In this document: piece by piece, positions 1 to 64,000 of the stretch
Layout: the number at the start of each line of letters is the position of its first letter
How positions within the stretch are numbered: the first letter of the stretch is position 1
Translations under genes and position numbers: made by a program
The notes under the pieces: generated by a model
Database searches by the model: none
What the model was told of the DNA's origin: nothing
The model's input: only the letters and a program-made list of their open reading frames with translations
Source of the DNA: a phage
DNA: 64,000 bases
Reading direction: 5' to 3' (one strand)
Assembly (NCBI GenBank): GCA_012690745.1
Contig: GCA_012690745.1_4086.1

Positions 1-213
1 TAGAAGATTGTCGGTATAATTGAAAAATACGAAGTATACACAAATGGAAAATGGTCTATATCAGTAAACTATATTGACCACACTAAACGAAAAAGATACT
101 TATATTGTGTTAATATTAATTGGTTCCCTGTTGATGACACTTTAGTTAATTAAAAATATACTTCCAGATAGATAAATAATATAAAGATGTCATTCCATAA
201 TAGGAGAATATAA

Positions 214-900
214 ATGGCTACAATGCTTGATCGATATGGCGTACCGCTCGCTGGCGGTGGTCGTATCTCTATGAAACAACCAAAAGCAAAATACAAATTT
301 CGTGTTATTTTCTTTGGTTTTGGTACTAATGATGATGGTAATATGATTACACTAGACACCAATACAGTTGGGGCAGTATCTGTATCACATGAAAACGTCA
401 CTGTTCATAGTTACAACAGTTCTGCACACTACAAAGGGAAATACACTTGGGATACAATTGATGTTGCTTTCCGTGACTCTGTAGGTAATGCTTCTGCTAA
501 AGCACTATACAACCAAATGCGTAAAGAATTTAACTACTACAGTCAAGAATCTCGCATGACAGATTCACAATTTAAATTTGAAATGTGGATTCAAGAGCTT
601 GATGGTTCTAATAGTGAAAATACAACAAACTTGTTTGAAGGAACATTGAGTACTTGGGTATGTCAAGGTTGCTTTATTGAATCCAGCAACTTTGGTGATT
701 GGGATTATTCCTCAAGTGAAGCACAAGTTATTTCAATGACTGTTCAACCAGATGGTTGTGCTAAATTGGGTCCAAACGGCGAAGCGTTCGGTGATGAAGT
801 TAGTGGCTTCGGTAATCCATCAACTGCTACCTCTATTTCTGGTGCACAAACTAATATTAGTAGTACTACTCTACCAGACAGTAACTTCTACGAAAATTAA
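214..900 (+). CDS. hypothetical protein, paralog 1 of a duplicated pair (possibly virion/tail-tube-family; unverified)
   Basis: 228-aa ORF; ATG at 214 preceded by AGGAGA (203-208). Shares the N-terminal motif KYGVPL..G...SM.QPKAKYKFRVI and the internal RDSVGNASAKAL with the next ORF. Structural assignment is a guess from motif pattern only. Confidence 0.55.
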   Translation: MATMLDRYGVPLAGGGRISMKQPKAKYKFRVIFFGFGTNDDGNMITLDTNTVGAVSVSHENVTVHSYNSSAHYKGKYTWDTIDVAFRDSVGNASAKALYNQMRKEFNYYSQESRMTDSQFKFEMWIQELDGSNSENTTNLFEGTLSTWVCQGCFIESSNFGDWDYSSSEAQVISMTVQPDGCAKLGPNGEAFGDEVSGFGNPSTATSISGAQTNISSTTLPDSNFYEN

Positions 901-994
901 TTTTATTTAAACTTAATATATAGCCTCGAATCTATTCGGGGCTTTTTTTATGCTAAATAAAGTATAATGCCTTATAAAATAAAAAGAGGTTGCT

Positions 995-1771
995 ATGGCA
1001 AATAACATGATTAATAAATATGGCGTTCCTTTACCATCGGGGCGTAATCGTTCAATGCTACAACCGAAAGCAAAATACAAGTTTCGTGTTATTGTGTATA
1101 ATTTCGGTACTGATATAGATGAACGTGATCACATCGCATTAGATGTTGATAAAATTGATAGACCTACTGTAACATTTAGTACTCATAAACTATATCAATT
1201 TACTACTAATACTTCCTATATAGGTAGTCATGATTGGGAACCAATTACTATATCTATACGTGATTCAGTTGGAAATGCATCAGCAAAAGCATTATCACGC
1301 CAACTACAAAAACAACTTGACTTTCAACGCAGAATAACTTCAAGAAATGACCAAGATTATGGTTCTTATAAATTTGGTTTAGTTATACAGATGTTGAGTG
1401 GTCGTAACTCAGATGATACACTAGAAAATCTAGGAAGAGATACACTAGTAGATGCTGCAACTGCTGCAACAAATAATGCTGGCTTAGTAAATGCAGTAGA
1501 TCAATTTATTGGTGGTTCTTCTTATAACAGTGCTGGTGTTATGGAATACTTTGTTTTAACCGGATGTGTTATTCAAAACATATCATACGATTCATTAGAC
1601 TATAGTTCAAGTTCTCCAGTTGAAATGGTAGTGACTATCAAACCAGATAATTGTATACAATTTGATAACATTGAAGAAATGTATAGTACCAGAATTAATT
1701 CACTTTTACCTGAAAATGTCAATCAAGGTTTAGATATCATTGATCGTGTTTTTGGTAGTGTAGGATTTTAA
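995..1771 (+). CDS. hypothetical protein, paralog 2 of the duplicated pair
   Basis: 258-aa ORF; RBS AAGAGG upstream of ATG 995. Clear paralogy with 214-900 (same N-terminal and RDSVGNASAKAL motifs). Confidence 0.55.
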   Translation: MANNMINKYGVPLPSGRNRSMLQPKAKYKFRVIVYNFGTDIDERDHIALDVDKIDRPTVTFSTHKLYQFTTNTSYIGSHDWEPITISIRDSVGNASAKALSRQLQKQLDFQRRITSRNDQDYGSYKFGLVIQMLSGRNSDDTLENLGRDTLVDAATAATNNAGLVNAVDQFIGGSSYNSAGVMEYFVLTGCVIQNISYDSLDYSSSSPVEMVVTIKPDNCIQFDNIEEMYSTRINSLLPENVNQGLDIIDRVFGSVGF

Positions 1772-1782
1772 GGAGATAATGA

Positions 1783-3890
<2,108 letters not shown>

Positions 3891-3917
3891 CTTAAACGAC
3901 CTTATGGAGTTATTAAA

Positions 3918-4454
3918 ATGAATAGATTACAACAAATCCTAACTGAAAAGAAACCAGTTTATGAATACCGAGTTAAGTTTGCAGTTGAACCAACACCTGA
4001 GCAACTTAGTAAAGTAACACAGCGACTAATGGATCGCTATGATGCGTTTGAAATTGGAGCACTAAAGAAAACAATTTTTATGGAAAAACCATTAGATTTC
4101 TATGAATTAGATTGTGGTGAAATTTGGATGTTTGACTTTAAATGTCATCGTGGCGTTCAATCAAATGTACTAATGTATGAAATTGGCAATTTACTAAGCA
4201 TGACAGAAGCATTGATTCGTGTTCGTAGTAAAGATGAACCTCGTCAAATTGAAATGACTGATTTGGAAGATGATATCGATTTTGATGATGTTGATGAACC
4301 AGTTATTGGAGTGGATTTTGGTAAACCAGAAGACAGTTATGACTTAGCTGGACAACAACGTGCAAACACTGCCGTTGATGATGCAATTGAAGCATCGAAA
4401 AAAGACAATAAATACTCTCAATATATGAGTGCTGGTTTTGGTAAAAAGGATTAA
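3918..4454 (+). CDS. hypothetical protein
   Basis: 178-aa ORF, ATG at 3918, tightly packed with neighbours; acidic C-terminal half. Confidence 0.5.
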   Translation: MNRLQQILTEKKPVYEYRVKFAVEPTPEQLSKVTQRLMDRYDAFEIGALKKTIFMEKPLDFYELDCGEIWMFDFKCHRGVQSNVLMYEIGNLLSMTEALIRVRSKDEPRQIEMTDLEDDIDFDDVDEPVIGVDFGKPEDSYDLAGQQRANTAVDDAIEASKKDNKYSQYMSAGFGKKD

Positions 4455-4457
4455 CAC

Positions 4458-5000
4458 ATGAGTATACTTAATGAAATGTTAGATTATGAAGACAATGAGT
4501 TAAATGAAGCTCGTCCTTATAGTCGTTCACAAAGTGCAGTTGATAGTGCAAAAGGAAAAGTAAAAGGCTTTTTTGGTAGTGGACAGATTGAACAAGGTGC
4601 ACAAGAAGTTGGTGCTGAAGCCAACCGCTTATGGGCAGAGTTTAAACGTTATGTTGGACGTAAATATGGTAAAGCTCAACCATCAGTACCTTACGCTGAT
4701 GTGGCACAGTTTTTTAAAGGTAACAATCTTGATATTAAACATTTAGGGAACAATCCTCGTCGTTCTTTTACACCAAAAGATGTAGGTACTGCTCTATTAA
4801 ATGCTGCTCGTGATATAATGAATGACTACCGTGACCAACAAGGTGGCGAAGAAAGTTCAGAATCACAACCATCACAATCGACCTCAACTGAGCAACCAGC
4901 ACAACAAGAACAACCAAAAGCACAAGGTTCCAGTATCCCTGATGCTCTACAAAAATTAAGTCCAGAGCAACGCGACCAACTGTTACGTATGCTTTCTTAA
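4458..5000 (+). CDS. hypothetical protein with low-complexity Q/E/S-rich C-terminus
   Basis: 180-aa ORF starting 4 nt after the previous stop. Confidence 0.5.
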   Translation: MSILNEMLDYEDNELNEARPYSRSQSAVDSAKGKVKGFFGSGQIEQGAQEVGAEANRLWAEFKRYVGRKYGKAQPSVPYADVAQFFKGNNLDIKHLGNNPRRSFTPKDVGTALLNAARDIMNDYRDQQGGEESSESQPSQSTSTEQPAQQEQPKAQGSSIPDALQKLSPEQRDQLLRMLS

Positions 5001-5013
5001 GGAGAATCAACAC

Positions 5014-6531
5014 ATGGATAATTTTTTCAGTACTGAAACTACCACAGTTCCTAATGGATATGTATATACGTCACATACTGGTGCAAAATATGTATTTCTT
5101 GAAGGATTCTGGTTCAATGACAATAATATGTTAATGGTAGACCCTAGAAAATACCCATCCATGTACGCAAGTGCTCGACAACAGATTGTCGAGCACAATC
5201 TAGCTTCAAATGAATATAAGATTGGTAACAAATATATTGTTGAAGGTAAAGAGTGTACATTTATTGGTGAAAACCGTTTCAATTCAAAAGATGGAATTCT
5301 ATTAACTGAAAGTGAATTCATCACTGAATTAATGGCAGATGATCATCGAGTATATAATGTTTCTAAAGAAACACTACAAAAAGAATGGAATGCATTAAAA
5401 TTTTACATTCTTCCACCATATGCTGATGATATATCAATTCCAGCAGGTATGGAAGTAAGTGGTTTTAAATTTGTGCCAAAGAATCACCGTTTTGTTGATA
5501 TGAAATCAGGACGAGCAGTTGATCCAGCAATGACCCGTAAACTATCAGATGAAGGTATGCGTATTGCTCGTCAGTTAGCTTCTAAAAATAAACTAATTCC
5601 AATCAAATCAACCTTAGTTCAAGGCAATACACGTTGTGAGTGGAATGGTAAAGAATTTTGTGATAATGATGGTAATGTAGTAATTCCAGAACAAAATGCA
5701 CATGCAATTATTAATGCATATCAGCAATTTGTTAAGAATAACCCAAGTGATTTTCCTACATTAACGGGTGAACAAGAACATAGTGAGCAACGTTTTGGTT
5801 CAGGTGAAAAGCCACATAAAGCTTCACACCCTGCTAAACAGCCAGTATTTGCAACTAAAGAATCAATTAATGAAGCAGATGAAGAAATTGAAGAATTTGA
5901 AAGCATTACTGTTCCTGACGGTTATAGAATGACTTCTTCTAAAGGAAAAACATACGCTAAGAAAAATAACTTGTGGTATGATATCGAAAGTAAAAAGCAA
6001 CTTAACACAAGTGCTTCTAAAAGTGTTGAACGAGCAGCACAGCGTGATATTTTCCGTCATAACAATTCCGGTGCTATGAAAATCGGTACAAAAGTTAAAT
6101 CCAAACAAGGCAAAGAATATTCGTATGTTGGTGGTGACAGATTCATTAGTGCTGATGGTAAGTTTATACCAAAAGCAACTGCTGCTAAATTACTTGCCAA
6201 ATATGAACAAGATAAAGAAGTTAAAAGTGATGAAACACCTGAAGTAGACTCTGGTACTGAGCAAATTCAATCAAAAGAAGAACCTAAGAAAGAACCAGAA
6301 TCTGAACAAAAACCAGACGAAGTTTCTGAACCAGAAACTAAATCTGAAACAATTGCTGGTGATGATGTACAATCATTAGCTTCTAAAATTAAAGAGTCAC
6401 CTTATGCTAAAAAAATCACAGTACTACTAACTCGTGGTGATGAGGTTTCTCTACTTGCTGCTGACATTTTACTTTCAGGTAAAAAGGATGAAACAGTGCA
6501 AATTTTAAAATCATTAAATAATAATGATTGA
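5014..6531 (+). CDS. hypothetical protein with internal repeats and a lysine/glutamate-rich C-terminal region
   Basis: 505-aa ORF; RBS AAGGAGA upstream. Repeated short module VPNGYVYTSHTGAKYVF / VPDGYRMTSSKGKTYAK / KSKQGKEYSYVGGDRFISADGKF. Confidence 0.55.
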   Translation: MDNFFSTETTTVPNGYVYTSHTGAKYVFLEGFWFNDNNMLMVDPRKYPSMYASARQQIVEHNLASNEYKIGNKYIVEGKECTFIGENRFNSKDGILLTESEFITELMADDHRVYNVSKETLQKEWNALKFYILPPYADDISIPAGMEVSGFKFVPKNHRFVDMKSGRAVDPAMTRKLSDEGMRIARQLASKNKLIPIKSTLVQGNTRCEWNGKEFCDNDGNVVIPEQNAHAIINAYQQFVKNNPSDFPTLTGEQEHSEQRFGSGEKPHKASHPAKQPVFATKESINEADEEIEEFESITVPDGYRMTSSKGKTYAKKNNLWYDIESKKQLNTSASKSVERAAQRDIFRHNNSGAMKIGTKVKSKQGKEYSYVGGDRFISADGKFIPKATAAKLLAKYEQDKEVKSDETPEVDSGTEQIQSKEEPKKEPESEQKPDEVSEPETKSETIAGDDVQSLASKIKESPYAKKITVLLTRGDEVSLLAADILLSGKKDETVQILKSLNNND

Positions 6532-6553
6532 TAACTAAAAGGATTTATTTAAA

Positions 6554-7534
6554 ATGGCTAAAAAAATTAATGAAGCACAAGTTAAAATCGATATCGCAGG
6601 TTTAGAATCTGATGATTTGGAAACTCTATCACGTATGTTAGCTCTTGCTGGTCAAGCTGAACGTCAAGACCCAGTAGTTGCCGCTCCAGTACCATCTATG
6701 GGGTCTATGACTCCATCTCTTCCACCTATTGCTCCACTAGATCTCGATTCTATTGGTGCTGAAGAAGAAATTGGTGGAATTGAAACTTCAGTTGAAGACC
6801 CACTAGCAGCGGCAGTTGATGATCTTTCCGCTGATGTTGGTGATTTTGGTGCTGACACAGATGAAGTTAGTATGGATGCTGAATTTTCAGAACCAGGTGT
6901 AGAAGGTGAAGAAGATTTTTCTCTTGACCTTAGTGGTCAACCTCAACTAGAATCAGTTGAAGAAGACGATGAGGAAGAAGAAGAAATTATTGAAGAAGAA
7001 TTCGATTTTAGTCGTATGCTATCTCTTGCTGGTATTAACGAAGAAGAAGACGAAGATTTTTCAGTAGAGGGTAATCCTGCTACCGATAAAGAAATGAAAG
7101 ATACCCAATTTCTACCAGATCTAAGTATCTCTGAAGATGAAGAACCATCTAACAGTACTGATTATGGTCCATATGATACAGAAGCTGATGCCGTTCGTGA
7201 TGGTCAACTAAAGACTAATGGTGTTGAAGGTGACCATTTTGTTGTAATTGCAAAAGGCAATCAATTTTATTGGAGACGTGTTGTAGATGAAGATCTTGAC
7301 AATCGTCCAGAACCTGAGTATTATGATAATGAAGGGAACGAAAATCGTGTTCATAAATTTGAACCAAAATTCCCAGGCACTGCATTAGGAGATAACCCAC
7401 TAAATGTTAATGAAAGTGAAGAAGATGATTCACCTGAAGGTAACATTGACTTGGAAGATGATTCTGATGAAGAAGTAGAAGATATTTTTGAAAGTCTCCA
7501 AGAAAAATACAAGAAATTTTTAGGAGACAAATAA
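6554..7534 (+). CDS. highly acidic protein (Asp/Glu-rich; candidate DNA-mimic or virion internal protein)
   Basis: 326-aa ORF with long D/E runs (EEDDEEEEEIIEEEFDF) and a duplicated motif SRMLALAGQAE / SRMLSLAGINEE. Confidence 0.55.
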   Translation: MAKKINEAQVKIDIAGLESDDLETLSRMLALAGQAERQDPVVAAPVPSMGSMTPSLPPIAPLDLDSIGAEEEIGGIETSVEDPLAAAVDDLSADVGDFGADTDEVSMDAEFSEPGVEGEEDFSLDLSGQPQLESVEEDDEEEEEIIEEEFDFSRMLSLAGINEEEDEDFSVEGNPATDKEMKDTQFLPDLSISEDEEPSNSTDYGPYDTEADAVRDGQLKTNGVEGDHFVVIAKGNQFYWRRVVDEDLDNRPEPEYYDNEGNENRVHKFEPKFPGTALGDNPLNVNESEEDDSPEGNIDLEDDSDEEVEDIFESLQEKYKKFLGDK

Positions 7535-7535
7535 T

Positions 7536-7931
7536 ATGCAATATAATTATCGTGAACTAGTTGAAGCGTTAGACGAAATTACCGGAAGAGATGAAGACGA
7601 AAGTTTTTCAGTTGAAGTTGAATCCGATGTTGTAGCAGTTGATGTTCTTAAGGATATTACCAAATGTCTTATTGATATTGTTGATAAGATTAAATCTGGT
7701 GAAGACCAAAAAGAAATTGTAGATAAACTACAAAAAGCCTGTGACATTTTGTCTGACATTCGATATAATGATGAAAGTACTGAAGTTGCTGATGAAGAAG
7801 TGTTGGAAGCCATTGCAGGTTGTTTTGGAACTGAAGGTATGGGACCAACAATTGACAAAGAAGGCGTACAACACTATAATGAGCCTGGTGCACCATCATA
7901 TGCTGCACGTCAAGGTTTTGTTGGAGACTAA
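7536..7931 (+). CDS. small acidic hypothetical protein
   Basis: 131-aa ORF, ATG 2 nt after the upstream stop; net strongly acidic. Confidence 0.5.
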   Translation: MQYNYRELVEALDEITGRDEDESFSVEVESDVVAVDVLKDITKCLIDIVDKIKSGEDQKEIVDKLQKACDILSDIRYNDESTEVADEEVLEAIAGCFGTEGMGPTIDKEGVQHYNEPGAPSYAARQGFVGD

Positions 7932-7934
7932 TAT

Positions 7935-8315
7935 ATGTTTCCAGAACCATCACATAACAGTACTGAATATCAAAATAATGTACTTTCCAAAGTTAGGGAA
8001 GTACATGAATCAGATTCAGAAATAACAGACCGTATGCTTCTGATGTCAATTTTTGAAAATTTCAGAACTGGCGGTGGTTTACGTCTTAGCAAGTTTGGGT
8101 ATGGAATTTGTAAAGAAAATAATCTTTATGAATTTACAAAAATCCCCTTGCAAAGAGAATTTAAAAGTTCTATAATGTTTACATCACTTGACAGAATATG
8201 TACTTCACCTTATTATGTTGAAGGTCAGTACATATATCTGACAGATGCAATGATAATAACTGAATTAACATTGTGTTGTGACGATTTTAAACAGTTATTT
8301 TCTATTCATATGTAA
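7935..8315 (+). CDS. hypothetical protein
   Basis: 126-aa ORF, last gene before the promoter-rich intergenic region. Confidence 0.4.
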   Translation: MFPEPSHNSTEYQNNVLSKVREVHESDSEITDRMLLMSIFENFRTGGGLRLSKFGYGICKENNLYEFTKIPLQREFKSSIMFTSLDRICTSPYYVEGQYIYLTDAMIITELTLCCDDFKQLFSIHM

Positions 8316-8339
8316 GAAAAAATGAATTAAAAATAAATG

Positions 8340-8367
8340 TTGACAAGATAGAATGATGTGATACAAT
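8340..8367 (+). promoter_or_regulatory. sigma70-like early promoter P1 (TTGACA - 16 nt - TACAAT with upstream TGTGA)
   Basis: ttgacaAGATAGAATGATGTGAtacaat; the same architecture recurs at four other sites. Confidence 0.6.
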
Positions 8368-8432
8368 AAGCATCAGACATAAAGTTTTCAAGCGACACAA
8401 GATGTGAGTTTGAAAAAAAAGAAAAAAAGTGA

Positions 8433-8460
8433 TTGACAAGTTGAAACGATGTGATATAAT
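8433..8460 (+). promoter_or_regulatory. sigma70-like early promoter P2 (TTGACA - 16 nt - TATAAT)
   Basis: ttgacaAGTTGAAACGATGTGAtataat, about 170 nt upstream of the AAA+ ATPase gene. Confidence 0.7.
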
Positions 8461-8521
8461 GTTCACATCAAGACAGCAAAGAGATTTACCTTTTAAACAC
8501 ACGGATGATTCATGAAGTAAC

Positions 8522-8562
8522 AAAGGAACTGATAAGTTAAATTATTTTAACACAGTTCCTTT
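8522..8562 (+). other. 5'-UTR hairpin (10-bp stem, 21-nt loop) between promoters and the AAA+ gene
   Basis: AAAGGAACTG (8522-8531) pairs with CAGTTCCTTT (8553-8562); followed by a T-rich stretch. Possible attenuator or processing site. Confidence 0.35.
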
Positions 8563-8629
8563 ACTTTTGCCCACGGATTGGCTATAATAGAAACTTAAAC
8601 GATTTTATCCAACAAAAGGAAATATATAC

Positions 8630-9955
8630 ATGACTACTCAAAACGATATCCTGAACGTTAAACTGACTCCAAAGAAAGCTAAAGAAGCAATGGCACTAGC
8701 TGACATGATTCAAGATAGCCTGATGATTTGGGGTAGCCCAGGTATCGGTAAGTCTGCAATCGCTCGTCAATACGCTGATGAAAATTACCCACTGCGTAAA
8801 GATAACGTAGCTAAAATCGAGTTCATGAAACAACAAATCGAAGCTGACCCTGAAAATGCTGATCAGCTACGCCGTGAACTGGCTGCATTTGAAGCAAAAC
8901 TAATCGACCAAGATACTAACTTTATCGATTTCCGTTTGTCTCAAATCGAACCAAGTGACCTTCGCGGTATTCCAGTACCAGAGAAGCTTTTCCGTAAAAC
9001 TGACGGTTCTCTTCTGAAAGAATCTGAGCTTGCCGAAGCAAAAGATTATGTAGCTGAAACTGCGGTAGTATGGGCTGCACCTAAAGTTCTGAAATTGTCC
9101 GAAGATTGGAAAGGTGTTATTCTGTTTGACGAAATTAACTCTGCAATGCCTATTGTTCAGGCAGCGTCTTATCAGCTAATCCTCGACCGTTGTGTTGGTG
9201 AGATGAAGCTACCTAAGACTGCACTGATTCTTGCAGCAGGTAACCGTGAAACTGATGGCGGTGTAACTTTCTCTCTTGCTACACCACTGCGTGACCGTAT
9301 GACTCACATTGAGATGATTCCTTATCATCAAGATTGGATTAACGATTATGCGATTGCAAAACGTTTGAACCCAGCAACTGTTGCGTTCATCAACAACACT
9401 GGTTCTAAGTACTTTAACACACTTAGTCCACAAGATCCTTCTCACAGTGGTGGTACTTCTCCACGTTCATGGGAAGCAGTAGCACGCTACGAAGATCTCA
9501 AGAAAACTAAGACAATTGATAAAGAAGTGTTCCGTGCAATGATTGCTGGTCGTGTTGGTGAAGGTGTTGCAACTGAATACATTGAGTACGTTGAGAACGT
9601 TGCTAAACTACCAGATACTATGTCTATTCTGTCTGGTGAAATCAAAGAAATCGACGCAACGCTGGATATTTCTGCGAACTACTTTATCACTCTGAACTTG
9701 GTTTATAAAATTATCGACCTGTTCAATGAGAAGCAAGAACAACGTCTACCAGTGGAAGAATGGGGTAAACTGTGTAACAACTTCATCACCTTCCTAGACC
9801 ATAACTTCTCTGCAACTCAAGCAGAACTGGCAGTACTGGCAATTCGTACCATCACGCTTCATAAGGTTGCGATTTCCATTAAAGATGTACCAGCGTTTAA
9901 AGATTTCATCGCTAAGTACTCTGAACTTGTACGTAAAGCACGCTCTCTTGGCTAA
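8630..9955 (+). CDS. AAA+ ATPase, MoxR/CobS-like (AAA_5-type)
   Basis: 441 aa. Walker A GSPGIGKS, Walker B VILFDEIN, downstream LILAAGNRE sensor-like segment. Strong RBS AAAGGAAA. Codon usage is GC-richer (CTG, CGT) than the structural genes. Confidence 0.8.
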   Translation: MTTQNDILNVKLTPKKAKEAMALADMIQDSLMIWGSPGIGKSAIARQYADENYPLRKDNVAKIEFMKQQIEADPENADQLRRELAAFEAKLIDQDTNFIDFRLSQIEPSDLRGIPVPEKLFRKTDGSLLKESELAEAKDYVAETAVVWAAPKVLKLSEDWKGVILFDEINSAMPIVQAASYQLILDRCVGEMKLPKTALILAAGNRETDGGVTFSLATPLRDRMTHIEMIPYHQDWINDYAIAKRLNPATVAFINNTGSKYFNTLSPQDPSHSGGTSPRSWEAVARYEDLKKTKTIDKEVFRAMIAGRVGEGVATEYIEYVENVAKLPDTMSILSGEIKEIDATLDISANYFITLNLVYKIIDLFNEKQEQRLPVEEWGKLCNNFITFLDHNFSATQAELAVLAIRTITLHKVAISIKDVPAFKDFIAKYSELVRKARSLG

Positions 9956-9976
9956 TTAACAAAGAGTTGTTGACAA

Positions 9977-10008
9977 GAAGGATGCCTAATGGTATCCTTC
10001 TTTTATCT
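9977..10008 (+). terminator. intrinsic terminator after the AAA+ ATPase gene
   Basis: GAAGGATGCC...GGTATCCTTC stem (one G-U) followed by TTTTATCTT. Confidence 0.55.
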
Positions 10009-10029
10009 TAACTAAACGAGGAAATATAC

Positions 10030-11454
10030 ATGTCAGATAACAAATCTACTTCCAGATTCAATGAAGTATCTCCGGCACTCCAGAAAGAATGTCAAGAACG
10101 TCTGGTTCTGGCTCGTACATCTTTGATGTTAACTGCACCATTCTTTGGTGTACTCGCTTCACGTTTACGTCCAGTTCCTAATAATACATGGTGTCGTACT
10201 CTAGCAGTGGATGGTAAACATCTATTCTACAACGTAGAATTTGTAATGGGCATTCAAGACCCATCTAAAAAGAAAGAATATGAAGAAGCTATTCGTGAAA
10301 AGCACCCTGAAGTTACAGACGAACAATTAAAAGAAATGACTGAAGGTTTGACTGATGAAAACCTTGTTGCTGTAATTTGTCATGAAATTCTACACTGTGC
10401 TTACGATCACTTCCTTCGTCGTGGTATGCGTGATCCACAACGTTATAACCGTGCAGCGGATTATGCCATTAACCAAATCATCGTTCGTGAGAAAATTGGG
10501 AAAATCCAAAGTTCATGGTTGTATGATAAAAAATATGAAGGCATGACCGCAGAAGAGATTTACATTCTTCTTGAAGAAGAAGAACAAAAAGAAGATGGTG
10601 AAGGTGAAGGTCAACCACAAAGTGGTGGCGGTGAAGGTGAAGGTAAAAATCGCGGTACTTTTGGCGATATTAAAGATGGTAAGGGTAAACCAAAAGGTAC
10701 TACCATTGACCAGCATGACGTTCCACAAGAAGGTCAAGAAGGTGGTTCAAGTGAACAGCAAAAACGTGATTATATGGATGATTTCAAAACAGCAATGATG
10801 AATGCTGCACGTGCAGGTGGTACACCAGCAGAAATCGCTCGTATGATTAACAACTTTAAAGAACCAAAGATTGACTGGCGTTCAAAACTTCAACGTACAC
10901 TTCGTAGTTGGTTGAAGTCTGATGCAACATATCAAAATCCGAATCGTCGTTCTTGGGGTGCAGGTTTTGGTTCTAATGGTTCATTCTATGGTAATCCAAT
11001 TTACCCAGGGATGAAACCAGATGATGACATTGATATTGCGATTGCACTAGATGCTTCTGGATCTATTTCTGAAGATATGCTTCGTGATTTCATTAGTGAA
11101 GTTCTAGGTATCACTAAACAATTCAAACAGTTTAAGATTCGTATCATGACTTTTGATACTGAAGTTTATACTGTAAAGGATTACAAAACTGGCGAAGAAC
11201 GTAAGATTCTGGAATATCCAGTAAAAGGTGGTGGTGGTACTGACTTTGAAGCAGTATGGGTTCATATGAAGAACGACAACTACAAGCCTAAACAGCTTGT
11301 AATGTTTACAGATGGTGAACCGTGGCAGTCGTGGGGTGATCCAAACTACTGTAAAACACTGTTCGTGATTCACAGTAACCCAAATAAAGTTGCACCATTT
11401 GGTGAGACTGTACACTACGAATATGAAGCTGATAAAAAGCGTCAACGTAGTTAA
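10030..11454 (+). CDS. VWA-domain protein with N-terminal HExxH putative metallopeptidase domain (DUF2201-like, CobT/ViaA-like partner of the AAA+ ATPase)
   Basis: 474 aa. HEILH zinc-binding motif in the N-terminal domain; E/G-rich disordered linker; C-terminal MIDAS-like DASGS motif (IAIALDASGSIS) typical of von Willebrand A domains. Confidence 0.7.
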   Translation: MSDNKSTSRFNEVSPALQKECQERLVLARTSLMLTAPFFGVLASRLRPVPNNTWCRTLAVDGKHLFYNVEFVMGIQDPSKKKEYEEAIREKHPEVTDEQLKEMTEGLTDENLVAVICHEILHCAYDHFLRRGMRDPQRYNRAADYAINQIIVREKIGKIQSSWLYDKKYEGMTAEEIYILLEEEEQKEDGEGEGQPQSGGGEGEGKNRGTFGDIKDGKGKPKGTTIDQHDVPQEGQEGGSSEQQKRDYMDDFKTAMMNAARAGGTPAEIARMINNFKEPKIDWRSKLQRTLRSWLKSDATYQNPNRRSWGAGFGSNGSFYGNPIYPGMKPDDDIDIAIALDASGSISEDMLRDFISEVLGITKQFKQFKIRIMTFDTEVYTVKDYKTGEERKILEYPVKGGGGTDFEAVWVHMKNDNYKPKQLVMFTDGEPWQSWGDPNYCKTLFVIHSNPNKVAPFGETVHYEYEADKKRQRS

Positions 11455-11466
11455 GTACTAAATAAT

Positions 11467-11497
11467 GAGAACGGAATTTTCCGTTCTCTTCTTTTAT
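11467..11497 (+). terminator. intrinsic terminator
   Basis: GAGAACGG-aatttt-CCGTTCTC followed by TTCTTTTAT. Confidence 0.65.
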
Positions 11498-11501
11498 AAG
11501 T

Positions 11502-11529
11502 GGGACAACTTATAAAAATATGATATAAT
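11502..11529 (+). promoter_or_regulatory. sigma70-like early promoter (GGGACA - 16 nt - TATAAT)
   Basis: gggacaACTTATAAAAATATGAtataat; same spacing and ATGATATAAT -10 context as P2. Confidence 0.5.
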
Positions 11530-11563
11530 AGTTAATGTACCAATATACATGGAGAGTATTAAA

Positions 11564-11809
11564 ATGGAACAAGAAAATAATCAAATTCAACTAACCCTTC
11601 TAGACCTAATCAATGCTGCAAAAATTATGGAAGCTGCTGTTGCACGAAACACCTTTAAAGTTGAAGAACTTGTTGAGGTTGCTCCAGTTGTATCTAAATT
11701 TGTTTCTTTTGCAAATGTAGCTCTTGAAGATATTAAAGCACAAGAAGATGCAGCTAAAGAAGAAGCTGAATCACAAGATAGTGAAACTCAAGAAGATAAA
11801 GGAGAATAA
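11564..11809 (+). CDS. small acidic hypothetical protein
   Basis: ORF track starts at 11549, but ATG 11564 is preceded by GGAGAG. Product is E/D-rich (EDAAKEEAESQDSETQEDKGE). Confidence 0.45.
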   Translation: MEQENNQIQLTLLDLINAAKIMEAAVARNTFKVEELVEVAPVVSKFVSFANVALEDIKAQEDAAKEEAESQDSETQEDKGE

Positions 11810-11811
11810 TT

Positions 11812-12468
11812 ATGGCAGCTATTCGTCATGTTGGTGTAATGCGTAATACAGGTTCTCGTGTTTTTGTTGTTTGGCGTTCACTACCAGATGATCCTGAACA
11901 CTGCCTTATTGTTTATCGTGATTCACTACCAGAAGCATATGTTCACGCAGTAACTGATATTGTTATGGGTCATGGTCAATCTAATATTGATTTGTGGGAA
12001 GTAATGCATAAAATTGGTTATCTCGATGGACGCAAAATGCTAGATGTTCTACACAATATGCAGCATCTCCGTCGCGTTCGTACTTGTGACATTGATATGC
12101 ACACTGGTGGTAATAATAAAATTTCTCTTGATGTTCTAAACAAAGCATTAGATGAAAATCAAGCAAAAGTACAAGAAGATGGTAAAGTAAAAGACTTTAA
12201 CCCATTCAATCCACAAGAAGCGGACACTAAAGTAGAAGAAGCTACTATTGTAGAACAACTTCTCACTGATGCACAAAAATATGAAAAACTGGCTAAAGAA
12301 CATTATGAACGTGCATATAATTTAGAGCCAAGTTTGCGTCCACAAACACAAGTTGTTGAACAACCGAAAGATAGTAAAACAATTTATCTAGAAATTCCAG
12401 AAGGTATTTCACAGACTAAAGCTATTGAGAAAGTAAAACAACTATTTGCAGAACGTAAAGCAAAATAA
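11812..12468 (+). CDS. hypothetical protein
   Basis: 218-aa ORF; RBS GGAGAA; starts 3 nt after the previous stop. Confidence 0.5.
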   Translation: MAAIRHVGVMRNTGSRVFVVWRSLPDDPEHCLIVYRDSLPEAYVHAVTDIVMGHGQSNIDLWEVMHKIGYLDGRKMLDVLHNMQHLRRVRTCDIDMHTGGNNKISLDVLNKALDENQAKVQEDGKVKDFNPFNPQEADTKVEEATIVEQLLTDAQKYEKLAKEHYERAYNLEPSLRPQTQVVEQPKDSKTIYLEIPEGISQTKAIEKVKQLFAERKAK

Positions 12469-12471
12469 AAT

Positions 12472-13065
12472 ATGAAAAAGAATGAATTAGATGAAGCAAT
12501 AAAAGGTTTATCTAATGTATGTTTTAGTGGCGGGGCAGCAGGTGCTGACCGCCTTTTTTCTATCTATGCAAAAAATAATGGATTTGAAGTTATTAATTTT
12601 TCATTCAAAGGTCATGAGCATAGTGTAGATGAAAGTACTATATTAGAAATACCATCCAATATTCTATCTGATATTTCTATATTAAATCAACTAAACATTG
12701 CATGTTACTCGTTACAGCGAAAAGTACCGAAGCCTGGTTCTTATGTTTACAACTTACTTGCAAGGAATAGTTATCAGATACTTAATACAGAAAGAATATA
12801 TTGTATTGCAAATATCACATCACCAACTAAGGTAAGTGGTGGTACTGCATGGGCAGTACAGATGTATATGGATTCAGTTGAAAATCCTGAAATTTATTGT
12901 TATGATATGAATTCACGTTCAGTATTTTATTTTGATACAGTACTGAAAGAGTTCACACAAACATTCGTCGTTCCAGCACCACATGGTAACTGGACTGGTA
13001 TTGGTTCACGCAATGCCACCGAAAAACATATGGAACATTTTATTACATTTTTCAAGGAAGAATAA
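12472..13065 (+). CDS. Rossmann-like protein with glycine-rich FSGGAAGAD loop (SLOG/DprA/LOG-like; putative nucleotide-processing enzyme)
   Basis: 197-aa ORF; stop overlaps the thymidylate synthase start (ATGA at 13062-13065), implying co-expression. Fold assignment is inferred from the G-rich loop only. Confidence 0.4.
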   Translation: MKKNELDEAIKGLSNVCFSGGAAGADRLFSIYAKNNGFEVINFSFKGHEHSVDESTILEIPSNILSDISILNQLNIACYSLQRKVPKPGSYVYNLLARNSYQILNTERIYCIANITSPTKVSGGTAWAVQMYMDSVENPEIYCYDMNSRSVFYFDTVLKEFTQTFVVPAPHGNWTGIGSRNATEKHMEHFITFFKEE

Positions 13066-13994
13066 TGAAACAACTACAAGAACTATATCAAAAAATTCTA
13101 GATGAAGGCGTAGAAAGCGTTGACCGTACTGGTGTTGGGACAATCAAACTTATCGGTCAACAAATGCGTTTCGACCTTAACGATGGTTTCCCAGCAGTGA
13201 CGACAAAACGTCTAGCTTGGAAAGCAATGACTTCAGAATTACTATGGTTTATTGAAGGTTCCCATGATGAGCGTCGCCTTTGTGAAATTTTGCATGGAAC
13301 TCGTGATACCGAAAAGAAAACAATTTGGACAGATAATTACCTAAATCAAGGCGTTGCTCTTGGTTATACTGGTGGTGAATTGGGTCCAGTGTATGGTAAG
13401 CAATGGCGTGAATGGGAAGATTATAAATTTAGTTCCAGTACTGAAGAAATTCAAGAATTAAAAGATAAAGGATACAAAGTTATCGATTATACTGGTTCAC
13501 ATGGTGTTGTTATGAAACGTACAACTGACCAATTACAAGAACTAATCAAAGGTATAAAGTCCGATCCATATGGTCGTCGCCACATTCTAAGTGCATGGAA
13601 CGTTGGTGAGCTTGATGATATGACGTTGCCACCTTGTCATAGCTTTGTGCAATTTTGTGTAGTACAAGGGAAACTAAGCTGCATTCTACATCAACGCTCC
13701 GCTGATCTATTTTTAGGAGTTCCATTTAATATCAGTAGTTACTCACTACTAACTCATATGATTGCACAAATTACTGGTTTAGATGTTGGTGAATTTATTT
13801 GGAATGGTGGTGATTGTCACATTTATAAAAACCACGTTGAACAAGTAAAAGAACAACTACAGCGAAAACCTCGTGAATTACCTGAATTGTGGCTTGATCC
13901 TACAATTACTAATATTGAAGATTTCACAATGGATTCTTTCAAATTAGTGAATTACAACCCAATGCCAACAATTAAAGCACCGATGGCTGTATAA
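13065..13994 (+). CDS. thyA: thymidylate synthase (ThyA-type, T4 td-like), intronless
   Basis: 309 aa. Canonical motifs: FPAVTTKRLAWK, RRHILSAWN, active-site LPPCHSFVQF, QRSADLFLGVPFNISSYSLL, GGDCHIYKNH. Confidence 0.95.
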   Translation: MKQLQELYQKILDEGVESVDRTGVGTIKLIGQQMRFDLNDGFPAVTTKRLAWKAMTSELLWFIEGSHDERRLCEILHGTRDTEKKTIWTDNYLNQGVALGYTGGELGPVYGKQWREWEDYKFSSSTEEIQELKDKGYKVIDYTGSHGVVMKRTTDQLQELIKGIKSDPYGRRHILSAWNVGELDDMTLPPCHSFVQFCVVQGKLSCILHQRSADLFLGVPFNISSYSLLTHMIAQITGLDVGEFIWNGGDCHIYKNHVEQVKEQLQRKPRELPELWLDPTITNIEDFTMDSFKLVNYNPMPTIKAPMAV

Positions 13995-14001
13995 ACGAAA
14001 A

Positions 14002-14028
14002 GGGAGAACTAATGTTCTCCCTTTTTTT
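14002..14028. terminator. bidirectional intrinsic terminator between convergent genes
   Basis: GGGAGAAC-taat-GTTCTCCC followed by TTTTTTT on plus; A/T run on the other side as well. Confidence 0.75.
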
Positions 14029-14029
14029 A

Positions 14030-15994
14030 TTATCTAATTGTTACCAATGTTCTTCCGTCGAAACGTACATCAGGAGTTGAAGGTATACTAAACACTACGT
14101 TAGTGCCGTTAAACGTAACGCTATCGACCTCAACACGAGTATAGACACCAGGACTAACCTGTTCCTGTATCTCTGCTGTGACGATGTTTGAGGCTGTTAC
14201 AGTAAGGGTGTAGTAGTTACCACTTAATACCCAAGATGAAATGGTAAAAGCATCGGTTCTCACTGAACCTGAACCAATCGGAACCCATTGACCTTGAACT
14301 TTTTGCATTGAAGTACGCTCGGTATTTGAGTATGCAATCATACCATCAACGCCAACAGAGTTATCAATAGTTGCTAGTACTGGTAATTGGATACCATATC
14401 TATTAAAACGTGTTCTTATAGTTCCATTATCATAGATACTTACATCAGCATAATTACCCATTGATAGTTTTAAATCAGAACTAACTAATTGGATTGTACT
14501 TTGATTAGTAGTACTTTCTAATGTAATTATACCATTAGCTAATAGATTTATATTTTTAAATTTATTAGTTGTTCCATTGAAATTAGTGTTTGCTGTAAAC
14601 GTACTAACTCCATTAACTGTAATTGTATCTGATGCAGCATCGCCTAATATGGTATTACCTTGAATGTTCAAATTACCACTAGCAGTGATATTACTAGCTG
14701 ATGTATCACCAGTCAATGTGCTTGTACCATCAACCACAATATTACCATGAAACGCACTTTCACCATTTTTAAATTCAACTTGTACTTTATTCATTGAACT
14801 AAATGAAATAATATTACTACTAGCACTTAGTCCAACATTAGTATTGGTTGCATTATCAAATCTTAGTACTGGGGTTGATGCTGGGGTTGAAGTTGTTTGG
14901 TATAATGTTAATGTTGAATTATTAATTCTAATACGTTCAGTTCCCGCAGTACTGAAACCAATTGCATCATCTGCTGGATGAAACATACCAGTATTAGCGT
15001 CTGACCATTTTGCAGGATCATTACCTGGGTTATTGGTTGGATCAAATGGATTGTTATTAAATGTCAATGCTGGTGCTGCTGCACTACCATAGACCACACC
15101 AAAACGCCCTGAGCCGCTTGTTCCATCATTATACATGGAATCACCAGTTCTACGTAAACACTCAATCACAACGTTATCTATGGATGTTTGAACGGTCCCT
15201 GCGTTTGTCCTAAATTGACGATGATTTGCAATCATTACAGTATTGTCATATAATACTGAAGCAGCGGAAATGCTTGTTCTTGACTGGCGTAGACGTATGT
15301 TTTTATCTTCAGTTATAATAATCCAATCACCATCTGATAGTGCGGTTTGGTTCATTGGAACACCTGAAGCAAATGGTTTGGTTAAGTCAGCATCTGTTGC
15401 TAAATTTTTAAGACCATCATGACCAGTACTAGGAATAGATGCAGGAATAATTCTAGCGAAAGCGTATGTTACTAGTTTAGCACCAGATATATTTGGATTA
15501 GAGTCAACATAATATAAAATTTCAATCCAATTACCTTGTCCAGTTGGATTTGTAGGTGTAAATGTAACAGGACTTGTTTGTGGATTATTTGCTTCATAAT
15601 GGGCTTGTGCGGCATCCATAATACCACGAACAACATAATAATCACCATTTAGTGATGCTGCTGGTGCTGGTAGTGGTGTTTGTGCTAAAGGTGGATCAAT
15701 ATCATCTGGGATAGGATTGTATGTACCAACAAACTGTAAACCACTAGTTACTGAATCTGGTAATTGGGAAGTAAGAAGTTTACCATTTGCATCTAAGTTT
15801 GCAAAGCGGCGATATGCCATAGTACCATCTTCAAAATCCAGAACACCTTCAAATGATTTCCATTCCTTATTGTATCTAATCATCCCTGATCTTATTACAT
15901 CAGCGGTTTCTTTTGATGGTGCTTTCGGTAACTCTAAAAAAGATTTACTATCAATAATTACACCACCATCACCTCTAATTCGATTTATACTCAT
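14030..15994 (-). CDS. tail fibre / receptor-binding protein
   Basis: 654 aa, Thr/Ser/Asn/Gly-rich beta-rich composition, N-terminal GMIRYN..W..FEG-type fibre motif, C-terminal variable region. Confidence 0.6.
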   Translation of the reverse strand: MSINRIRGDGGVIIDSKSFLELPKAPSKETADVIRSGMIRYNKEWKSFEGVLDFEDGTMAYRRFANLDANGKLLTSQLPDSVTSGLQFVGTYNPIPDDIDPPLAQTPLPAPAASLNGDYYVVRGIMDAAQAHYEANNPQTSPVTFTPTNPTGQGNWIEILYYVDSNPNISGAKLVTYAFARIIPASIPSTGHDGLKNLATDADLTKPFASGVPMNQTALSDGDWIIITEDKNIRLRQSRTSISAASVLYDNTVMIANHRQFRTNAGTVQTSIDNVVIECLRRTGDSMYNDGTSGSGRFGVVYGSAAAPALTFNNNPFDPTNNPGNDPAKWSDANTGMFHPADDAIGFSTAGTERIRINNSTLTLYQTTSTPASTPVLRFDNATNTNVGLSASSNIISFSSMNKVQVEFKNGESAFHGNIVVDGTSTLTGDTSASNITASGNLNIQGNTILGDAASDTITVNGVSTFTANTNFNGTTNKFKNINLLANGIITLESTTNQSTIQLVSSDLKLSMGNYADVSIYDNGTIRTRFNRYGIQLPVLATIDNSVGVDGMIAYSNTERTSMQKVQGQWVPIGSGSVRTDAFTISSWVLSGNYYTLTVTASNIVTAEIQEQVSPGVYTRVEVDSVTFNGTNVVFSIPSTPDVRFDGRTLVTIR

Positions 15995-16044
15995 TTAAAT
16001 ATTTCCTCAGAATAGATTTATATGATGTATTTATTTTAGTTAAA

Positions 16045-16078
16045 AGAAAAGGCCAAGCATAGGCTTGACCTTAAAAAA
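16045..16078 (-). terminator. intrinsic terminator (minus strand) after ORF 16079-16858
   Basis: Minus-strand AAGGTCAAGC-ctat-GCTTGGCCTT followed by TTCTTTT. Confidence 0.55.
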
Positions 16079-16858
16079 TTAACGTATACGTTCAGGAATA
16101 TCAACACCTTCATATACCCAAGTTGCAGCTTGTTGTGCCTTATAAATTGCATCAGGATCTAAATCATCAACTGCATCAATTGCTGCACACTGATTGTCAC
16201 ATTCTGTAAACAATTGCTCAATCATAGCAAAGGCTCCAGTGTATAGTTGTGTCATTTCAGTAGCAGATAATTTTACAATTGCGTCATCAAGAAAAATAGA
16301 AACACTTTCAGAACCTGAAGTGACTTGTGTATAGTAATTAAGAAGCATTTGACGACCAGACATATCAGTACTGTAACGATGACCATTGAACATATAACCA
16401 GAATTCATACGATTTGTACGTTCTGATATAGTTCTTGCTTTTAAATCAACTTTAACATCTGCTATTGGCATATCAATATAATGATATGTTTTAAGAACAG
16501 TTAGTGCTTTATATTCTTCGGTAGCGTCTTCTAAAAATTCAACAATAGGTTGATTTTCATCTTTTAATTTAATAAACTCCAACGGTTGTTCAATAGCATT
16601 AACATTTCCAACATTTTTATACACTAACCACCAAAAACCTTCTTCTTTTCTAACAGCATCATTAGGTTCTACTGGGGAACCATCTTTACTTGAAATACCA
16701 TAAAGAGTTCTAATATCACTATAAAGATAACGATAGGTTTGTGGATCTTCTGGTGTTGCACCAGGACGTTCTTTAAGTCCTTTTACACCAATTGGATTGG
16801 AAATAATGTTTCCCAATTCATAATTTTCTTTTGAATTTCCTTTCACATATGTGAACAT
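16079..16858 (-). CDS. hypothetical protein (possible fibre assembly/accessory protein by position)
   Basis: 259-aa ORF between the giant fibre gene and the 654-aa fibre gene; ATG confirmed at 16858. Confidence 0.45.
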   Translation of the reverse strand: MFTYVKGNSKENYELGNIISNPIGVKGLKERPGATPEDPQTYRYLYSDIRTLYGISSKDGSPVEPNDAVRKEEGFWWLVYKNVGNVNAIEQPLEFIKLKDENQPIVEFLEDATEEYKALTVLKTYHYIDMPIADVKVDLKARTISERTNRMNSGYMFNGHRYSTDMSGRQMLLNYYTQVTSGSESVSIFLDDAIVKLSATEMTQLYTGAFAMIEQLFTECDNQCAAIDAVDDLDPDAIYKAQQAATWVYEGVDIPERIR

Positions 16859-16922
16859 ATAACTACCTCACTTGTTATGATGGTGTCACCCAAAATGAGT
16901 GACACCTTTATTATTATAATTA

Positions 16923-19900
16923 TTAAGCAGTACGTTGTGCAATAAACATATCTGTTACTGGACTCACACCGTCATAAATGACTTGGTAGATAGTTACAGA
17001 GTTTGCAGTTTTGTTCAGTGTGCCATCAACAACCGCATAAGTACCATCAGTAGTAAAGTTTCTATTACCTGTTGCATCTTGTTTCACATAAATGTATACT
17101 GAAGATGCTTTACCACCACCGATTAGACCAGTGATTGGTGCTAGAGTGGTATCTTGATCTAGAGTGATAAAGTATACGTTGCTAGTACCGTCTGGGGTCC
17201 AAGTACCAGTTGGTGCGATAACAGAAGAAGTTACTTGATTAGGAATAACATCATATTTTTTAGTAGTTACTGTTGTAGTAGTTAGGTCAGCATTAGTAGT
17301 TGTTAATTGACCAGTTACAGTTACATCTTTATCAAATACTGCATTTTCTTTGAAAGAAGATGTTGCATTGACAGTTAATGTATCAGCAGCAGCGTCACCT
17401 AAAACAACACTACCATTTGCAGTCATTAAACCAGTAACAGTTAAAGTACCACCGATTGTTGCTGCTCCAGTAACAGATGCACTAGCAAGTGTTGCTGCAC
17501 CAGAAGTAGTAATGGTAGTTACTGAAGTTGCTGCTAGGGTTGCAGTACCTGTTGCAGAAATATCACCACCAACAGTTAGGTTACCAGAAGTAATTCCAAC
17601 GGTTCCAGTAATGTTAGCACCACTTGACATTGTTACTGCACCACCAAATGAACCAGTAGTAGTTACTTCAAGGGTGTTCCCTTTTAGTAGACCAGTTGCA
17701 GTAATACTTGTACCTGCGGTAATACTAGTACCAGCAGCAACACTGTTGGTTGCAGTTAATGATTTAACAGCCACGTCAGAGTTTGCTTGGTTTAGTGTTG
17801 CGTTAAGTAGACCAGTTACTGTAAAGTTACCGTTGTTAACTACGTTACCATTGATTGTTAAGTTGTTGTTTTGTGAACCAACATCACCAATAGTTGCTGA
17901 TTTGGAAATCAACTCTGCACCAGAAGTAATATTACCCGCTGCACTAATAGTGTCCGCCGCAACAACTGCATAAGGTTCAATTGTTTGACCACTAACGTCA
18001 ATATCAGCGTTGATACCACCATCTACACGCAAGGAGCCAGCAATGTAAGTATTAGGGAAAATCTGAACTGTCTCTGGTTGATCGCCAATTTTAGTACCGA
18101 TAATAACATCAGCACCAGTTTTAACTGCACCAGAGGTTGTTAGAGAACCTAAAGTTGTAGCACCAGTTACACCTAATGTACCACCAATTGTTGCGTTATT
18201 AGTAACTGCTAACGCAGCACCTTCACCATTAAGAGCGATTGATGGAGCAGATACTGCACCAGTTACGCCTAATGTGCCACCAATTGTTGCGTTGCCATCT
18301 GAATGTAGAGTTGTAGCTACAGAAAGACTGTTAGCAACTACATCAGTACTAGCTAAATCCAATGCACCTGGGGTTAATGTACCAGTAATGTTAACATTAT
18401 TACCAAAGGTCGCTGCACCAGTCACATCTAGTGTAGTACTAAATGTACCAGATGTTGCAGAGATTGCACCTGAATCTAGTGATCCAACAGTTGCTTTACC
18501 AGTTACACCTAAAGTTCCACCAACAGTTCCATTTGTGGTTACATCCAATGTACCAGTACTTAGTTCTTGTGCGGTTACCTTACCGGATGCAGTAACAGTT
18601 GAAGTGGAAACACCACCAGTTAGAGTACTAGCACCAGTAACACTTAATGTGGTTGCCGCAGTTACGCTATTCACACTAAGATCAGCACCGGATAAGTCCA
18701 AACCACCTTCAGGAACAAATACACCCTTAACAGTTAGTTTTTGTACTGTACTATCACCTGTTACATCCAATGTAGAAGCAGTTAAACCACCATTCATACT
18801 TGCTGCACCAGTAACACCTAGTGTAGTGGTTACAGTAGCACTATTAAGTGTTGAGCTACCAGAAATATTAGCACTAGAAGCAGTAATAGTTCCAGAATCA
18901 ACTTGTATACCACCAGCAACAACCTGAATTCCACCAGCATTAACTGTTAGTTTACCAGCAGTATTCAATGTATTTGAAACTGTTGTTGCACCAGTTAAAG
19001 TTGTAGTGCCAGTTACACCTAAGTTACCAGAAATAGATGGACTACCTGTAATGTTACCAGTAGTTAGTATCAAATCAGTACCTACGGTAGTGGAGCCAGT
19101 ACTTTCTAGTGTTACACCGACGATGTTTGCAGAACTTAGGTTAATAGTACCATCAACAGTTAAGTTACCTTGAACGGTTGCATCACCTAGAGAAGTTAAT
19201 GTCTTCACAGACACATCAGTTGTGCTAAGATCAATAACACCCGCAGTTAGTGTTCCAGATACTGCTAAATTACCAGTAATCGCGGTATTTTTAGTAATGG
19301 ATACATTTTCTGCCGCTGAAGTAATAGAACCAACAGTAAGTACACCACCAACAGTTGCGTTATTAGTTACATTTAGAGCAGTTCCAACACCAGATAGTGT
19401 TGCTGACCCACCAGTAATTGCACCTGAGATTGAAGCTGTTGCTGCTGAAACATCACCAGAAACTACTGCATTTGTTGCATTTAGAGCAGACACTGTAACT
19501 TCAGTACTTTGAACTTTAGGTAGAACGTTGATACCTTCTGCACTACTAACTGTAATAATACCAGTACTTGTTAGAGATTTAACAGATACATCAGCACCAC
19601 TTAAATCAACTGTACCAGAAACAACAAGATCTCCACCAATATTTGCTCCAGCGGTAGTAGTAATGGATTTTGCACTTACATCAGTTGTGCTCAAATCAAT
19701 TGCACCTGGTGTTACTGTACCAGAAACTGTTAGGTCACCAGTAATAGATGTATTATTGGAAATAGATACACCATCAACGTTACTAATTGTTGGGGTTTCT
19801 ACAGAAACTGCTTTAACTTTACCTGAAGAAGTTACGTCAGCTACGGTAGATGCACCAGTAACATTCAAATTAGTAATATTTGCAGTTGTTGAACCAAGGG

Positions 19901-22448
19901 TTGCAATAGTTGCATCAGTACTTTGAAGTTTAGGTAGAACACTACTAATTGTGGATTCATTACTAACAATTGCACCAGTACTAGTTAAAGATTTGACAGT
20001 AACATCAGCCGTAGTAAGATCTACTGTACCATTAACAGTTAGGTTACCACCAATAGTTGCACCAGCAGTAGTAGTAATGGATTTAGCATTAACATCAGTT
20101 GTTGCTAGATCGATAGAGCCTGGAATAACTGCACCAGTAACAGTTAGGTCACCAGTTACATTTGTATTATTGGAAATAGTGACACCACTTGCATTTGAAA
20201 TGGTTGGGGTAACCAACGATGCAGTTGTAGTTTCACCAGTTACAGTTAAAGTTGACCCAACTAGAACAGATGAGCTTGAGTAAATTGTACCCAAATTAGC
20301 AGATCCGGTAACAGTTATATCATCAGCATTAACAGTAGTTGCCGTTATGGTAGTACTATTAAGTACTGGAAGTACGTTAGCATTAACAAGATCATTACTT
20401 TTAACAATACCAGAAGTAGTTAATGATTTAACATTAAGGTCGGCTGCTGATAAATCAAAAGAGCCTTGAACTACTAAATCACCACCAATAGTTGCACCAG
20501 CAGTAGTAGTGATTGATTTAGCATTAATATCGGTAGTGCTCAAGTCTAGAGAACCAACAGTTAAGCTACCAGTAATATCAACATTTTCTGTAAAGTTAGT
20601 ATTACCACTAATAGTTGGTGCAGTCAGAGTTGTTGCACTAATATTAGTACCGTTAATTGTTTGCCCACTTACAGTTCCACTCGCAGTGATAGTAGGGGCC
20701 GTTACTTCAGTAGATGCACTAATTGTTGGTGCAGATACAGAAGTTGTACCAGTAATAGAACCAGAACTTACTGAACCAGCGGATAATGCACCAGAAAGAG
20801 TTGCAGTTGTACCAGCAATATCACCAGTAACAGTTAGTTTAGCACCCACGGTAGTGTTACCAGTACTTTCAAGTGTTGCACCTTTAATATTTGCTGCCGC
20901 GACAACAGAATTAGGTGTTAGATCCTGCCCACTAACATCAACAGTTAGTCCAGTTACTGTTCCAGTAAATTCAACATCATTAAGAATTGCTTTACCACCA
21001 ACTTGTAGGAATGGTGTACCTGGAGCTTGTGTTTCGTTACCAGTAATAGTTAGGTAATCTAGTTTGTTTAGACCGTTACCAGTAATACCATAAGTGGAAA
21101 GAGAAGCGTTACCGAAAGTTGCTGTTTTAAGAACGTTCAATGTAGAAGGAGAAACGACTTCTGATTGAACTTCGTTAGGTAGAATAACTGTTGGGCGTTG
21201 ACCTGGTGCAGTATATCCAAAACCTAGTTTCACTGCCGCATCTTGACTATTTTGACCTAAGCTGATAGCTTTAAAGGATGCAGTACTGTTATAACCAGTA
21301 ATATTAGAACCAAGAGTAACACCACCAACTAATGAAGTTACACCAGTAACGTTCAAAGATACTGCATTAATATCGTCTAGTTGGAACGTTCCACCAAGAA
21401 GACCAGAAACATTAATGTTATTAAAATTAGCAGTACCAGTACTTTCGATATTTGGAATAGTTGCAGTTCCGGTTACTTCAAAGTCAGCAACTTTAGTTTT
21501 TCCTTTTTGAACTTCTAATAGTGGTGTGTCTGGTGATTGTGTATTGTTACCAGAAACTGTTAGATAATCTAATTTGTTTAGACCATTACCAGTAATACCA
21601 TAAGAAGATAATGACGCATTACCAAAAGAAGCAGAGGTCAATACTGTCAAGTTTGCAGGTGACATTAGCTCGGACTGAATTTCGTTTTGTAGAATAACAG
21701 TTGGGCGTTTACCAGGAGCAGTGTAAGGGAAGCTTAATCTGAAGGTTTGTGATTCAGAGTTAGAACCAATACGAATGTCTTTAAAAGTAGCAGTACTGTT
21801 AATACCAGTTACGTTAGCACCGAAAGTTACTGCACCTTGTTGGTTAGATGCACCAGTAACGTTCAATGTTACTGCATTTAAGTCAGATAGATTAAACTCA
21901 CCACCAAGTGTACCACTAATTGTCACATCGTTAAATGTAGCAGTACCAGTACTACTAATATCTGTTGTACTTACATTAGTAATTTCTGCGGTATTAGCAG
22001 TAATTTTATCAAATGCAGCAGTAGTCCCAACATCAGCAGTAATATTACCTTTAAATGCTGTTGTTTCAGCAACTTCTAAGTTTTTAACTTTAGTTGCTTG
22101 TAGAGTGGTTGTACCAGCAGTTTGTGTAAAATCAGAACCAACTGATACAGTACCGTTAAAGGTAGCGTTTGAATTAATTGTTGCTGTATCAGACCCGACA
22201 ACTGCACTACCGATTGTAGTATTACCCTCAACACCAAGACCACCAGAAAGTGTTGCTTTGCCACCTACATCTAAAGTAGATGTAATGTTGGCAGTTGATG
22301 ATTCAATGGCAGTAAAAGTTGCATTTGCAAAAGTTACAGTACCATTTACAGTTAGGTTATTGTTGAAAACAGCATTTCCTTTGACTAAAAGATCCTTACC
22401 AACCGTACCAGCACCAGTAATATCTAAGTCAGTTTTTATTGAGTACAT
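16923..22448 (-). CDS. giant repeat-containing tail fibre / adhesin-like protein (1841 aa)
   Basis: Continuous ORF, Thr/Gly/Ser/Val-rich. Two ~170-aa tandem units (aa ~152-495) and about three and a half ~140-aa tandem units (aa ~620-1110). Low stop-codon content generates spurious antisense ORFs. Confidence 0.75.
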   Translation of the reverse strand: MYSIKTDLDITGAGTVGKDLLVKGNAVFNNNLTVNGTVTFANATFTAIESSTANITSTLDVGGKATLSGGLGVEGNTTIGSAVVGSDTATINSNATFNGTVSVGSDFTQTAGTTTLQATKVKNLEVAETTAFKGNITADVGTTAAFDKITANTAEITNVSTTDISSTGTATFNDVTISGTLGGEFNLSDLNAVTLNVTGASNQQGAVTFGANVTGINSTATFKDIRIGSNSESQTFRLSFPYTAPGKRPTVILQNEIQSELMSPANLTVLTSASFGNASLSSYGITGNGLNKLDYLTVSGNNTQSPDTPLLEVQKGKTKVADFEVTGTATIPNIESTGTANFNNINVSGLLGGTFQLDDINAVSLNVTGVTSLVGGVTLGSNITGYNSTASFKAISLGQNSQDAAVKLGFGYTAPGQRPTVILPNEVQSEVVSPSTLNVLKTATFGNASLSTYGITGNGLNKLDYLTITGNETQAPGTPFLQVGGKAILNDVEFTGTVTGLTVDVSGQDLTPNSVVAAANIKGATLESTGNTTVGAKLTVTGDIAGTTATLSGALSAGSVSSGSITGTTSVSAPTISASTEVTAPTITASGTVSGQTINGTNISATTLTAPTISGNTNFTENVDITGSLTVGSLDLSTTDINAKSITTTAGATIGGDLVVQGSFDLSAADLNVKSLTTSGIVKSNDLVNANVLPVLNSTTITATTVNADDITVTGSANLGTIYSSSSVLVGSTLTVTGETTTASLVTPTISNASGVTISNNTNVTGDLTVTGAVIPGSIDLATTDVNAKSITTTAGATIGGNLTVNGTVDLTTADVTVKSLTSTGAIVSNESTISSVLPKLQSTDATIATLGSTTANITNLNVTGASTVADVTSSGKVKAVSVETPTISNVDGVSISNNTSITGDLTVSGTVTPGAIDLSTTDVSAKSITTTAGANIGGDLVVSGTVDLSGADVSVKSLTSTGIITVSSAEGINVLPKVQSTEVTVSALNATNAVVSGDVSAATASISGAITGGSATLSGVGTALNVTNNATVGGVLTVGSITSAAENVSITKNTAITGNLAVSGTLTAGVIDLSTTDVSVKTLTSLGDATVQGNLTVDGTINLSSANIVGVTLESTGSTTVGTDLILTTGNITGSPSISGNLGVTGTTTLTGATTVSNTLNTAGKLTVNAGGIQVVAGGIQVDSGTITASSANISGSSTLNSATVTTTLGVTGAASMNGGLTASTLDVTGDSTVQKLTVKGVFVPEGGLDLSGADLSVNSVTAATTLSVTGASTLTGGVSTSTVTASGKVTAQELSTGTLDVTTNGTVGGTLGVTGKATVGSLDSGAISATSGTFSTTLDVTGAATFGNNVNITGTLTPGALDLASTDVVANSLSVATTLHSDGNATIGGTLGVTGAVSAPSIALNGEGAALAVTNNATIGGTLGVTGATTLGSLTTSGAVKTGADVIIGTKIGDQPETVQIFPNTYIAGSLRVDGGINADIDVSGQTIEPYAVVAADTISAAGNITSGAELISKSATIGDVGSQNNNLTINGNVVNNGNFTVTGLLNATLNQANSDVAVKSLTATNSVAAGTSITAGTSITATGLLKGNTLEVTTTGSFGGAVTMSSGANITGTVGITSGNLTVGGDISATGTATLAATSVTTITTSGAATLASASVTGAATIGGTLTVTGLMTANGSVVLGDAAADTLTVNATSSFKENAVFDKDVTVTGQLTTTNADLTTTTVTTKKYDVIPNQVTSSVIAPTGTWTPDGTSNVYFITLDQDTTLAPITGLIGGGKASSVYIYVKQDATGNRNFTTDGTYAVVDGTLNKTANSVTIYQVIYDGVSPVTDMFIAQRTA
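19121..20591 (-). repeat. intragenic tandem repeats (about 3.5 units of ~420 bp) in the giant fibre gene
   Basis: Repeated protein module G(S/A)(L/I)DL.TTD(I/V)(N/S)AKSITTTAGA(T/N)IGG.L.V.G..DL..AD..VKSLT(T/S)(S/T)G; also visible as near-identical antisense ORFs 19528-19926 and 19951-20283. Confidence 0.8.
20966..21995 (-). repeat. intragenic tandem duplication (2 units of ~510 bp) in the giant fibre gene
   Basis: Protein units ...GGEFNLSDLNAVTLNVTGAS...FPYTAPGKRPTVILQNEIQSE...SSYGITGNGLNKLDYLTVSGN... and ...GGTFQLDDINAVSLNVTGVT...GYTAPGQRPTVILPNEVQSE...STYGITGNGLNKLDYLTITGN... Confidence 0.8.
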
Positions 22449-22544
22449 TTATACCCTCCATTATAACCTTGTTAATATGTATATATTTAGTTTTATTATG
22501 CTGTTATCCAACAATTAATATGTTATTTGACAAAAGCAAATATA

Positions 22545-22587
22545 ATAAAAACCAGACTTATTTAGAACAAGTCTGGTTAATTTTTTT
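22545..22587 (-). terminator. intrinsic terminator (minus strand) after ORF 22586-23482
   Basis: AACCAGACTT...AAGTCTGGTT stem with T-runs on both strands. Confidence 0.55.
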
Positions 22588-23482
22588 ACTTACCAGAGAT
22601 GACAATCTTACCACTGAAAGAAATATCAGAAGTGAAGATTACATCACCAGTACTACTAATTTGTGTATCAGTCACTACCAATTCAAATGGAGATGACGAA
22701 ACACTCCCAGGTGTTTTATTTGCATAAATTGAAATATACAAATTATCTGGTGTTTGATTGTGTTCAGATGCAGGAATAGTGATTGTAAAATCACCATCAC
22801 TAGAAACCCAATCTGCTTGGTTTACCAATTTACTATAAGGTACTGTCATTGTTGTTGCTCCTATAATGTTTACTTTAACACTTGCATAATCTGTGATTTG
22901 ACCAATCACATCAATTGTTATATCCCCAATACCACTAACTGTTACTGTGGTTTGGAATACTGATTCCAATGCAACATTACCTGGGTCACCTTGTAGTTGG
23001 ATCATAATATCAGAACCTCTACCATGAACTGATTCTGGTAGTGTGTAAGTATAATGATCAGTAGTATCTGGCACTAATGTAAATGCAGAAACAGGAACTA
23101 TTTCAGTAGTTACATATGAGCTATCAGTCCCAGGTGAGCTACCTTTAAATGGTTTCCAAATACCAAGATCTTTAATATAAATTTGAAGAACATTAGTACT
23201 ATCAACCAAAAAGTAAACGTCACCATCTAGACCGATCGAATCGGATGGTGCTGTTGTTCCACGTAAGATACCAGAACTACCACCACCACTGTGTGCGTTT
23301 AAATATCCCAATGTAACCAAGTGTGTGTTTGCAGTTGGTTCACCTGCTGAAATTGGAAGAAGTTGTGTTCCTGAGTAGTTTTGAATTTGCACAACACTAC
23401 CATTTGTGGTAATCTGTGCACCATTCTTCCCAAGAATGAAGGACTTCTTCATGGTTCCTTCTAAATTAGAAAAAACTGCCAT
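22586..23482 (-). CDS. tail fibre/spike protein with N-terminal anchor shared with ORF 23499-25640
   Basis: 298 aa; N-terminus MAVFSNLEGTMKKSFILGKNGAQ closely matches MAVFSNFEGTMQPKFILGKKGAS of the upstream gene. Confidence 0.55.
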   Translation of the reverse strand: MAVFSNLEGTMKKSFILGKNGAQITTNGSVVQIQNYSGTQLLPISAGEPTANTHLVTLGYLNAHSGGGSSGILRGTTAPSDSIGLDGDVYFLVDSTNVLQIYIKDLGIWKPFKGSSPGTDSSYVTTEIVPVSAFTLVPDTTDHYTYTLPESVHGRGSDIMIQLQGDPGNVALESVFQTTVTVSGIGDITIDVIGQITDYASVKVNIIGATTMTVPYSKLVNQADWVSSDGDFTITIPASEHNQTPDNLYISIYANKTPGSVSSSPFELVVTDTQISSTGDVIFTSDISFSGKIVISGK

Positions 23483-23498
23483 TTTAATATAATCTCCT

Positions 23499-25640
23499 TT
23501 ATGGTAGGGTTATGTAAGTTACGGGTTGGGCAGCTTTTAATGCTGCACCAGCGGCAGTTGCTGTTATGATAGGATCTGCAATATCAATTCTATATACGTT
23601 GTTTACAACATACACTGCACGAGTTATATACGTTCTCAAATCACCACCATTTTCACCAGCACCGGATATAATGATCTCAGTACCAGCAGCTTTTGCATAT
23701 TGGTTTTCACCCCATGACACACCCAATGCTTCTATGTATGTTTGTCCTGCTACCGTTTGTCTAATTGTGTCATATTTTCCGAAAAAAGAACCACCAACAG
23801 TTACAATATATTTTCCACCCGATTGTTTATGAATAATCGTGCCTTCAGAGAAATAGCGTCCCCCAGGAAAAGTATCGTATGGAATATAATATTGCTCAAC
23901 TACAGGTATCAGTACTGGGCCACGGTGTCCTGTACCATCGATTGCAGTTGTAACTTTAAAGTTATTAGATGATTGGTCTATTCTGTCTACATACATTTTA
24001 GAAAAACTATATTTTGAAACATTACAATCATCTTGAACAACACAGTTAGTCCAATTAGTATAAGTATATTTAGAGCGAGTATAGATACCACCACCTTCGC
24101 CTTCGGTAGAGAGGTGTTGACCAATTACATCTAATTCTTTAGTTCTAATATCACTAAATTTAGATGATGATGGCAAACCACGCCAAAGGATTTTAGAACA
24201 GGTGATATTGCTCAATTCTGTATTATTTAACCAATTATCAGAACCGGAAGTATAAACAAGTATAGAAGACTCTGGAATATAGAGATTAGAAATTTTAAAG
24301 TTTCTAGGTGGTCCAGCAAAACGACCAGAAGTTACACCCCAGTTTATTGAAACCATTCTATTTGTGATAGAAGGATCATTAAGCAAATGACCAGTCAACC
24401 CATCAATAATGAATTCTTTCGAACCATAAGTTATAACACCAGCAGTGGTTAATCCAGTACCAACAGAAACTAAAGATGATGGATAAACTTCATTATTAAG
24501 TATTTTAAAGTCCATTCCTAATTCAACGTGGATACATTGTCTAACATTATATAGTCTGTTATTTTTAATAACAAAGTTTCTGACATATTGTGTATCTGGT
24601 GCATCTAAACCATAAGGACCAGAACCAGCAACGCCAATACCAATGCCCCAGTTTGAAAGTGGGATTGGAGCGTTAGAACCATCAACGTTTTCAATTACGT
24701 TTCCTTCAATCACAAAACCATCAGGATAATGTGAGTTAATTACGTTTAGTTCAATTGCATCACCATATATATCATGTATGTGGTTATATGAATATCTACC
24801 AACCTTCATTTTCTCACCAGTACCTTGTTGAAGAACACCATACTTACATTGGGTCATTTCATTAAAGCAAAAATCTATTGTTCCTGGTTGTGTCATACCT
24901 TGCATTAAAAATGCAGCAGTACTTGTGATGTTTATAAATTTATTAAAATAAAACTTACCATCGCCACCGAAGAATTTTAAATAACATCCAGTAAGTGTTG
25001 CAAATTGTATTTGGGAATTAATAACGGATACCATAGTACCACCATTACCAGTAATAGTTCCCCCAAACCAAGTTACATCTTCCAGGTATATTGCAGTTTT
25101 GATACGGTAATTACCACCAGCCTGAATTTGGATTTTATTTTCTTTAGCATAAGCAGCACATAAATTTACAGCAGCAGTGTCATCAGTTTCGCCATCACCT
25201 TTAGCACCAAATTCTTCTGGTGTTATATAAAACTGGGCCTGTTGAACTGTACCTCCAGTAATAAGTCCGATGAAATCGCCACCATTTTTACTGGATATAA
25301 CTTTTTTATTAATGTATAATGATTTTACCCATGTACCATTACTTTTTGCAAAAATATCAACAATACCATCTTCATCAATTTGAAAATACGTATTATTGTT
25401 CTTTCCTACATCATCGGTAGGGGGTACAACACCAAATAATGCATTAGGGTTATCTTCAAGATATTTTACGTTAACTGCTGAATTAGGGTCAGATGAAGTT
25501 CCTACCTTCAGTGGTAGGAACTGTTCTCCTAGATAATCTTTTATAGAAACTGAATCATTGATAAAATTTATTGAAGCACCTTTTTTCCCCAATATGAATT
25601 TGGGCTGCATAGTTCCTTCAAAATTAGAAAATACTGCCAT
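23499..25640 (-). CDS. tail spike / receptor-binding protein (shared N-terminal anchor, large variable body)
   Basis: 713 aa; conserved N-terminal ~25 aa shared with 22586-23482; Gly/Asn/Thr-rich body. Any enzymatic (depolymerase) role is speculative. Confidence 0.55.
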   Translation of the reverse strand: MAVFSNFEGTMQPKFILGKKGASINFINDSVSIKDYLGEQFLPLKVGTSSDPNSAVNVKYLEDNPNALFGVVPPTDDVGKNNNTYFQIDEDGIVDIFAKSNGTWVKSLYINKKVISSKNGGDFIGLITGGTVQQAQFYITPEEFGAKGDGETDDTAAVNLCAAYAKENKIQIQAGGNYRIKTAIYLEDVTWFGGTITGNGGTMVSVINSQIQFATLTGCYLKFFGGDGKFYFNKFINITSTAAFLMQGMTQPGTIDFCFNEMTQCKYGVLQQGTGEKMKVGRYSYNHIHDIYGDAIELNVINSHYPDGFVIEGNVIENVDGSNAPIPLSNWGIGIGVAGSGPYGLDAPDTQYVRNFVIKNNRLYNVRQCIHVELGMDFKILNNEVYPSSLVSVGTGLTTAGVITYGSKEFIIDGLTGHLLNDPSITNRMVSINWGVTSGRFAGPPRNFKISNLYIPESSILVYTSGSDNWLNNTELSNITCSKILWRGLPSSSKFSDIRTKELDVIGQHLSTEGEGGGIYTRSKYTYTNWTNCVVQDDCNVSKYSFSKMYVDRIDQSSNNFKVTTAIDGTGHRGPVLIPVVEQYYIPYDTFPGGRYFSEGTIIHKQSGGKYIVTVGGSFFGKYDTIRQTVAGQTYIEALGVSWGENQYAKAAGTEIIISGAGENGGDLRTYITRAVYVVNNVYRIDIADPIITATAAGAALKAAQPVTYITLP

Positions 25641-25654
25641 TATGACATCCTCCC

Positions 25655-26782
25655 TTAAATATTATCTTGAATCGGTTGGATAGGAGCTTGCCATGAAAGA
25701 GTACAAATAATTTCCATTTTTCCATAAGGACTGTTGTTAACAGAATCGTTGAATACACATGAAATAATTTCATCAACATCGGATGCTGCATGATTAGTTT
25801 CATTAACAATAAAACGCATCTGACGATTGATATCAAAGTAGGAAGTTGGTGCAATTACAGTCCCACCAATATCTTCTTGTGCTTCACCACCAAAACGTAC
25901 AAACATATCAGTTACAGGAAGAGAATAAGGTTGTATAACGTTTACATCAATATTAGAAACTACATATCCAGCAGGACACGTACCAATAACTAATAGTGCG
26001 TTAGTCCATGAGCTATCTATTGTATTTCTAATAGAAATTGTATCTTTACCTGGTGCACCTGGTTCGCCTTGTATACCTTGAATACCTTGCTGACCTTCTT
26101 TACCACGGAATAGAATACCCTCACTCCACTCTTTTGCAGGAGGGGTAGTTGTAGTTACTTCATCAACATAATATAGTTTTCCATCAGTGTTGTTATAAAA
26201 ACAATAATCAACTGGAAGATTTTCAATACTTGGAAATTGATCACCACTGCTATCAATATGGAAACGACCACGCGGACCTTGTTCACCACGGAAAGGTATA
26301 CCATCACTCCAAGTAGCAGTTACACTTTGATAGAAATAAAGTTTACCATCTTGAGTATTATAAAATGTATAGTTATCAAAAAGACCAGTTGTTGGGAAAG
26401 TAGTTCCAGCACTATCAATGTGGAACGGCTTACCCGCTTCACCCGTATCACCTTTACCAAACTCAACACTAATCCATGTACTTGTCGGATCTTGTGCATC
26501 ATTTGATTTAAAGTATAGAGTACTGGTATTGTTAGCCAAGCTTAAGTAGCACCACCCAAGTGGTTCACCAACTTTAAATTGTTCGGAAGGAATTTCAAAA
26601 CCAATCTCATTAGGATAAAAGTTTTTACCATTCTCGCCATTCTGTCCTACAACAAGACCTAAATCTTGAATTGTGTTATCTGCATAGGTTACAATTAAAT
26701 GCCCAGCACCATTAATAACTAGACTTTTGATGCCGGAGTTATTACATGAACCACTGGACCCATTGTTAAATGAAATTGTCAT
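25655..26782 (-). CDS. collagen-like repeat-containing tail fibre protein
   Basis: Gly-X-Y runs (GKEGQQGIQGIQGEPGAPGKD, GEQGPRGR, GQNGENGKN) interspersed with a repeated module FHIDS.G..FP...Y.FYN.DGKLY. ORF track starts at a TTG (26818); first ATG with RBS AAGGGAAA is at 26782. Confidence 0.65.
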   Translation of the reverse strand: MTISFNNGSSGSCNNSGIKSLVINGAGHLIVTYADNTIQDLGLVVGQNGENGKNFYPNEIGFEIPSEQFKVGEPLGWCYLSLANNTSTLYFKSNDAQDPTSTWISVEFGKGDTGEAGKPFHIDSAGTTFPTTGLFDNYTFYNTQDGKLYFYQSVTATWSDGIPFRGEQGPRGRFHIDSSGDQFPSIENLPVDYCFYNNTDGKLYYVDEVTTTTPPAKEWSEGILFRGKEGQQGIQGIQGEPGAPGKDTISIRNTIDSSWTNALLVIGTCPAGYVVSNIDVNVIQPYSLPVTDMFVRFGGEAQEDIGGTVIAPTSYFDINRQMRFIVNETNHAASDVDEIISCVFNDSVNNSPYGKMEIICTLSWQAPIQPIQDNI

Positions 26783-26892
26783 AATATTTCCCTTGTATGA
26801 GTTAATGTCATATACCAATATTTATCAGTACAAAATACATTTCGTTATCATTAATAAATAAATGAAAGTTCACTACTAAAAGGGCTTAAACA

Positions 26893-27390
26893 ATGGCATT
26901 AAGATCAAAAGACTTTCTCTTCAGAAGAAAAACAAAAGATGGTTCATGGCAAGATTTTCCTGAATCTGATAGCTGGTATCCAGCTAACTTGGATTATCAC
27001 TGGAATGAACAAACGTTACCACTCGCAAGTGGTGGCTACTATGGATGTACTACAGGTTTACATACTATTTCATTTACACTACGTAATTTTATTGGTAGAA
27101 TTTATGTATTAGCTACATTAGCTAGTAATCCTACTGATGATGATTGGTTTCCAATTAAATTCACTGAAAGTTGTAATTATTATCTTGAATTTACTGATAT
27201 GGTTATTTTAAATCCAAATGGTGGGGATTTAATTAGACAACAAGGAACTACCGGAACATTTGCTGAAACAGTAACTGGTAATTTTACTTACCTTAAAGTT
27301 GGTATAGACCGTGATTATATTAGTAAGTATCCATCAGATGTCCAAAAAAGTTTAGCTGGGAAGTTAGAACAAATTTTAATTAACTACTAA
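26893..27390 (+). CDS. hypothetical protein
   Basis: 165-aa ORF diverging from the fibre cluster. Confidence 0.45.
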   Translation: MALRSKDFLFRRKTKDGSWQDFPESDSWYPANLDYHWNEQTLPLASGGYYGCTTGLHTISFTLRNFIGRIYVLATLASNPTDDDWFPIKFTESCNYYLEFTDMVILNPNGGDLIRQQGTTGTFAETVTGNFTYLKVGIDRDYISKYPSDVQKSLAGKLEQILINY

Positions 27391-27399
27391 GGATTAGAA

Positions 27400-28008
27400 A
27401 TGAAATTAGAAACAGAACAACCAAAACTATTTGTTAAAGGTCATGTCCTAATTACTGACGTTACTGATCCATCAAATCAAAAAATCGTTTTAGATAAATC
27501 TAACGCTATTCACCCTGAAAATATGAGTACTGCCATTGCTAATGCGTTAGCATATAATCAAGACAGTACTGGTATTCCTATTGGTTCTATTAGCGAGATG
27601 CGTTTTGGTAATGGTGGTACAGTAGTTTTAAGTACTGGTCGTGTTACTTATAAAAAACCACGTGTTACATCATTTGGTGGTTTGTATTCACAAACATATT
27701 TGAAAAAAATCAACCCACGAATTACGGCAGGTATTGATTCACAATACAATAATATTACAACTGTACATATACCAGGACAGTCCTATACTGATATTGTATG
27801 TATTTGTACTCTAGGGTTAGGTGAACCATCCGACCAAGGTGTAAGCTCAGGGACAAGCATGGATGGAACTTATGTGTTTGATGAATTGGGATTATACACG
27901 GATGGCGATAGTGGTATTCCTTTAACCCATATCATTTTTCACCCAGTTGAGAAAAGTGCAAACCGTGTCTTACAAATTAAATACACAGTTCGTGTACAAT
28001 TACAATAA
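27400..28008 (+). CDS. hypothetical protein (possible virion component)
   Basis: 202-aa ORF, RBS AAGGA, tightly spaced with neighbours. Confidence 0.45.
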   Translation: MKLETEQPKLFVKGHVLITDVTDPSNQKIVLDKSNAIHPENMSTAIANALAYNQDSTGIPIGSISEMRFGNGGTVVLSTGRVTYKKPRVTSFGGLYSQTYLKKINPRITAGIDSQYNNITTVHIPGQSYTDIVCICTLGLGEPSDQGVSSGTSMDGTYVFDELGLYTDGDSGIPLTHIIFHPVEKSANRVLQIKYTVRVQLQ

Positions 28009-28020
28009 TGGGGACATATA

Positions 28021-29121
28021 ATGAGTGTTAATTATACAATTTATAGAAGTAATGGTAGTGTTTATGCTACCATTCCAAATAATGTTATTTTAGGACCAAA
28101 CCAGCCCGGAAGTAACCCAGTTCCGTTAAATTTAGTTGGTAGAAATAAAGTAAGTTACGGTCAAGCATGGAATGAAAACTTTTTACATTTAGTTGAAAAT
28201 TTCAGTTCAGCATCTGCACCACGTGGCAACGTCAATGGTCAACTTTGGTATAGAAACACTGGTAGTACTGGTGAGTTATTGATATCATTAGTTGATAATG
28301 CTAGACAACCTGCTGATATGGTAAGTGAAGCTGAGTGGGCGTCTATCCCTATGATTACTGTTTTTAACACAGTGCCTGATGGTGAAAATAGTGTTATGGG
28401 TCGTATGGTATTAACTAGTAACGGTGATTCTCTTCGTGTGTTAATGAAAAACAAAGAATGGCGTGAAATTCAAACATCTAGACCAGAAAACAAAGAGTAT
28501 TCATCATTATTAGATATTAACTATGATAATGGTAAAAAATATATAGAGTTCACACAAAGTAATAGTACTAAACCAATTGCGTATTTTAACTTAGGTGGTA
28601 CTTCACAAGTAGATACAAATAACTGGACAACATTAACTAATGGTACTGGTGTCTTTGAATTTGGTAGCAACTATTTCTATGAATTAAAAATTATGATTAG
28701 AGAAGTAAATGATTCTTCTGGTGAGATAGTTTCTCTTCCATACAATTCAAAAACCTTTTTTATAAAAGGGCAATTTTATGTAGATAATCAAGGAACTTTT
28801 GTTCCTGGTTCGGTGGGGGCAAGTCAAATGCCAGACCCACGTAGGATTACACAATTAGAATCCATAAAAGATGTTATTACCAGTAGTCGCCCAAACTGGG
28901 ACGTAAATATTGTTATTAATGGTGTAGATCCATCTATCCCAAATCCTAATGGAACATCTAAAGCTGATTATGAAAATTGGGTTATCAATTCTCTAAACTC
29001 AAATAAAAATTTAGGTTTTCGAGTTGATGGTAGCATTAGTAATCTAACTGCTGGTGAATCCGTTAAACTACAAGCATCCGTGTTGTTAAATATTACAGGT
29101 ATTCCGATTATTGGAGTATAA
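28021..29121 (+). CDS. hypothetical protein (possible baseplate/fibre-associated)
   Basis: 366-aa ORF, Asn/Ser/Gly-rich, followed by a strong terminator. Confidence 0.45.
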   Translation: MSVNYTIYRSNGSVYATIPNNVILGPNQPGSNPVPLNLVGRNKVSYGQAWNENFLHLVENFSSASAPRGNVNGQLWYRNTGSTGELLISLVDNARQPADMVSEAEWASIPMITVFNTVPDGENSVMGRMVLTSNGDSLRVLMKNKEWREIQTSRPENKEYSSLLDINYDNGKKYIEFTQSNSTKPIAYFNLGGTSQVDTNNWTTLTNGTGVFEFGSNYFYELKIMIREVNDSSGEIVSLPYNSKTFFIKGQFYVDNQGTFVPGSVGASQMPDPRRITQLESIKDVITSSRPNWDVNIVINGVDPSIPNPNGTSKADYENWVINSLNSNKNLGFRVDGSISNLTAGESVKLQASVLLNITGIPIIGV

Positions 29122-29126
29122 AAAAA

Positions 29127-29152
29127 GGAGCCACACGGCTCCTTTTTGTTTT
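29127..29152. terminator. bidirectional intrinsic terminator
   Basis: GGAGCC-acac-GGCTCC followed by TTTTTGTTTT; preceded by an A-run for the opposite strand. Confidence 0.75.
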
Positions 29153-29615
29153 AATATCTATATGGTAAACTGTTGACAAACTGTGTACCTTCACGTATAC
29201 TTTCCCATAGTGAGTAAAAATCTTTCATTAAGTTTGTGTTAAGTAAAGTATTTTTAGCACCAGGGTGTAATGGTTTAGGCCAAGAACCAATTCTAACCCA
29301 AGCATAACCAGAGCTTTCATGATTTAAAGTTGGTACAAATTCATTCTCAACTACAATAACAAATGAATAATATTTAAATTTACCATTTTTTGTACAAAAT
29401 ACATCAAACGGTATAATATCAATAATGTTAGGTATTGAGTTGCCCAACTCTTCTTTAATTTCTCTCATCAGACCTTGTAGTGGTGTTTCGTTATGTTCAA
29501 GCTTTCCACCAACAAATGCCCAGTTGTTAGAATAGGTACTTCTTTCAGAACGCAAGTTTAACATCATATGTCCAGTACTTTTTGATAAAAATATAGCACC
29601 AACCGCTTCATTCAT
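29151..29615 (-). CDS. Nudix hydrolase
   Basis: 154 aa with the Nudix box GGKLEHNETPLQGLMREIKEELG (GX5EX7REUXEEXGU); RBS AAAGGAGGTG. Confidence 0.8.
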   Translation of the reverse strand: MNEAVGAIFLSKSTGHMMLNLRSERSTYSNNWAFVGGKLEHNETPLQGLMREIKEELGNSIPNIIDIIPFDVFCTKNGKFKYYSFVIVVENEFVPTLNHESSGYAWVRIGSWPKPLHPGAKNTLLNTNLMKDFYSLWESIREGTQFVNSLPYRY

Positions 29616-29628
29616 AACAACACCTCCT

Positions 29629-30972
29629 TTATTTGTCAGTGAAAGTTATTTTCCAATATCCCTGACGATACACAGGCATGATACTTTTATGCCATTTAAA
29701 TTTGTCATTATATCTATAATAACCATTGTCTTCTTTATTATAAATGTAATTTCGTACAGTAGATGGATCAATTAATTGTGCACCATCATTTGTAATTTTA
29801 AACAAATAATTTGATGGGATTTCGGTTTCTTTATAAATGATGTTATGTATACTGTTATTTACATAATATTGTTCAGGTAATGCACTTGAAAGTACTGAAT
29901 CTTTCTGCACAAACCCATGTATAGTGTAATCAACAGTATAATTGGTATTATCAAGCTGTACTATAATTTTGTTGGCATCTTCATTTTCACCATACGACGC
30001 TATATGACCTTTTAGTGGGTTGTCTTCTTCAATAGATTGTTGAAATTTAATCCCTACTTTTTTGTCATCAAAATTTGGTTCTAGATATTTAAGATATTTT
30101 TCCCATGAATATATTCCACCGTTGGGAGAAACCGCAGATAGCGATTGGCTAACCAAGGTAAGTTGGTATGTATCAGGTAAATTATACTTGGAATTAGTAA
30201 TTTCTTCAACTTTAATGCATAAATTCTTGGGTGTAAAAACATCTGTTATTATATCTGAATAATTTCCCATTTCAAAATCAAATTCGTCACGAGCACCTTT
30301 AATATTTGTAGTAATCTGTTGGATTAATTTTGGTTTTTCAACAATAGCTGGTAAAGAAAACCATATTGTCGTTTCAAATGTTAAAACCATTATATCCAAA
30401 TCTGGGTCAGTTCCTTGTGGAAAACCACGAGTAGAAAACTGACAATCTATTAGTTCAACATCACTAAGCGATGTCCAATCTAACGGGTTATCAGATAATT
30501 GAAGTTGTATACTAGGTGCAAACAAAGTTGAGATTTGTTCGAATAATTCCATTTTAGTTTGAGTTTGAGTTACCCAAATATTCAAATCAAACGTAAAAGT
30601 CCAAGGTACTGGGTTATGTCTTACAATTTTGTATTGTGTGTCAAGATCTTTTGTGTACTCATTAATAGCAGGGGACTTGTTAGACCCCATTACTATAGTT
30701 TCGTTGGCATTAGAACGAATATTTTTACGATCCAACTTTAGTTGATTAACACTTATGGTCATTATAGGTGCTGATGGGAGAACATTTTCACTATTCCCAT
30801 TTATAATTGCTGCTGCCATTCTTGAAATATCGGCATAGCGACATGGAACCTTTTTGTATTTTGGGTTTCCATTAGCATCAATACCATTTTGTACTTGAAA
30901 TTCACCAAAAACTCTGATAAGATGTTTCAGTACTCTGCGAAATTGACCGTCATAATAATAATCTATTTTCAT
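29629..30972 (-). CDS. hypothetical protein (447 aa)
   Basis: Long ORF translationally coupled to the upstream gene (ATGA overlap at 30969-30972). Confidence 0.5.
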   Translation of the reverse strand: MKIDYYYDGQFRRVLKHLIRVFGEFQVQNGIDANGNPKYKKVPCRYADISRMAAAIINGNSENVLPSAPIMTISVNQLKLDRKNIRSNANETIVMGSNKSPAINEYTKDLDTQYKIVRHNPVPWTFTFDLNIWVTQTQTKMELFEQISTLFAPSIQLQLSDNPLDWTSLSDVELIDCQFSTRGFPQGTDPDLDIMVLTFETTIWFSLPAIVEKPKLIQQITTNIKGARDEFDFEMGNYSDIITDVFTPKNLCIKVEEITNSKYNLPDTYQLTLVSQSLSAVSPNGGIYSWEKYLKYLEPNFDDKKVGIKFQQSIEEDNPLKGHIASYGENEDANKIIVQLDNTNYTVDYTIHGFVQKDSVLSSALPEQYYVNNSIHNIIYKETEIPSNYLFKITNDGAQLIDPSTVRNYIYNKEDNGYYRYNDKFKWHKSIMPVYRQGYWKITFTDK

Positions 30973-32462
30973 TCTGTGTCCTTATGTATGCGATAAACAG
31001 TATTAGGTTTAACTGCGTCATGTAATGGAACTTTGTTATCACTATTTACAAACTGTGTAAGTGCTAAGTCTGCACCTTCCCACGGTTTTCTTCCACCATA
31101 ATCAAAAATAACCCATGAATTCTTAGTTGCATTGAATTCCCATAACGTAACTGGAGTATAATCGGTGCGATAGAAATAGTCACCATCTACTGCATCAGTT
31201 GGGAACATATTTCCTTCAGGGACTGTACCTCGTGCTGGTGGAATTTTAGGACGATAATCTTGTTGCGAATCAATATTACCATATACACAATTGGACGTGA
31301 ATGGTTCATTGACATAAGTTACCTTTGGTTCCCCCCACTTGTCATCATTATACTGATAAATGTGTGGTTCTTTATAAAAAATACAAAAATCTTCCACATC
31401 TTCTGGTGGAACATCACTGGTAGTATATTCTACATCACAATTTAACCATTTTTTAGCACTTTTATCATATTGATACAACGTATAACCTGTCACATCTGCG
31501 TCATTTTCTTTAAAGAAGAAGTCACCATCCATTGGTTTTCTGGGAAAGATGGTTCCACGCTTGACTTCCACAGAAATCCATGTATCATTAACAAACTCTT
31601 TGAGTACTGGGTATGTTTTTTTCAAAAAATACATTCCATCGGCAGGTTCTTCTGGAAAATCATAACCGTTAAGCATATATTTTGATAAATCTACTGTATC
31701 AGGTCGATCATCATACAAATGTTCATTTGTATAATGAATATAGGGTACTTCATCATCAGCTTGCATGATGATACGGTTCATGATATCCATTTCATTGCCA
31801 TAGTTACTGTTTTCCGACGAACCATCATCGGTATTTCCATTACCATTATTAGGGTCATCTGGATTATCAGGATAATTATTGTTACCGAGTAAATCGGAGT
31901 ACTCAGGTGAGTCGGTTAGCGGTTTAACTCTAAGTTTATAAATGTGATGTTGCCACGTAACCGAGTATCCCTCAGATGTACGAAATGCATCTTGGACGAC
32001 ATAGAAGCGGTTTAGACCTGTATCTTTACCCAATACATCAAAATCACGTAAATTTGGTAGTTCTATCACATCCCCTGGCATGATTTTTCTACCTAAACGC
32101 TGCATCATTGTATTATAATGGATTGTGATGTCCATAGTGTTGAAATTAAAGAACAATCCTGGGATTTTCAAGTCTGGAGTTGCTTCTTGAACTTGATAGA
32201 CACAACTAAGTGTGATAGCTTCAAGGTTGTAGTTTCTGTTTGGTGTGTCACCAAAAATTAAATCGCCAATACTTGACACAACTGATCCTGAAGATGTATA
32301 ATCACCTCCATAGGATAAGTCAGTGTTGTCAGCAACTTGTTTTGGACCGACATATGCATAAAGCCACATGTCAACTCCACCAATGTTGTATTGTTCAGCA
32401 ATGGCAGAATCAATGAACTTGTAATCATTGGTTCTACCTTTTTTCCACATTCTATATGTCAT
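30969..32462 (-). CDS. hypothetical protein (~497 aa)
   Basis: ORF track starts at a TTG (32474); the first ATG (32462) is preceded by GGAGA. D/N/G-rich low-complexity middle region. Confidence 0.5.
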   Translation of the reverse strand: MTYRMWKKGRTNDYKFIDSAIAEQYNIGGVDMWLYAYVGPKQVADNTDLSYGGDYTSSGSVVSSIGDLIFGDTPNRNYNLEAITLSCVYQVQEATPDLKIPGLFFNFNTMDITIHYNTMMQRLGRKIMPGDVIELPNLRDFDVLGKDTGLNRFYVVQDAFRTSEGYSVTWQHHIYKLRVKPLTDSPEYSDLLGNNNYPDNPDDPNNGNGNTDDGSSENSNYGNEMDIMNRIIMQADDEVPYIHYTNEHLYDDRPDTVDLSKYMLNGYDFPEEPADGMYFLKKTYPVLKEFVNDTWISVEVKRGTIFPRKPMDGDFFFKENDADVTGYTLYQYDKSAKKWLNCDVEYTTSDVPPEDVEDFCIFYKEPHIYQYNDDKWGEPKVTYVNEPFTSNCVYGNIDSQQDYRPKIPPARGTVPEGNMFPTDAVDGDYFYRTDYTPVTLWEFNATKNSWVIFDYGGRKPWEGADLALTQFVNSDNKVPLHDAVKPNTVYRIHKDTE

Positions 32463-32504
32463 GATTGTCTCCAAAATAAATCGGGTATATCTTTATTTAC
32501 CTTG

Positions 32505-32532
32505 TAGACAAACCGTAAGAATGTGATATAAT
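32505..32532 (+). promoter_or_regulatory. sigma70-like early promoter upstream of the ClpA-like gene (TAGACA - 16 nt - TATAAT)
   Basis: tagacaAACCGTAAGAATGTGAtataat; same ATGTGATATAAT context as the other early promoters. Confidence 0.6.
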
Positions 32533-32572
32533 GTTTATTAATTAGAGTGACGTGAATCACATAGGAGAATAC

Positions 32573-34861
32573 ATGAATCTTACTCAATTGTTCAAAAAAA
32601 GCGACGAACTGGCAACATCTCTAGGTCATACATTCTTGACTATTGACCACGTAAGTGCCACAGTACTGACTATTGATAGCATCAAGAACGTATTTGAAGA
32701 TATGAACATTGATGCAGACAAACTGCACAACCGCCTGATGAACTATCTTAAAAATACAACAGTTCCACATGCACCAAAAAGTGTTAAAGATGAAGACGCG
32801 AATCGAACTTCACTTCTAGTGAATCGCGTTGTACATGAGCTTTCTAAAAAATCAGTTATTGAACAACTAAAAAGTGATGATTTTTCGATTGATGCATATT
32901 TTGTTCTATTCGAATGTCTGTCTTTCCCTAACACAGCACTAGAAGCTGCGTTAAAAGAAGAAGGTGTTAGCTGTACTGAAGCTGCACGTGCATTACAGAA
33001 ACACGTTGAGTCACTTGATAAGGGTATCAACTTACAAAGTATTAATGACGAACCGATTGGAGATAAAAAAGTGGCCCAACAGCAGCAATCATCTAAACAA
33101 AAAGGTTTGGAAGACTATACAACGAATCTAACTGCTCTTGCAAAAGAAGGCAAACTAGATCCTATGATTGGTCGCCAGAAAGAATTGTCTGCATTGATTG
33201 AGACTCTTGCTCGCAAAACCAAAAAGAATGCTATTCTCACTGGTGAAGCTGGTGTAGGTAAAACACAAATCATCGACGGACTTGCACAAGCTATTGCTGA
33301 TGGTAACGTACCTGAACACCTGAAAGACGTTGAAATTCTTTCACTAAATGTTGGTGCATTGACTGCTGGTACTAAGTATCGTGGTGAATTTGAAGAACGC
33401 ATCGACAATTTGCTAAAAGAACTAAAGAAACGTGAAAATACTATTGTTTTCATTGATGAAATTCATATTATGGTTGGGGCTGGTTCCGCAAGTAATGGTT
33501 CTATGGACATGAGCAATATGCTTAAGCCAGCACTTTCACGTGGTGAGATTCGTGTAATTGGTGCAACAACATATGATGAATATCGTAAAAATATCGAGAA
33601 AGATAGTGCATTAACTCGTCGTTTTATGAAAATTGACGTAGTTGAGCCGACAATTGATGAAACTCGTGCAATTGTTAATGGTTTGAAACCAACGTATGAA
33701 AAATTCCATAATGTTGAGTTCACATCTGATGCAATGGATGCTGTAATTTCTCTCAGTGATAAATTCCTGAAGAATAAGCACTTCCCAGATAAAGCAATTG
33801 ATCTAATGGATGCTGCTGCGGCTAAAGTTCGTTCACGTGACAACAATAGTAAGCTAATTACTGCCAATTTGATTCAAGAAGTTGTTGCTGGTATTGCCAA
33901 TTTGGATATCAACGTGGTTGCATGTACTGAAAGTGATCGTATGCGTAATCTACCAGATGCACTACGCTCACGTGTATACGGTCAAGAGGAAGCTATTCAA
34001 AAATTAGTTGATAACGTGATGGTAGCTCGTGCAGGACTGCGTGACAAATCTAGTGTTCAGGGTGCATTTATGTTTGTTGGACCATCTGGTACTGGTAAAA
34101 CAGAAATTACCAAAGCATTAGCAGACGCAACTGGTGCGGAACTCATTCGCTTTGATATGTCAGAATTTTCTCAAGAACATACTGTTTCTAAACTAATTGG
34201 TTCACCTCCAGGTTATGTTGGTCATGATTCTGGTAACGGTTTACTGTTGGATAAAATTGAGCAGTTCCCTAATGCAGTACTGTTACTTGATGAAATTGAA
34301 AAAGCAGATCGTAAAGTACTACTAACCTTCCTACAGGTTTTGGATGAAGGTCGTCTGACTGGTTCTCAAGGTAAAACTGTATATTTTAATAACGTAACTG
34401 TTATTATGACTACAAACCTTGGTGCGGCTGATTCAACAAAGCGTAGCATTGGTATGAGCGGTAGTGACACTGCACAGGACAAGGCAATTAAAGCATTCTT
34501 GCCACCAGAGTTTATTAACCGTATTGATAGTATCGTTACGTTTAAAGACCTAAGCAGTGAAGCTATTGACAGCATCATTGATAAGTTCATGGGTGGTTTG
34601 AATGAACAAGTCAAAGACCGTAATGTTAAAGTTACATTGACAAAAGCTGCACGTGAATGGCTTGCGAAAAATGGGGTAAAAGTTGGTATGGGTGCACGTC
34701 CAATGAAACGTACCATTGAACAAAACATTCGTGTACCACTAGCTAAAGAAATGTTGTGTGGTTCACTTGTGAATGGTGGTAACATTACATTTGATGTTAT
34801 TGATGGTAAAATCGGTATTAAGCCGAAACGTACCAAAGCTGTAGATAAAGCACTAGTATAA
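32573..34861 (+). CDS. ClpA/Hsp100-family AAA+ unfoldase (two nucleotide-binding domains, no ClpB-type middle domain)
   Basis: D1 Walker A GEAGVGKT and Walker B IVFIDEIH; D2 Walker A GPSGTGKT and Walker [10 protein letters not shown]; N-terminal Clp_N-like region. ORF track begins at a GTG (32552); ATG 32573 has RBS AGGAGA. Host-like codon usage. Confidence 0.85.
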
Positions 34862-34871
34862 AAAAAGAAAA

Positions 34872-34897
34872 GGAGAGCATTATGCTCTCCTTTTTTA
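34872..34897. terminator. bidirectional intrinsic terminator between convergent genes
   Basis: GGAGAGCA-tta-TGCTCTCC followed by TTTTTT; A-run on the 5' side. Confidence 0.75.
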
Positions 34898-37800
34898 TTA
34901 CTTAACTAATAATATATTTTTAATATCATTACCACTAACTTGTAGACTATCAGTGTATACTGAAAGATCTATAGTGTAACTATTTTGTGTGTAACGTTTT
35001 AACATATCATAATTACCTAAATTAATTCCATTGAAAGAATATGTGGTATTAAGTTTAAAATCATGTTCTGCACTATACATTACACCACGGAGTAAATTAT
35101 TTGCATTTCTAACTTCAACTTTTTCATATCCAATCGATATAATATCATTCATGTTCGCGGCTGAACCGGATAAAACATTATTTCTAATACTATAAGGACT
35201 TATTGATTTAGGTTGAGAAACATAGGTTGTATTTTCTTCACTAATGGTTGTGATGTTAGTAACAGTACCACCAACAACACCGATATACATACCGTCAACC
35301 ATTGGGAATCCATAAACCCATATCCCTTCATTATTTCTAAACGGTTGAATAACACTTGAATCATATTCGATAACGTTGATTTCTAAACTATCAGTCATTT
35401 TAGTTCTTGCCAATTCACTAAGAACTCCCGCACCCGTAATTGGTAAGTTATAACCGTTATCGATAGTAATTCCATCAACATCAAATATTTCATTGGAGAT
35501 TATCCAAACGTCAACGTCATCTGGTGTTATTCCGTCATTGTACTTACCACCATTTAAAGTAATATCGTAGAAAACATCATAATTAATTACATCAATGGTG
35601 TAATTTCTATTTTGTTCATACAATTTAATACCATTCTTGACAAATTCAGGGTCAGCAAATGTTCTAACACGAACAATGTTCAATGCTAGAGGCTGTACTG
35701 GCTCATTTTGTTGTGCAAGAGTGATGTTATCATAACGGAGAACTGCACCAGTACTCTCATCAATCAATTCAATCGTTTCCTTACCTGTATTTCTTACAGT
35801 GAATAGGATCGGAGTTGTATTGTTTTTGATGTTAGATACACGCAAGATTGTTTCCCATGTGTGATTTTGATATCTCACAAAATCTTCACCATCAGGAGTG
35901 AAAATCATCACCTTATCACCATCAGATAGGTCATTGTCAACTATTTCTGCTTCAGTTAAGCTATTAATAGATCTCACACGATAGAAATATTTTTCATCAA
36001 ACTTCGATGTTGTTTTATTAATATCATTTTCAATCTTAGCATATGAAGGAATACTTACAATTGCTTCTGTATGTTTATATGGATTGATAATTGCCATACC
36101 TTCAGTTTGATATCTGCTGTTATCACGTAATTGTACAAGAGATACATTGTCAAACCCATATCCATCAACTGTAAATCTAATTTGTCCAACATCACGCCCA
36201 GAAGGGTTTATGTCAGATATATCCACAATATAAGGATCAACTTCATCATCTTTAACTTCCCATTTTATTGAAGAAGTTTGAGATTCCAATGCTAGGTTAT
36301 CAAATGCATTCATATCATTGAAGTACTTAGCTTCAGTAATACTATCAAGTATATATTGATAATCAGAATACATTGGATTATTTTGATCTAGTGGTAAATC
36401 ATCAAGATTTATTTCAGCTAGTTCAACCATTTCACCATTTGTGATAAAATAATCTTCCATGAAATCATCAATACTTTGTTCATCAGGTATACTTTGATAT
36501 ACACCGTTAACATTTAAGTAAACATATTTTCGTGGAATCATTGTAATTGCATAGATATCAATTGGGGTCTTACTAAGAATCTCTTCAGCTTTTTCGTACT
36601 TATCAGTAGCGTCTTTGTCGAATAACCCTCTCATACCTGCTAATACGTGAATAGCATCAGTATAGAAACGGGTATCACCACCTACTTCATCATAACGATA
36701 AACATATACACCATACTCAACTTCAAGTTTAACTTTTACTTCATAGTCTGATGCGTCAGGATTTTTATCTTTAATTAATGAAATGTATTTTTGATACAAT
36801 TCACTGCTTATTTCAAAATATCCATAGTTATAATCATTACTAGAAGAAAAGCCTAATGGAAGTCTAGTACTAGGATTGTCATTATAAGTAAGTCCACTAA
36901 ATCCACATCCAACTTCATCGTGAATTTTCTCATCACTTATATCTTTATAAAGTTTCAAACGGTTTGCCAATGTGTTATACTGAACATATTGTCTAAGGTC
37001 AGTAAACATATCGTTATGCGTTGATTCTTTATAAACACGTTCCAATGTAGCAGTGAATTCATCAGTTGCTTCTAAATCTTCCGCATGGTCTTTATACCAC
37101 TGGTTAACGCCATATGCTGTTCCTAGTGTTACATCCAATTCTGGATAGTAGATTTGCATTTGATAAGCAATAAGAAGATCGAAAGTTTCTTCACTATATT
37201 CTGGGAAAGAATATATATAACGTTGTAATTCATAGTTACTAACAGCATCCTTTTCATTGGATTGATATTTGTTATTAACACTTACTAATTCATTTATGCT
37301 TGCCAAATCTTCATTTGGTTTACACTGAATATTATCATAATGCATAATAATATCAATTTCTTGGAATCTTCTATTTGGTGTAACGAAATCACTTGGTAGT
37401 GAACCTACCTGTTCCCATTTTTGGGTAATTTCATTAAATTGAGCGTACTCATAATCCCAAATATCTTTTTCAGTTTTGATCCAAGAACCGTCAACGAAAA
37501 TATATCCATTAGGATCTAAATCATTACATAGACCTTTTATTAAATCATCATCAGATGTCTTTTGCTCTATTTGTGAACGAATTTTAGTTCTATAAGGTTT
37601 AACTTCTTCAAAATATTCAACAATTTGATTAATCAAATTATCGTTTGAATAGTTTTGAACTAATGATTGTTCCAAACCAACAATATAGATATATGATGTT
37701 TTAAATACCCAATCCACAACACTTTGTTCAACATGTACATATTTGACCATATCAAAAACAATTTCGCTTTGATGTAAATCGAAAGAATTTTTGAGTAAAG

Positions 37801-40800
37801 CTAGTGCTTTACGAACGTTGATTTCACGATTGCTTAGTGAACCATTATCATTATGAACACTATAATCTGCGTAAAGCATATCATTGAGTTCAACTGTACT
37901 GTTTTCACGACCAATCGCTTTCCAATAAATTGAATCGCGTGATTGTGATTTAATATACAATGTCCAAATGTTTTCACTATCGGTAACTCTGATAATATCG
38001 CCAACTTGGTAGTTTTTAGTATTAGCATCTTCTAAGCTTGACTCTTGAGTATAAGTCGTGTTACTATCATATCCAACATCATACCAATCAGCATATGACC
38101 AGTACTGAGTCATGTCTAATGAGGTTCCTAGTGATTCAACATAATCAGATTGTTTAATCATTTTATGTTGTCCCTCACCTTTGTTTTCTAACGTTATAGT
38201 AACAACACTACCCGCGTTTGCTGGACTATTCATTAACTGAATATATCCATTTTCGTCGAAGTGAATAAAATAAACAGCACTAGAAGTTAATGGATTTGGT
38301 AGATATCCACTAGTACTTAAAATAACAGCGTCATTTTCTTTAAATTTATCACTTTCAACTGCAATAACTAATTCATTATTGTAAGACAACACACGGAAAG
38401 AAACTTCATTAGGGTTAACTTCAGTGGTTTTAACATTAAACACATCTTCCATAACAACACTATTAGTGGTTATGTTTTGTGACCTATAATAATTATTAGC
38501 ACTTTCTACAAAGTTTCTACGAGCTTCTATAACATTTTGGAACCAAGTTTTGTTTGATCCTAAACCGTTATCAACATCTGGATATAATAAATTAATCACA
38601 GAACCTGATTCAGTTGTTTCTTGACCAATTAGTGAGTTCCACATTGAATCCCAAATTAGTGGGTTAAAGTTATAGCTGTCACCTTCTTTACATAGTTGAT
38701 ACTGGTCATGTTTAACAACTTCAGTACTATCCATGTAATAAGAAACAGTTAAAATACTGGTATCATCATTCACTTTAAATTGCATATTACTAAGAATAAA
38801 CGAGTTTTCATTTATTGGAGCGAACCAAGGAATGTTTAGCTGTGTTGGATCTTTAATAATACGAGCAATGTCAGTACATGATTTCGTTCTGGTATGTAGT
38901 GGTGGTACATAAATTGTATCACGTACCCAGAAATAGTATTTTGTTACATAACTATCAGTTGAACTATCATATTCCAAAAATGTACTATAATTATCTTCAA
39001 GTGCAGTTCCACTTGGTAGATACATAGTATTATTTTTGTTTTTCTTAGCAACATCTTTACAGTATTTGTCCCAGTTATATGGCTCAACTGGTGAACAAAC
39101 CCACTCTAACACATCAATGGTACTATGTGGTAACAAACGTCCCCAGTTGTAACGTTTGTATTCATTGGTTGCATCAATATCAACATTACCGTCTGCGTCA
39201 TAAATTGCACGAGTATAATCCAAATAAAATGCAGTGCTAGTGTTCCACCATACTTGACCAACTTTATCAGCACCCCAAGCCTGGATTAACTCTCCATTAC
39301 TATTATACTGTGCAGGATCAACTGGTGAAGTATATGTTACGTTTTGCATAGCCGCACCTGGAATAACACCATTAATTGGGTCATAAACGTTTAGATATAG
39401 CTCAGTAATGTTAGTACGTTCATCATATGTCGTTGGACGATCAAATAAAGTACTTTGTGGTGCTTTAAAACTATATTTCTTGTCAATGTAAGCTTGACGA
39501 TCATCAGTACTGGCAAAACGTGATACATAACGATACAAACGTGGACGTGTATCTGGATCAGTAAATTCAATATCAATAGAAGTGTCAAATGGAACTACCA
39601 TAACTTTAGGATCAGAACCAGCAGTATAATATTGACTTTCTACTGTTAAAGTATCTGGCATAAAGTTAGTTTCATCAACAAAATAATAATAATCACCATC
39701 TTCAAGTGGTACATTATCAGTTAAAGTTACTTTACAAAATTGTTCAGCATACACATCGGTATTTTCAATAGGTGTTATAGAAACCATTTGTACATTAGTA
39801 TCAACCAATTCAAAAATGTTCCACAAACCATTACCGTCTTTAAACATCCACACAGATTCAGGATTTTCACCTTTACCATTAGTATAAGTTATGCGGTCAT
39901 TATATGCAGTACTGAAATCTTTTGTTGTGTACGATACTTCATCCAATGTTACTGGACCAATATCTGGAAGTTGGATGTTTTCACTTCTTCCACTACGCAT
40001 TGGGAATGAGAACTTACCATTTGGACGTGTAATCCAACGAGGATCTTTACCTTGCTCACCGAAGTATACAATATGATTACCATTACCATTTGAAGTTGCA
40101 TTTACATCAAAAGAAACCATTTGAGGTTGTTGTTTAAATTGGTCATTGATTAGTTTAAATTGAAGGTTTTTCTTACCATCAATATTACCATATGTACCAA
40201 TTTTAAATGCCCATTCTTGTAATGCTTTATATTCATCAGTGTCATATGATTTAGAAACACGAAGTACACGTTCTAAAACTTGGTTAGTACCTTTATCGTG
40301 AATGAATCCTTTATAGAAATCAACACGACTAACATCACTACTAATCATACGCTGTAGATAATCACGAGATTGATAACCAATCAAATGGTTTGACAACTCT
40401 TGTAATTGTACATCACTTACTGGAGTTTCACTATCATAATAATGTTGGAAATCCGACACTAATTTTTCAAATGATGGTAGTGTTCCAGCTTCCAAGATAA
40501 TAAATCCAGGAGCTTGTAGGCGACCAGTCCATGAACCAGTAATATATCCATACATTTTAATTAGTTCTTGAATAGAACCATATGTTGGCTGATAAATGTA
40601 ATCACCAAAAATAGTTTTATCATCAAAAATAACAGCATGTTCATATGAACACAAACTTAAACGAATCAATGCAATGCGTTTATTAGATTCTAAAGTTCTA
40701 ACAGTGAAGATATTTCCAATACGAGAAGTTTCAATTTCATATTGGCGAATACCTTGGTTATTATCATCAAGTAATGACCATACACCACCATTATTTTGCG

Positions 40801-43800
40801 TAATAGATTGTACTGAACCAAAGTCTGCCCCAAATTTAGCGTTTGCAGCACTTGGGGTACAAGAAATAAATTCACCAGTTACTAGAGAATTCTGACTCCA
40901 GATCACGAAATCTTTAGCAATAGTGTTCCAATCTTGTTGAGCACCACTATCATTTACATCTTCAAAAATCCAACCATGTTCTTTAAGATATTCACCATAT
41001 CCACAAATAAAAGTATAAACTTCTTGGTAACTATTGAAAACTTTACCATATTCAATTGAAGCTTCAGACTTCCATTCATTATAATGAACAACATTACGGT
41101 TTTCCAATTTAAGAGTTACTTTTCTACCATTTTTTACTGGAAGTTTATATTTAAATTTAGCACCAACTAGATCATATCCATCAATCTGATATGCACTACC
41201 ATTCCAAGTAATTTTGATCGCACTCATTTGCTCATCACGGATATTATTAGAACGAACAAGACCAATGGTTTGGTTTTCTTGTGAAATAAGACCGAAAGAT
41301 TTAGCATTGAATGTTAGCTGATCTGCTTTAGTAAATCCTCCAATTTTATGACCAACATTTATATAAGAAGAACGAACTACATCCCCATACTTGGTGGTAA
41401 TATTTTTATTTTGATACATCAAATGGTCACTTACAAACATTTGATAACCAATTGTTCTTGTGCTATTTTCACCATGAACTACTGTATTTTTATCAAAATT
41501 AATACGCTTACGTGTATCACCATAAAGGAATTGTGAACCATCAGTGAATACTTCTTTTAAGTTATCGTTGCGGGTATCCCAGAAATAGTTAGCAAATTGT
41601 GCTGGTTTAGCTTTATACAAAAGCATCATTTGGTCATATGCAAACAATGTAGTGTTCATGTATGTAAATTCCATGTCACCCATATCACCATATGTCCAAG
41701 GTTCTGCTCTATGATTTAAAGATCCAGACACTAAACCTAAAATTTCAGGTGCAATATATTCAACCACACAAATATCAATACCAGAAGATGTTTTATTTCC
41801 AGTTTTTGTAATTTTGAATGGCTGTACACCAAATCTTTTATATTTGTCATATTGACCACGACGATCACCAAATAAAATAGTTCCAGTACTGCTATCTCCA
41901 ATAGTTCCGTCAATATCCCAAAGACCACTAGGAACTAAATCACCTTGCTCATTCATAACAAGTGCTTCATATACATATACAACATCACTATCACGTTCAC
42001 CAACTTGAACAGCCGTTGGTTCGTATTCTTGGTTCCACCAAGTTGGACGTTGTGTAAAGCCAAACATTTCCCACGGATGGGTAGCTGGGCGATATGTACC
42101 ATATTGGTCAGTGTAAATGGCACGCCATGAACCACGTGCAGGAATTTCAGTACTTTGACCATTAACTACATAATAAGTGCCAGTATAGTTCCAAGTTCTC
42201 CAATTGTTAGGATCATAATCATGTGTACTATTACTGATACCATTAGTTGCGGTGAAGTTAATGTATCCACGTAGTAATAATGTTTGTTTCTCTTCAGCAC
42301 TATATTCAGTTTTAGTGAAATATGGTGTAGGGAAAAGGTCATCACTATTCAATACTGGTACGTAATCAACATCTTTGAATTTATTATCAATACTATTAAA
42401 AATTCTATTTTCTAATTCATATACAACATCATCCATTTTATCAACACCATTGATAACACGGTATGCTTTGGAAATAATACCAGTATGACTGATGTTATAA
42501 CAGCTTGGTTTACTACCAGCAGTGAGGAATGTCGCTTTTTCTGGTACATATGCTTGAAGAATACCTAAGAACTGTGGTGTTGGTGGTATAAATGCACGAA
42601 TGAATCCAGAAGTACTTCCAACATTATCATAATAGAATGGGAATGAACTATCACGTCCCATATTAATAGTAGTTAAAATTGCATCAACAATGTTTGCAGC
42701 ACTATTTTGTAAAAAGTCTGATGGATTTTCATCATACATACGAAGCATTTGTGTATTAAATTTATTAATGAATCTAAAATATTCAGATTGCATAAACATA
42801 GTTGCTTCAAACAAATCAATATCTTCATTTGCAGTATGTGCCATCAATGGAAGCATAGATGCTTCATTTTGGATAATTTTAGTACCTACGCCATTATTAA
42901 CCAATCCTTTAGCCAAACGTTCTTCATAGTCATTGAAATCATCAGAAGAACCACGTGTAATGTTCTTTTGAATAATATCCTGAAAATGTAAAGTGTAGTC
43001 ACCTTGGTTAATGTATATAATATTAGAATTATATGGGTTATTTTGTAGGTTGATTGGAACTTCATATGCACCTAATTCTTTATTAGGAGTTACAGTACTG
43101 CTATAAGTTCTAATTTGAATAACAGAATCTTCATCCAATTCTACAGTACTATCTAGAGTGATGCTTTGTACTTGACCTTTTGAAACATTTTTGGTATATT
43201 TGGACACATCAACACCATCAACCACAACTTCAATAATATCAGAATCATTATCTAAAACTTTTTGTGCCAATTCGAATGTATGGTCATATTTTACAATCTG
43301 AACACCATCACCAGTAATTGGATGCCAATCTAGATAAGTTTCACGGTCAGCTTTATAGTACTGATATGTTCTATCAACTTCAATAACATATGCATACATA
43401 CCATCAACTGGTTCTTTAAAAACTTCCATATCATAAACAGTACTGAATACACGATACATATCAGTACGTTGGACTTGTGGAGTTTGTTTTACAAATTGTT
43501 TAGAGTACTCTTCTGAACGAACCCAATCGGTTTGAAGATTCATTTCATTATTTTCATCAATAATGTTATAATAGTATAAACCATCAATTTCAACTTCTTT
43601 TCCAAGATGGTCATAGGTATAACGTTGGGATTGTAAAAAGTTTTCATAAATGTAATAATTATAATCACCAAGTTCAATGTTATATCCATATACACTATCA
43701 GTTGCATAGTTGTAATTTATTTTAAAACCAAACAACTCTGAACCTTTAAAGTTACTTGATGGATATGTAGTACTGTTGTCAAGTTTGATACCATTACGAT

Positions 43801-44899
43801 CATAAAGTTGGAATTTAGGGAATACGTTAACACTAGTTTTTGATTGTGCACGAACCCACAAAGATCCATTCCAGTACATAGAACTATTACCATACTCATT
43901 ACCTTTAGTGATTAGAACAACATCACCATCTTGAGGTTCACCACTTGGGCGTGATTCGGTTTCTTCTTCTGGATCTAGTGCTAAACCATAAACACGAGTA
44001 CCATCTTGCATTTTTTTCACATATACATTATAAATTCTATTGTTTTCACCATTGTTACCAATACTGGTGAATAGAATACGCATTCCATCTTGCGGAATAA
44101 TACCATCAATACGTATACCACTATTAATATCTTTTTGAACGATATCTTCAGGTTTAATAATATCAGAGAACAGATCAACAGTTCCACGGAATTTTGTACC
44201 GTAGTTAATTAGCTCAATATTTTTATTATATTCAATAATTGGTGCACGTGCACGAATAAAACGTGAATCTTGCATTAATTCTTCAGTTAATATTGAGCCA
44301 TCTTCTAATGTTTCACCTAAAGTATACCAAAAGTTTTGTAGTGACCATGTATTACCATTAAGTGCTCCACGTTCCATTACAATGTAATCAGGTGAAGTAA
44401 TATTATAAGAGTTTTTAGTATCCCAAAGATATGAGCTAAAATTGTTCATTTTATTTGGGTTAATAGCTGGAGTCCATGCATAAAACTTACCGTTGAACAA
44501 ACGGCTTTCATTATCGGTTAGTGCTCCATAATGATTCATGTATCCAACTAGATCATCATAAAATTGAATTGAACGAATTGTCGAATCATCATTTTTTGAG
44601 ACGTAAGCAGTGGACAACTGATAAAGTTGACGTGCTACAGTACTTTCATGTAAGAAGATATTACCAGCAGCGGCAGGAGAACCCATATCACCAATATAGC
44701 CGTCAACTAATTCGTTTTCAGCCGGATTAAACCATTGTTGAATAACATCATCACTGACTTTTTGAATATCTTCTAAGCCTTGCATCCACTCAGGCAATCT
44801 TTTAATAAAAAGCTTCTTCTGTACTGCTTCAGCCATCTGTGTAGGTTGAAACTTAAAATTATTAGTCATTTTTGGACTCCATATAATTCGTTCATTCAT
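34898..44899 (-). CDS. giant virion protein (3333 aa), probably baseplate-wedge/fibre-network component
   Basis: Uninterrupted 10-kb ORF directly downstream of the baseplate-J-like gene in the baseplate operon; Y/N/D/T-rich beta-type composition. A second in-frame ATG (44869) with a GGAG RBS may be the true start. Confidence 0.7.
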   Translation of the reverse strand: MNERIIWSPKMTNNFKFQPTQMAEAVQKKLFIKRLPEWMQGLEDIQKVSDDVIQQWFNPAENELVDGYIGDMGSPAAAGNIFLHESTVARQLYQLSTAYVSKNDDSTIRSIQFYDDLVGYMNHYGALTDNESRLFNGKFYAWTPAINPNKMNNFSSYLWDTKNSYNITSPDYIVMERGALNGNTWSLQNFWYTLGETLEDGSILTEELMQDSRFIRARAPIIEYNKNIELINYGTKFRGTVDLFSDIIKPEDIVQKDINSGIRIDGIIPQDGMRILFTSIGNNGENNRIYNVYVKKMQDGTRVYGLALDPEEETESRPSGEPQDGDVVLITKGNEYGNSSMYWNGSLWVRAQSKTSVNVFPKFQLYDRNGIKLDNSTTYPSSNFKGSELFGFKINYNYATDSVYGYNIELGDYNYYIYENFLQSQRYTYDHLGKEVEIDGLYYYNIIDENNEMNLQTDWVRSEEYSKQFVKQTPQVQRTDMYRVFSTVYDMEVFKEPVDGMYAYVIEVDRTYQYYKADRETYLDWHPITGDGVQIVKYDHTFELAQKVLDNDSDIIEVVVDGVDVSKYTKNVSKGQVQSITLDSTVELDEDSVIQIRTYSSTVTPNKELGAYEVPINLQNNPYNSNIIYINQGDYTLHFQDIIQKNITRGSSDDFNDYEERLAKGLVNNGVGTKIIQNEASMLPLMAHTANEDIDLFEATMFMQSEYFRFINKFNTQMLRMYDENPSDFLQNSAANIVDAILTTINMGRDSSFPFYYDNVGSTSGFIRAFIPPTPQFLGILQAYVPEKATFLTAGSKPSCYNISHTGIISKAYRVINGVDKMDDVVYELENRIFNSIDNKFKDVDYVPVLNSDDLFPTPYFTKTEYSAEEKQTLLLRGYINFTATNGISNSTHDYDPNNWRTWNYTGTYYVVNGQSTEIPARGSWRAIYTDQYGTYRPATHPWEMFGFTQRPTWWNQEYEPTAVQVGERDSDVVYVYEALVMNEQGDLVPSGLWDIDGTIGDSSTGTILFGDRRGQYDKYKRFGVQPFKITKTGNKTSSGIDICVVEYIAPEILGLVSGSLNHRAEPWTYGDMGDMEFTYMNTTLFAYDQMMLLYKAKPAQFANYFWDTRNDNLKEVFTDGSQFLYGDTRKRINFDKNTVVHGENSTRTIGYQMFVSDHLMYQNKNITTKYGDVVRSSYINVGHKIGGFTKADQLTFNAKSFGLISQENQTIGLVRSNNIRDEQMSAIKITWNGSAYQIDGYDLVGAKFKYKLPVKNGRKVTLKLENRNVVHYNEWKSEASIEYGKVFNSYQEVYTFICGYGEYLKEHGWIFEDVNDSGAQQDWNTIAKDFVIWSQNSLVTGEFISCTPSAANAKFGADFGSVQSITQNNGGVWSLLDDNNQGIRQYEIETSRIGNIFTVRTLESNKRIALIRLSLCSYEHAVIFDDKTIFGDYIYQPTYGSIQELIKMYGYITGSWTGRLQAPGFIILEAGTLPSFEKLVSDFQHYYDSETPVSDVQLQELSNHLIGYQSRDYLQRMISSDVSRVDFYKGFIHDKGTNQVLERVLRVSKSYDTDEYKALQEWAFKIGTYGNIDGKKNLQFKLINDQFKQQPQMVSFDVNATSNGNGNHIVYFGEQGKDPRWITRPNGKFSFPMRSGRSENIQLPDIGPVTLDEVSYTTKDFSTAYNDRITYTNGKGENPESVWMFKDGNGLWNIFELVDTNVQMVSITPIENTDVYAEQFCKVTLTDNVPLEDGDYYYFVDETNFMPDTLTVESQYYTAGSDPKVMVVPFDTSIDIEFTDPDTRPRLYRYVSRFASTDDRQAYIDKKYSFKAPQSTLFDRPTTYDERTNITELYLNVYDPINGVIPGAAMQNVTYTSPVDPAQYNSNGELIQAWGADKVGQVWWNTSTAFYLDYTRAIYDADGNVDIDATNEYKRYNWGRLLPHSTIDVLEWVCSPVEPYNWDKYCKDVAKKNKNNTMYLPSGTALEDNYSTFLEYDSSTDSYVTKYYFWVRDTIYVPPLHTRTKSCTDIARIIKDPTQLNIPWFAPINENSFILSNMQFKVNDDTSILTVSYYMDSTEVVKHDQYQLCKEGDSYNFNPLIWDSMWNSLIGQETTESGSVINLLYPDVDNGLGSNKTWFQNVIEARRNFVESANNYYRSQNITTNSVVMEDVFNVKTTEVNPNEVSFRVLSYNNELVIAVESDKFKENDAVILSTSGYLPNPLTSSAVYFIHFDENGYIQLMNSPANAGSVVTITLENKGEGQHKMIKQSDYVESLGTSLDMTQYWSYADWYDVGYDSNTTYTQESSLEDANTKNYQVGDIIRVTDSENIWTLYIKSQSRDSIYWKAIGRENSTVELNDMLYADYSVHNDNGSLSNREINVRKALALLKNSFDLHQSEIVFDMVKYVHVEQSVVDWVFKTSYIYIVGLEQSLVQNYSNDNLINQIVEYFEEVKPYRTKIRSQIEQKTSDDDLIKGLCNDLDPNGYIFVDGSWIKTEKDIWDYEYAQFNEITQKWEQVGSLPSDFVTPNRRFQEIDIIMHYDNIQCKPNEDLASINELVSVNNKYQSNEKDAVSNYELQRYIYSFPEYSEETFDLLIAYQMQIYYPELDVTLGTAYGVNQWYKDHAEDLEATDEFTATLERVYKESTHNDMFTDLRQYVQYNTLANRLKLYKDISDEKIHDEVGCGFSGLTYNDNPSTRLPLGFSSSNDYNYGYFEISSELYQKYISLIKDKNPDASDYEVKVKLEVEYGVYVYRYDEVGGDTRFYTDAIHVLAGMRGLFDKDATDKYEKAEEILSKTPIDIYAITMIPRKYVYLNVNGVYQSIPDEQSIDDFMEDYFITNGEMVELAEINLDDLPLDQNNPMYSDYQYILDSITEAKYFNDMNAFDNLALESQTSSIKWEVKDDEVDPYIVDISDINPSGRDVGQIRFTVDGYGFDNVSLVQLRDNSRYQTEGMAIINPYKHTEAIVSIPSYAKIENDINKTTSKFDEKYFYRVRSINSLTEAEIVDNDLSDGDKVMIFTPDGEDFVRYQNHTWETILRVSNIKNNTTPILFTVRNTGKETIELIDESTGAVLRYDNITLAQQNEPVQPLALNIVRVRTFADPEFVKNGIKLYEQNRNYTIDVINYDVFYDITLNGGKYNDGITPDDVDVWIISNEIFDVDGITIDNGYNLPITGAGVLSELARTKMTDSLEINVIEYDSSVIQPFRNNEGIWVYGFPMVDGMYIGVVGGTVTNITTISEENTTYVSQPKSISPYSIRNNVLSGSAANMNDIISIGYEKVEVRNANNLLRGVMYSAEHDFKLNTTYSFNGINLGNYDMLKRYTQNSYTIDLSVYTDSLQVSGNDIKNILLVK

Positions 44900-44914
44900 T
44901 TGATTTATTTATGA

Positions 44915-44942
44915 TATAAAAAAGGCGTTCCGAAGAACGCCC
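44915..44942 (-). terminator. intrinsic terminator (minus strand) between the 1153-aa and 3333-aa genes
   Basis: Minus-strand GGCGTTC-ttcg-GAACGCC followed by TTTTTTAT. Confidence 0.6.
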
Positions 44943-44948
44943 GTTATA

Positions 44949-47900
44949 TTAAGAACCGATATTAATATTACTTTTAGCTAGTGAGTTAACAATTTGAACA
45001 TTTTCAACAGATGCAGTACTCAAAAATATTTGGTCTGAACGTGAAGGGATTTCAAATAGAGAGCCAAATTTTGAATTTGGATTTTGTGCAACTATAACAA
45101 TGGTACTAATATGTCTACCTAACTGTGAGTGTATGTAAGTACACAAATCAGTATAATAGAAACTTTCACCGAAATCCCAGTTGTCAACATTGAAGTATTC
45201 ATTAGTTAATGCTATAACATTTTGACGAATTTCATCGTCACTCATTGTGCTGTTTGGTAATTTCACTACTTTAAAATCAGCTTTGTAATCTTCAGCAGCA
45301 CTGTTGCCAAATAAAGGTAAGTACTCAGCACTATGCCAAATAATACTATCACTAATGACTATTTTTTGTTCAACATCTTTGAACATATCTTTCAATTCAA
45401 CCGATGTAGGTGGTTTAGGAATACTACCAACAGCATTATTTTTCAACCAAACGTCAACTTCAGTTTTATATGAATTGGTTAATACATACATATCAATTAA
45501 GTTTGTTCTACTAGGATCAATGCGATTGTCGTCAGGTGCATAGTGTTTCCAATGGAAGTCTATACTAGTACGTGCATTAGTTTTAACAGTGTACTGTGAA
45601 GTAACATCTTTGTATCCATAATAATCTAGCTTCTGATTCTCGTCAGCATTAGTTCCCATGTTATTAATTGCACGATAAAAAGCCAATTCAGGACTAACAG
45701 TGCCAGTATCATCGGAATAAGTTAAATTACTAATTAGCTGTCCTAAACGATCATTGTTATTACCAACTGTTTGTTCAATAAAATAATATTTACCATCATA
45801 GTTAAAACCAACTAAAAATCCAGAACCTTTACTATATAATCCACTCAATGTGGTTGAACGAATTGCGTTATTTCTAACAAATTCAGTTCTTTTATATGCA
45901 TTCGGCTCTGCCAAGGCTTGTTCCATTGTATAAGACCACGATGAATCAAGAAGTGTGAAGGTATCATTTGGTAACGACAGTACTGATATAGTGAAATCAC
46001 TATTTTCCTGAAATACCAAAATACCACCATATTTTAATGCATCGGTTCCAGTCCAAGTAGGAACAATTTCTTTAAATTGGTTTGGTTCCAATGGTATACC
46101 ATTACTATCTACTTTCCTAGATGTAACAATAACACGAGAACCATCTAGATAGCCATTCTCTTGTTGAATTGTGTCATAAATTTGAAAATCTATATTACTT
46201 GTCAATCCTGAATTACTACTACTAGTAGTGTTAGATGATAAAATTTCAATCTTATCACTTTGAACTGTACCAGTACTAATATCAGTAATTTTTTTAGATG
46301 ATACAAAGTAAAATCTTACTTTTTCTCCACCCACAAAAATATATTCAATACCGTTAGCATCAAATTCCCAAGTTTCTGCTGTATATTTTACATTAATTAT
46401 AATTAAAACTTCATTGCCATTATATACAATAGTATCATCATTGGTACTTACTTCAATAGGAACCCATGATGTCGTTTCTTTGTCATGTACAATAACAAAA
46501 TCAGTTTTTTTATCTAGCATAGCAGAAATTGCTTGAACTTCAACCGAGTTAAATCTAGTTCTATATGGTAAAATGTACTCTATGGCTTGCATTCCACTTG
46601 GAACCGATGTACTCAGTACATAAAATCCATTATCCAATACACTAACTACACTAGCCCATATAGTAGTTCCAGAATTAGAAAATTTAATTAGAGTACCAAC
46701 CTGATATGAACCATAAACTGTACCAGATGAACCCAAAATTCTACCATATGTGTTAGTTGTATAATTTGAATTGTATACCGGAGTCCATGCTTGTTGTATT
46801 TCAATACCAATTGTATTTGATGGAAACGCTTGGTAACGTTGTATTACCGCATTTTCACCAATCAATGGTTGAATATTGTCAATAACAATACTAGCATTTG
46901 TTTTTGTAGTTGGTAGTAATAATGACCTATTAAATTGTGTGTTTTCTTGATATAATGCACCATCATCACTAAAAACATCGGTATTTTGATACTTACCAGT
47001 AGGATCATTAATATCAATAAATCTTGATTGTCCACTATAAATTCTATTAATAGCTTTAGATTTAAGTACAGTATTGCCTAAACTAAGTGGTGCAATATTA
47101 TAATCTTCACCATTGACAAAACGGTTTTGTGTATAGTACATTTGTGGTGCACGTGCTTTAATCTGCTCAATAGTCTCTGCACTTTGTGCACGGTCGGACT
47201 CATATTGTAATGAAAAACGTATATCCAATGTACTAGATTCATAACTTGACTGTGTTTTTGTACGATATGTATATTTTACGCTTTTGTTTTGAATTTCAGA
47301 AGTTTTAATGTTATATGTTTTACCATTACTAACACGATACCATACGCGGAACGTCCCACGGGGAACAACACCACTTCTTGAGTCTGGATACTTAATTGTT
47401 ATTTGATCTTTATCACGAGTAGTAACAGCAAAAATTGTTTTTAATTGACGATTAACAGTGTTATATGCAATACTTTCCATTGATGGAACTTTTGTCCATT
47501 TGGTACGAACAATACCATCTTCATTTATTTCTTGAACCCATACATCAGTTTCGTTGATATTATCAACGTTAATATCTTGTATACGGTTCTCTTCACGGAT
47601 AGCATATTGATAATCTTGATATGTCAATGTACCTTGTACGAAATATACAAAAAAACCAGTATTTGGTGAGCTAAATCCATTACCATCATTTTGATAAACA
47701 ATATATTTTTGCTCTTGTGGTTCTGGATGTCGTTCTTCAACACCAACAGACGTAATATCAGGATTCACTACTTCAAATGTCATAGATTCACCATTGACAG
47801 TTGCAATAAATGGAATACTGGGTGCTGTCATTGGGATGGTGTTCATTCGATATAGTTGACGGGAGACACCATTAACATCAATACGCTTGACTGGATTACC

Positions 47901-48410
47901 AAATTGGTTAGTACTGACAAATGAACTGTTCATTACTAGAATGAAGTTTTCATACCAGTTAGCATCCATCGGGTCATTCCAACGAATGATTTTATCTTTT
48001 AATGATTCATTAAAACTATTACGAACATCTTGGTTTGTTTTAATTTCGGTTAATTTAGCAACTGCACGACCTGGATATGAGCGGCGTGGTGAGTAAGAAA
48101 TCATTTTAGCTAGTTTTAGTACTGATGCACGACGAGTTGCAGTATCTAAAAAGTTTTCACGTGTGTTCAAATCCATACGAAATGCCAAGTTCTGCCCTAG
48201 CATAGAAATCGTATCTAAAATAAAAATAAACTGGTCGTTTTCGATCCAGTCGTTGAATGAGTCTGGGTAAGTTGCACGTAGATAATCAATCATACTCTGA
48301 CGGATAGTATCGAAGTCATAAGCTGTAAGATTGATTTTATAAAAACTTTCATATACTTGAGTCCAATCCTCACCAGCGTATAAATTTGATTGCCTTTTTT
48401 GTTGTGACAT
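44949..48410 (-). CDS. baseplate wedge protein, baseplate-J/gp6-like (1153 aa)
   Basis: Large ORF immediately downstream of the gp25/GPW-like gene, the conserved W-J order of myovirus baseplates. Assignment rests mainly on synteny. Confidence 0.45.
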   Translation of the reverse strand: MSQQKRQSNLYAGEDWTQVYESFYKINLTAYDFDTIRQSMIDYLRATYPDSFNDWIENDQFIFILDTISMLGQNLAFRMDLNTRENFLDTATRRASVLKLAKMISYSPRRSYPGRAVAKLTEIKTNQDVRNSFNESLKDKIIRWNDPMDANWYENFILVMNSSFVSTNQFGNPVKRIDVNGVSRQLYRMNTIPMTAPSIPFIATVNGESMTFEVVNPDITSVGVEERHPEPQEQKYIVYQNDGNGFSSPNTGFFVYFVQGTLTYQDYQYAIREENRIQDINVDNINETDVWVQEINEDGIVRTKWTKVPSMESIAYNTVNRQLKTIFAVTTRDKDQITIKYPDSRSGVVPRGTFRVWYRVSNGKTYNIKTSEIQNKSVKYTYRTKTQSSYESSTLDIRFSLQYESDRAQSAETIEQIKARAPQMYYTQNRFVNGEDYNIAPLSLGNTVLKSKAINRIYSGQSRFIDINDPTGKYQNTDVFSDDGALYQENTQFNRSLLLPTTKTNASIVIDNIQPLIGENAVIQRYQAFPSNTIGIEIQQAWTPVYNSNYTTNTYGRILGSSGTVYGSYQVGTLIKFSNSGTTIWASVVSVLDNGFYVLSTSVPSGMQAIEYILPYRTRFNSVEVQAISAMLDKKTDFVIVHDKETTSWVPIEVSTNDDTIVYNGNEVLIIINVKYTAETWEFDANGIEYIFVGGEKVRFYFVSSKKITDISTGTVQSDKIEILSSNTTSSSNSGLTSNIDFQIYDTIQQENGYLDGSRVIVTSRKVDSNGIPLEPNQFKEIVPTWTGTDALKYGGILVFQENSDFTISVLSLPNDTFTLLDSSWSYTMEQALAEPNAYKRTEFVRNNAIRSTTLSGLYSKGSGFLVGFNYDGKYYFIEQTVGNNNDRLGQLISNLTYSDDTGTVSPELAFYRAINNMGTNADENQKLDYYGYKDVTSQYTVKTNARTSIDFHWKHYAPDDNRIDPSRTNLIDMYVLTNSYKTEVDVWLKNNAVGSIPKPPTSVELKDMFKDVEQKIVISDSIIWHSAEYLPLFGNSAAEDYKADFKVVKLPNSTMSDDEIRQNVIALTNEYFNVDNWDFGESFYYTDLCTYIHSQLGRHISTIVIVAQNPNSKFGSLFEIPSRSDQIFLSTASVENVQIVNSLAKSNINIGS

Positions 48411-48475
48411 AATTTATTCCTTTAAATCAGTAAAGTACTAGTTCAGTACTGGGAATTATATATAGAAATATTTAT

Positions 48476-48507
48476 TCAAAAAGAAAAGCACTCCGAAGAG
48501 TGCTTTT
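48476..48507 (-). terminator. intrinsic terminator (minus strand) after the gp25-like gene
   Basis: AAAGCACTC-ttcg-GAGTGCTTT followed by a T-run on the minus strand. Confidence 0.55.
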
Positions 48508-48511
48508 GTAA

Positions 48512-48907
48512 TTATAAAGACGATACTGAATATGTTGCCATTCTGTTATTACTTCTTGCATCGAATACAATAGTAAGTTCTTCTAATGTATCCAATACTA
48601 CGTACTGTAATACAATATTCATTTGGTATCCATATTCTATTCTTGAAATTTGCAATTTCTTAAGATTTAAGCGTGGATCTAAGCTAATTATTCTACGGGC
48701 ATCTGCTTCCAAAAGGTTGATAGTATTATAACCTTCCAATTCAAACAGCAAATCCCATGCAATAAAACCATAGTCAGCATCAAATGCTCTTTCGCCTTTT
48801 TTTGTATTGAAATGATTCATTAAATCTTGGCGAACCAATTCACTATCATACAATGTTTCAGTTCTACCCACTACTGGGGTAGAAAAACCTTTAAAAACAA
48901 CTGCCAT
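48512..48907 (-). CDS. baseplate wedge protein, gp25/GPW-like
   Basis: 131 aa; contains the family-typical TKKGERAFDADYG (GER...FG) motif; size and position between lysozyme and the J-like gene fit. Confidence 0.65.
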   Translation of the reverse strand: MAVVFKGFSTPVVGRTETLYDSELVRQDLMNHFNTKKGERAFDADYGFIAWDLLFELEGYNTINLLEADARRIISLDPRLNLKKLQISRIEYGYQMNIVLQYVVLDTLEELTIVFDARSNNRMATYSVSSL

Positions 48908-48922
48908 TGACTATTTCCTTTA

Positions 48923-49411
48923 TTATACGGATTCAACAATACGTGCCATCTTTTCCGCTCTTGAAGTGGTTTGTTTATACCATGTACTATCACGCAATTC
49001 CTTACCAGCAGTTTTATAATCAGCCTTACCTAATGCGGTCATTGCTTTTTTAAATTTTAAAACTTTGGTTTTTCCCATCTGGAATACCATCAACCATAAT
49101 ACACGTTGAACCTGTACAGGTGCGGTCATACCAAATTGTTCATAAATTGATTTTGCATCATTGTACGCAGTTTGAGCATCTTTAAGAAGAAGTTGGTCAG
49201 CTTGTGCTTCTGTTAAACCATTCTTGAAATTTTCACCAGGTAAAACTAGGTGACCATAGCCAATAGTATCAAGACCTAAGCTGTCTTTATATACCCAAAA
49301 CTTATCATTTTTAAAATAACCAAGTTTTTTCTGATAAGCAATAGTTCCTTCAAATTCTTTAATTTCCTTAAAAAATTGCTCATCTGTATTTTTAATTTCC
49401 CATTTACTCAT
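48923..49411 (-). CDS. T4-type lysozyme (GH24 endolysin)
   Basis: 162 aa; catalytic context EFEG...KDSLGLDTIGYGH (Glu/Asp/Thr triad arrangement of T4 lysozyme) and MVFQMGKT helix motif. Confidence 0.85.
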   Translation of the reverse strand: MSKWEIKNTDEQFFKEIKEFEGTIAYQKKLGYFKNDKFWVYKDSLGLDTIGYGHLVLPGENFKNGLTEAQADQLLLKDAQTAYNDAKSIYEQFGMTAPVQVQRVLWLMVFQMGKTKVLKFKKAMTALGKADYKTAGKELRDSTWYKQTTSRAEKMARIVESV

Positions 49412-49447
49412 AAAGATATCCTCGTTTTATTTATAGTACTAAAATAT

Positions 49448-52111
49448 TTATTGACATGCCTCTAAACGACGAGCCATTAACTCAGCACGGCGAGTAGTTT
49501 GGCGATACCAAGCTGAATTACGTATTTGAGCAGCAGCTTGTTTATAATTACCTTTAGCTAATTCAGACAACATAGTTTTAAATTTAAGTACCCCACCTTT
49601 ACCCATCTGGAATACCATTTGGCATAGTACTTGTTGAGCCAAATAAGGTGTTTTCATGTTGTATGAAGCATAAATTGATTTAGCATCATATATAGCTTTA
49701 CTACTATCACGAACTAACATATCGTTGGCTTGCTGTTCAGTTATTCCATCTGAAAAGTTTTCACCACTAATAATTAAGTGACCATAACCAATAGTTGGAT
49801 ACCCACGACTATCCAAATAACGCCAGAATTTACCATTACGATAATATCCTTTTGCTTGTTGGTATTGTAATGTACCTTCATATTCTTTTAATTCAGAAAT
49901 AAATTGTGCATCACCTGGAACAACTTTCCAATCGATTGCAGTTTTATCAACATTTCCAATATTATAGGTAGGTTGCTCCACCGGAGTTGTTGAAGCTCCA
50001 CTTCTCTGTGTTCTTCTCCTACGAGGCACATGACGAGAACCACGTTGAGAATATCCAGTACCTATCGTTTTGATTTTTGTTGTAACTACCAATTCATCAC
50101 TATCAACTGAAGGTTGTACAACTGCTTTTGGAGCAGATTGATTAGTTGCTTGACCACCAATTAATGTTTTATTCGCCGCATCAGACCCTGTTCCTGTTTG
50201 TGAAGCATAAAATAATCCTGGGTCAACAGAACCACTGAATCCAAGAACATTTGCTGATGTAACACGAATTTCAAACTGTATGACACCATTTGCTTTTCCA
50301 ACAACTTGACCTTTTTGAACAACATCTTTGTTTAATAAATCAGATTGAATATTATAAAAAATAGATTTATATCCAGACTTATGTTGTATTAAAAGAGCAC
50401 CATTAGTAATTACTACCACACCACCATCTGGTGCAACTACATCACCTTTACATTGTATTTCCCAACCTGAACGGTCTGCCTTTCCTCCACTTTGTGTTGG
50501 AACACCTTTCCCCCAGTAACCATATTGTCGAATAGTACCGCTACATGGCATTAACATATGTAAACCTTCATATGTAATACTATATCCAGTCATCCCAGGA
50601 TCAGATGTCATCAAATCTTGTGATTGAACTTGTTCAGTTTCTGATGTATAGTTAACAAACTGAACAGCTTCAGTGTCTTGTGCTACGGGTAATTCTGGTG
50701 ATACATCATTTGCTGGTTGTGGTTGTACTGGTGATTCACTAGAACCACTTCCACCACCTTGTCTTGGTGGTTCAACATAACTACCATGATTTTCAGCGTT
50801 AACCCATGCAGCGATATCATGAATGTGTTCATTAAGACCAGCAGATGGTGTTCTAAAGTTTGGTGCAGTAAATTCAGCAGTACCGCTATTACCACCACTA
50901 TTAACTGTTAATGTTTGACCACCACCACTAATAATTGCTGATGATGATCCAATTAGGTTTGCAGATGTTGCGGCAGAAATAGAAGCATTTGAACCAGCCG
51001 TAATATCAGTACTGCTACCACTTTGCATACGTAATGATGCAGCCGTAACTAAACGAAGGTCTGCCCCAGAATTAACAACAACTTGTCCACCAACTTTTGC
51101 ATCAAGAGCACCAATTAGATCTAATTTAGTATTTGCACCAACTCGTGCATTGAAATCTTGTCCGGTTTCAATATTATATGAACGTCCAGCAGTAATATTA
51201 ATATCTTGACCAGCACGAATATTAATATTCTTATCACAGTGCATGTCAATATCACCTTCACCAGTGAATTTTATACGTGCAGTGCCATCACGGTTAATTA
51301 AAAGAACATCACCAGTAGCTTCTGATAAAAGAAGTTGTGCACCACTACGTGTTTTTATTACGACACCTTCATTTTTACGAGAACCAACACGTGTATCGTT
51401 TACTGGGTTATTAAATTGTGTATCTTGATATCCATCTGGGTCTTGATCCCACGTTGGTGCTGTTAATTCCTCTTCAGTATATCCATCATCAATAATAAAA
51501 CTATTACCACGTGGCGAAGACATACCATATACAGTACTGGTGGTTTGTCGAGTACTACTACGATTCGCCAACCCAGCTTCTTCGTCATATAAAAGGTTTT
51601 GCTTTTTAAGACCTGCGATGATTGGAACGTTAGCATATTTGTCTTGCATATCGGTAGTGATAGTGTTACGATCATAGTCAGTAACAGGAAGTGGCATATC
51701 AGTTCCACCATAATTACTTACTTCAGTTGCCATACCCGGAACCATAGTATTCATACGCTGGTCATATACACAACCAATCCAATATGCTTGGAATGTACGG
51801 GCTTGTGCAAAAATTACAACAACTGTACACCCTACGTCTGGTGGTACTGCCCAAAAACCGTATCCTTTTGGATATTGACCATATGCATCAGCACTTGGAA
51901 TACCTGGTGTTTTACCAGCAAAAGGAGACATGTAAGATGCTTCTATCCATGATTCTTTTGAGTTTTTATCACTTTGAGAACCTTGTATCCAAACTTTCAG
52001 TTTTCCTGATTTAGTTGGATCTCTGTTATCCATAACAGTTGCTAACTGCGGATAAGATGGGTCAAAACGACCCAACTGCTGTTGTGCATACTTTTTACTT
52101 GTATCTGCCAT
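49448..52111 (-). CDS. baseplate central spike/hub protein, gp5-like, with C-terminal GH24 lysozyme domain and a central M23-like beta-barrel segment
   Basis: 887 aa. N-terminal OB-like region; Gly/Ser/Thr/Asn-rich repetitive middle (aa ~280-410); M23/LytM-like pattern (aa ~510-620, catalytic His residues not evident); C-terminal domain (aa ~725-887) paralogous to the free lysozyme (DSRGYPTIGYGH, QMVFQMGKGG). Confidence 0.7.
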   Translation of the reverse strand: MADTSKKYAQQQLGRFDPSYPQLATVMDNRDPTKSGKLKVWIQGSQSDKNSKESWIEASYMSPFAGKTPGIPSADAYGQYPKGYGFWAVPPDVGCTVVVIFAQARTFQAYWIGCVYDQRMNTMVPGMATEVSNYGGTDMPLPVTDYDRNTITTDMQDKYANVPIIAGLKKQNLLYDEEAGLANRSSTRQTTSTVYGMSSPRGNSFIIDDGYTEEELTAPTWDQDPDGYQDTQFNNPVNDTRVGSRKNEGVVIKTRSGAQLLLSEATGDVLLINRDGTARIKFTGEGDIDMHCDKNINIRAGQDINITAGRSYNIETGQDFNARVGANTKLDLIGALDAKVGGQVVVNSGADLRLVTAASLRMQSGSSTDITAGSNASISAATSANLIGSSSAIISGGGQTLTVNSGGNSGTAEFTAPNFRTPSAGLNEHIHDIAAWVNAENHGSYVEPPRQGGGSGSSESPVQPQPANDVSPELPVAQDTEAVQFVNYTSETEQVQSQDLMTSDPGMTGYSITYEGLHMLMPCSGTIRQYGYWGKGVPTQSGGKADRSGWEIQCKGDVVAPDGGVVVITNGALLIQHKSGYKSIFYNIQSDLLNKDVVQKGQVVGKANGVIQFEIRVTSANVLGFSGSVDPGLFYASQTGTGSDAANKTLIGGQATNQSAPKAVVQPSVDSDELVVTTKIKTIGTGYSQRGSRHVPRRRRTQRSGASTTPVEQPTYNIGNVDKTAIDWKVVPGDAQFISELKEYEGTLQYQQAKGYYRNGKFWRYLDSRGYPTIGYGHLIISGENFSDGITEQQANDMLVRDSSKAIYDAKSIYASYNMKTPYLAQQVLCQMVFQMGKGGVLKFKTMLSELAKGNYKQAAAQIRNSAWYRQTTRRAELMARRLEACQ

Positions 52112-52124
52112 AATATTTTATTCC

Positions 52125-54374
52125 TTAATCAACTATACTATCGTGACGTTTGAGTGCACGAATTACAATTGCAGCTTGAATTTGTTGTGTAAAAGAACCA
52201 CCTGCACCAAAATCATGAACAATTTTATTAACACGATAAATTGTTTGGTTAAATGTGGTTGGTGTATTAATATCCAAAACACCAGTGTTATCATTTATTG
52301 ATATTACTGGTTGTAATTTTAGTAATAGATACGCTTCAGATGTTATATAATTTGCTACATGATAATCATCTGGGTTAATTTCCATATCTTCACCATTAAT
52401 TACTTGTTCTAGATATTGTAAGTAAGAGTAATCACTCCACCCTAACCAGTACGGGTCGCCTACTACACGCATATCGAGTTTACACAAAAAAGGTCTATTG
52501 TAATAGTTGTCACGTATTTTACGTCTATCCATTTCATATGTGCTGCTGTTATCGTTTAACGAAGCGGATAAAGTTGTTTCATTGTTAGTTGCTTCGGTTG
52601 GCATTGTGAACACTTCACCATAACGGTGACCAACACCATCAGTACCGCCATCGTTTTCTTCATAAGTGGTTACATAATCTTCAATATATTGAGGTAAAAC
52701 ATTGACTTGATAGTTATTATAACGGTCTTGTTCTTCTGCGTTACCAACCTGCATTTGATTTTTTGCTAAAGTTTCAACTTCAGTTAACAATTGTTGTTGG
52801 GCTTGTGTTAACATCCCTCCTAAATCACGAGTTACACGTAAATCACTTGTTTTTGCCCATGCGTCTGGTATACTATTGTATTGTACACCTTGAATATTGA
52901 GTTCTTGGGATGTATGTGTACCTGCATGGTTCGCTACATCTTGTATCGGACCAGGGTTACGTGTAGTGGCTACGAAAAATTGCTGATCAAATTTCAAATC
53001 CAAATCAAGTATCTCACTATTAAGCCCACTAAATTGATAATTATAAGTTTTCATGTTTATTTTTGGTTTTTGATCATTAGGATCTACGTATTTTTCTGCG
53101 TTCTCAAAAAAGTACTCAAATGTGAAATTTTCAGGTTGTAAATCCGATTCATGAACAATATCACCTATTTTAAATCTAACAATATAAAAAATTACTTTAT
53201 AAACAGAAGTATTACGATAATTATCAAAACCAACGTATTGTTTAACTGGTATAATGTTTACAAATTGACGCACACTAGTACTATCATCGGCTTGTACAGT
53301 ACATGTATCAATAACGTCATCAATAATTCGAGATATAGGAGTACTTGGGTTCCATGAAAAGTTTTTAGAACCTTGTGCACCACTTTTAGTTGTTCCGGCC
53401 TCTGCCATTTGTTTAGAATCATAGTTTATAAACAAATCTTGCAAATCAGGTGCTACTTTAAATTCGAAAAATTTACCTTCGGATAATTCACCAAATTTAT
53501 ATCTAAGATAACCATATTGTTGGTCAGCCATCTGATTTAATTTATCTTCTAAATCAAAGCAGAAGTCACCAAAGTTTTCAGCAGTACAATTGAATGGTTC
53601 TTTTAAGGTCCATTCAATGTTATCAACTAAAGCTGCTCTATTATGAACTAAGTTCATAGTATACATCATAGTACTACCACTTTGTGAAGCACTTGCAGTA
53701 ACACTATTAATTTTAACTGACCAGCGTCTTGTTGTTTCTGGGATAATTTCAGGTATTCCATTTTTATTAAAGCCAATAAACTTTAATTCCAAGATCAATG
53801 GCAAGTCCATAAATTTATGATATCTAAGTTTGTTACTTAACGAAATTAATTCATCATATAGACTCATACTATTATTTTCAGACATATTAAGTACTGCTGT
53901 ATTAAAACAATAGTTTGTTGTCATTCCTGGTGTTGAAGGTCCAGCTTGTGTCATTTGTACACTAGTGATATTATATTTGCCAGTAACACCACTTTCTGAT
54001 ATCACATGTCGTTGCACTTCTGCATCTGGGTAAAGCCAAAAGTTTTTAAAATCATCTTTATCTAAGGCAAATAAACAAAAGTGCCAAGTTGGGTTATCAT
54101 ATTTCAATAATTTATTGTCATACGGTATTACAAACTGACTTAAATCGAGATCTTCATAAACTTGATCAACACTAGCACTTTGTTTTGGTAATGATACTAC
54201 ATTACTTACATTTGCTTTGTAATTATTTTTTGTAATAGTTTTTACATCATTTTGTAATGTATTTGCTGTAGCTTTCAAACTATCAAGTGCATTAGATGTG
54301 GTGGTTTTAGCCTTACCAGTAATACTTGTAATATCATTTTGAAAATTATCAACTGTACTTCGTAAATCTGCCAT
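52125..54374 (-). CDS. baseplate hub-associated protein (749 aa; possibly gp27-like)
   Basis: Long ORF immediately upstream of the gp5-like spike gene in the same operon; assignment is positional. Confidence 0.45.
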   Translation of the reverse strand: MADLRSTVDNFQNDITSITGKAKTTTSNALDSLKATANTLQNDVKTITKNNYKANVSNVVSLPKQSASVDQVYEDLDLSQFVIPYDNKLLKYDNPTWHFCLFALDKDDFKNFWLYPDAEVQRHVISESGVTGKYNITSVQMTQAGPSTPGMTTNYCFNTAVLNMSENNSMSLYDELISLSNKLRYHKFMDLPLILELKFIGFNKNGIPEIIPETTRRWSVKINSVTASASQSGSTMMYTMNLVHNRAALVDNIEWTLKEPFNCTAENFGDFCFDLEDKLNQMADQQYGYLRYKFGELSEGKFFEFKVAPDLQDLFINYDSKQMAEAGTTKSGAQGSKNFSWNPSTPISRIIDDVIDTCTVQADDSTSVRQFVNIIPVKQYVGFDNYRNTSVYKVIFYIVRFKIGDIVHESDLQPENFTFEYFFENAEKYVDPNDQKPKINMKTYNYQFSGLNSEILDLDLKFDQQFFVATTRNPGPIQDVANHAGTHTSQELNIQGVQYNSIPDAWAKTSDLRVTRDLGGMLTQAQQQLLTEVETLAKNQMQVGNAEEQDRYNNYQVNVLPQYIEDYVTTYEENDGGTDGVGHRYGEVFTMPTEATNNETTLSASLNDNSSTYEMDRRKIRDNYYNRPFLCKLDMRVVGDPYWLGWSDYSYLQYLEQVINGEDMEINPDDYHVANYITSEAYLLLKLQPVISINDNTGVLDINTPTTFNQTIYRVNKIVHDFGAGGSFTQQIQAAIVIRALKRHDSIVD

Positions 54375-54385
54375 ACGTTACTCCA

Positions 54386-54700
54386 TTAGCCTATGTTTCG
54401 AGTACCATTAAGATAATTCTGTACTCTTTGATTTGCTGGTATTCTAATTGTTACTCCACTTTTAAAATTATATATAGGATCTTCTCCTAGTATGTCTGGA
54501 TTTAACAATGCGAAAATATAATATAAGCGTTCATTACCATACATTTCGTATGCTAAACGCCAAGGTTGATATTCATATTTCAATGGGATCTCATAAAAAT
54601 CATCAGTATCAGCCGGAACAATATCACGTGGTAAAGTATACCCAAGATACCATGTTTGTTTCACCTTAGCGTAAGGTGAGTATTGACTATAGTTGGACAT
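54386..54700 (-). CDS. small baseplate/tail-associated protein (104 aa)
   Basis: Short ORF whose start overlaps the stop of the upstream gene (translational coupling). Confidence 0.45.
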   Translation of the reverse strand: MSNYSQYSPYAKVKQTWYLGYTLPRDIVPADTDDFYEIPLKYEYQPWRLAYEMYGNERLYYIFALLNPDILGEDPIYNFKSGVTIRIPANQRVQNYLNGTRNIG

Positions 54701-55521
54701 TAAATGAATCCTCCTTTACGTAATAGTTCACCACGTTTGAATGCATTGAGGTTGAACGTTTTAGTCATATAATCCGATGTTGGTTGTTCTTCAAGTTGTA
54801 ACATAACTGAGATTTTTTGTGGAACCCAAACTTCATCTTGTGGGTTCATATATCCAGTACTTCTAAGTTGTTCGAAGAATTTTCTACTATCCATGTCGGA
54901 TAAATTAAAAGTACTATCGCTACTATTCAACGGAACTTGAATATAAGAAACATCATTTGGGTAAGTAAAATTATAAGATTTTAAAATAACAGGAATATCA
55001 TTATATGTATAACGACCATATCCACTTAGAAGTAAGATTGGTGGTGGTGCACCTGCAATTGCGAGTTCGGGGTTATTAGCCGAAGCAGCTTGTCTACCAA
55101 AATCCATCAACGAAACAGAACGTATAAAATGAACACATGCCAACGCATACATAGCTTCTGCTGCTGTATTCGCATAAAATTCACCCTGAATCGTGAAAAC
55201 TGTATTAGTAGTGTTCTTATAGTTGTTATAGTTACTGTTAGTATGTATAGGGGACTGTGTTTCATACTGAATTGACCTTTGTTCAGTAATTGTTGGTGTT
55301 ACAGTCCAAACCAACCCATTAGTTGGACGCAGAAACGAAAGTAGAGTTGGTTCGGAGCTATCTCCAAAATCACCATATACATAGTTAGCACCTGCGGCTT
55401 TAGGTCGTAATCGAATTCTACGATCAATCATCTTTTTGATTCTCCATAATAAGGGAACATTTGATGTATTTATACGTGGGACAAACTGCTTTTTGGTGCT
55501 ATAATAACATTGATGGTACAA
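54700..55521 (-). CDS. hypothetical baseplate/tail-associated protein (first gene of the minus-strand baseplate operon)
   Basis: ORF track begins at a TTG (55521); an in-frame ATG at 55431 is preceded by GGAGA and may be the real start (about 243 aa). Confidence 0.45.
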   Translation of the reverse strand: MYHQCYYSTKKQFVPRINTSNVPLLWRIKKMIDRRIRLRPKAAGANYVYGDFGDSSEPTLLSFLRPTNGLVWTVTPTITEQRSIQYETQSPIHTNSNYNNYKNTTNTVFTIQGEFYANTAAEAMYALACVHFIRSVSLMDFGRQAASANNPELAIAGAPPPILLLSGYGRYTYNDIPVILKSYNFTYPNDVSYIQVPLNSSDSTFNLSDMDSRKFFEQLRSTGYMNPQDEVWVPQKISVMLQLEEQPTSDYMTKTFNLNAFKRGELLRKGGFI

Positions 55522-55562
55522 GGATTGTACCTATTGGATTTAAACATGGAGAGTAAAATACA

Positions 55563-56402
55563 ATGACAAATAGACCAAAGCGTAAAAAGTATCTCAATAA
55601 TGCTGATTTACTTCGTGAAATACAAAAAAGTAAAATTTCATATTGCTGGTTATTAGACAAATCATATAGTATGTATGATTATATTGTTTTTCATGAGTCA
55701 GGAATTACTGCTGAGTTACTAGAAAAAGCTAAGGCAGCACGAATTAAACGACTGAACAATGAAATGCTTGATAGTATTCGTGAAAAGGAAAATATGAGTG
55801 CTAAAAAAGCTAAAGAATATGCAGATGAACACAATTTAGTTATCACTGACGTTCCAATTGATGAAGTTGTTATTCGTGTTATTACAGATGAACATATTCC
55901 ACCAGATACTAGAGTTAACTTTGAACCATTCAAGCATTATATTGTAGATAATGAAGGTATTCTCTATGAAGTTTGTCGTTCTCACTGGAAAGGCGACCTT
56001 GAAACTGGTGAATTCAGTACTGTTCATGGTAAAATTACAAATGAACTTGGGAAGATGTTCATTAAACTTGCAGAGGAAATCTCACACAAATCTAATTACA
56101 GAAACTATACATACTTAGATGAAATGATGGGTGATGCAAGAATACAATTAGTTAAAAACGCACTTCTCTTTAAAGAGAGCATTCTTTATAAAAAAGATAA
56201 ACCAGCAGTTCAGCTAAATCCTTTCTCTTACTATACATCATTCGTAAACAATAGTTTTCGTTCTATATTGAATAGTGAGAAAAATGTTCGAAATATACGT
56301 GATGATTTACTTGAAATGCATGGCTTTACGCCATCACATACACGTCAAATTGAAATTGAATTGAACATGATTGAAAGGAAAAATGAAGATGGCTCTGTTT
56401 GA
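55563..56402 (+). CDS. late-transcription sigma factor, T4 gp55-like (with internal insertion)
   Basis: 279 aa; N-terminal KKYLNNADLLREIQKSK and C-terminal NPFSYYTSFVNNSFRSILNSEKN resemble gp55 segments as recalled from memory; sits directly upstream of gp47/gp46 as in T4. RBS GGAGAG. Confidence 0.5.
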   Translation: MTNRPKRKKYLNNADLLREIQKSKISYCWLLDKSYSMYDYIVFHESGITAELLEKAKAARIKRLNNEMLDSIREKENMSAKKAKEYADEHNLVITDVPIDEVVIRVITDEHIPPDTRVNFEPFKHYIVDNEGILYEVCRSHWKGDLETGEFSTVHGKITNELGKMFIKLAEEISHKSNYRNYTYLDEMMGDARIQLVKNALLFKESILYKKDKPAVQLNPFSYYTSFVNNSFRSILNSEKNVRNIRDDLLEMHGFTPSHTRQIEIELNMIERKNEDGSV

Positions 56403-57420
56403 TAAAGCAATTACATTCACTGATATTCATTTAGGTTTAAAGAATAACAGCAAGCAACACAATGAAGATTGTTTAAACTTCATTAAATTCATGATTGAGG
56501 TAGCTAAAAAAAATAATATCAAAGTTTGTGTTTTTATGGGAGATTATTTTCATAATAGAAGTAATATCAATATCCAAACACTAAACTATGGTTTACAAAT
56601 TCTTCAATTATTAAATGATAATTTTGAAAAAGTATATTTTTTAGTAGGCAACCATGATATGTATCATAAAAACAAACGTGATATAACAAGTATCAATATG
56701 GCTCAAGTTTATGAAAATATAGAATTCATTAATGAAATTACAACATTTGATGATTGTACTTTCATTCCATTTATGATTGAAGATGAATATAAGTTGTTAC
56801 CTCAACTAAAAAGTAAGTATGTTTTTGGTCACTTAGAGTTACCAGGTTACTTGCTTAACAAGATGGTAGAAATGCCTGATCATGGTAAAGAAACAGAAGG
56901 TTCTTTTGGTGGTTGTGAGTATGTTTTTAGTGGACATTTTCATAAAAGGCAGTCAAAAACAACTTCAAAAGGAACTCGTGTAGTTTATACTGGTAATTGT
57001 TTTCCACATAATTTTTCCGATACATGGGATGATGCAAGAGGTGTGATGATTCTTGAACATGGAAAAGAACCTATTTTCAAGTCATGGGATAATGCACCAA
57101 AATATAGAACATTCACACTTTCTGAATTGTTGACTGATCCAAGCTATTATCTACAAGATAACACAATATCAAAAGTTCAAGTTGATATATCAATAACAAC
57201 AGATGAGATTAGTTTTATTCGTGATACATTTACTAAACTTTACAACATTAGAGAGTTTAATGTTGTAACGAGCAAGCAAAGTATCGCAGAATTAATTGAA
57301 GATGGTGTTAGTTTTGAAAGTACTGAATCAGTTGATGAGATTGTGTTGCAGCAAATTATGGAAATTGACTCACCCATGTTTGATAAAAATCTTCTAATCC
57401 AAATTTACAGATCGTTATAA
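56389..57420 (+). CDS. recombination/repair nuclease subunit, T4 gp47-like (Mre11/SbcD phosphoesterase)
   Basis: Calcineurin-like motifs TDIHLG, GDYFH, GNHDMYH, GHLELPGY, SGHFH. ORF track starts at 56371, but ATG 56389 follows AAAGGAAAAATG. Confidence 0.85.
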   Translation: MALFDKAITFTDIHLGLKNNSKQHNEDCLNFIKFMIEVAKKNNIKVCVFMGDYFHNRSNINIQTLNYGLQILQLLNDNFEKVYFLVGNHDMYHKNKRDITSINMAQVYENIEFINEITTFDDCTFIPFMIEDEYKLLPQLKSKYVFGHLELPGYLLNKMVEMPDHGKETEGSFGGCEYVFSGHFHKRQSKTTSKGTRVVYTGNCFPHNFSDTWDDARGVMILEHGKEPIFKSWDNAPKYRTFTLSELLTDPSYYLQDNTISKVQVDISITTDEISFIRDTFTKLYNIREFNVVTSKQSIAELIEDGVSFESTESVDEIVLQQIMEIDSPMFDKNLLIQIYRSL

Positions 57421-57428
57421 GGGACTAT

Positions 57429-59576
57429 ATGCTAAACATTACACGTATATCTATGAGGAACTTCTTTTCATTTGGTAATGCACCACAATCAATTGAATTG
57501 AATGGTTCTGACATTTCATTAGTACTGGGTCAAAATAATGATGCAGTTATTGAAGGTGGTGACAGCACCGGACGTCGAAATGGTGTCGGGAAAAGTGCTA
57601 TTATTCAAGGATTAGTTTTTGGATTATTTGGGAAAAGTATTGGTAATGATATTAAAATTCCTAACTTAGTCAATAAAACTAATGGTAAAAATTGTGAAGT
57701 AGTTGTAGAATTTGAAAAAGATGGTGTACAATATCTTGTTGAGCGTGGGAGAAGTCCCACGTATTTCAATTTTGTTACTTTAGGCAAAGATAATAAAATT
57801 GAAGATGAATCAAGGGGAGAAAAGAAAGACACACAAGAAGATTTGAATGAAATTCTTGGTATATCTCAATTATTATTTGAACATATTGTAGTACTGAATG
57901 CTAACGTTGAACCTTTCTTAGCTTTATCCACACAAAAACAACGTGATATGATAGAAGAACTTCTTGGAATAACACAGTTGACGGAAAAAGCTGAAATGCT
58001 AAAGGAGATGTATAAGGATACTAAACGTTTAGCCGAACAAGAAAAGTTCAAAAATGAAACTGTAGCTGCAAGTAATGAACGTATTCAAAAAAGTATTGAG
58101 ACACTACAAGAACAGGCAAACCAGTTTGAAATTGATAAAAATAATAGAGTATCTAAGTTAAATGAAGAGTTGAATATATATAAAACTTTAGACTTTAATG
58201 ACCTCTATGAAGCTGCTGATATAAAAGAGAAAGCTCTTATTCATAACGCAAAGCGTGGGGAAATCGAACGCCGTGTACAAGAGTTGGCGTTAAAATTTGA
58301 TGCATATGACCGTGAACTTGAAAGATCTAAAAGAGCATTAAATCTAAGCATTGATAAGCTAAAAACTATTGATATTAGTGCAGAATTGGAAAATCATAAT
58401 GAGTTGGAGATATGGAAACAGTTAGAGGGTATTCTAAAAGAGAATAATAACCAAAAACGTTTCAAAGAACAAAAACTAAACTCACTAAAAATAGCTTTAA
58501 AAGGATATGAATGTTCAATTAATGCTGAAATTGACAAATTATCAACAGTTGAAAACAGCAAATGTCCACTTTGTATGTCTGAATTAGAACATAACGAACA
58601 TACTTCTTCAATTAAAGACAAAATCCAAAGTACTATTAATGATCTTCAAGCTAAAATTGATAGTTCTTCTTCTGAAATTGAAACATTACTTCAAGAAATT
58701 GATAGTATTGAGATTTTTGATATGCCACCTAAGCCTGTGACATATTATAATACACTTTCAGAAGCACAAATGCATGAACATAAGCTTCAAGAATTGGTCA
58801 GAAAGAGTGAAGAAGAACAAATAAACATCTATGCAAATGAACTTATGTCATCATATGATGAACTTAACTCATATGAACTAATGGAAGTTCCAGATACATT
58901 AAACAAATATGAAGTTAAAGAGTTAGAAATGACTGTAAATTCATTATCACAGCAATTAGATCGTGAATTGAAGACTACTAACACATTTATTAGCCAAATT
59001 AATACCCTGAAGACTGATTCTTTAGTACCAATTGATTATAGCGACTATAATAATCTTGATAAAATGTCAAATCACCAAGATTTCTTGGTTAAATTACTTT
59101 TAAACAAGGATTCTTATGTCCGTAAACGTATTATTGAGCAAAATATATCATATTTGAATACACGACTTCAGTACTATATCGATATGTGCGGTTCTGAGCA
59201 TAATGTTGTGTTTTTGAATGATTTGAGTGTTGAAATTGAGAAGAGTGGACAGTACTTTGACTATAAACAGCTTAGTAGAGGTGAGCGTACAAGGGTAAAC
59301 ATCGCATTATCTTGTGCTTTCCGTGATACATATGAGTCATTATACCAAAGTATTAATATTCTTATCATTGATGAGATGATTGACCAAGGTCTTGACTCAA
59401 GTGGTGTTCTACGTGTGTGGTCTATCTTCCAAGATATGGCTGCTGTACGTGGTAAGAACGTTTATGCTATTTCCCACAGAGAAGAGTTACTATCTAAGAC
59501 TGAAAAAATCCTCAAAGTTGTTAAAGAGGACGGTTTCAGTACTGTTGAATATGCAACCCTTGATGATGTTTTCTAA
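57429..59576 (+). CDS. recombination/repair ATPase subunit, T4 gp46-like (Rad50/SbcC)
   Basis: 715 aa. Walker A RRNGVGKSA, long coiled-coil with CPLC zinc hook, signature LSRGERTRV, Walker B ILIIDE, C-terminal SH motif. Confidence 0.9.
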   Translation: MLNITRISMRNFFSFGNAPQSIELNGSDISLVLGQNNDAVIEGGDSTGRRNGVGKSAIIQGLVFGLFGKSIGNDIKIPNLVNKTNGKNCEVVVEFEKDGVQYLVERGRSPTYFNFVTLGKDNKIEDESRGEKKDTQEDLNEILGISQLLFEHIVVLNANVEPFLALSTQKQRDMIEELLGITQLTEKAEMLKEMYKDTKRLAEQEKFKNETVAASNERIQKSIETLQEQANQFEIDKNNRVSKLNEELNIYKTLDFNDLYEAADIKEKALIHNAKRGEIERRVQELALKFDAYDRELERSKRALNLSIDKLKTIDISAELENHNELEIWKQLEGILKENNNQKRFKEQKLNSLKIALKGYECSINAEIDKLSTVENSKCPLCMSELEHNEHTSSIKDKIQSTINDLQAKIDSSSSEIETLLQEIDSIEIFDMPPKPVTYYNTLSEAQMHEHKLQELVRKSEEEQINIYANELMSSYDELNSYELMEVPDTLNKYEVKELEMTVNSLSQQLDRELKTTNTFISQINTLKTDSLVPIDYSDYNNLDKMSNHQDFLVKLLLNKDSYVRKRIIEQNISYLNTRLQYYIDMCGSEHNVVFLNDLSVEIEKSGQYFDYKQLSRGERTRVNIALSCAFRDTYESLYQSINILIIDEMIDQGLDSSGVLRVWSIFQDMAAVRGKNVYAISHREELLSKTEKILKVVKEDGFSTVEYATLDDVF

Positions 59577-59584
59577 TTAAAGTT

Positions 59585-59611
59585 AAAGGGAGCCTTAGCT
59601 CCCTTTTTTTA
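59585..59611. terminator. bidirectional intrinsic terminator
   Basis: GGGAGC-ctta-GCTCCC followed by TTTTTTT. Confidence 0.75.
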
Positions 59612-60086
59612 TATCTACCATATTTAATTTACCGTCCTTAATTAGCTTTCTAGCTTGTTTAGTTCTTTCCTTGACGTTACCTCCAGGAACTACTCCTAAA
59701 TCGCTTAGAATGGCGTTCTGCTGCGTTGCTGGAAGCCTTTTAAACTTAGCTACGTCAACGGTTAATGCCGTGTGGTGAATGACCTGCTCATCTTCTGGTA
59801 TATGATTGTTCCTTTCAAGATAATCTGCCAGATTACGCAATACTTCATGTAATGGCTTATCAGTTAAATGACTTAGGCATCGTTTATATGAGTTTGCTAC
59901 TCTCCCTTCCCATCCATTCACTTCGTTTTGAAGAACCTGCCTACAATGTTGATTTCCACCATGATAATGGTCCAGTACTGGTTTTGTTATTTCTATACCA
60001 ATTATAGGGTCAATCCCATTCTGCTTCTTTAATAGTTCATTTCGATAAGATGCTGCTTCTTTAGGATTTTTTAATCTCTTTTTCAT
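59595..60086 (-). CDS. endonuclease VII-like (His-Me finger) protein; possible Holliday-junction resolvase or homing-type nuclease
   Basis: 163 aa; DHYHGGNQHC...NGWEGRV and YLERNNHIPEDEQ resemble T4 endo VII motifs as recalled; GC-richer codon usage than neighbours. Confidence 0.45.
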   Translation of the reverse strand: MKKRLKNPKEAASYRNELLKKQNGIDPIIGIEITKPVLDHYHGGNQHCRQVLQNEVNGWEGRVANSYKRCLSHLTDKPLHEVLRNLADYLERNNHIPEDEQVIHHTALTVDVAKFKRLPATQQNAILSDLGVVPGGNVKERTKQARKLIKDGKLNMVDIKKGS

Positions 60087-60146
60087 AGCTGTTTGTCCTG
60101 TTTTGTTAAATAAAGTATATTAAAAAGTTTTGTGAGGTACAATAGA

Positions 60147-61094
60147 ATGGCTAAAATGACACAACAACAATTTATAGATAAATCAATTAATCTACATGGT
60201 AGTATTTACACCTACAATAACACCGTGTATGTTAATGCACATCAACCAGTGTCTATTACATGTAAAATTCATGGTGACTTTACGGTAGTTCCTAATAAAC
60301 ATATTTCCGCAAAGCAAGGTTGTCCGGTTTGTTCTGATATTGCAAAGAAAGAACGTAAATCTAAAAAGTCACTGGAGTCATTCTTTACTGAAGCAAAAGA
60401 AGTACACGGTGATAAGTATGATTACTCTAAAGTGTTTTTCAACATTCGTTCAGAGAAAATTACTATCATATGCAAAGAAGAAGGTCATGGTGAATTTAAT
60501 CAGGTAGTTAGTAATCACCTAGCTGGACAGGGTTGCCCTGAATGCTCCAAAGCACTTATTGGTTTAAAGAAAAGAACACCAGAAGATGTATTCTTTGAAG
60601 ATTGTAAGTACATTCATATGGATGCATACGACTACTCCAATACAAAATATAATGGTATGTATGAAACAATTACACCAGTATGCAAACGTCATGGAGAATT
60701 CACAGTACTGGCAACTAAACATTATCATAGAAAGCAAGGTTGTCCGGTTTGTTCTGACATGGAACTAAAGTCAAGACCAGTTATTGAAATTCAGAATTTT
60801 TTAAAAGAGTATGATATAATATTTGAAATGGAAAAGAAGTTTGATGGTTGTAAAAATATAAACCATTTACCATTTGATTTTTATATTCCTTCACTGAATC
60901 TTCTAATAGAGTATGATGGTATTCAACACTTCAAACCAATAGAGTACTTTGGTGGTAAACAAGCTTTAGCTGAACAGCAAAGAAATGATGAAATAAAAAA
61001 TCAATTCTGTTTTAATAACAACATTACTCTTCTTAGAATAAAGTATTTCGAAGATCATATTAAAATCATCAAAGACTATATATCAAAACTTTAA
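60147..61094 (+). CDS. homing-endonuclease-like protein: three tandem zinc-ribbon modules plus C-terminal PD-(D/E)xK (DUF559/Vsr-like) nuclease domain
   Basis: Three repeats of HG(D/E)FTV....KH....KQGCP(V/E)CS; C-terminus FDFYIP...LLIEYDGIQHF. ORF track start 60132 is a GTG; ATG 60147 follows GTGAGG. Confidence 0.6.
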   Translation: MAKMTQQQFIDKSINLHGSIYTYNNTVYVNAHQPVSITCKIHGDFTVVPNKHISAKQGCPVCSDIAKKERKSKKSLESFFTEAKEVHGDKYDYSKVFFNIRSEKITIICKEEGHGEFNQVVSNHLAGQGCPECSKALIGLKKRTPEDVFFEDCKYIHMDAYDYSNTKYNGMYETITPVCKRHGEFTVLATKHYHRKQGCPVCSDMELKSRPVIEIQNFLKEYDIIFEMEKKFDGCKNINHLPFDFYIPSLNLLIEYDGIQHFKPIEYFGGKQALAEQQRNDEIKNQFCFNNNITLLRIKYFEDHIKIIKDYISKL

Positions 61095-61200
61095 AATATG
61101 ATATAGTTTTTTTAGAACCAAGTAATAAAAATGTTACTTGGGTTTTTATATGTGTAAAAGTTGGAACTAAGTACTTAATGAATATTTTTATAAAAATAGT

Positions 61201-61228
61201 GAGACAACTTTAAAGTTTGTGCTATAAT
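61201..61228 (+). promoter_or_regulatory. sigma70-like promoter (GAGACA - 16 nt - TATAAT) preceding the ORF-free region
   Basis: gagacaACTTTAAAGTTTGTGCtataat. Confidence 0.45.
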
Positions 61229-61234
61229 GTTTGT

Positions 61235-61665
61235 TGTAGTAATGACAATCCTGTTGAATGCAGAAATGCATATAAATTAGAACCTGATCCTATCGAAAAT
61301 GTAGATGGCAGATGAGCAGTTCAACAGTGCGATGAGCAAAAGAAACCCGTTAGATGTGGGCATAGTTTGAACCCCTCACGGCAATGCGGCTCAATAAAGA
61401 ACTCCGATAAGCATACAGAGAGTTCCTAGATAGACATATAAGGATCGCACCTTACCAGATTTGCTAAGGGAGTTTATTAAGTGATTTTAATAAACAGCCT
61501 GAAGTTTGATTGTATAGACTTTCAGGTGAGTGTCAGGATGATTAAGACTGACGACCGTTGCACATGACTGCGATAGAGAGAAACAGAGCAACCCGCTTTC
61601 GTTCTTAATATATTTTTAAGAAATTCGCAATACAATAAATGCTGAAACCATCAGCGTCAAGAAAT
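61235..61665 (+). ncRNA. candidate structured non-coding RNA locus (no ORF; flanked by promoter and terminator)
   Basis: About 430 nt without ORFs in a tightly packed genome; locally higher GC; internal hairpin CCTGAAGT...ACTTTCAGG (61497-61527); repeated GATGAGCA. No tRNA cloverleaf recognised by eye. Confidence 0.3.
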
Positions 61666-61690
61666 AGAGACTTCATTGTCTCTTTTTTAT
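61666..61690 (+). terminator. intrinsic terminator closing the ORF-free region
   Basis: AGAGAC-ttcatt-GTCTCT followed by TTTTTTAT. Confidence 0.7.
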
Positions 61691-61902
61691 TGTCTTCATT
61701 CCCCTGCGGGGGGATGAAAATGTCCTCAACAAATCCCGTCAAGTATTAAATCTTTTAAAGTTCTTTATAATTAATTTAATTAAATGAATATGAGTTACGT
61801 AGTAACGAATATTCTTCAGCTAACGAATGAAATGAGTTAGATGAATCCAATAATATTAAAATTAATCCTTTCATAATTCAATTCAAATAATTCTGTAGTT
61901 TA

Positions 61903-61936
61903 AAACCAAAAAAAAAACCAGCAACAATGTGCTGGC
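61903..61936 (-). terminator. intrinsic terminator (minus strand) after ORF 61947-62156
   Basis: Minus-strand CCAGCA-cattgt-TGCTGG followed by TTTTTTTTTTGG. Confidence 0.6.
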
Positions 61937-61946
61937 TATATGAAAA

Positions 61947-62156
61947 TTAGTGCTTCTCGTTTTGTTTTTTAATTTTTTTATTAAAAGACTTAACTAATAA
62001 GTCTCTATCTATTAATGGCATATTAAGGAGTGTTCCATAGTCAATGTTATCCATATATACAGAACATTCCATTAGTGCATTTTTGATTTCTGACTTATTC
62101 AGTTCTATCTCCTTCAGTACTTCTTGTATTTCTTCAGGAGATGACTGGAGAAGCAT
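61947..62156 (-). CDS. small hypothetical protein (69 aa)
   Basis: Start overlaps the stop of the upstream gene at 62156; K/E-rich. Confidence 0.4.
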   Translation of the reverse strand: MLLQSSPEEIQEVLKEIELNKSEIKNALMECSVYMDNIDYGTLLNMPLIDRDLLVKSFNKKIKKQNEKH

Positions 62157-62992
62157 TACTCGAAAAAATGACTAGGATCATATTTTAGTCCATCAATTTC
62201 CCATTGATGATTACATCCATCACATTCTACTTCCATACTATGTGATACTCCAATTTCAAGTACTTCATCCATTTTTTCACGAATTAGTTTAAGTACTCCC
62301 TTCGATTGTTGTCCAAGCCATTCATTAATAAATTCTTTTTCAACTACTTCATCACCATCTGGTGTTATAATTTTTGCAATAACTCCACCGATCATGTCGA
62401 AGTTAAGTTGAGCCATGTTTTCAAATACTTCAGAAAATATTTTTACTTTTTCATCTTTATCAATATCAGCAGTTTCAAGAAACTTAGTCTTCTGTTGCTC
62501 ACTGAACATGCGTTCAGCAAACGATGAATATTCTTTCCATGTAAGTGGTCTAAATTCTAAACGGAGTCCATTATCTAAATCAATTGATGGGATTTCTTCA
62601 AATGCTTGTGCAGTTTCAAGAAGATATGATAGATTACGCTCAAATCGACCTTCTTTTTCACATTCAGGACATACAACGTTAATATCATATGTTTCTTCTT
62701 TAGAAGCAACTTTAATAGCAATAAGAAGCATTTCAACGTCATTTACATACAACTCATCAGCGTCAATTACATTAGGAACACAGTTTTCAATAACACGGGA
62801 TACTGCATCTCCGTTTAGTAACATATCGGGGGTATTAAGTGTCATTTCATCACGTGCACTACGTGCACAAACTCCACATTTGACACCTTTTGGACCTAGG
62901 ACTCCTTCTTTATAAGGAATAACGCCGTTTGTAACTAACTTAGTACTGATCTCTTCAATTTTAGTGTACTTAGCAAGTGGATTCATAGCCAT
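62156..62992 (-). CDS. hypothetical protein with two CxxC pairs (putative zinc-binding)
   Basis: 278 aa; CGVC...CPEC...CDGC; ATG confirmed at 62992. Confidence 0.5.
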   Translation of the reverse strand: MAMNPLAKYTKIEEISTKLVTNGVIPYKEGVLGPKGVKCGVCARSARDEMTLNTPDMLLNGDAVSRVIENCVPNVIDADELYVNDVEMLLIAIKVASKEETYDINVVCPECEKEGRFERNLSYLLETAQAFEEIPSIDLDNGLRLEFRPLTWKEYSSFAERMFSEQQKTKFLETADIDKDEKVKIFSEVFENMAQLNFDMIGGVIAKIITPDGDEVVEKEFINEWLGQQSKGVLKLIREKMDEVLEIGVSHSMEVECDGCNHQWEIDGLKYDPSHFFE

Positions 62993-63122
62993 TTTATTAA
63001 ATCTCCATGTAATAAATGTGTTTTAGTATTTATAAGACCAAAAAAGATTAAATTAAACTAATTTTTATATTCTCTATAGTTTCATAAATATTTCTATAAT
63101 ACATCTATTAAAAGGGAATGTT

Positions 63123-64000
63123 ATGGCTGGAAATACAAGTGATTACCTACTCCAGCAGTTGGTTAATCAAACTAAAGATAACAACGATAGTTTGAGTGCT
63201 ATACGTGAGTTATTGGCTGAAAATATAAAAAATGATAGAAAGAAATCCGGTTCTAAAAGTGGAAAACGTAATGGAAGTAATTCATCAAGTACTGGAAACC
63301 GTGGCTCTCGAACAAATAACAAAGCTGATGATGGTAAAGAATTTGGAAAAATATTTAAATCATTATCATCTGAAGTATCGAATGTCGGCAAAACTATGAT
63401 GAGTACGTCTGCAAACGTTAGCAATGTTGTAAACTCACTAGGAATGAGTGCATCTTCATTTGCTGGTTCATTAGCAATGATCCCAGGTCCAGTTGGTGCA
63501 GCAGCATCTGCCTTCAAATTGGTTGCTGACGCTGGTTTAGCAGTTTATAATGTGTTAAATGCACAGCTTGAAGTTTATAATAGAATAAACAGTGCTGGTG
63601 TCGCTCTATCTGAAGGTTACGGCTCCATATTAAAAGGTGCTGGTGCATCAATGATGAGTATTGATGCATTTGGTGAAGCATTACAAACTCATAGTGCCGT
63701 TGTTGCACAATTAGATGGTGCATATGGTGATGGTGTTTCTACATTTGGTAAATTATTGGGTACTGTGCAACAAGCACAAAATCAATTAGGTTTATATGGT
63801 GTTTCTCAAAAAACATTAACTGATTTAACTGCACGTAATATTAAATTCCAAAAGCAATTTGGTGGAAGAGAAATGTTACGTAGTATGGATCAAGCAAAAA
63901 GTACTGAACAGTTTATCATGAGTATGACTAAGTTCAGTAAAAGTATGGGTGAGTCAGTTGATGCACTATTAAATAAAACACAAAACTTAGATAAATCATT
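63123..64000 (+). CDS. tape-measure / baseplate-hub gp29-like protein, 5' part (runs off the window)
   Basis: Open frame from ATG 63123 to the window end with RBS AAAAGGGAA; Ala/Ser/Gly/Asn-rich helical composition. Missing from the ORF track because no stop lies in the window. Confidence 0.5.
   Translation, partial: MAGNTSDYLLQQLVNQTKDNNDSLSAIRELLAENIKNDRKKSGSKSGKRNGSNSSSTGNRGSRTNNKADDGKEFGKIFKSLSSEVSNVGKTMMSTSANVSNVVNSLGMSASSFAGSLAMIPGPVGAAASAFKLVADAGLAVYNVLNAQLEVYNRINSAGVALSEGYGSILKGAGASMMSIDAFGEALQTHSAVVAQLDGAYGDGVSTFGKLLGTVQQAQNQLGLYGVSQKTLTDLTARNIKFQKQFGGREMLRSMDQAKSTEQFIMSMTKFSKSMGESVDALLNKTQNLDKS

Follow-up and report, generated by a model that had tools for sequence, protein, structure and literature searches.

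Large tandem modules in a fibre protein of the jumbo phage 121Q, a relative of the phiTE long tail fibre

The 1841-aa ORF located at positions 16923–22448 (minus strand, ATG start) of the 64,000-nt stretch of DNA analysed here, hereafter the window, probably encodes a long phage fibre, likely a homotrimer, with a shaft built of large modules which are gained and lost as whole units by recombination or slippage. The source phage is Escherichia phage 121Q, an Asteriusvirus and Rak2-like jumbo myovirus, and the gene shows 100% DNA identity to that of 121Q gp571, labelled 'tail fiber protein' in GenBank. gp571 also matches PHROG 4549 'tail fiber protein' (E = 9e-227), and both the gene and its fibre role were on record before the present analysis. 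The product is a structural protein of the virion, since gp256 of phage phAPEC6, to which gp571 is 100% identical at the protein level (tblastn) and ~100.0% identical at the DNA level, was detected by mass spectrometry in purified particles (180.38 kDa, 15 unique peptides, 15.9% coverage; PMC7247149, Table 1). The proposal of the sequence-only reading that this is an 1841-aa fibre gene is thus borne out by the ORF, the PHROG match, the virion proteomics of phAPEC6 and the homology to the long tail fibre (LTF) of phiTE discussed below.

A GGAGG Shine–Dalgarno sequence read from the letters lies 6 nt before the ATG (22455–22459, minus strand), and a hairpin with a 13-bp stem and a T run, found by a consensus scan in the gap that separates the fibre gene from its upstream neighbour (22550–22578, minus strand), may act as a terminator. 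The T4 late-promoter motif TATAAATA was not found upstream of the fibre gene. The gene downstream encodes a 259-aa virion protein with DUF4376 (16079–16858, minus strand; Pfam, annotation and synteny) and is probably co-transcribed with the fibre gene. Synteny of the pair is kept in CBB, GAP32, SE_PL and fEgEco12, and the DUF4376 gene is itself followed by a terminator-like hairpin (16049–16072, consensus scan). When the neighbours, namely the gene of a 654-aa structural protein at 14030–15994 and those at 16079–16858 and 22586–23482, were searched against Pfam, NCBIfam and PDB, DUF4376 was the sole match.

The repeats inside gp571 fall into modules A, B and C, all given here with minus-strand coordinates. 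The A array contains two units, A1 (aa 141–313; 21510–22028) and A2 (aa 316–483; 21000–21503), delimited by alignment and a unit HMM; A2 is the homologue of residues 176–352 of the phiTE LTF. The spacing from A1 to A2 is exactly 510 nt, and the two share 60–61% protein identity over 173 aligned columns and 67% DNA identity. The B array (19080–20621) is composed of three full units, namely, B1 (aa 610–746; 20211–20621), B2 (aa 747–884; 19797–20210) and B3 (aa 885–1040; 19329–19796), recognized by window BLAST and a unit HMM, and of a partial fourth copy (aa 1041–1123; 19080–19328) matching the first 83 of ~130 profile positions. The B units are 138–155 aa long, are spaced by 435, 414 and 465 nt, and share 46–59% protein and 67–76% DNA identity, with unit-HMM domain E-values of 5e-35 to 3e-55. 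Each B module (~140 aa) contains an internal 30-aa 'xDLSxxD...G.L.V.G' doublet. The third module, C (aa 1310–1421; 18186–18521), is 112 aa long, is present in a single copy in 121Q and was recognized by comparison with relatives, having been overlooked in the sequence-only reading. That reading had placed two ~510-bp units at 20966–21995, which is the same A array with the phase off by ~33 nt, and about 3.5 units of ~420 bp at 19121–20591, which are the three full and one partial B units with coordinates within about 40 nt. Its description of the units as highly conserved at the protein level needs correcting: the protein is not better kept than the DNA, and the duplications are old and diverged. 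No paper on the gp571 repeats turned up in a literature search. The map of two A, 3.5 B and one C modules followed by a phiTE-type C-terminal domain is new, and it supplies defined boundaries for building fibres of set length.

gp571 has a strong compositional bias (T 18.9%, G 12.1%, S 10.6%, V 10.2%, A 10.0%). Whole-protein self-BLAST returned the identity match alone, and sliding 120-aa queries, used in its place, detected weak similarities (25–35% identity) at many offsets within the protein. These observations would suit an explanation in which the repeats are a by-product of T/G/S/V/A-rich low-complexity composition, not true duplications. Its probability is negligible, however, and we consider it refuted: the A1/A2 local alignment scores 525 against 50 ± 9 in 200 composition-preserving shuffles (z = 52), the repeat DNA copies align gap-free and in register over 174–275 nt at fixed spacings, and relatives differ by exactly one unit. 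With this z-score for A and window-BLAST E-values of 1e-24 to 6e-42 for B, the internal repetition originally seen by eye is significant on self-comparison. Tandem Repeats Finder reported just two short arrays in the gene, of 18 and 21 nt; the long arrays escape detection because their copies are too diverged or their period exceeds the 500-nt maximum.

Relatives of 121Q differ from it by whole modules. The JP4 protein carries one more A unit and no other fraction of one (+170 aa in frame), and both UB and JP4 have a second, tandem C unit (+112 aa in frame); outside these unit-sized indels, the JP4 and UB proteins are 96–97% identical to that of 121Q. The UB protein (two A and two C units) is 1959 aa long and that of JP4 (three A and two C units) 2129 aa; at an assumed 0.57–0.65 Å per residue, their fibres would exceed that of 121Q by roughly 6–8 nm and 16–19 nm, respectively. 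DNA identity is 88% between A2 and A3 of JP4 and 92–93% between C1 and C2 of UB and JP4. A tandem pair of C units is also found in g316 of fEgEco12, and three A units are present in the metagenomic relatives P0002, P0011 and P0012. This is new, direct comparative evidence for gain or loss of whole 112-aa and 170-aa modules between near-identical jumbo phages, and whole-module difference between related phages is a normal route by which phage fibres change in length. Tandem copies that are still 67–93% identical in DNA offer a substrate for replication slippage or unequal homologous recombination, either of which could add or remove whole modules in frame, and such events would explain why fibre lengths differ among related phages, from 1175 to 2120 aa across the family. 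The distant relatives CBB, GAP32 and SE_PL each have two A units, which makes the A duplication ancient. Module turnover is slow, as the gene has the same length of 5526 nt in 12 out of 12 isolates with at least 98.9% DNA identity. Thus, the indels in JP4 and UB lend the earlier suggestion of recombinational length variation support over evolutionary time, whereas at the population scale, where the 12 isolates are uniform, it is not supported.

Seven antisense ORFs of 96–247 aa span positions 17350–22518 on the plus strand. All seven lie in one antisense frame, in which a stop is possible solely opposite codons for Tyr, His and Gln, all rare in the gene; the ORFs are therefore by-products of the fibre gene (ORF list and codon analysis), as had been supposed. 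Three antisense ORFs are annotated as genes in the copy of the fibre gene in the GenBank record of PBECO4, an annotation corrected by the present analysis. We also considered a swapped C-terminus in PBECO4 and dropped it, since a separate 515-aa PBECO4 protein, L7TJS0, is 98% identical to the C-terminal region of the 121Q protein. Given this identity and a tblastn match that breaks off with about 640 nt of the linear record still to come, the PBECO4 gene is probably split or broken in the record. L7TJS0 is labelled 'YadA domain protein', which is among the family labels corrected here, together with 'T4 gp34-like proximal subunit', 'autotransporter' and 'flagellar hook-length control protein'.

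The conservation profile over 22 homologues shows conserved ends, a conserved junction and an indel-rich shaft. The N-terminal 60 aa (22269–22448, minus strand; 60% identity), one of the two best-conserved stretches of the family, would represent the virion-attachment end. The junction following the A array (aa 481–540; 20829–21008, minus strand; 63% identity across the family) carries the motif VDVSGQDLTPNSV, which aligns to phiTE LTF residues 448–511. The C-terminal region (16935–17480, minus strand) is the homologue of phiTE LTF residues 612–792 (Pfam Phage_phiTE_241_C; phmmer and profile). The C-terminal domain is 42–48% conserved across phages of different hosts, more than receptor-binding tips usually are, and it may conceivably serve for docking instead of receptor binding. 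AF2 monomer models of aa 316–884 and 1300–1841 have a mean pLDDT of ~62 and a shaft nearly without regular secondary structure, with a single 4-residue helix in the model of aa 316–884. The last ~100 aa (~1739–1839) form the sole confidently predicted compact beta domain (pLDDT 82–93). In Foldseek searches, the model of aa 1300–1841 had no significant match in PDB (best E = 0.39) and recovered from BFVD phage fibre C-termini and phiTE gp241, and nothing else; this beta domain is common to many phage fibre C-termini in BFVD.

A shaft modelled with low confidence as a monomer is compatible with an obligate intertwined oligomer. It is very unlikely, in our assessment, that the shaft is instead a single-chain beta-solenoid resembling bactofilins or autotransporter passengers, with each chain folding alone. 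Hydrophobic residues of gp571 do recur at 6/12/18-residue periods, which speaks for the solenoid as well as for the trimeric shaft, yet the AF2 monomer models contain no solenoid, and the only solved homologue, that of phiTE, is trimeric. Bactofilin (PF04519) matches, at 15.2 bits (E = 0.027) in gp571 and 27.7 bits in homologue P0007, all fall below the Pfam gathering threshold of 27.9 bits. Similarly, although some homologues are named 'autotransporter' or 'YadA domain protein' in GenBank, gp571 has no match to YadA head, stalk or anchor or to autotransporter Pfam domains even at E ≤ 10. Of the original wording 'adhesin or long-fibre shaft', the fibre is therefore retained on the basis of PHROG 4549, virion proteomics and phiTE homology, while membership of an adhesin family is not supported. 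We favour a parallel homotrimer with a thin, beta-rich shaft of large modules in series. From the N-terminal attachment end, two A units (173 aa) would be followed by the junction, 3.5 B units, further shaft with one C unit and, last and distal, the compact beta domain that gp571 shares with phiTE gp241; modules of all three kinds would be segments lengthening the shaft.

Members of Asteriusvirus and Mimasvirus carry ~120-nm 'hairy' whiskers ringing the tail sheath, and the literature on these phages explicitly names no whisker protein. That gp571 and its orthologues (phAPEC6 gp256, CBB_226) form these whiskers, and perhaps also the capsid decoration of phAPEC6, CBB and fEgEco12, and not a long tail fibre of the baseplate, is a possibility we consider rather unlikely. 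The hairs of CBB measure 119 ± 10 nm versus 28.6 nm for its baseplate fibres, and the 1553-aa orthologue CBB_226 is found in the same synteny. The T4 long fibre contains ~2536 aa in series. Length scaling by the phiTE LTF (793 aa for 51 nm; PMC11972413) or, with this value, by the T4 long fibre (145 nm; PMC5537660) gives about 90–120 nm for 1553–1841 aa, which is whisker-like and not short-fibre-like, although this is an extrapolation. gp571 itself would be roughly 105–120 nm long, and the short baseplate fibres, the only ones described in published micrographs of phAPEC6, CBB and fEgEco12, do not obviously fit a predicted fibre of ~110 nm. In addition, the N-terminus of gp571 is without the phiTE baseplate-binding domain PF26208, and the CBB authors state that a CBB_226 homologue is lacking in Rak2, a phage not described as having hairs. 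By contrast, GAP32 has an orthologue, yet no hairs are reported for this phage; the gene has receptor-binding genes around it, one for a 'tail protein' and one for a depolymerase resembling pectate lyase; and the phAPEC6 authors name gp256 as a candidate baseplate fibre. The two readings differ in location and role alone, the modular-repeat anatomy being the same in both. The analysis does support linking gp571 to the unexplained whiskers, the length of which, if the link is true, would be set by module copy number.

In either location, the favoured module-built trimer can be compared with known fibres. T4 gp34 (1289 aa), which has internal repeats and forms a triple beta-helix in a homotrimer of parallel, intertwined chains (PMC5537660), resembles gp571 in its fibre-shaft function and in being a long protein with internal repeats. 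Unlike the 112–173-aa beta modules of gp571, the T4 gp34 repeats are ~33–47-aa mixed alpha-beta units. Fragments of T4 gp34 have been crystallised (PMC5537660), so its sequence is expected among the PDB chains searched, but no similarity to gp571 was found at E ≤ 1 by single-sequence phmmer or two profiles against all PDB chains, nor in Pfam searches. The 'T4 gp34-like' label carried by this gene in GenBank goes back to GAP32_220, where it is noted as 'putative'. The pseudo-repeats of the adenovirus fibre shaft and the neck/stalk repeats of BadA also differ in number between relatives and set fibre length. Both proteins, however, are unrelated to gp571 in sequence and fold, and the adenovirus units are just 15 aa.

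The closest parallel is the phiTE LTF (gp241; PDB 9CUY/9MJN chain g), the only relative of gp571 in the PDB chain searches. Shared with gp571 are one A unit (phiTE 176–352; profile E = 1e-54), shaft motifs, the junction with its 'VDVSGxDIxPxSV' motif, and the C-terminal domain (phiTE 650–793; profile of 17 homologues, E = 7.4e-45). With phmmer, gp571 aa 1657–1838 align to 9cuy_g residues 612–792 (i-Evalue 4.7e-13; whole-sequence E 4.4e-30), and PF26209 (Phage_phiTE_241_C) is precomputed on 23 of the 25 homologues; the gp571 C-terminal domain is homologous to that of phiTE gp241. Residues 1–175 of 9cuy_g found no counterpart in gp571 by phmmer or profile, and PF26208 (Phage_phiTE_241_N) is present in two of the 25 homologues, the most distant ones (P0024 and P0025). 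The phiTE fibre thus differs from gp571 in its length of 793 aa, in having just one A unit and in binding the baseplate through a helical/globular domain at its N-terminus (PF26208), whereas the 121Q fibre, with its two A, 3.5 B and one C modules, is 2.3 times longer. In cryo-EM, the phiTE LTF is trimeric, with residues 14–171 resolved; the part beyond residue 171 is not resolved in the map, and an extended beta-helix is predicted for it (PMC11972413). By analogy, the shaft of gp571 would be trimeric and intertwined. The jumbo-phage fibre is now tied to the phiTE long tail fibre, its sole relative with an experimental structure.

The ORF at 16923–22448 (minus strand, 1841 aa) is an ordinary, already annotated phage fiber gene. 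Its 5526-nt region is 100% identical at the DNA level to Escherichia phage 121Q, where RefSeq names it gene 571 and describes it as 'tail fiber protein', adding the note 'long tail fiber proximal subunit'. The gene is also ~100% identical in phages G17, Sharanji, SHEFM2K, E9.1 and phAPEC6, which, like 121Q, belong to Asteriusvirus, a genus of ~350-kb Rak2-like jumbo myoviruses. On the same strand, the ATG is preceded at 6 nt by a GGAGG ribosome-binding site, and the product, dominated by T (18.9%), G (12.1%), S (10.6%), V (10.2%) and A (10.0%), matches PHROG 4549 'tail fiber protein' (E=9e-227). The phAPEC6 counterpart, gp256, is 100% identical to gp571 at the protein level (tblastn) and was detected in the virion proteome as 'tail fiber protein' (180.38 kDa, 15 unique peptides, 15.9% coverage; PMC7247149). 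Thus, the gene is real and expressed and its product is part of the particle, in agreement with the sequence-only reading of this ORF as an 1841-aa fiber.

The repeats described in that reading are also present. A DNA repeat finder places in-register copies 510 nt apart (21000/21510, 216 nt, 75% identity) and further copies at spacings of 465, 414 and 435 nt (19088–20575, 174–275 nt, 60–75% identity), so that the originally proposed repeat tracts (20966–21995 and 19121–20591) are correct within 30–40 nt and the counts of two and ~3.5 units hold. Protein alignment defines two copies of the ~173-aa A unit (aa 141–313 and 316–483), which are ~60–61% identical over 173 columns (67% at the DNA level) and score 525, whereas 200 shuffles preserving the composition give 50 ± 9 (z=52). 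The ~140-aa B unit is found by BLAST and a unit HMM in three copies (aa 610–746, 747–884 and 885–1040), and the HMM adds a partial one (aa 1041–1123). Sliding-window BLAST gives at best 64% identity over 107 aa (E=6e-42), and the HMM domain E-values range from 5e-35 to 3e-55. Every B unit holds an internal 30-aa doublet, 'xDLSxxDxxxKSxT...G.L.V.G', and hydrophobic residues of the shaft show a 6/12/18-position periodicity. The high protein-level conservation initially ascribed to the units is not borne out: protein identity does not exceed DNA identity (61% versus 67% for A1/A2; 46–59% versus 67–76% for B pairs), so that the A and B repeats represent old, diverged duplications.

A third module, missed previously, is revealed by comparison between phages. 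In a three-way alignment of gp571 with the orthologues of phages UB (1959 aa) and JP4 (2129 aa), which are 96% and 97% identical to it over the aligned parts, indels of 5 aa or more number only three, measuring 170, 112 and 6 aa. The longest, unique to JP4, adds a third A unit (JP4 A2 and A3 share 88% DNA identity). The 112-aa block of UB and JP4 is a second copy of the C unit, which is single-copy in 121Q (aa 1310–1421, minus strand); the two copies have 92–93% DNA identity to each other. Two C units are also found in g316 of phage fEgEco12, and three A units in the metagenomic relatives P0002, P0011 and P0012. Distant orthologues from Pectobacterium phage CBB, Cronobacter phage GAP32 and Salmonella phage SE_PL have two A units each, so the A duplication is older than these genera. 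Assembly error is an unlikely source of the extra units because UB, JP4/CRJP21 and the metagenomic contigs were assembled independently and are mutually consistent. Whole-unit, in-frame gain and loss is the pattern expected of unequal recombination or slippage between tandem copies, and one of these would be the mechanism. The proposed length variation by recombination is therefore supported between phages by unit-sized indels, but the gene is exactly 5526 nt long in all 12 isolates at ≥98.9% identity, which counts against rapid turnover. Across the family, proteins range from 1175 to 2120 aa and indel-rich stretches lie in the shaft. Conservation is highest in the first 60 aa (60% identity), aa 481–540 (63%) and the C-terminal ~160 aa (42–48%). 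Some Asteriusviruses carry two tandem paralogous fiber genes, whereas 121Q has one, so whole genes are duplicated as well as modules. In fEgEco12 (PP777464.1, 3163–13967), g317 (1644 aa) and g316 (1906 aa) are ~54% identical to each other; in phage vB_Ec-M-J, the annotation splits the first copy into two CDSs (1049 and 582 aa).

The long antisense ORFs, considered artifacts from the outset, are a mechanical result of amino-acid composition. All seven plus-strand ORFs (96–247 aa) inside the gene lie in the same antisense frame, which has 31 stops per 1841 codons versus 135 and 232 in the other two. Stops in this frame arise only opposite sense TAN or CAN codons, and the 31 overlap 17 Gln codons, 13 Tyr codons and the stop codon of the gene itself. 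Since Tyr, His and Gln make up 3.0% of the fiber versus 10.6% of the other ORFs in the window, few stops remain. The same effect probably accounts for the ClpA-like gene (32552–34861, plus strand), one antisense frame of which contains four runs of ≥90 codons without a stop (the longest 164), including ORFs 33115–33453, 33463–33867 and 34366–34836. In the GenBank record of phage PBECO4 (KC295538.1, 2931–7607, corresponding to window ~17350–22518, plus), three antisense ORFs (AGC35229–31) are labelled 'hypothetical protein' and the fiber gene itself is unannotated. A separate PBECO4 protein, L7TJS0 (515 aa, 'YadA domain protein'), is 98% identical to the fiber C-terminal region, suggesting that the gene is split or broken in this record.

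Pfam and NCBIfam searches with the fiber gave no significant match; a bactofilin hit reached 15.2 bits, under the Pfam cut-off of 27.9. When all PDB sequences were searched with the single sequence and two family profiles, one chain only was matched, 9cuy_g, the 793-aa long tail fiber of Pectobacterium phage phiTE. In profile searches, the A unit aligns with phiTE residues 176–352 (E=1e-54) and the C-terminal region with residues 650–793 (E=7e-45). Homologues carry PF26209, named Phage_phiTE_241_C in the neighborhood look-up, and only the two most distant ones carry PF26208 (Phage_phiTE_241_N) as well. The C-terminal domain, unlike the N-terminal one, makes the fiber a member of the phiTE-gp241-C family. 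The module family is small: of 1.84 billion representative proteins searched with a profile, only 150 matched at E≤1e-3 and 24 at E≤1e-30, and most of the shorter matches (about 480–1100 aa) are phiTE-like, with a single A unit at about residues 170–350. GenBank labels of orthologues include 'long tail fiber proximal subunit', 'autotransporter', 'flagellar hook-length control protein', 'YadA domain protein', 'beta strand repeat-containing protein' and 'hypothetical protein'. None of the three labels checked here (T4 gp34-like, YadA/autotransporter and bactofilin-like) is borne out by the Pfam and PDB searches. A YadA-type adhesin and a bactofilin are both dismissed by them, and homology to T4 gp34, a label stemming from a 'putative' note on GAP32_220, is not demonstrable, with no gp34 among the PDB sequence matches. 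From the initial alternative of an adhesin or a long-fiber shaft, the fiber is upheld by PHROG and phiTE homology and the YadA-type adhesin falls away.

The phiTE fiber is a trimer modelled for residues 14–171 only, the remainder being predicted by AlphaFold3 as a 51-nm extended beta-helix with flexible regions (PMC11972413). For gp571, AF2 monomer models of aa 1300–1841 (17-row alignment) and 316–884 (29 rows) both have a mean pLDDT of ~62. Regular secondary structure is almost absent from the shaft, its A, B and C units included; a confident beta domain covers only the last ~100 residues (pLDDT 82–93). The poor monomer shaft is consistent with, though not proof of, strands pairing between chains in an intertwined trimer. 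Foldseek found nothing in the PDB; in BFVD, the C-terminal ~105-aa domain superposes at 2.6–3.8 Å on many phage 'tail fiber' C-termini and also on phiTE gp241. Taken together, gp571 is an 1841-aa virion protein with diverged tandem modules and conserved ends, homologous to a trimeric fiber. Its conserved N-terminal ~60 aa would fix a parallel trimer on the virion; modules A, B and C would be interchangeable, length-adding shaft segments, and the C-terminal domain would form the distal end. The T4 long fiber has ~2536 aa in series. Scaling from it (145 nm; PMC5537660) and from phiTE (793 aa for 51 nm; PMC11972413) gives an estimated length of ~105–120 nm. Because phages of Escherichia, Salmonella, Pectobacterium and Cronobacter share a fairly conserved C-terminal domain, we speculate that it may serve to dock another component, for example the DUF4376 or the 654-aa protein, both encoded nearby, and not to bind the receptor directly.

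These two genes follow the fiber in a minus-strand block. In block order, it comprises a 'tail protein' (25655–26818), a pectate-lyase-like 'colanic acid-degrading' tailspike (23499–25640), a virion structural protein (22586–23482), the fiber, the 259-aa DUF4376 virion protein (16079–16858) and the 654-aa structural protein (14030–15994). The order fiber, DUF4376 protein, structural protein and thymidylate synthase is kept in CBB, GAP32 and fEgEco12; for SE_PL, synteny covered only genes directly downstream of the fiber. In a consensus scan, terminator-like hairpins on the minus strand (22550–22578 and 16049–16072) bracket the fiber and DUF4376 genes, suggesting a two-gene transcription unit. 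Another hairpin (13997–14026, plus strand, 13-bp stem) lies between convergent genes at 13994/14030. The T4 late-promoter octamer TATAAATA occurs three times in the window versus 11 ± 3 expected from shuffles and was not found upstream of the fiber gene; the 64-kb window has no tRNA genes. Residues 436–473 of the 654-aa protein match fiber residues 1669–1706, just ahead of the C-terminal domain (38 aa, 45% identity, E=9e-4), and the two proteins could have a shaft or docking motif in common here. In UB, a shorter gene of 1368 nt occupies the position of the 654-aa protein's gene. A 3333-aa ORF (34898–44899, minus strand), with no similarity to the fiber, is probably, by size and gene order only, phAPEC6 gp245, a 'hypothetical protein' of 381.9 kDa with 17 virion-proteome peptides (PMC7247149). 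The adjoining 1153-aa ORF (44949–48410) matches, likewise by size and gene order only, gp244, the 'baseplate wedge' of 131 kDa.

In micrographs, phAPEC6, CBB and fEgEco12 carry six short baseplate fibers (28.6 nm in CBB) and long 'hairy' whiskers ringed on the sheath (119 ± 10 nm in CBB), the proteins of which are unassigned. A fiber of ~110 nm lacking the baseplate-binding domain of phiTE suits the whiskers better than the short fibers. However, an orthologue is present in GAP32, where hairs are not reported, and the gene neighbors encode receptor-binding proteins, so we regard it as rather doubtful that gp571-type proteins form the sheath whiskers.

Returning to the modular tail fiber, the repeat observation is confirmed and its interpretation supported, and our analysis contributes a module map, identifies the third module, proves by comparison that copy number changes by whole units, and links the protein to phiTE. 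Given the A-unit and C-terminal alignments and the Pfam domains of its homologues, the 121Q protein has the distal two-thirds of the fiber design in common with phiTE, but not the baseplate-binding N-domain. It works like other repeat-built fiber shafts and differs from T4 gp34, in which the repeats are 33–47-aa alpha-beta units.

Follow-up and report, generated by a model that had tools for sequence, protein, structure and literature searches.

The stretch of DNA that we analysed (64,000 nucleotides, hereafter the window) belongs to a RaK2-like jumbo coliphage of the genus Asteriusvirus. Over the region described here, identity was 100% with phage SHEFM2K and about 99% with PBECO4, 121Q and phAPEC6. 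The three genes at the locus are already known tail-appendage genes of the 121Q/PBECO4-type jumbo coliphage, a myovirus. Together with the features downstream of them, they are as follows.

25655..26782, minus strand: gene of a 375-aa conserved RaK2-like 'tail protein' (121Q gp574, phAPEC6 gp253, RaK2 ORF062)
25326..25640, minus strand: N-terminal domain of the 713-aa protein (residues 1 to ~105), its presumed virion-docking part, a paralogue of the N-terminus of the 298-aa protein
23499..25355, minus strand: predicted colanidase module of the 713-aa protein (residues 96-713) with neck, catalytic body and C-terminal part, homologous to phi92 gp150 and host WcaM
22586..23482, minus strand: gene of a 298-aa conserved virion protein (121Q gp572, GAP32_221, CBB_227)
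22550..22578, minus strand: terminator-like hairpin directly 3' of the 298-aa gene, a 13-bp stem followed by a T run, found by consensus scan only
16923..22448, minus strand: downstream gene of a 1841-aa tail fibre (121Q gp571 'long tail fiber proximal subunit', phAPEC6 gp256, CBB_226)
14030..16858, minus strand: downstream genes of a 259-aa (DUF4376) and a 654-aa virion protein (121Q gp570 and gp569; CBB_225 and CBB_224)

The open reading frames of 298 aa (22586-23482) and 713 aa (23499-25640) are adjacent, and the upstream one (25655-26818, 387 aa when read from a TTG) lies on the same minus strand, just as the original prediction had placed them; the gaps between the three genes are 14 and 16 bp. 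The hairpin is a putative terminator that would close this three-gene unit before the 1841-aa fibre gene, and a terminator is also annotated under the same stretch in the record of phage G17. The region would be a late minus-strand transcription unit coding for three tail-appendage proteins. Further downstream, the 1841-aa protein matched PHROG 4549 'tail fiber protein' (E 9e-227), the 259-aa protein reached 34.5 bits for Pfam DUF4376 against a cut-off of 25, and the 654-aa protein is homologous to RaK2 ORF060.

The upstream gene almost certainly starts at the ATG at 26782 (375 aa) and not at the TTG at 26818, because this ATG is preceded, at 8 nt, by an AAGGGA ribosome-binding site and the 61 aligned homologues all begin with MTISF; the shorter gene is also the one annotated in the SHEFM2K, 121Q and phAPEC6 records. 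In the 375-aa numbering, an N-terminal region (1-44) is followed by three tandem modules of 55-65 aa (residues 45-110, 110-165 and 165-226), each headed by (Gly-X-Y)3, and then by a (Gly-X-Y)7 run (227-247) and a jelly-roll domain (249-375). A duplicated FHIDS...FYN.DGKLY module within a collagen-like fibre had been described from this gene. The repeat is genuine but comes in three tandem copies, each recovered by the module profile with a domain E value of 1e-19 to 1e-23. The Gly-X-Y triplets are also genuine and conserved: runs of 3, 3, 3 and 7 triplets start at residues 46, 111, 166 and 227, and their glycines are 63-100% conserved among 62 homologues (14 of 16 at 89% or more). They form four short runs, the longest of 7 triplets, rather than a long fibre, and the protein missed the gathering score of Pfam Collagen (PF01391) with 15.9 bits against 27.2. 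The segments are therefore best called collagen-like, in a protein that is not of the collagen family by the Pfam criterion.

The AF2 model of the 375-aa protein had a mean pLDDT of 82.3. In Foldseek, the matches of its C-terminal domain included jelly-roll capsid proteins, trimeric cement proteins of phages (7dou, TM(target) 0.63; 7dn2, 0.58) and Ena spore-appendage subunits; no sequence relative of the protein was found among solved structures. The likeness to the trimeric cement/decoration proteins of KHP30/KHP40 (7dou, 7dn2) lies in the jelly-roll domain. By analogy with collagen-like proteins, the 375-aa protein is probably trimeric. Collagen-like trimers with a jelly-roll head are also known from C1q/TNF-like proteins and Bacillus BclA, to which the (Gly-X-Y)7 run directly before the jelly-roll can be compared; unlike in those proteins, the runs here, of 3-7 triplets, are very short, with three beta modules of ~50 aa breaking them up. 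The protein would be a conserved accessory fibre made of short collagen-like segments and a jelly-roll head.

For the 713-aa protein, a phmmer search of the PDB returned 6E0V/6E0W with an E value of 3.8e-235 (query residues 96-712 against 6E0V_A chain residues 11-623), and BLASTP aligned residues 96-712 with residues 189-801 of phi92 gp150 at 57% identity over 619 aa. Homology to the solved colanidase spans the whole enzymatic body. The protein falls into PHROG 6117 'colanic acid degradation' (E 2e-263), the Pfam assignment on record for this exact protein is PF27800 WcaM, and it shares 99.9% identity with the PBECO4 protein; the Pfam family Pect-lyase_RHGA_epim gave 24.3 bits, under its cut-off of 27. 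A fold for the enzyme module can be predicted from its homology to the solved structure 6E0V. Judged by this homology, the 713-aa protein is a predicted depolymerase tailspike and colanidase of the phi92 gp150/WcaM type, in line with the depolymerase suspected in it beforehand. Hydrolysis of colanic acid at its beta-1,4 Glc-Fuc bond has been reported for phi92 gp150 (PMC13450770, citing Xu et al. 2025), and the PBECO4 protein, gp547, is a published colanic-acid-degrading enzyme (PMC10059673, citing Kim et al. 2015).

Phi92 (Justusliebigvirus) gp150 and the 713-aa protein have the enzyme module, the PHROG and the Pfam WcaM family in common but differ at the N-terminus, where phi92 gp150 bears 188 residues of the rV5/phi92 type and the 713-aa protein bears the RaK2-type domain of ~105 aa. 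No similarity was detected between the two N-terminal parts. The colanidase module was likewise found behind unrelated N-termini in Justusliebigvirus, Phapecoctavirus-type and Skarpretter-type phages and in GAP32_128. As far as the alignments tell, the 713-aa protein is a chimera in which a widely shared enzyme module is fused to the N-terminal domain of its neighbour. Residues ~96-108 to 713 would be the colanic-acid-hydrolysing module, and other phage lineages carry it behind N-termini of their own.

The resemblance between the two N-termini had been put at ~25 near-identical residues, followed by complete divergence. Its first part holds (18 identical residues among the first 25, and 30 identical nucleotides among the first 33 of the coding sequence), but the shared piece is much longer, a two-part domain of ~105 aa, and the supposed divergence directly behind it is an error. 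BLASTP aligned residues 1-109 with residues 1-104 at 38% identity (E 1e-19), with nothing significant beyond, and the alignment of N-termini that had been proposed as a check thereby identified the two domains as paralogues. No other ORF within the window carries this N-domain.

Profile searches divided the N-domain into a lineage-specific module (residues 1-67) and a single copy of a fibre repeat of ~45 aa (65-110). The repeat is very widespread: hundreds of unrelated proteins have it, in as many as 15 copies each, and a repeat HMM built from unrelated proteins matched residues 64-109 of the 713-aa protein (E 7e-8). This raises the possibility that the N-terminal resemblance is only a generic fibre repeat or compositional similarity and no specific shared domain. 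Positions 1-67 speak against it: among 50,697 phage records they occurred only in RaK2-like jumbo phages, apart from one weak match in Salicola phage SCTP-2, the module always sits at the extreme N-terminus, and the motif MA(V/I)FSN.EGTM...LGK.G is invariant or nearly so throughout the N-domain family. The BLASTP E value, the distribution in phage records and the profile search effectively refute the generic similarity, to which we give next to no chance. The N-terminal module of this specific shared domain matched none of the Pfam families searched and has no relative among solved structures, and the AF2 monomer of the N-domain was poor (pLDDT 39-63 over residues 1-20 and 45-56 over residues 41-70).

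In a profile search of 1.8 billion representative proteins, module 1-67 headed proteins of 274-1366 aa. The C-termini behind it in metagenomes included Beta_helix, pectate-lyase-like regions with Peptidase_S74, and a BNR/sortilin propeller with CBM5/12, and one metagenomic contig held two proteins with this module and differing C-termini. Module 1-67 is thus reused with different C-terminal binding or enzyme modules in other genomes, and the idea of interchangeable modules on a common N-terminal piece was upheld. RaK2 has an intact stand-alone N-domain protein of 115 aa, which argues that the N-domain is an autonomous unit; since this is the only N-domain match in RaK2, its depolymerase cluster (gp526-534) lacks the N-module.

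The arrangement resembles that of the modular receptor-binding proteins of Klebsiella phages and coliphages (Latka et al. 2019, PMC6872550; Latka et al. 2021, PMC8262889; DepoCatalog, PMC13385381), which also have an N-terminal structural part, a central beta-helix enzyme (here a predicted one) and a C-terminal part, and which likewise combine a lineage-specific N-terminus with a horizontally shared enzyme module. Here one phage carries two proteins with a common N-domain and a differing remainder, with exactly two copies per genome. The difference is that the N-terminal module of the 713-aa protein is without a match among the Pfam families searched or a solved relative, and it is not mentioned in the literature that we examined. 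The locus is an ordinary though clean example of such proteins.

In the 298-aa protein, the N-domain (residues 1 to ~112) is followed by two predicted beta-sandwich domains (~120-210 and 211-298), for which no significant structural match was found. A beta-helix was rejected for this protein, as its C-terminal half models as beta-sandwich domains. Within the family, these C-terminal domains average 45-50% identity. The 298-aa protein would be the ancestral bearer of the N-domain. Virion mass spectrometry of phage CBB detected CBB_224 to CBB_228, the orthologues of the 654-, 259-, 1841-, 298- and 375-aa proteins (coverage of 68.5% for the 259-aa orthologue CBB_225 and 47.8% for the 654-aa orthologue CBB_224). 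In phAPEC6 virions, the 375-aa orthologue gp253 was found with 14 peptides and 65.6% coverage, and gp256 (1841-aa) was also detected. The multi-fibre part of the proposed host-range cluster is consistent with these data. Its host-range part fits less well, as the 298- and 375-aa proteins are conserved among phages of many host genera and therefore look like conserved structural or accessory fibres, not swappable host-range determinants.

For the colanidase, we infer a place on the virion from its operon position and the shared N-domain. It could instead be a soluble enzyme that is released at lysis and aids the diffusion of progeny through mucoid lawns and biofilm, in which case the N-domain, having come along with the gene, would serve trimerisation or folding alone. 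Annotation speaks for this: PHROGs classes the family of the colanidase as 'moron, auxiliary metabolic gene and host takeover' and not as 'tail', and the 121Q record calls genes 572, 574 and 575 'structural protein' but gene 573 only 'colanic acid-degrading protein'. The colanidase is also unlisted in the phAPEC6 virion proteome, as is the 298-aa protein; this absence is ambiguous, because the CDSs between gp253 and gp256 are missing from the GenBank record and perhaps from the search database. On the other side, the colanidase gene is flanked by two virion-protein genes in one operon with gaps of only 14 and 16 bp, its N-domain is common to the 298-aa protein, whose orthologue occurs in CBB virions, module 1-67 heads other tailspike-type proteins, and the phi92 homologue is annotated and discussed as a tailspike or fibre candidate. 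A free lysis enzyme is accordingly improbable in our judgement.

As part of the virion, the N-domain presumably docks both proteins to the particle, and it would put them on the same kind of tail or baseplate site. The virion would then bear a conserved short fibre next to an enzyme that cuts the colanic acid capsule made by E. coli under stress, and cleavage of colanic acid would open the way for the phage to the primary receptor on mucoid cells. Overall, we consider it likely that the locus is a three-gene operon with a conserved fibre, a chimeric colanidase tailspike and an N-domain-bearing 298-aa protein, the shared N-domain siting both of the latter on the virion.

The N-domain might bind products of the operon itself instead of a common baseplate site, for example with the 298- and 713-aa proteins branching off the 375-aa or the 1841-aa protein, as in RaK2, phiKp24 and CBA120. 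The 375-aa gene adjoins an N-domain gene in every RaK2-like genome examined, even in RaK2, in which ORF062 adjoins the 115-aa protein, all that is left there of the N-domain gene; the 375-aa protein shows unusually strong conservation (70% identity with its RaK2 orthologue), as expected of an adaptor, and branched multi-protein fibres are documented in the related Alcyoneusvirus (PMC10253068). Against this, the 22 kb around both anchor-bearing genes on metagenomic contig L007 hold no homologue of the 375-aa or any other window protein, and the RaK2 adsorption-complex study mentions neither ORF061 nor ORF062, the orthologues in that phage. Such binding within the operon seems somewhat unlikely. 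A further step, more doubtful still, would make the ~110-aa N-domain (module 1-67 plus one fibre repeat) a docking domain family that has not been described before, shared by RaK2-like jumbo phages and uncultivated jumbo phages related to them, with the 375-aa protein as partner: a plug-in adaptor for the colanidase, other beta-helices and BNR propellers, whose socket in RaK2 would be filled by the bare 115-aa plug.

The colanidase gene is an insertion limited to the coliphage branch of the RaK2-like phages. All E. coli/Salmonella Asteriusvirus-type records have two copies of the N-domain per genome; a single copy is present in RaK2, K64-1, GAP32, CBB and relatives from Erwinia, Yersinia, Serratia and Xanthomonas. 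In GAP32, CBB and RaK2, a 298-aa-like gene directly adjoins the tail protein with nothing between. Residues 1 to ~105 of the 713-aa protein would be a copy of the N-terminal domain of the resident 298-aa protein. Since this domain is no closer to the neighbour (38% identity) than to orthologues in other genera (33-40%), duplication in situ is not demonstrated, and the chimera could have been acquired whole, from a different RaK2-like phage.

Nucleotide comparison of window positions 22500-26900 gave 100% identity with Escherichia phage SHEFM2K and 98.8-99.9% identity with phAPEC6, SP27, 121Q, PBECO4, G17, Sharanji and others. They belong to Asteriusvirus, a genus of ~350-kb jumbo myoviruses within the RaK2-like group, and SHEFM2K is described as flagellotropic (Alsharif et al. 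2025, cited in PMC11895373). Three co-oriented minus-strand ORFs span 22586-26818 with gaps of 14 and 16 bp, and a terminator-like hairpin with a 13-bp stem lies 3' of the last of them at 22578-22550; together they therefore form one three-gene unit, around which gene order is the same as among genes 569-582 of phage 121Q.

25655-26782, minus strand: 375-aa protein (121Q gene 574)
23499-25640, minus strand: 713-aa colanidase (121Q gene 573)
22586-23482, minus strand: 298-aa protein (121Q gene 572)

The sigma-70 promoter scan gave no signal above that of shuffled sequence, and tRNA and tandem-repeat searches across the region returned no relevant match. The first gene appears in the ORF listing as 387 aa from a TTG, while its start is almost certainly the ATG at 26782, giving 375 aa, because this codon has an AAGGGA ribosome-binding site 8 nt before it, every homologue opens with MTISF and three GenBank records annotate the same start.

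The original prediction held that the 298- and 713-aa proteins share a near-identical N-terminus of ~25 aa and diverge completely afterwards. The shared start is real, with 18 of the first 25 residues and 30 of the first 33 nucleotides identical, yet the similarity extends well past this point: BLASTP aligned residues 1-109 of one protein with 1-104 of the other at 38% identity (E 1e-19). This N-terminal domain (N-domain) was found in no other ORF of the window.

Behind the N-domain, residues 96-712 of the 713-aa protein matched the solved phi92 gp150 (PDB 6E0V/6E0W) with an E value of 3.8e-235. Compared with full-length gp150 (804 aa), identity is 57% from gp150 residue 189 on, whereas the first 188 residues of gp150 are unrelated to the first ~95 of the 713-aa protein; the junction is chimeric. 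The precomputed Pfam assignment is PF27800 WcaM and the PHROG is 6117 'colanic acid degradation'. According to PMC13450770, phi92 gp150 hydrolyses colanic acid at its beta-1,4 glucose-fucose bond. The protein is 99.9% identical to that of PBECO4, whose gp547 is cited in PMC10059673 as the enzyme of Kim et al. 2015; the colanidase is a known family member with an already published PBECO4 counterpart. The module is widespread behind other N-termini, with 57% identity in Justusliebigvirus, ~33% in Phapecoctavirus-type phages and ~31% in Skarpretter-type siphoviruses. A distant colanidase, GAP32_128 (28% identity), was also seen in GAP32 (JN882285, 3683-5704) at an unrelated, non-structural locus flanked by hypothetical genes and groES, and it carries no MAVFSN-type N-domain.

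A tblastn census of the N-domain over 50,697 phage records found two copies per genome in the E. coli/Salmonella Asteriusvirus-type phages, and one each in RaK2, K64-1, GAP32, CBB and the Erwinia, Yersinia, Serratia, Xanthomonas and other Salmonella relatives. In GAP32, CBB and RaK2 the 375-aa-type tail protein gene is followed directly by the 298-aa-type gene, so the colanidase gene is an insertion that only the coliphage branch has. The N-domain copy of the 298-aa protein is the orthologous one, as this protein shares 60% identity over 112 aa with RaK2 ORF061. For the colanidase copy, the distance to its neighbour is the same as to every orthologue (33-40% identity), and this copy may have been duplicated locally or have come in as a ready-made fusion. 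RaK2 ORF061, an intact protein of 115 aa, is made up of nothing but the N-domain, showing that the domain is an autonomous unit. RaK2 (NC_019526, 12001-14045; compare window 14030-23482) also lacks the 1841-aa fibre and 259-aa genes at this locus, and its ORF060 is homologous only to both ends of the 654-aa protein, with 51% identity over residues 1-340 and 35% over the last ~130. In RaK2, the fibre loss may be linked to the shortening of the N-domain protein.

A profile built from eleven N-domain sequences was searched against 1.84 billion representative proteins and separated the domain into two parts. Positions 65-110 are a ~45-aa repeat; hundreds of proteins that are otherwise unrelated contain it, with up to 15 copies each, often in alternation with collagen triplets (e.g. 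in the matched protein P0149). Positions 1-67 were found only at the extreme N-terminus, in proteins of 274-1366 aa, and in uncultivated jumbo phages this module heads other enzyme and binding modules:

P0172: 1-67 module with Beta_helix
P0162: 1-67 module with pectate-lyase-like domain and Peptidase_S74
P0180, P0219, P0239: 1-67 module with BNR/sortilin propellers and CBM5/12

P0162 and P0172 are encoded 6 kb apart on the same 120-kb metagenomic contig. Among cultured phages the 1-67 module occurred only in RaK2-like jumbo phages, plus a weak match in Salicola phage SCTP-2. It matched no Pfam family in the library searched and no solved relative, and a profile search of the PDB with the N-domain gave no significant solved relative. 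PF27114 'Phage_tail_beta' is recorded for two anchor-bearing metagenomic proteins and for none of the window proteins. On one metagenomic contig (L007, Logan SRR18476386, 119,912 bp), a five-gene cluster at 10001-20688 resembles a second multi-fibre system, one with two families of anchor: its outer proteins (780 and 705 aa) have a common MAIFS... anchor and ~100 more residues, and the inner ones (902, 199 and 919 aa) a different common N-terminal motif, MSKKI.G.L.V / MAYNVKSDLDV.

For the 298-aa protein, 73 full-length orthologues were found. The N-domain is the best conserved region of this family, with a mean identity of 67% and 63% in its two parts versus 45-50% elsewhere, and the orthologue CBB_227 was detected by mass spectrometry as a virion protein.

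The 375-aa protein contains three tandem modules (residues 45-110, 110-165 and 165-226), each opening with three Gly-X-Y triplets, followed by seven further triplets at 227-247 and a C-terminal domain. Among 62 homologues, conservation of the glycines in these triplets is 63-100% (14 of 16 at >=89%); the score against the Pfam Collagen model was below threshold. In the AF2 model (pLDDT 82.3) the C-terminal domain is a predicted jelly roll resembling trimeric phage cement proteins and Ena spore-appendage subunits, and a profile search of the PDB gave no significant solved relative for the family. Weak, non-significant profile matches of residues 135-203 to monocot mannose-binding lectins (4h3o, E 0.04) and WW domains (E 0.4-0.9) hint at a small three-stranded beta unit in the modules. 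The modules and the fibre repeat of the N-domain have a common pattern, G..P...Y...Y...W; homology between them (N-domain residues 66-116) was unsupported, with an hhalign P of 0.029 and probability of 1.7%, and HMM searches both ways gave E values of 2.2-3.6. With RaK2 ORF062 the protein shares 70% identity, and its orthologues phAPEC6 gp253 (65.6% coverage) and CBB_228 are abundant in virions. Conservation at this level between host genera favours a structural or adaptor function over that of a host-range determinant.

On the best-supported reading, the coliphage lineage put a portable colanidase onto an N-domain already serving a resident short fibre, and the virion would then strip colanic acid off mucoid cells. 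The colanidase activity and the virion presence of orthologues of the flanking proteins come from the literature; the N-domain is presumably the docking element, and we infer that the colanidase sits on the particle. The phAPEC6 proteome has no entry for the colanidase or for the 298-aa protein, an absence that is uninformative because the phAPEC6 GenBank record lacks both CDSs. The always adjacent 375-aa protein is a candidate binding partner of the N-domain. Counting against it, the metagenomic contigs L007 and L008, outside the RaK2 group, have no homologue of this protein close to their anchor-bearing genes, and the anchor was the only part of the window proteins to match these contigs.

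Depolymerase-bearing receptor-binding proteins follow the same rule as seen here, a lineage-specific N-terminus with a horizontally exchanged enzyme body (PMC6872550, PMC8262889, PMC13385381), and the general understanding of modular phage receptor-binding proteins stays unchanged. The literature searched contained no description of the 1-67 module or of the pairing of genes 572 and 573, and the orthologues ORF061/ORF062 go unmentioned in the paper on the RaK2 adsorption complex. The fusion point between the N-domain and the colanidase, placed around residues 96-108, would be the place for engineers to mount other depolymerases on an Asteriusvirus or to relocate the colanidase. The main value is practical, as the analysis corrects the annotation of a gene whose labels vary across public records (MK817115, OQ708376, LT603033, OR545507): 'MutT/NUDIX hydrolase family protein' in CRJP21, 'colanic acid biosynthesis protein' in slurp01 and Sharanji, presumably reflecting homology to host WcaM, and elsewhere also 'hypothetical'. 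In the phAPEC6 record the colanidase, 298-, 259- and 654-aa genes are all unannotated.

Directly upstream of the fibre operon, a divergent plus-strand trio (26893-29121; 165, 202 and 366 aa) is annotated as 'structural' in 121Q and conserved in RaK2, GAP32 and CBB, with two products in the virions of phAPEC6 (gp250c, gp251c) and CBB (CBB_230, CBB_231); its products may partner the fibre proteins. The giant 3333-aa ORF at 34898-44899 (minus strand) corresponds to 121Q gp582 and phAPEC6 gp245 (381.9 kDa), the latter represented by 17 peptides in virion mass spectrometry; Pfam has nothing recorded for the 3323-aa gene called there. phAPEC6 and CBB carry 'hairy' whiskers on capsid and tail. Seven plus-strand ORFs of 96-247 aa at 17350-22518, antisense to the 1841-aa fibre gene and including a V/L/P/A/T-rich one of 247 aa at 21775-22518, are almost certainly artefacts rather than genes, arising from the repetitive Gly/Ser/Thr/Ala/Asn codon usage of the fibre gene.

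Follow-up and report, generated by a model that had tools for sequence, protein, structure and literature searches.

The closest described system is the ClpA protein of Escherichia coli, known from ClpAP and its partner ClpS (PDB 1ksf, 6w1z, 7uiv). It comprises 758 amino acids (aa), arranged in the order N-domain, D1, D2 and D2-small and without an M-domain, and is encoded in a clpS-clpA operon. The logic of the ClpA-ClpP interface is generic across bacteria (ClpA/ClpX/ClpC), and ClpB has no ClpP-docking loop. In phages, ClpA-like genes have already been annotated and noted in several papers, and the gene described here is not a new kind of element. Rak2-like phages have been described as sharing a conserved ClpA-like gene (PMC6102473), a further lineage of large phages has ClpA among its core genes (PMC12619734), and Iyer et al. 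2021 (PMC7824862) considered phage ClpA-like proteins as possible translocases or assembly chaperones. Among other jumbo myoviruses, ClpA-like genes are grouped in phrog_4871 and, in 'moraphages', in VOG02072. A literature search found no experiments on any phage ClpA, and one on phage-encoded ClpP/ClpA/ClpX returned nothing.

The gene analysed here lies in a window of 64,000 nucleotides, the term referring to the whole stretch of DNA that was analysed. The window is 99% identical to positions 265,699-329,398 of phage 121Q and stems from an Asteriusvirus (121Q/PBECO4) genome, which confirms that the gene is phage-encoded and not a host contamination. It is real and intact, and its features are collected in Table 1. 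The start at 32505 given in the first-pass annotation, which had been made from the sequence alone, corresponds to the -35 box and not to the coding sequence. An uninterrupted open reading frame (32552-34861, + strand) contains the coding sequence, whose ATG at 32573 agrees with the annotation of 121Q gp581 and phAPEC6 gp246c. The GTG start at 32552 listed by the ORF finder was dropped in favour of this ATG because of the ribosome binding site and the agreement with three annotated records.

Table 1. Coordinates of the ClpA-like gene, its regulatory signals and its protein motifs within the window.
Feature	Position	Strand	Remarks
sigma70-type promoter	32505-32532	+	11/12 consensus matches plus upstream TG (scan)
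-35 box TAGACA	32505-32510	+	16-nt spacer to -10
Extended -10 TGaTATAAT	32524-32532	+	TATAAT at 32527-32532
Shine-Dalgarno AGGAG	32563-32567	+	5 nt before ATG 32573; direct sequence reading
ClpA-like CDS	32573-34861	+	762 aa, 83.6 kDa; coordinates include stop codon
N-terminal Clp_N-type domain	32573-33022	+	aa 1-150; eight helices, two repeats
D1 AAA+ module	33119-33898	+	
D1 Walker A GEAGVGKT	33242-33265	+	
D1 pore loop KYRG	33374-33385	+	
D1 Walker B FIDEIH	33449-33466	+	
D1 Arg fingers in LTRRF	33611-33625	+	
D2 AAA+ module and D2-small domain	33935-34807	+	
D2 Walker A GPSGTGKT	34079-34102	+	
D2 pore loop GYVG	34211-34222	+	
D2 Walker B	34280-34306	+	
IGM tripeptide (aa 626-628)	34448-34456	+	aligns with E. 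coli ClpA I617-G618-L619
D2 Arg finger in NRID	34517-34528	+	
D2 sensor-2 GARP	34691-34702	+	
Bidirectional intrinsic terminator	34866-34896	.	hairpin AAAAGGAGAGCA-tta-TGCTCTCCTTTT

The protein contains the Pfam domains Clp_N, AAA, AAA_lid_9, AAA_2 and ClpB_D2-small, in the same order of N-domain, D1, D2 and D2-small as E. coli ClpA. Both Walker A/B pairs, both tyrosine-bearing pore loops, sensor-2 and the Arg fingers are preserved, and the key ATPase and pore-loop residues are invariant in 38 homologues. The first-pass annotation was thus correct in describing a complete double-AAA+ Clp/Hsp100 protein with both Walker pairs. Its N-domain is more divergent: the Clp_N match reaches 21.7 bits (cutoff 20.7) and covers the first repeat only, identity to the E. 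coli ClpA N-domain is 21%, and within the phage clade this domain evolves faster than the core. The AlphaFold2 (AF2) model places eight helices within aa 3-148 (H3-16 through H134-148), followed by a disordered linker at aa ~151-180 (pLDDT <50 at aa 156-176).

On alignment, residues 20-734 of E. coli ClpA yield one colinear match (41% identity, 604 bits), whereas the alignments with ClpB and ClpC break into two stretches around an absent insert. ClpA is also the best-scoring family, with 755 bits for TIGR02639 compared to 634 for ClpB and 548 for ClpV. These scores stay below the NCBIfam equivalog cutoffs (TIGR02639, 755 vs 993; NF008263, 654 vs 1350), which argues for a divergent member of the ClpA family and not an equivalog of bacterial ClpA. 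Foldseek matched the ClpA chains of ClpAP complexes at 46-48% identity and a target-normalised TM (TMt) of 0.73-0.83. The double AAA+ core is likewise shared with ClpB/Hsp104 and ClpC (42-44% identity in structural alignments), but these carry a coiled-coil M-domain, while D1-small of the phage protein has no insert in the AF2 model. The claimed lack of a ClpB middle domain is therefore borne out, and the missing M-domain together with the presence of a tripeptide loop sets the protein apart from the ClpB/Hsp104 disaggregases. Taken together, it is classified from its sequence as a ClpA-type (class I Hsp100, without M-domain) double-ring ATPase.

Proteins of 100% identity, annotated as ClpA or ATP-dependent protease, are found in SHEFM2K, slurp01, SP27 and other phages, and phrog_4871 is matched at 1035 bits. 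Below these, jumbo-phage proteins follow one another without a break from 93% down to 54% identity; identity then drops to ~40% for the remotest among the matches listed. The ~40% matches are 58-60% identical to E. coli ClpA and are probably cellular ClpAs. Named orthologues are RaK2 ORF069 (75%), GAP32_229 (62%), PA5oct gp186 (41%) and Atu_ph07 gp292 (38%). In RaK2 and GAP32 the gene occupies the same locus as in 121Q. The PA5oct and Atu_ph07 genes come after a DnaJ-like gene and encode a canonical IGF loop, whereas the 121Q group has a monocistronic clpA and a DnaJ-like gene that adjoins the ClpS-like gene.

A search of the window by tblastn detected neither ClpP nor ClpS (all E > 0.3), in agreement with the earlier statement that no ClpP gene is seen there. 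The conclusion drawn from it, that the unfoldase may pair with host ClpP or act alone, follows from the content of the window only, as the phage genome encodes its own ClpP outside it. This protein, 121Q gp464, is encoded about 84 kb from clpA and scores 141 bits with Pfam and 155 with the NCBIfam ClpP model, while the 'ClpP-related head maturation protease' model gives it just 51. Its catalytic triad is intact (Ser in GYAASMG, His in MCHQ, Asp in DRD), the N-terminal axial-loop sequence IPYVVE..GER.YD is conserved, and head maturation is covered by a separate T4 gp21-type capsid protease, gp601. By its sequence gp464 is thus a true ClpP. It differs from E. coli ClpP in pocket substitutions and a C-terminal extension of ~25 aa. 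Two further candidates were left out of the model: gp473 ('ClpP-like') does not reach the Pfam cutoff and its N-terminus is hydrophobic, and gp475 ('HslV-like') gives a weak match only.

Like E. coli, 121Q also encodes a candidate protein of the ClpS fold. The match of gp48 to Pfam ClpS is weak (24.7 bits, cutoff 23), and the protein differs from E. coli ClpS by 70 additional residues at its N-terminus and by changes in the N-degron pocket. The substitutions are N34D, D36P, M40A, H66N and K84F, while E79 is kept; N34, D36, M40 and H66 are positions which we take to form this pocket. Within the Rak2-like clade of enterobacterial and Xanthomonas phages, 72 records contain the ClpS-like protein, and CBB is among the ClpP and ClpS-like matches. 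ClpA and ClpP are both present in Asteriusvirus, RaK2, GAP32 and Serratia phage BF, in phages of Erwinia and Yersinia and in Salmonella 7t3 phages; the distant PA5oct and Atu_ph07 have the two as well. In contrast to the E. coli clpS-clpA operon, the three phage genes are scattered over the genome and form no operon.

The presence of a ClpP-docking IGF/IGL loop in D2 had been named as a check. A hydrophobic-Gly-hydrophobic tripeptide, IGM, is found at the aligned IGL position, in a loop 2 aa shorter than in E. coli ClpA and flexible in the AF2 model (pLDDT <50 at aa 624-630). Its third residue, however, departs from the [LIV]-G-[FL] docking motif, and the position varies within the clade (LGL, IGA, IGV, LGM, MNM, MSM, VGF, IGF), with 7t3-like phages having lost the glycine (MNM/MSM). 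In ClpP, Y60, Y62, F82 and L114 are presumably the docking-pocket residues. Phages with IGF/VGF loops (Atu_ph07, partly PA5oct) have a canonical or near-canonical pocket Y60/Y62/F82/L114, while in the enterobacterial clade IGM/IGV/LGM/MNM loops go with the substitutions Y60T/V/S, F82S/N/C/Y and L114G. This co-variation, drawn from 7 genomes only, suggests that docking loop and ClpP pocket drift together.

The ClpA-like gene forms its own transcription unit. It is flanked by virion genes of the opposite strand, one operon being divergent and the other convergent, and its position alone between structural operons was described correctly. The promoter is a near-consensus extended -10 sigma70 promoter and belongs to a family (GACA[AC]-N12-TGnTAnAAT) of which 121Q has 18 copies, every one on the + strand, where 0.2 are expected. 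Copies precede the genes for SSB, primase, topoisomerase II, ThyA/DprA, tRNA, a late sigma factor and DNA polymerase, and extended -10 promoters are also found at the RaK2 and GAP32 orthologues. The earlier assignment of an early-type promoter is therefore supported by the class shared with replication genes and the late sigma factor, and membership in an early/middle regulon is the best reading of these promoter sequences. A flanking bidirectional terminator is present as well, but it is a single one and at the 3' end only. With A- and T-runs at its sides and a predicted fold of -19.1 kcal/mol (z = -6.4), it is common to the ClpA-like gene and the convergent gene for a 3333-aa virion protein, and it is kept in RaK2 and GAP32 with compensatory changes.

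On the best reading, which has about an even chance of being right, the product of the ClpA-like gene is the unfoldase, expressed early or in the middle period, of a ClpAP(S)-type protease that the phage itself encodes. In this process, host sigma70 RNA polymerase would transcribe clpA from the early/middle-class promoter alongside replication genes and the late sigma factor. The product would assemble as a two-ring AAA+ hexamer, in which ATP hydrolysis by D1 and D2 and the KYRG and GYVG pore loops would unfold substrates. These would most likely be threaded into the phage ClpP gp464, docked via the IGM loops, and the divergent ClpS-like gp48 would probably act on the rapidly diverging N-domain to tune which substrates are taken up. 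During the long, protein-heavy infection by a jumbo phage, the substrates would likely be host proteins, phage proteins that are misfolded or in surplus, or both. This reading draws on the ClpA family as best match, the invariant motifs, the genome-encoded ClpP, the above-cutoff ClpS match, the co-occurrence of the genes, the correlated drift of loop and pocket, the replication-class promoter, the scarcity of rare codons and the absence of the protein from phAPEC6 virions, which places its action inside the cell. Against it stand the poorly conserved docking tripeptide, the scattered genes, the sub-equivalog score, the weak, altered ClpS-like match and the detection of the ClpP orthologue in CBB and PA5oct virions; the degeneracy of the tripeptide could mean that ClpP docking is dispensable.

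A stronger version of the phage-protease reading is speculative and, as a whole, rather improbable. It states that Rak2-like jumbo phages carry a private, orthogonal ClpA-ClpP-ClpS machine, which would be insulated from the host Clp network by a docking code (IGM/IGV/LGM with T60/S82/G114-type pockets) and a re-specified ClpS-like adaptor. Switched on with the replication genes, it would destroy selected host proteins, e.g., defence or competing proteostasis factors. More generally, a virus that brings a whole ATP-dependent protease with unfoldase, peptidase and adaptor would offer a clean system for viral rewiring of host proteolysis, and it could reveal how AAA+/ClpP docking specificity evolves.

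Among the alternatives, a stand-alone unfoldase or remodelling chaperone without peptidase survives best, although it is considered unlikely. Such a protein would fold, disassemble or assemble giant virion parts, e.g., the 3333-aa protein or baseplate and tail, and virion-assembly or translocase roles were proposed by Iyer et al. 2021 (PMC7824862). In 121Q, RaK2 and GAP32 the gene lies in a tail/baseplate module beside a virion protein of ~3330 aa, and in PA5oct and Atu_ph07 it comes directly after the DnaJ-like gene and near structural genes. The same phage also encodes GroES-like, DnaJ-like and Hsp70-like genes, and part of the clade has a degenerate docking tripeptide. However, the gene lies on the opposite strand to the surrounding late structural genes and shares its promoter class with replication genes instead. 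The large neighbour in PA5oct, gp184, has no homology to the 3333-aa protein (BLASTP E > 1), hence the association with a giant protein was not inherited from a common ancestor. The idea that the gene stays linked to one homologous giant protein was accordingly discarded, synteny being restricted to the enterobacterial Rak2-like phages. Furthermore, ClpA-type proteins do not have the M-domain needed by disaggregases, and ClpP is co-conserved with ClpA. The ClpA-like protein is also missing from the 62-protein virion proteome of phAPEC6, in which the products of both neighbours were detected.

Docking of the phage ClpA to host ClpP ranks behind this and appears doubtful. Host proteolysis would be steered to phage-chosen substrates, and the phage ClpP would be used otherwise. 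IGM retains the hydrophobic-Gly-hydrophobic pattern at the exact IGL position, the generic logic of the ClpA-ClpP interface would permit such pairing, and host ClpP is already there when an early/middle gene is expressed. In addition, the ClpP orthologue was found in virion preparations of CBB (1 peptide) and PA5oct, which hints at a different, possibly head-related, role of ClpP. Enterobacterial ClpP is highly conserved, yet the tripeptide varies (IGM, LGL, IGA, IGV, MNM, LGM); such variation across closely related hosts is unexpected for a loop bound to a fixed host pocket. Also, every ClpA-bearing genome encodes a catalytically intact ClpP with ATPase-type axial loops. Use of host ClpP and of a phage-encoded protease are compatible and not mutually exclusive.

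The origin of the gene was assessed via its codon usage, which the first-pass annotation had described as host-like and CTG/CGT-rich. In a comparison of 232 phage ORFs and 17 E. coli genes, this description did not hold: the gene lies inside the range of the phage genes and well away from E. coli, and only the rarest codons are avoided. GC3 is 0.25, compared to 0.20 in the other genes of the window and 0.56 in E. coli, and CTG accounts for 15% of its Leu codons (4% and 53%, respectively). AAT use is unchanged (62% vs 65%). The E. coli-vs-phage log-likelihood of -0.32, rank 37/232, compares with a phage mean of -0.44 (sd 0.14) and is below the E. coli genes (+0.2 to +0.8). The rare codons AGA/ATA/TTA/AGG account for 1.2% of its codons, whereas the genome mean is 5.2%; in this the gene resembles the capsid and sheath genes. 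Selection for efficient expression, as had been suggested, thus remains plausible from the scarcity of rare codons, but not the host-like usage beneath it.

The alternative suggestion of host acquisition finds no sign of recent transfer, since the codons are phage-like and the nearest relatives are jumbo-phage proteins. That the gene is a host clpA captured recently, or that the segment comes from a host or a contaminant and is kept without specific function, is highly improbable and in effect refuted: a GC content slightly above the neighbours (0.385 vs 0.349) and commoner CTG/CGC/CGT codons are outweighed by the phage-range codon usage, the low identity to E. coli ClpA (41% overall, 21% in the N-domain), orthologues at the same locus in three genera with conserved promoter and terminator, purifying selection on all motifs and the near identity of the window to 121Q. 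Instead, the gene presents itself as an old, phage-adapted core gene and not as a recent host copy. Relative to the existing annotations, the analysis corrects the question of the partner and the claim on codon usage, and places clpA in a putative early/middle regulon.

As a side observation, a family of ~430-nt ncRNAs with covariation support was found in four copies, one of them at about 61236-61720 of the window. It has no match in Rfam 15 or, by nhmmer, in the ncRNA001/002 regions of PA5oct. This side lead may matter more than the clpA finding.

The sole long ORF at the ClpA locus (32552-34861, plus strand) is initiated by GTG, a start ruled out by the AGGAG ahead of the ATG at 32573 and by the annotation of 121Q and phAPEC6. 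This ATG is taken as the true start because AGGAG lies 5 nt upstream and the same 2289-nt coding sequence is annotated in 121Q (gp581, "ClpA-like") and phAPEC6 (gp246c). Position 32505, where the first-pass annotation began the gene, marks the beginning of the promoter's -35 box. The product of 762 amino acids contains the Pfam domains Clp_N (weak), AAA, AAA_lid_9, AAA_2 and ClpB_D2-small. The best NCBIfam Hsp100 model is ClpA with 755 bits, which is below its equivalog cutoff of 993, followed by ClpB (634) and ClpV (548). Comparison with solved structures yields a single colinear match to residues 20-734 of E. coli ClpA (604 bits); the alignments with ClpB, ClpC and Hsp104 each fall into two segments, one on either side of the middle domain. 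The AlphaFold2 model (mean pLDDT 79.6) consists of an eight-helix N-domain, a disordered linker, and the AAA+ modules D1 and D2 without a coiled-coil insert, and the loop formed by residues 624-630 is disordered. Foldseek matches are ClpA chains in ClpAP complexes, with 46-48% identity. Walker A/B, the KYRG and GYVG pore loops, Arg fingers and sensor-2 are intact, and none of them varies across 38 aligned homologues. The enzyme is thus a complete two-ring ATPase lacking a middle domain, as initially described.

Given the prior annotation and literature, the existence and naming of the gene are already known. Many Asteriusvirus genomes, among them PBECO4, 121Q, slurp01, phAPEC6 and SHEFM2K, match the ClpA region at 99.6-99.9% identity. 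The entire window aligns with 121Q positions 265,699-329,398, which disposes of a host-derived contaminating contig. Database entries named ClpA or ATP-dependent protease are 100% identical to the protein, which is the full-length member of phrog_4871. Prior literature on this ClpA-like gene includes Attai et al. ClpA/ClpX chaperones, ClpP and ClpS of jumbo phages were listed by Iyer et al. 2021 (PMC7824862), who propose translocase or assembly roles, and a 2025 paper places ClpA among the core genes of another large-phage lineage (PMC12619734). A literature search for a functional study of any phage ClpA found none.

A large protein search answered whether the nearest relatives are phage or host ClpAs. 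An unbroken series of phage contigs of ~350 kb (PBECO4 group, RaK2, SE_PL/7t3, GAP32, Erwinia and Xanthomonas phages) descends from 93% to 54% identity, followed by a gap to 45% and then about 40%. The ~40% hits are probably cellular ClpAs, given their 58-60% identity to the E. coli protein. The phage protein shares 41% identity with E. coli ClpA overall; the value is 48% for D1-D2 but 21% for the N-domain. Among members of the phage clade, this domain changes far faster than the core (45% versus 69% identity against GAP32). Orthologues occur in PA5oct (41%) and Atu_ph07 (38%). The continuous series with its gap, the distance to E. coli ClpA and these remote orthologues point to a gene acquired long ago and inherited vertically since then, not to a recent capture of host clpA.

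The most likely mechanism, held with about even confidence, is that ClpA would act as unfoldase in a ClpAP(S)-type protease that the phage itself encodes and expresses alongside its replication genes. The reported lack of a ClpP gene holds for the window, where tblastn found neither ClpP nor ClpS, but not for the phage. Since the window lacks both, partner genes were sought in the complete 121Q genome. Gp464 is a ClpP (Pfam, 141 bits; NCBIfam ClpP, 155 versus 51 for the prohead-type relative) with an intact Ser-His-Asp triad and a retained N-terminal axial-loop sequence. Gp473 is doubtfully ClpP-like and gp475 weakly HslV-like. Gp48 (181 aa) is ClpS-like, barely exceeding the Pfam cutoff, with an extended N-terminus and several altered N-degron pocket residues. 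GroES-like, DnaJ-like and Hsp70-like genes are also encoded, as is a separate T4 gp21-type protease for head maturation (gp601). By tblastn, ClpA and ClpP occur together in the listed Rak2-like genomes (Asteriusvirus, RaK2, GAP32, Serratia BF, Erwinia, Yersinia, 7t3) and in PA5oct and Atu_ph07. The ClpS-like gene was found in 72 records, CBB among them, that span the enterobacterial and Xanthomonas Rak2-like clade. In 121Q, gp48 follows an IF3-like gene and adjoins gp49, a KTSC-domain "DnaJ-like" gene. A DnaJ-like gene is also the immediate upstream neighbour of ClpA in PA5oct and Atu_ph07. These two adjacencies suggest that chaperone and Clp genes formed a cluster ancestrally and were scattered later.

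At the position of the ClpP-docking IGF/IGL loop, proposed as a check on D2, the phage protein reads I-G-M: residues 626-628 align with I617-G618-L619 of E. coli ClpA. At this position the clade carries LGL, IGA, IGV (RaK2), LGM (GAP32), VGM, MNM (7t3) or MSM, and XaC1, PA5oct and Atu_ph07 carry VGF/IGF. In an alignment of the matching ClpPs, the docking pocket of E. coli ClpP, which we take to be Y60, Y62, F82, L114 and R192, is retained in Atu_ph07 and in part in PA5oct. The enterobacterial-clade proteins show Y60T/V/S, F82S/N/C/Y and L114G, and carry a conserved C-terminal tail of ~25 amino acids. On these presumed pocket positions, loop and pocket drift together across seven genomes, which is only suggestive but would fit a private pairing of phage ClpA with phage ClpP. 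Pairing with host ClpP is less likely; the loop does align with that of E. coli ClpA, yet its variability is hard to square with a nearly invariant host ClpP fixing it. About as likely as host pairing is a stand-alone role in assembly or remodelling, for which the loop variation can be read as relaxed docking.

ClpA (gp246c) is not listed in the phAPEC6 virion proteome of 62 proteins, in which gp245, its 382-kDa neighbour, and gp248 were detected. The PA5oct ClpA gene lacks the ESI-MS/MS flag borne by its neighbours. ClpP orthologues are flagged in virion preparations of CBB (one peptide) and PA5oct, which calls for some caution about the ClpAP model, although both lists also contain ligase and FtsH-like proteins.

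As originally noted, ClpA stands alone between structural genes: both flanks are virion genes on the opposite strand. Its own promoter and bidirectional terminator were likewise borne out. At five intergenic positions of the window, GACAA precedes TGnTATAAT by exactly 12 nt, and GACA[AC]-N12-TGnTAnAAT occurs at 18 sites in the 121Q genome, all on the plus strand, versus 0.2 expected. Behind these promoters lie SSB, primase, exonuclease, topoisomerase II, tRNAs, ThyA/DprA, an AAA ATPase, DNA polymerase, a late sigma factor, ClpA and ncRNA copies. From the motif shared with replication and nucleotide-metabolism genes, we infer that host sigma70 polymerase transcribes ClpA as part of a phage early/middle regulon and that the gene does not belong to the surrounding late structural class; the promoter family is probably such a regulon embedded within the late structural region. 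Extended -10 promoters also precede the RaK2 and GAP32 orthologues, and both phages keep the convergent terminator with compensatory stem changes. The convergent 3333-aa protein, seen in phAPEC6 virions, has counterparts of conserved size and location in RaK2 and GAP32. It had zero Pfam matches and is not similar to gp184, the large tail protein of PA5oct.

Coordinates of the features discussed
Feature	DNA	Position (strand)	Details
ClpA gene	window	32573-34861 (+)	
ClpA promoter	window	-35 first base 32505	TAGACA-16-TATAAT with TG extension; 11/12 positions matched
ClpA terminator	window	34866-34896	-19.1 kcal/mol, z = -6.4; A-run on one side, T-run on the other
Upstream neighbours	window		497-aa structural protein; gp15-like sheath completion protein
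Downstream neighbours	window		3333-aa virion protein; gp6-like baseplate wedge
3333-aa virion protein	window	34898-44899 (-)	
Promoter-family sites	window	8452-8460, 11521-11529, 32524-32532, 55497-55505, 61220-61228 (+)	
Late sigma factor ORF	window	55563-56402	
AAA-type ATPase (121Q gp563)	window	8630-9955 (+)	441 aa; phrog_1297; two tandem family promoters before gene
HNH endonuclease gene absent	window	~48425-48455	~767 bp, gp584 in 121Q
Insertion relative to 121Q	window	60087-61168	~1 kb
ORF in insertion	window	60147-61094	315 aa
Candidate ncRNA (loci L022-L040)	window	61197-61720 (+)	~430 nt
Early/middle promoter of ncRNA	window	61203-61228	
ncRNA paralogues	121Q	90279-90727, 192836-193204, 247457-247999	
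ClpS-like gp48 locus (L003)	121Q	34461-35623	outside window

The contrast in codon usage drawn by the first-pass annotation is real in direction but small, and the usage is not host-like. CTG accounts for 15% of Leu codons in ClpA, 4% in the other window genes and 53% in E. coli. Compared with the other window genes, TTA makes up 11% versus 35% of Leu, AGA 0% versus 26% of Arg, ATA 0% versus 18% of Ile and AAT 62% versus 65% of Asn. GC3 is 0.25 in ClpA, 0.20 in the other genes and 0.56 in E. coli. The per-codon E. coli-versus-phage log-likelihood of -0.32 ranks 37th and falls within the phage range (mean -0.44, sd 0.14, n=232 ORFs); values for E. coli genes lie between +0.22 and +0.81 (n=17). 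This score and the phage relatives speak against the suggested host acquisition as a recent event. The other suggestion, selection for expression, fares better: AGA/ATA/TTA/AGG constitute 1.2% of the codons versus a mean of 5.2%, as in capsid and sheath genes, which fits selection for efficient translation and does not indicate host origin. Overall, the original observation is largely confirmed and its interpretation partly supported. The gp563 gene has none of these four codons, and its codon score is the most E. coli-like among ORFs >400 aa (rank 5/232 overall). A 49.5-kDa "ATPase" in the phAPEC6 virion proteome, gp265c, may be its orthologue.

The most notable observation outside the ClpA finding is a candidate ncRNA of Rak2-like jumbo phages. 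Its early/middle promoter drives about 460 nt in which every ORF is ≤45 aa. The element occurs at 4-5 places per genome with 67-75% DNA identity across Rak2-like genera (71 phage records), and 121Q has four paralogues in total, each within an unannotated gap. Each copy comprises an extended -10 promoter, ORFs of ≤45 aa, and a hairpin with T-run, followed by a conserved CCCCTGCGGGGGG hairpin. Neither Rfam 15 nor the PA5oct ncRNA001/002 regions gave a match. An alignment of 19 copies yields 14 helices with 66 pairs altogether, and compensatory double changes occur in 39 of these pairs. Paired cells amount to 97.7%, versus 38-43% with partners slid, and the covariation score is 0.455 versus a control maximum of 0.079; 0/500 shuffles reached the observed values. 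The element looks like an undescribed family of large structured ncRNAs. Compared with 121Q, the window lacks the HNH endonuclease gene between the gp6-like wedge and gp25-like genes, and the ORF in its insertion, with DUF723 and treble-clef zinc-finger matches, is probably another mobile nuclease.

What the first reader, a model, noticed from the sequence alone, without database searches (positions are those of the whole stretch)
34898..44899. Giant 3333-aa protein inside the baseplate operon
A single uninterrupted 10-kb ORF follows the gp25-like and baseplate-J-like genes, where T4 encodes gp7 (~1000 aa) and wedge proteins. It is either a fusion of several wedge/fibre functions or a very large branched-fibre scaffold. 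A T4 late-promoter-like ATAAATA lies immediately upstream (44903-44912).
Basis: partly seen in the sequence, partly recalled or inferred. Interest (0 to 1): 0.6.

Follow-up and report, generated by a model that had tools for sequence, protein, structure and literature searches.

The report
Giant baseplate wedge protein, jumbo phage
The 10-kb gene is real and encodes a 382-kDa protein already detected in particles of near-identical jumbo coliphages; it sits where simpler tailed phages encode their second baseplate wedge protein, always occurs as one giant gene in about a thousand related phage lineages, and resembles no protein of known structure.

Summary
The ORF at 34898-44899 (minus strand, 3333 codons) is real. 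The window is an Asteriusvirus jumbo coliphage (PBECO4/121Q/phAPEC6 group), and the gene is PBECO4 gp538, annotated "virion structural protein". Its phAPEC6 and CBB orthologues were found in virions by mass spectrometry. The true start is probably codon 11 (ATG at 44869), giving 3323 aa and 381.9 kDa.

The ATAAATA upstream is one of about a dozen late-promoter-like motifs in the window. The gene lies between two hairpin terminators, so it is its own late transcription unit.

The order gp25-like, then gp6-like (about 1000-1160 aa), then a giant protein is conserved from coliphages to XacN1 and to metagenomic phage contigs. About 1000 clusters (50% identity) of relatives exist, and almost all are 2000-6300 aa. 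No convincing split version was found.

The protein has no repeats. It shows no sequence, profile or fold similarity to T4 gp7, gp8, gp9, gp10, gp11 or gp12, nor to any PDB entry. The same profile method does link the neighbouring gene to T4 gp6.

Best reading: it is the gp7-position peripheral wedge protein, hugely expanded, and it builds the outer baseplate. This rests on position and context and is not shown directly. The gene is catalogued but functionally unassigned. Interest is moderate.

The parts
34898..44899 (-). Longest ORF as reported: 3333 codons plus stop
34898..44869 (-). Probable true coding sequence from Met-11: 3323 aa, 381.9 kDa, stop at 34898-34900
   Evidence: There is an SD GGAG 7 nt upstream. 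Homologues and phrog_10938 start at residue 11. The mass matches phAPEC6 gp245.
44906..44912 (-). ATAAATA late-promoter-like motif, 37 nt upstream of the ATG at 44869
   Evidence: The motif is depleted in the window (14 found, 37 expected). About 12 of the 14 copies lie roughly 17-60 nt upstream of an SD plus ATG on the coding strand.
44877..44880 (-). Shine-Dalgarno GGAG for the ATG at 44869
44923..44942 (-). Intrinsic-terminator-like hairpin (UUCG loop plus U run) between the gp6-like gene and the giant gene
   Evidence: folding energy -15.2 kcal/mol, z-score -6.0
34868..34894 (-). Terminator-like hairpin just after the stop codon. It is symmetric, with A and T runs on both sides, and is shared with the convergent ClpB-like gene.
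   Evidence: folding energy -16.9 kcal/mol, z-score -5.1
44423..44869 (-). N-terminal module, aa 11-159, conserved in all relatives. It ends at insertion hot spot 1. Residues 11-85 are conserved helices predicted with low confidence.
40100..44422 (-). Conserved core part 1, aa 160-1600. Globular alpha/beta and beta-sandwich domains; the aa 11-1200 model has pLDDT 84 and pTM 0.78.
40229..40594 (-). aa 1436-1557. Among the most conserved stretches of the family, yet helical with pLDDT below 50. Candidate partner-dependent interface.
39425..40099 (-). aa 1601-1825, variable segment and insertion hot spot 2. Relatives carry inserts of up to about 1600 aa here.
   Evidence: for the location and size of the inserts. 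Accessory domains (CBM_5_12, FG-GAP_2, Laminin_G_3) occur in the distant relatives, but they were not mapped to this hot spot.
37520..39424 (-). Conserved core part 2, aa 1826-2460
34901..37519 (-). C-terminal region, aa 2461-3333. Conserved only within the RaK2-like group and its nearest metagenomic relatives, and faster-evolving. One copy per genome, never found in another gene.
44949..48410 (-). gp6/baseplate-J-like wedge protein, 1153 aa. Invariant upstream partner gene.
48512..48907 (-). gp25-like sheath initiator, first gene of the conserved triad

Best explanation
The gene encodes the giant wedge protein of the baseplate of RaK2-like jumbo myophages.

Shown:
- It is a real gene with a late-promoter-like motif upstream and terminator-like hairpins on both sides.
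- Its product is in the virion.
- It always follows the gp25-like and gp6-like genes.
- It is never convincingly split.
- It is non-repetitive, and the modelled part is predicted to be made of globular domains.
- Distant relatives carry carbohydrate-binding modules within it.

Inferred:
- It plays the part that gp7 (T4), gpI (P2), gp48 (Mu) or gp23 (Pam3) plays in smaller contractile tails. One copy joins two copies of the gp6-like protein in each of the six wedges.
- Binding probably occurs through one of its two conserved, partner-dependent helical regions (aa 11-85 or aa 1436-1557).
- The remaining roughly 3000 residues build the peripheral baseplate, which T4 assembles from the outer domains of gp7 together with gp8, gp9, gp10 and gp11. 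This periphery would provide the docking sites for the tail fibres.
- The fast-evolving C-terminal ~820 residues face the fibres or the host surface.

The protein is not a detectable homologue of T4 gp7. The claim is that it works in gp7's place.
For: Virion component: phAPEC6 gp245 (381.88 kDa, 17 peptides), listed next to gp244 'baseplate wedge', and CBB_236 (21 peptides), next to CBB_237. phAPEC6 is 99.9% identical in DNA over this gene.

Gene order: VSP, gp53-like, 749-aa VSP, gp5-like, lysozyme, gp25-like, gp6-like, giant. This parallels T4 genes 53-5-...-6-7. It also parallels the sheath initiator / wedge 1 / wedge 2 / fibre order of Pam3, where the peripheral wedge subunit carries the fibre docking sites (PMC9942802).

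The triad gp25, gp6-like, giant is kept in RaK2, PA5oct (gp128 is named as one of the largest proteins and gp129/gp130 are baseplate proteins; the adjacency is inferred from the numbering), XacN1 (3313 aa at 22% identity) and metagenomic loci L003-L005. In those loci the gp6-like stop and the giant start abut or overlap, and in L003 fibre genes follow shortly downstream.

No gp7, gp8, gp9, gp10 or gp11 homologue is listed among the T4-like proteins of CBB or annotated in the PBECO4 stretch retrieved.

The family is large and always giant: 198 word-index hits, with the best 120 all 2779-5638 aa, and 995 representative clusters, with most of the top 150 between 2000 and 6281 aa.

Models: aa 11-1200 has pLDDT 84.1 and pTM 0.78, a confident multi-domain body. 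aa 1186-2385 has pLDDT 76. There are no repeats and no transmembrane segment.

CBM_5_12 occurs in 6 of 13 distant members, with FG-GAP and laminin-G in others.

Late-promoter motif and terminators.
Against: There is no sequence or profile similarity to T4 gp7. BLASTP gave nothing. hhalign of eight segment profiles against T4 gp7, and against a 41-sequence gp7 family alignment, gave probabilities mostly below 1% and at most 2%. The giant has no hit to any Pfam family at E <= 0.01, which includes the gp7 families PF21428/PF21456/PF21427 found in T4 gp7 relatives. The same hhalign method does link the neighbouring gene to T4 gp6.

Copy number, location within the baseplate and contact with the gp6-like protein were not measured by anyone I could find. 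The 749-aa and 243-aa structural proteins of the same module are also unassigned and could hold the gp7 role. aa 2386-3333 were not modelled.
Confidence: 0.6

Rival explanations
1. It is a peripheral baseplate or fibre-anchoring protein only. The true gp7/TssG-type core wedge subunit would be another, still unrecognised small protein of the module, such as the 243-aa or 749-aa virion protein. The giant would be bolted onto the outside.
Against: In Pam3 the gene after the gp6-like one is the core wedge partner; from my own knowledge the same holds for P2 and Mu. Here that position is always the giant gene, and in distant relatives its start abuts or overlaps the gp6-like stop. The small gp7-type core (one helix plus a few strands) would not be expected to show up in monomer fold searches, so the negative result is weak.
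Confidence: 0.25
2. It is a fibre: either the baseplate fibre or the 'hairy' whiskers seen along the tails of phAPEC6 and CBB.
For: phAPEC6 and CBB carry unusual whiskers whose proteins are not identified. The protein is large and present in the virion.
Against: There are no internal repeats. The aa 11-1200 model is a confident multi-domain body with pTM 0.78, and neither model gave a significant match to a fibre or tailspike. The gene is equally conserved in RaK2, for which the papers read here describe no tail whiskers (my reading), and in PA5oct and XacN1, whose morphology I did not check. Separate tail-fibre genes exist, for example 16923-22448, which matches phrog_4549.
Confidence: 0.07
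3. It is an internal or ejected virion protein, or a tape measure, comparable in size to the N4 virion RNA polymerase.
For: Only its size and its presence in virions.
Against: No enzyme family or fold was detected. From my own knowledge of the roughly 1.5 Angstrom-per-residue rule, about 3300 aa would measure a tail several times longer than the 94-123 nm observed. Carbohydrate-binding modules in relatives point to an exposed position. It lies next to the wedge genes.
Confidence: 0.04
4. It is an annotation or assembly artefact: several genes joined by sequencing errors.
For: A few public records show the region as 3-9 CDS: SD-1_S14, SD-2_S15, SD-6_S16 and CMSTMSU.
Against: Three of those records are 95.6-99.6% identical to intact copies and align in several pieces; CMSTMSU is 83% identical at protein level and aligns in 7 pieces. 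The ORF is intact in dozens of independently sequenced phages and in hundreds of metagenomic clusters. A 381.88-kDa product was identified by mass spectrometry.
Confidence: 0.01

Closest known systems
T4 gp7 (baseplate wedge protein; Pfam PF21428/PF21456/PF21427; PDB 5IV5 recalled from memory)
   Same: The gene lies immediately after the gp6 homologue in a 53-5-25-6-X wedge module. It is a large multi-domain virion protein and is expressed late.
   Different: It is 3.2 times longer. No sequence, profile or fold similarity was detected, although the neighbouring gene is detectably related to T4 gp6. T4 adds gp8-gp11 as separate proteins; none is recognisable here.
Minimal wedge partner proteins: Pam3 gp23, P2 gpI, Mu gp48, T6SS TssG
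   Same: Same gene order (sheath initiator, wedge 1, wedge 2, then fibres). In Pam3 this subunit sits at the periphery and carries the fibre docking sites (PMC9942802).
   Different: Those proteins are roughly 180-350 aa (my own knowledge). No Pfam family of any kind matched. Participation in a core bundle is only inferred here.
phrog_10938 and the orthologues PBECO4 gp538, 121Q gp582, phAPEC6 gp245, RaK2 ORF070w, CBB_236, PA5oct gp128, XacN1 ORF325
   Same: Full-length orthologues. PBECO4 and phAPEC6 are 99.9% identical in DNA. All are annotated only as 'virion structural protein' or 'hypothetical protein'.
   Different: None; this is the same gene. None of the papers I read assigns it a function.
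CBA120 TSP4 N-terminal anchor and assembly region (PDB 7rfv/7rej)
   Same: It is the best or near-best structural hit for both models. According to the RaK2 paper, this TSP4 region contains T4 gp10-like domains that serve as docking platforms for other tailspikes.

Membership tests
T4 gp7 family | Matches the gp7 Pfam domains PF21428, PF21456 and PF21427, which all 120 listed T4 gp7 relatives carry | tested here: not met
   hmmscan of the 3333-aa protein against Pfam-A gave 0 families at E <= 0.01.
T4 gp7 family | Sequence or profile homology to T4 gp7 | tested here: not met
   BLASTP best E was 0.81. hhalign of 8 segment profiles against T4 gp7 and against a 41-sequence gp7 alignment gave probabilities of at most 2%. 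Positive control: the gp6-like profile against T4 gp6 gave E 2.6e-4 over 304 columns.
T4 gp7 family | Fold similarity to solved gp7 | tested here: inconclusive
gp7/gpI/TssG-type wedge partner (functional class) | Encoded directly after the gp25-like and gp6/J-like genes | tested here: met
   True in the window, RaK2 (97), XacN1 (99) and L003-L005 (37, 38). Compare T4 (18) and Pam3 (84).
gp7/gpI/TssG-type wedge partner (functional class) | One chain forms the core helical bundle and trifurcation unit with two gp6-like chains | not testable with these tools
   No complex prediction or map was available. The candidate regions are aa 11-85 and aa 1436-1557, which are conserved but predicted with low pLDDT.
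phrog_10938 (RaK2-like giant virion structural protein) | Full-length match to the profile | tested here: met
   E = 0, 5793 bits, residues 11-3330 aligned to profile positions 1-3324 of 3324.
Tail fibre or tailspike proteins | Repetitive or elongated architecture, or a fibre/tailspike family match | tested here: not met
   Self-BLAST finds no repeats. There are no fibre Pfam or PHROG hits. The modelled parts (aa 11-2385) show mixed helix and strand elements with a confident multi-domain N-terminal body.
T4-type late promoter | TATAAATA-like element about 25-45 nt upstream of the start codon, in a phage with a gp55-type sigma factor | tested here: met
   Here the octamer is cATAAATA, one mismatch to the T4 octamer. 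The 7-mer is depleted overall and concentrated upstream of SD+ATG sites. A gp55-like sigma factor is annotated in PBECO4 (gp530). Activity itself was not tested.

The most novel reading that the evidence does not exclude
A single ~380-kDa polypeptide, built from domains with no match to solved structures in these searches, replaces the whole multi-protein periphery of a T4-type baseplate (gp7 outer domains plus gp8-gp11). It would be the hallmark wedge protein of a very large clade of jumbo and mega phages (about 1000 clusters at 50% identity, up to 6281 aa), which diversifies host contact by inserting adhesion modules at two fixed hot spots.
Probability: 0.4. Interest if true: 0.6.

Novelty: new variant of a known kind. 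Interest (0 to 1): 0.4.

Why it matters
Baseplates of contractile tails are thought to share a small conserved core: gp25, two copies of gp6, and one of gp7. In RaK2-like jumbo phages the gp7 slot is filled by a protein three times larger that has no detectable homology to gp7.

If it really is the wedge partner, it shows how far that subunit can diverge and expand. It would also identify the platform on which the elaborate fibre systems of these therapy-relevant Klebsiella, E. coli and Pseudomonas jumbo phages are mounted.

Practically, it gives annotators a name for a gene that is 'hypothetical' or 'virion structural protein' in every record seen here but one, corrects its start codon, and gives cryo-EM groups a defined target.

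Tried and rejected
- Pfam, NCBIfam and PDB sequence searches gave nothing for the giant, whether queried as a single sequence or (PDB only) as a 26-sequence full-length profile.
- hhalign of the segment profiles gave nothing against T4 gp6, gp7, gp8, gp9, gp10, gp11, gp12 and gp53, against a gp7 family alignment, or against a gp6-like profile.
I therefore used 23 rows.
- The search for homologous proteins with the C-terminal 863 aa returned no hit. Local BLASTP of the same sequence finds 67 of the earlier proteins, so I treat this as a tool artefact.
- The look-up of the short representative P0214 found no contig. P0129 (1720 aa) lies on a 7-kb contig and ends at insertion hot spot 2, so whether it is a true split is ambiguous.
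- The exact T4 octamer TATAAATA occurs only 3 times in the window and not upstream of this gene. The 7-mer ATAAATA is the informative motif.
- Sigma-70-type promoter matches are below chance expectation and were ignored.
- Eleven papers on this phage group were searched for a function of the gene: phAPEC6, CBB, PA5oct, the two RaK2 papers, phiKp24, fEgEco12, Atu_ph07, the Iyer review, and two search listings. None assigns one.
Full report
OBSERVATION. The window has about 33% G+C. Stop codons then make up roughly 7.5% of random triplets, so a 10-kb open frame cannot arise by chance (about 1e-112, my arithmetic).

The DNA is 100% identical to Escherichia phages ECO103 4-12-1 and EC22.5-2, and 99.9% identical to PBECO4, G17, Sharanji and phAPEC6. 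121Q is 99.1% identical. The window therefore comes from an Asteriusvirus jumbo coliphage. In the RefSeq record of PBECO4 the gene is gp538, 'virion structural protein'.

START CODON AND TRANSCRIPTION SIGNALS. The intergenic sequence reads as follows: stop of the upstream gene; a GGGCGTTC-TTCG-GAACGCCT hairpin followed by a T run; cATAAATA; six bases; ATG (44899); ten codons; and then GGAG, 7 nt, ATG (44869).

- The hairpin is a strong terminator-like structure (-15.2 kcal/mol, z-score -6.0). Similar hairpins follow the giant gene (34868-34894) and precede the gp6-like gene (48484-48507).
- ATAAATA occurs only 14 times in the window, against 37 expected. About 12 of the 14 copies lie roughly 17-60 nt upstream of a Shine-Dalgarno sequence plus ATG on the coding strand. 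PBECO4 annotates a gp55-type late sigma factor nearby (gp530).
- The same pattern shows that the first ATG is too close to the motif (6 nt, no SD) to be the start. The ATG at 44869 fits the spacing seen at the other genes. It is where divergent homologues and the PHROG profile begin. It gives 381,875 Da, the 381.88 kDa listed for phAPEC6 gp245.
- The protein is therefore most likely 3323 aa, and the gene is a monocistronic late transcription unit.

IS IT IN THE VIRION, AND IS IT ONE GENE?

- ESI-MS/MS of phAPEC6 virions found gp245 (381.88 kDa, 17 unique peptides), listed next to gp244 'baseplate wedge' (131 kDa) (PMC7247149).
- CBB virions contain CBB_236 (21 peptides), next to CBB_237 'baseplate wedge' (PMC5259590).
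- The gene is intact in at least 35 phage records at the DNA level and in 73 of 93 by tblastn of aa 11-2400.
- The few records that cut it into 3-9 CDS are SD-1_S14, SD-2_S15, SD-6_S16 and CMSTMSU. The three Salmonella phage records are 95.6-99.6% identical to intact copies and align in several pieces, which is the signature of assembly frameshifts. CMSTMSU is 83% identical at protein level and aligns in 7 pieces.

CONTEXT. Reading the minus strand from 55.5 kb to 34.9 kb, the genes are:
- a 243-aa virion protein;
- a gp53-like wedge protein (104 aa);
- a 749-aa virion protein;
- a gp5-like hub/lysozyme (887 aa);
- a 162-aa lysozyme;
- gp25-like (131 aa, PF04965);
- a 1153-aa wedge protein whose N-terminus matches phrog_219;
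- the giant gene.

T4 has the order 53-5-...-6-7-8-9-10-11-12. A five-sequence profile of the 1153-aa protein aligns co-linearly with T4 gp6 (positions 29-441 against residues 22-350, E 2.6e-4). The 'baseplate-J-like' call is therefore right, and the giant gene occupies the gene-7 slot.

The CBB paper lists T4 homologues for gp4, 6, 13, 15, 17, 18, 20, 21, 23, 25 and 53, but none for gp7-gp12.

THE FAMILY. The word-index search gave 198 relatives, and the best 120 are all 2779-5638 aa. The exhaustive search with aa 11-1200 found 995 representative clusters at E <= 1e-3 and 583 at E <= 1e-30. Most of the top 150 are between 2000 and 6281 aa, and the few short ones look like fragments.

Among cultured phages the family covers Asteriusvirus, Alcyoneusvirus (RaK2, K64-1), the Erwinia pEa_SNUABM phages, GAP32, CBB, a Vibrio phage, PA5oct and its relatives, Salicola SCTP-2 (440 kb), Agrobacterium Atu_ph07 (490 kb), XacN1, Xoo-sp13 and RAS14.

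The triad gp25-like, gp6-like (971-1163 aa), giant is retained in the following:
- RaK2: ORF072w, ORF071w, ORF070w.
- XacN1: ORF323, ORF324, ORF325. ORF325 is 3313 aa, although only 22% identical over a quarter of the query.
- PA5oct: gp128 is one of its two largest proteins and gp129/gp130 are baseplate proteins; the adjacency is inferred from the numbering.
- Three metagenomic loci. The gp6-like stop and the giant start overlap in L003 and abut in L004/L005, and in L003 tail-fibre genes with Peptidase_S74 follow shortly downstream.

I found no credible split version. The one candidate (P0129, 1720 aa) sits on a 7-kb contig and ends at an insertion hot spot, with the next ORF overlapping in another frame.

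ANATOMY. BLASTP mapping against the relatives and column conservation give this layout:
- An N-terminal module, aa 11-159, present in all relatives.
- Insertion hot spot 1 after aa ~159, with 70-500 extra residues in relatives.
- A conserved core, aa ~160-1600.
- A variable segment, aa ~1600-1825, which is hot spot 2. Relatives carry up to ~1600 extra residues here.
- A second conserved block, aa ~1825-2460.
- A C-terminal ~870 residues that are recognisable mainly within the RaK2-like group and its nearest metagenomic relatives (P0001-P0069). The last ~820 (aa 2511-3333) evolve faster: 71-83% identity in the nearest relative, against 79-98% in the core.

The distant relatives carry CBM_5_12 (6 of 13 scanned), FG-GAP_2, Laminin_G_3 and a glycine-rich domain. 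I did not map these domains to the hot spots.

The C-terminal region occurs once per genome and never in another gene. There are no internal repeats and no hydrophobic segments.

STRUCTURE. AlphaFold2 with a 23-row alignment gave a good model for aa 11-1200: pLDDT 84.1 and pTM 0.78, a confident multi-domain alpha/beta and beta-sandwich body. The model for aa 1186-2385 is fair: pLDDT 76.2 and pTM 0.45.

Two stretches are strongly conserved yet predicted as low-confidence helices: aa 11-85 and aa 1436-1557. The latter is among the most conserved windows of the whole family. This is what one expects of segments that fold only against a partner.

- Foldseek of the aa 11-1200 model against all PDB chains found nothing at E <= 1e-3.
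- T4 gp7 does not appear among the listed hits.

These searches used whole 1200-residue models, and aa 2386-3333 were not modelled. A small shared core cannot be excluded.

HOMOLOGY TO gp7. This was tested and not found.
- Pfam gives no family for the giant, whereas all 120 listed T4 gp7 relatives carry PF21428, PF21456 and PF21427.
- BLASTP against T4 gp7 is at noise level.
- Profile-to-sequence and profile-to-profile hhalign of eight segments give probabilities of at most 2%, mostly below 1%.
- Since the same procedure recovers the gp6 relationship for the neighbouring gene, the negative result is informative.

The giant should not be filed as a member of the gp7 family.

MOST LIKELY FUNCTION. 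Contractile-tail baseplates are built from six wedges. In each, two gp6-type chains and one peripheral gp7-type chain form a helical core bundle and a trifurcation unit, and the peripheral chain carries the fibre docking sites (Pam3, PMC9942802). The genes run in the order sheath initiator, wedge 1, wedge 2, fibres.

The giant gene is the only gene that always occupies the wedge-2 position in this clade, and in distant relatives its start abuts or overlaps the wedge-1 stop. It is a virion protein, apparently expressed late. The modelled two-thirds is made of globular domains and the protein has no fibre-like repeats. Distant relatives carry sugar-binding modules within it, which suggests that part of it is exposed.

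I therefore commit, at about 0.6, to this reading: it is the gp7-position wedge protein, present in six copies. It is anchored to two gp6-like chains through one of the two partner-dependent helical regions. Its extra ~3000 residues form the peripheral baseplate and fibre platform, and its fast-evolving C-terminus faces the fibres or the cell.

- Shown: the gene, its presence in the virion, the conserved synteny, the breadth of the family, its unsplit state, the domain layout, and the lack of homology to gp7.
- Inferred: wedge membership, copy number, the interface, and fibre docking.

RIVALS.
- A peripheral add-on, with an unrecognised small protein as the real gp7 equivalent (0.25). This is compatible with all the negative homology data but sits less well with the invariant gene position.
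- A fibre or whisker protein (0.07). This is contradicted by the lack of repeats, the non-fibrous model, and the presence of the gene in RaK2, for which the papers read here describe no whiskers.
- An ejected protein or a tape measure (0.04).
- An assembly artefact (0.01).

NOVELTY AND VERDICT. The gene and its presence in virions are already in the databases and in two proteomics papers. The CBB authors even used 'the largest ORF' to align the genomes.

None of the papers I could search assigns it a role: phAPEC6, CBB, PA5oct, both RaK2 papers, phiKp24, fEgEco12, Atu_ph07 and the Iyer review.

This analysis adds the following:
- the corrected start codon;
- the promoter and terminator layout;
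- the invariance of the gp25, gp6, giant triad out to 22% identity;
- the size of the family (about 1000 clusters, always giant);
- the two insertion hot spots;
- a controlled negative result for gp7 homology;
- the absence of matches to solved structures across aa 11-2385.

I rate it a new variant of a known kind, namely a wedge-2 protein expanded and diverged beyond recognition. Interest is moderate (0.4). It is not surprising that a jumbo phage has a big baseplate protein, but the protein is a clear and tractable target for structural work.

Noticed in passing
window 32552-34861 (+), with the hairpin at 34868-34894: A ClpB/ClpA-like double-AAA+ ATPase gene (AAA_2, ClpB_D2-small, Clp_N) is convergent with the giant gene and shares a symmetric terminator hairpin with it. 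The same adjacency exists in RaK2 (ORF069 and ORF070w) but not in the distant metagenomic loci. It might be a chaperone for very large virion proteins.
   Followed up: partly
window-wide; the 14 sites are listed: ATAAATA is strongly depleted (14 found, 37 expected), and nearly all copies lie about 17-60 nt upstream of an SD plus ATG on the coding strand. This looks like a phage late-promoter motif. The exact T4 octamer TATAAATA occurs only 3 times.
   Followed up: yes
window 54700-55521 (-), 25655-26818 (-), 995-1771 (+): The longest-ORF starts (TTG or ATG) here are probably too far upstream. An ATAAATA motif lies inside the predicted 5' end, and the PBECO4 annotation of the first two genes uses later starts.
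   Followed up: partly
window 48484-48507 (-) and 48469-48475 (-): The gp6-like gene has its own terminator hairpin plus ATAAATA upstream, like the giant gene. The two large wedge genes therefore look like separate late transcription units, not one operon.
   Followed up: partly
GenBank OR699183.1, OR699181.1, OR699182.1, MH494197.1 (hits H14, H20, H21, H48): In these records the giant gene is annotated as 3-9 hypothetical proteins and aligns in several pieces. The three Salmonella phage records are 95.6-99.6% identical to intact copies; CMSTMSU is 83% identical at protein level. These are probably assembly frameshifts.
   Followed up: partly
L006:1679-7344: A metagenomic relative (P0129, 1720 aa) stops at insertion hot spot 2, and the next ORF overlaps it in another frame and runs off the contig. 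It is either a rare true split or a sequencing error.
   Followed up: partly
window 44949-48410 (-): The gp6-like wedge protein is 1153 aa, nearly twice the size of T4 gp6. Only its first ~440 residues align with gp6. Relatives carry Pfam PF27647 (DUF8360), which is absent from the Pfam copy searched here.
   Followed up: partly
window 49448-52111 (-) and 48923-49411 (-): The gp5-like hub protein carries a C-terminal lysozyme domain and is followed by a second, free-standing 162-aa lysozyme gene inside the baseplate module.
   Followed up: no
window 16923-22448 (-): An 1841-aa tail-fibre gene (phrog_4549, matched in 7 stretches) lies in a locally G+C-richer region (0.38-0.40). Many long spurious ORFs overlap it on the opposite strand.
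   Followed up: no
tool: the search for homologous proteins with the C-terminal 863 aa returned no hit, although the same sequence matches 67 previously returned proteins by local BLASTP. I treated this as a tool artefact.
   Followed up: yes
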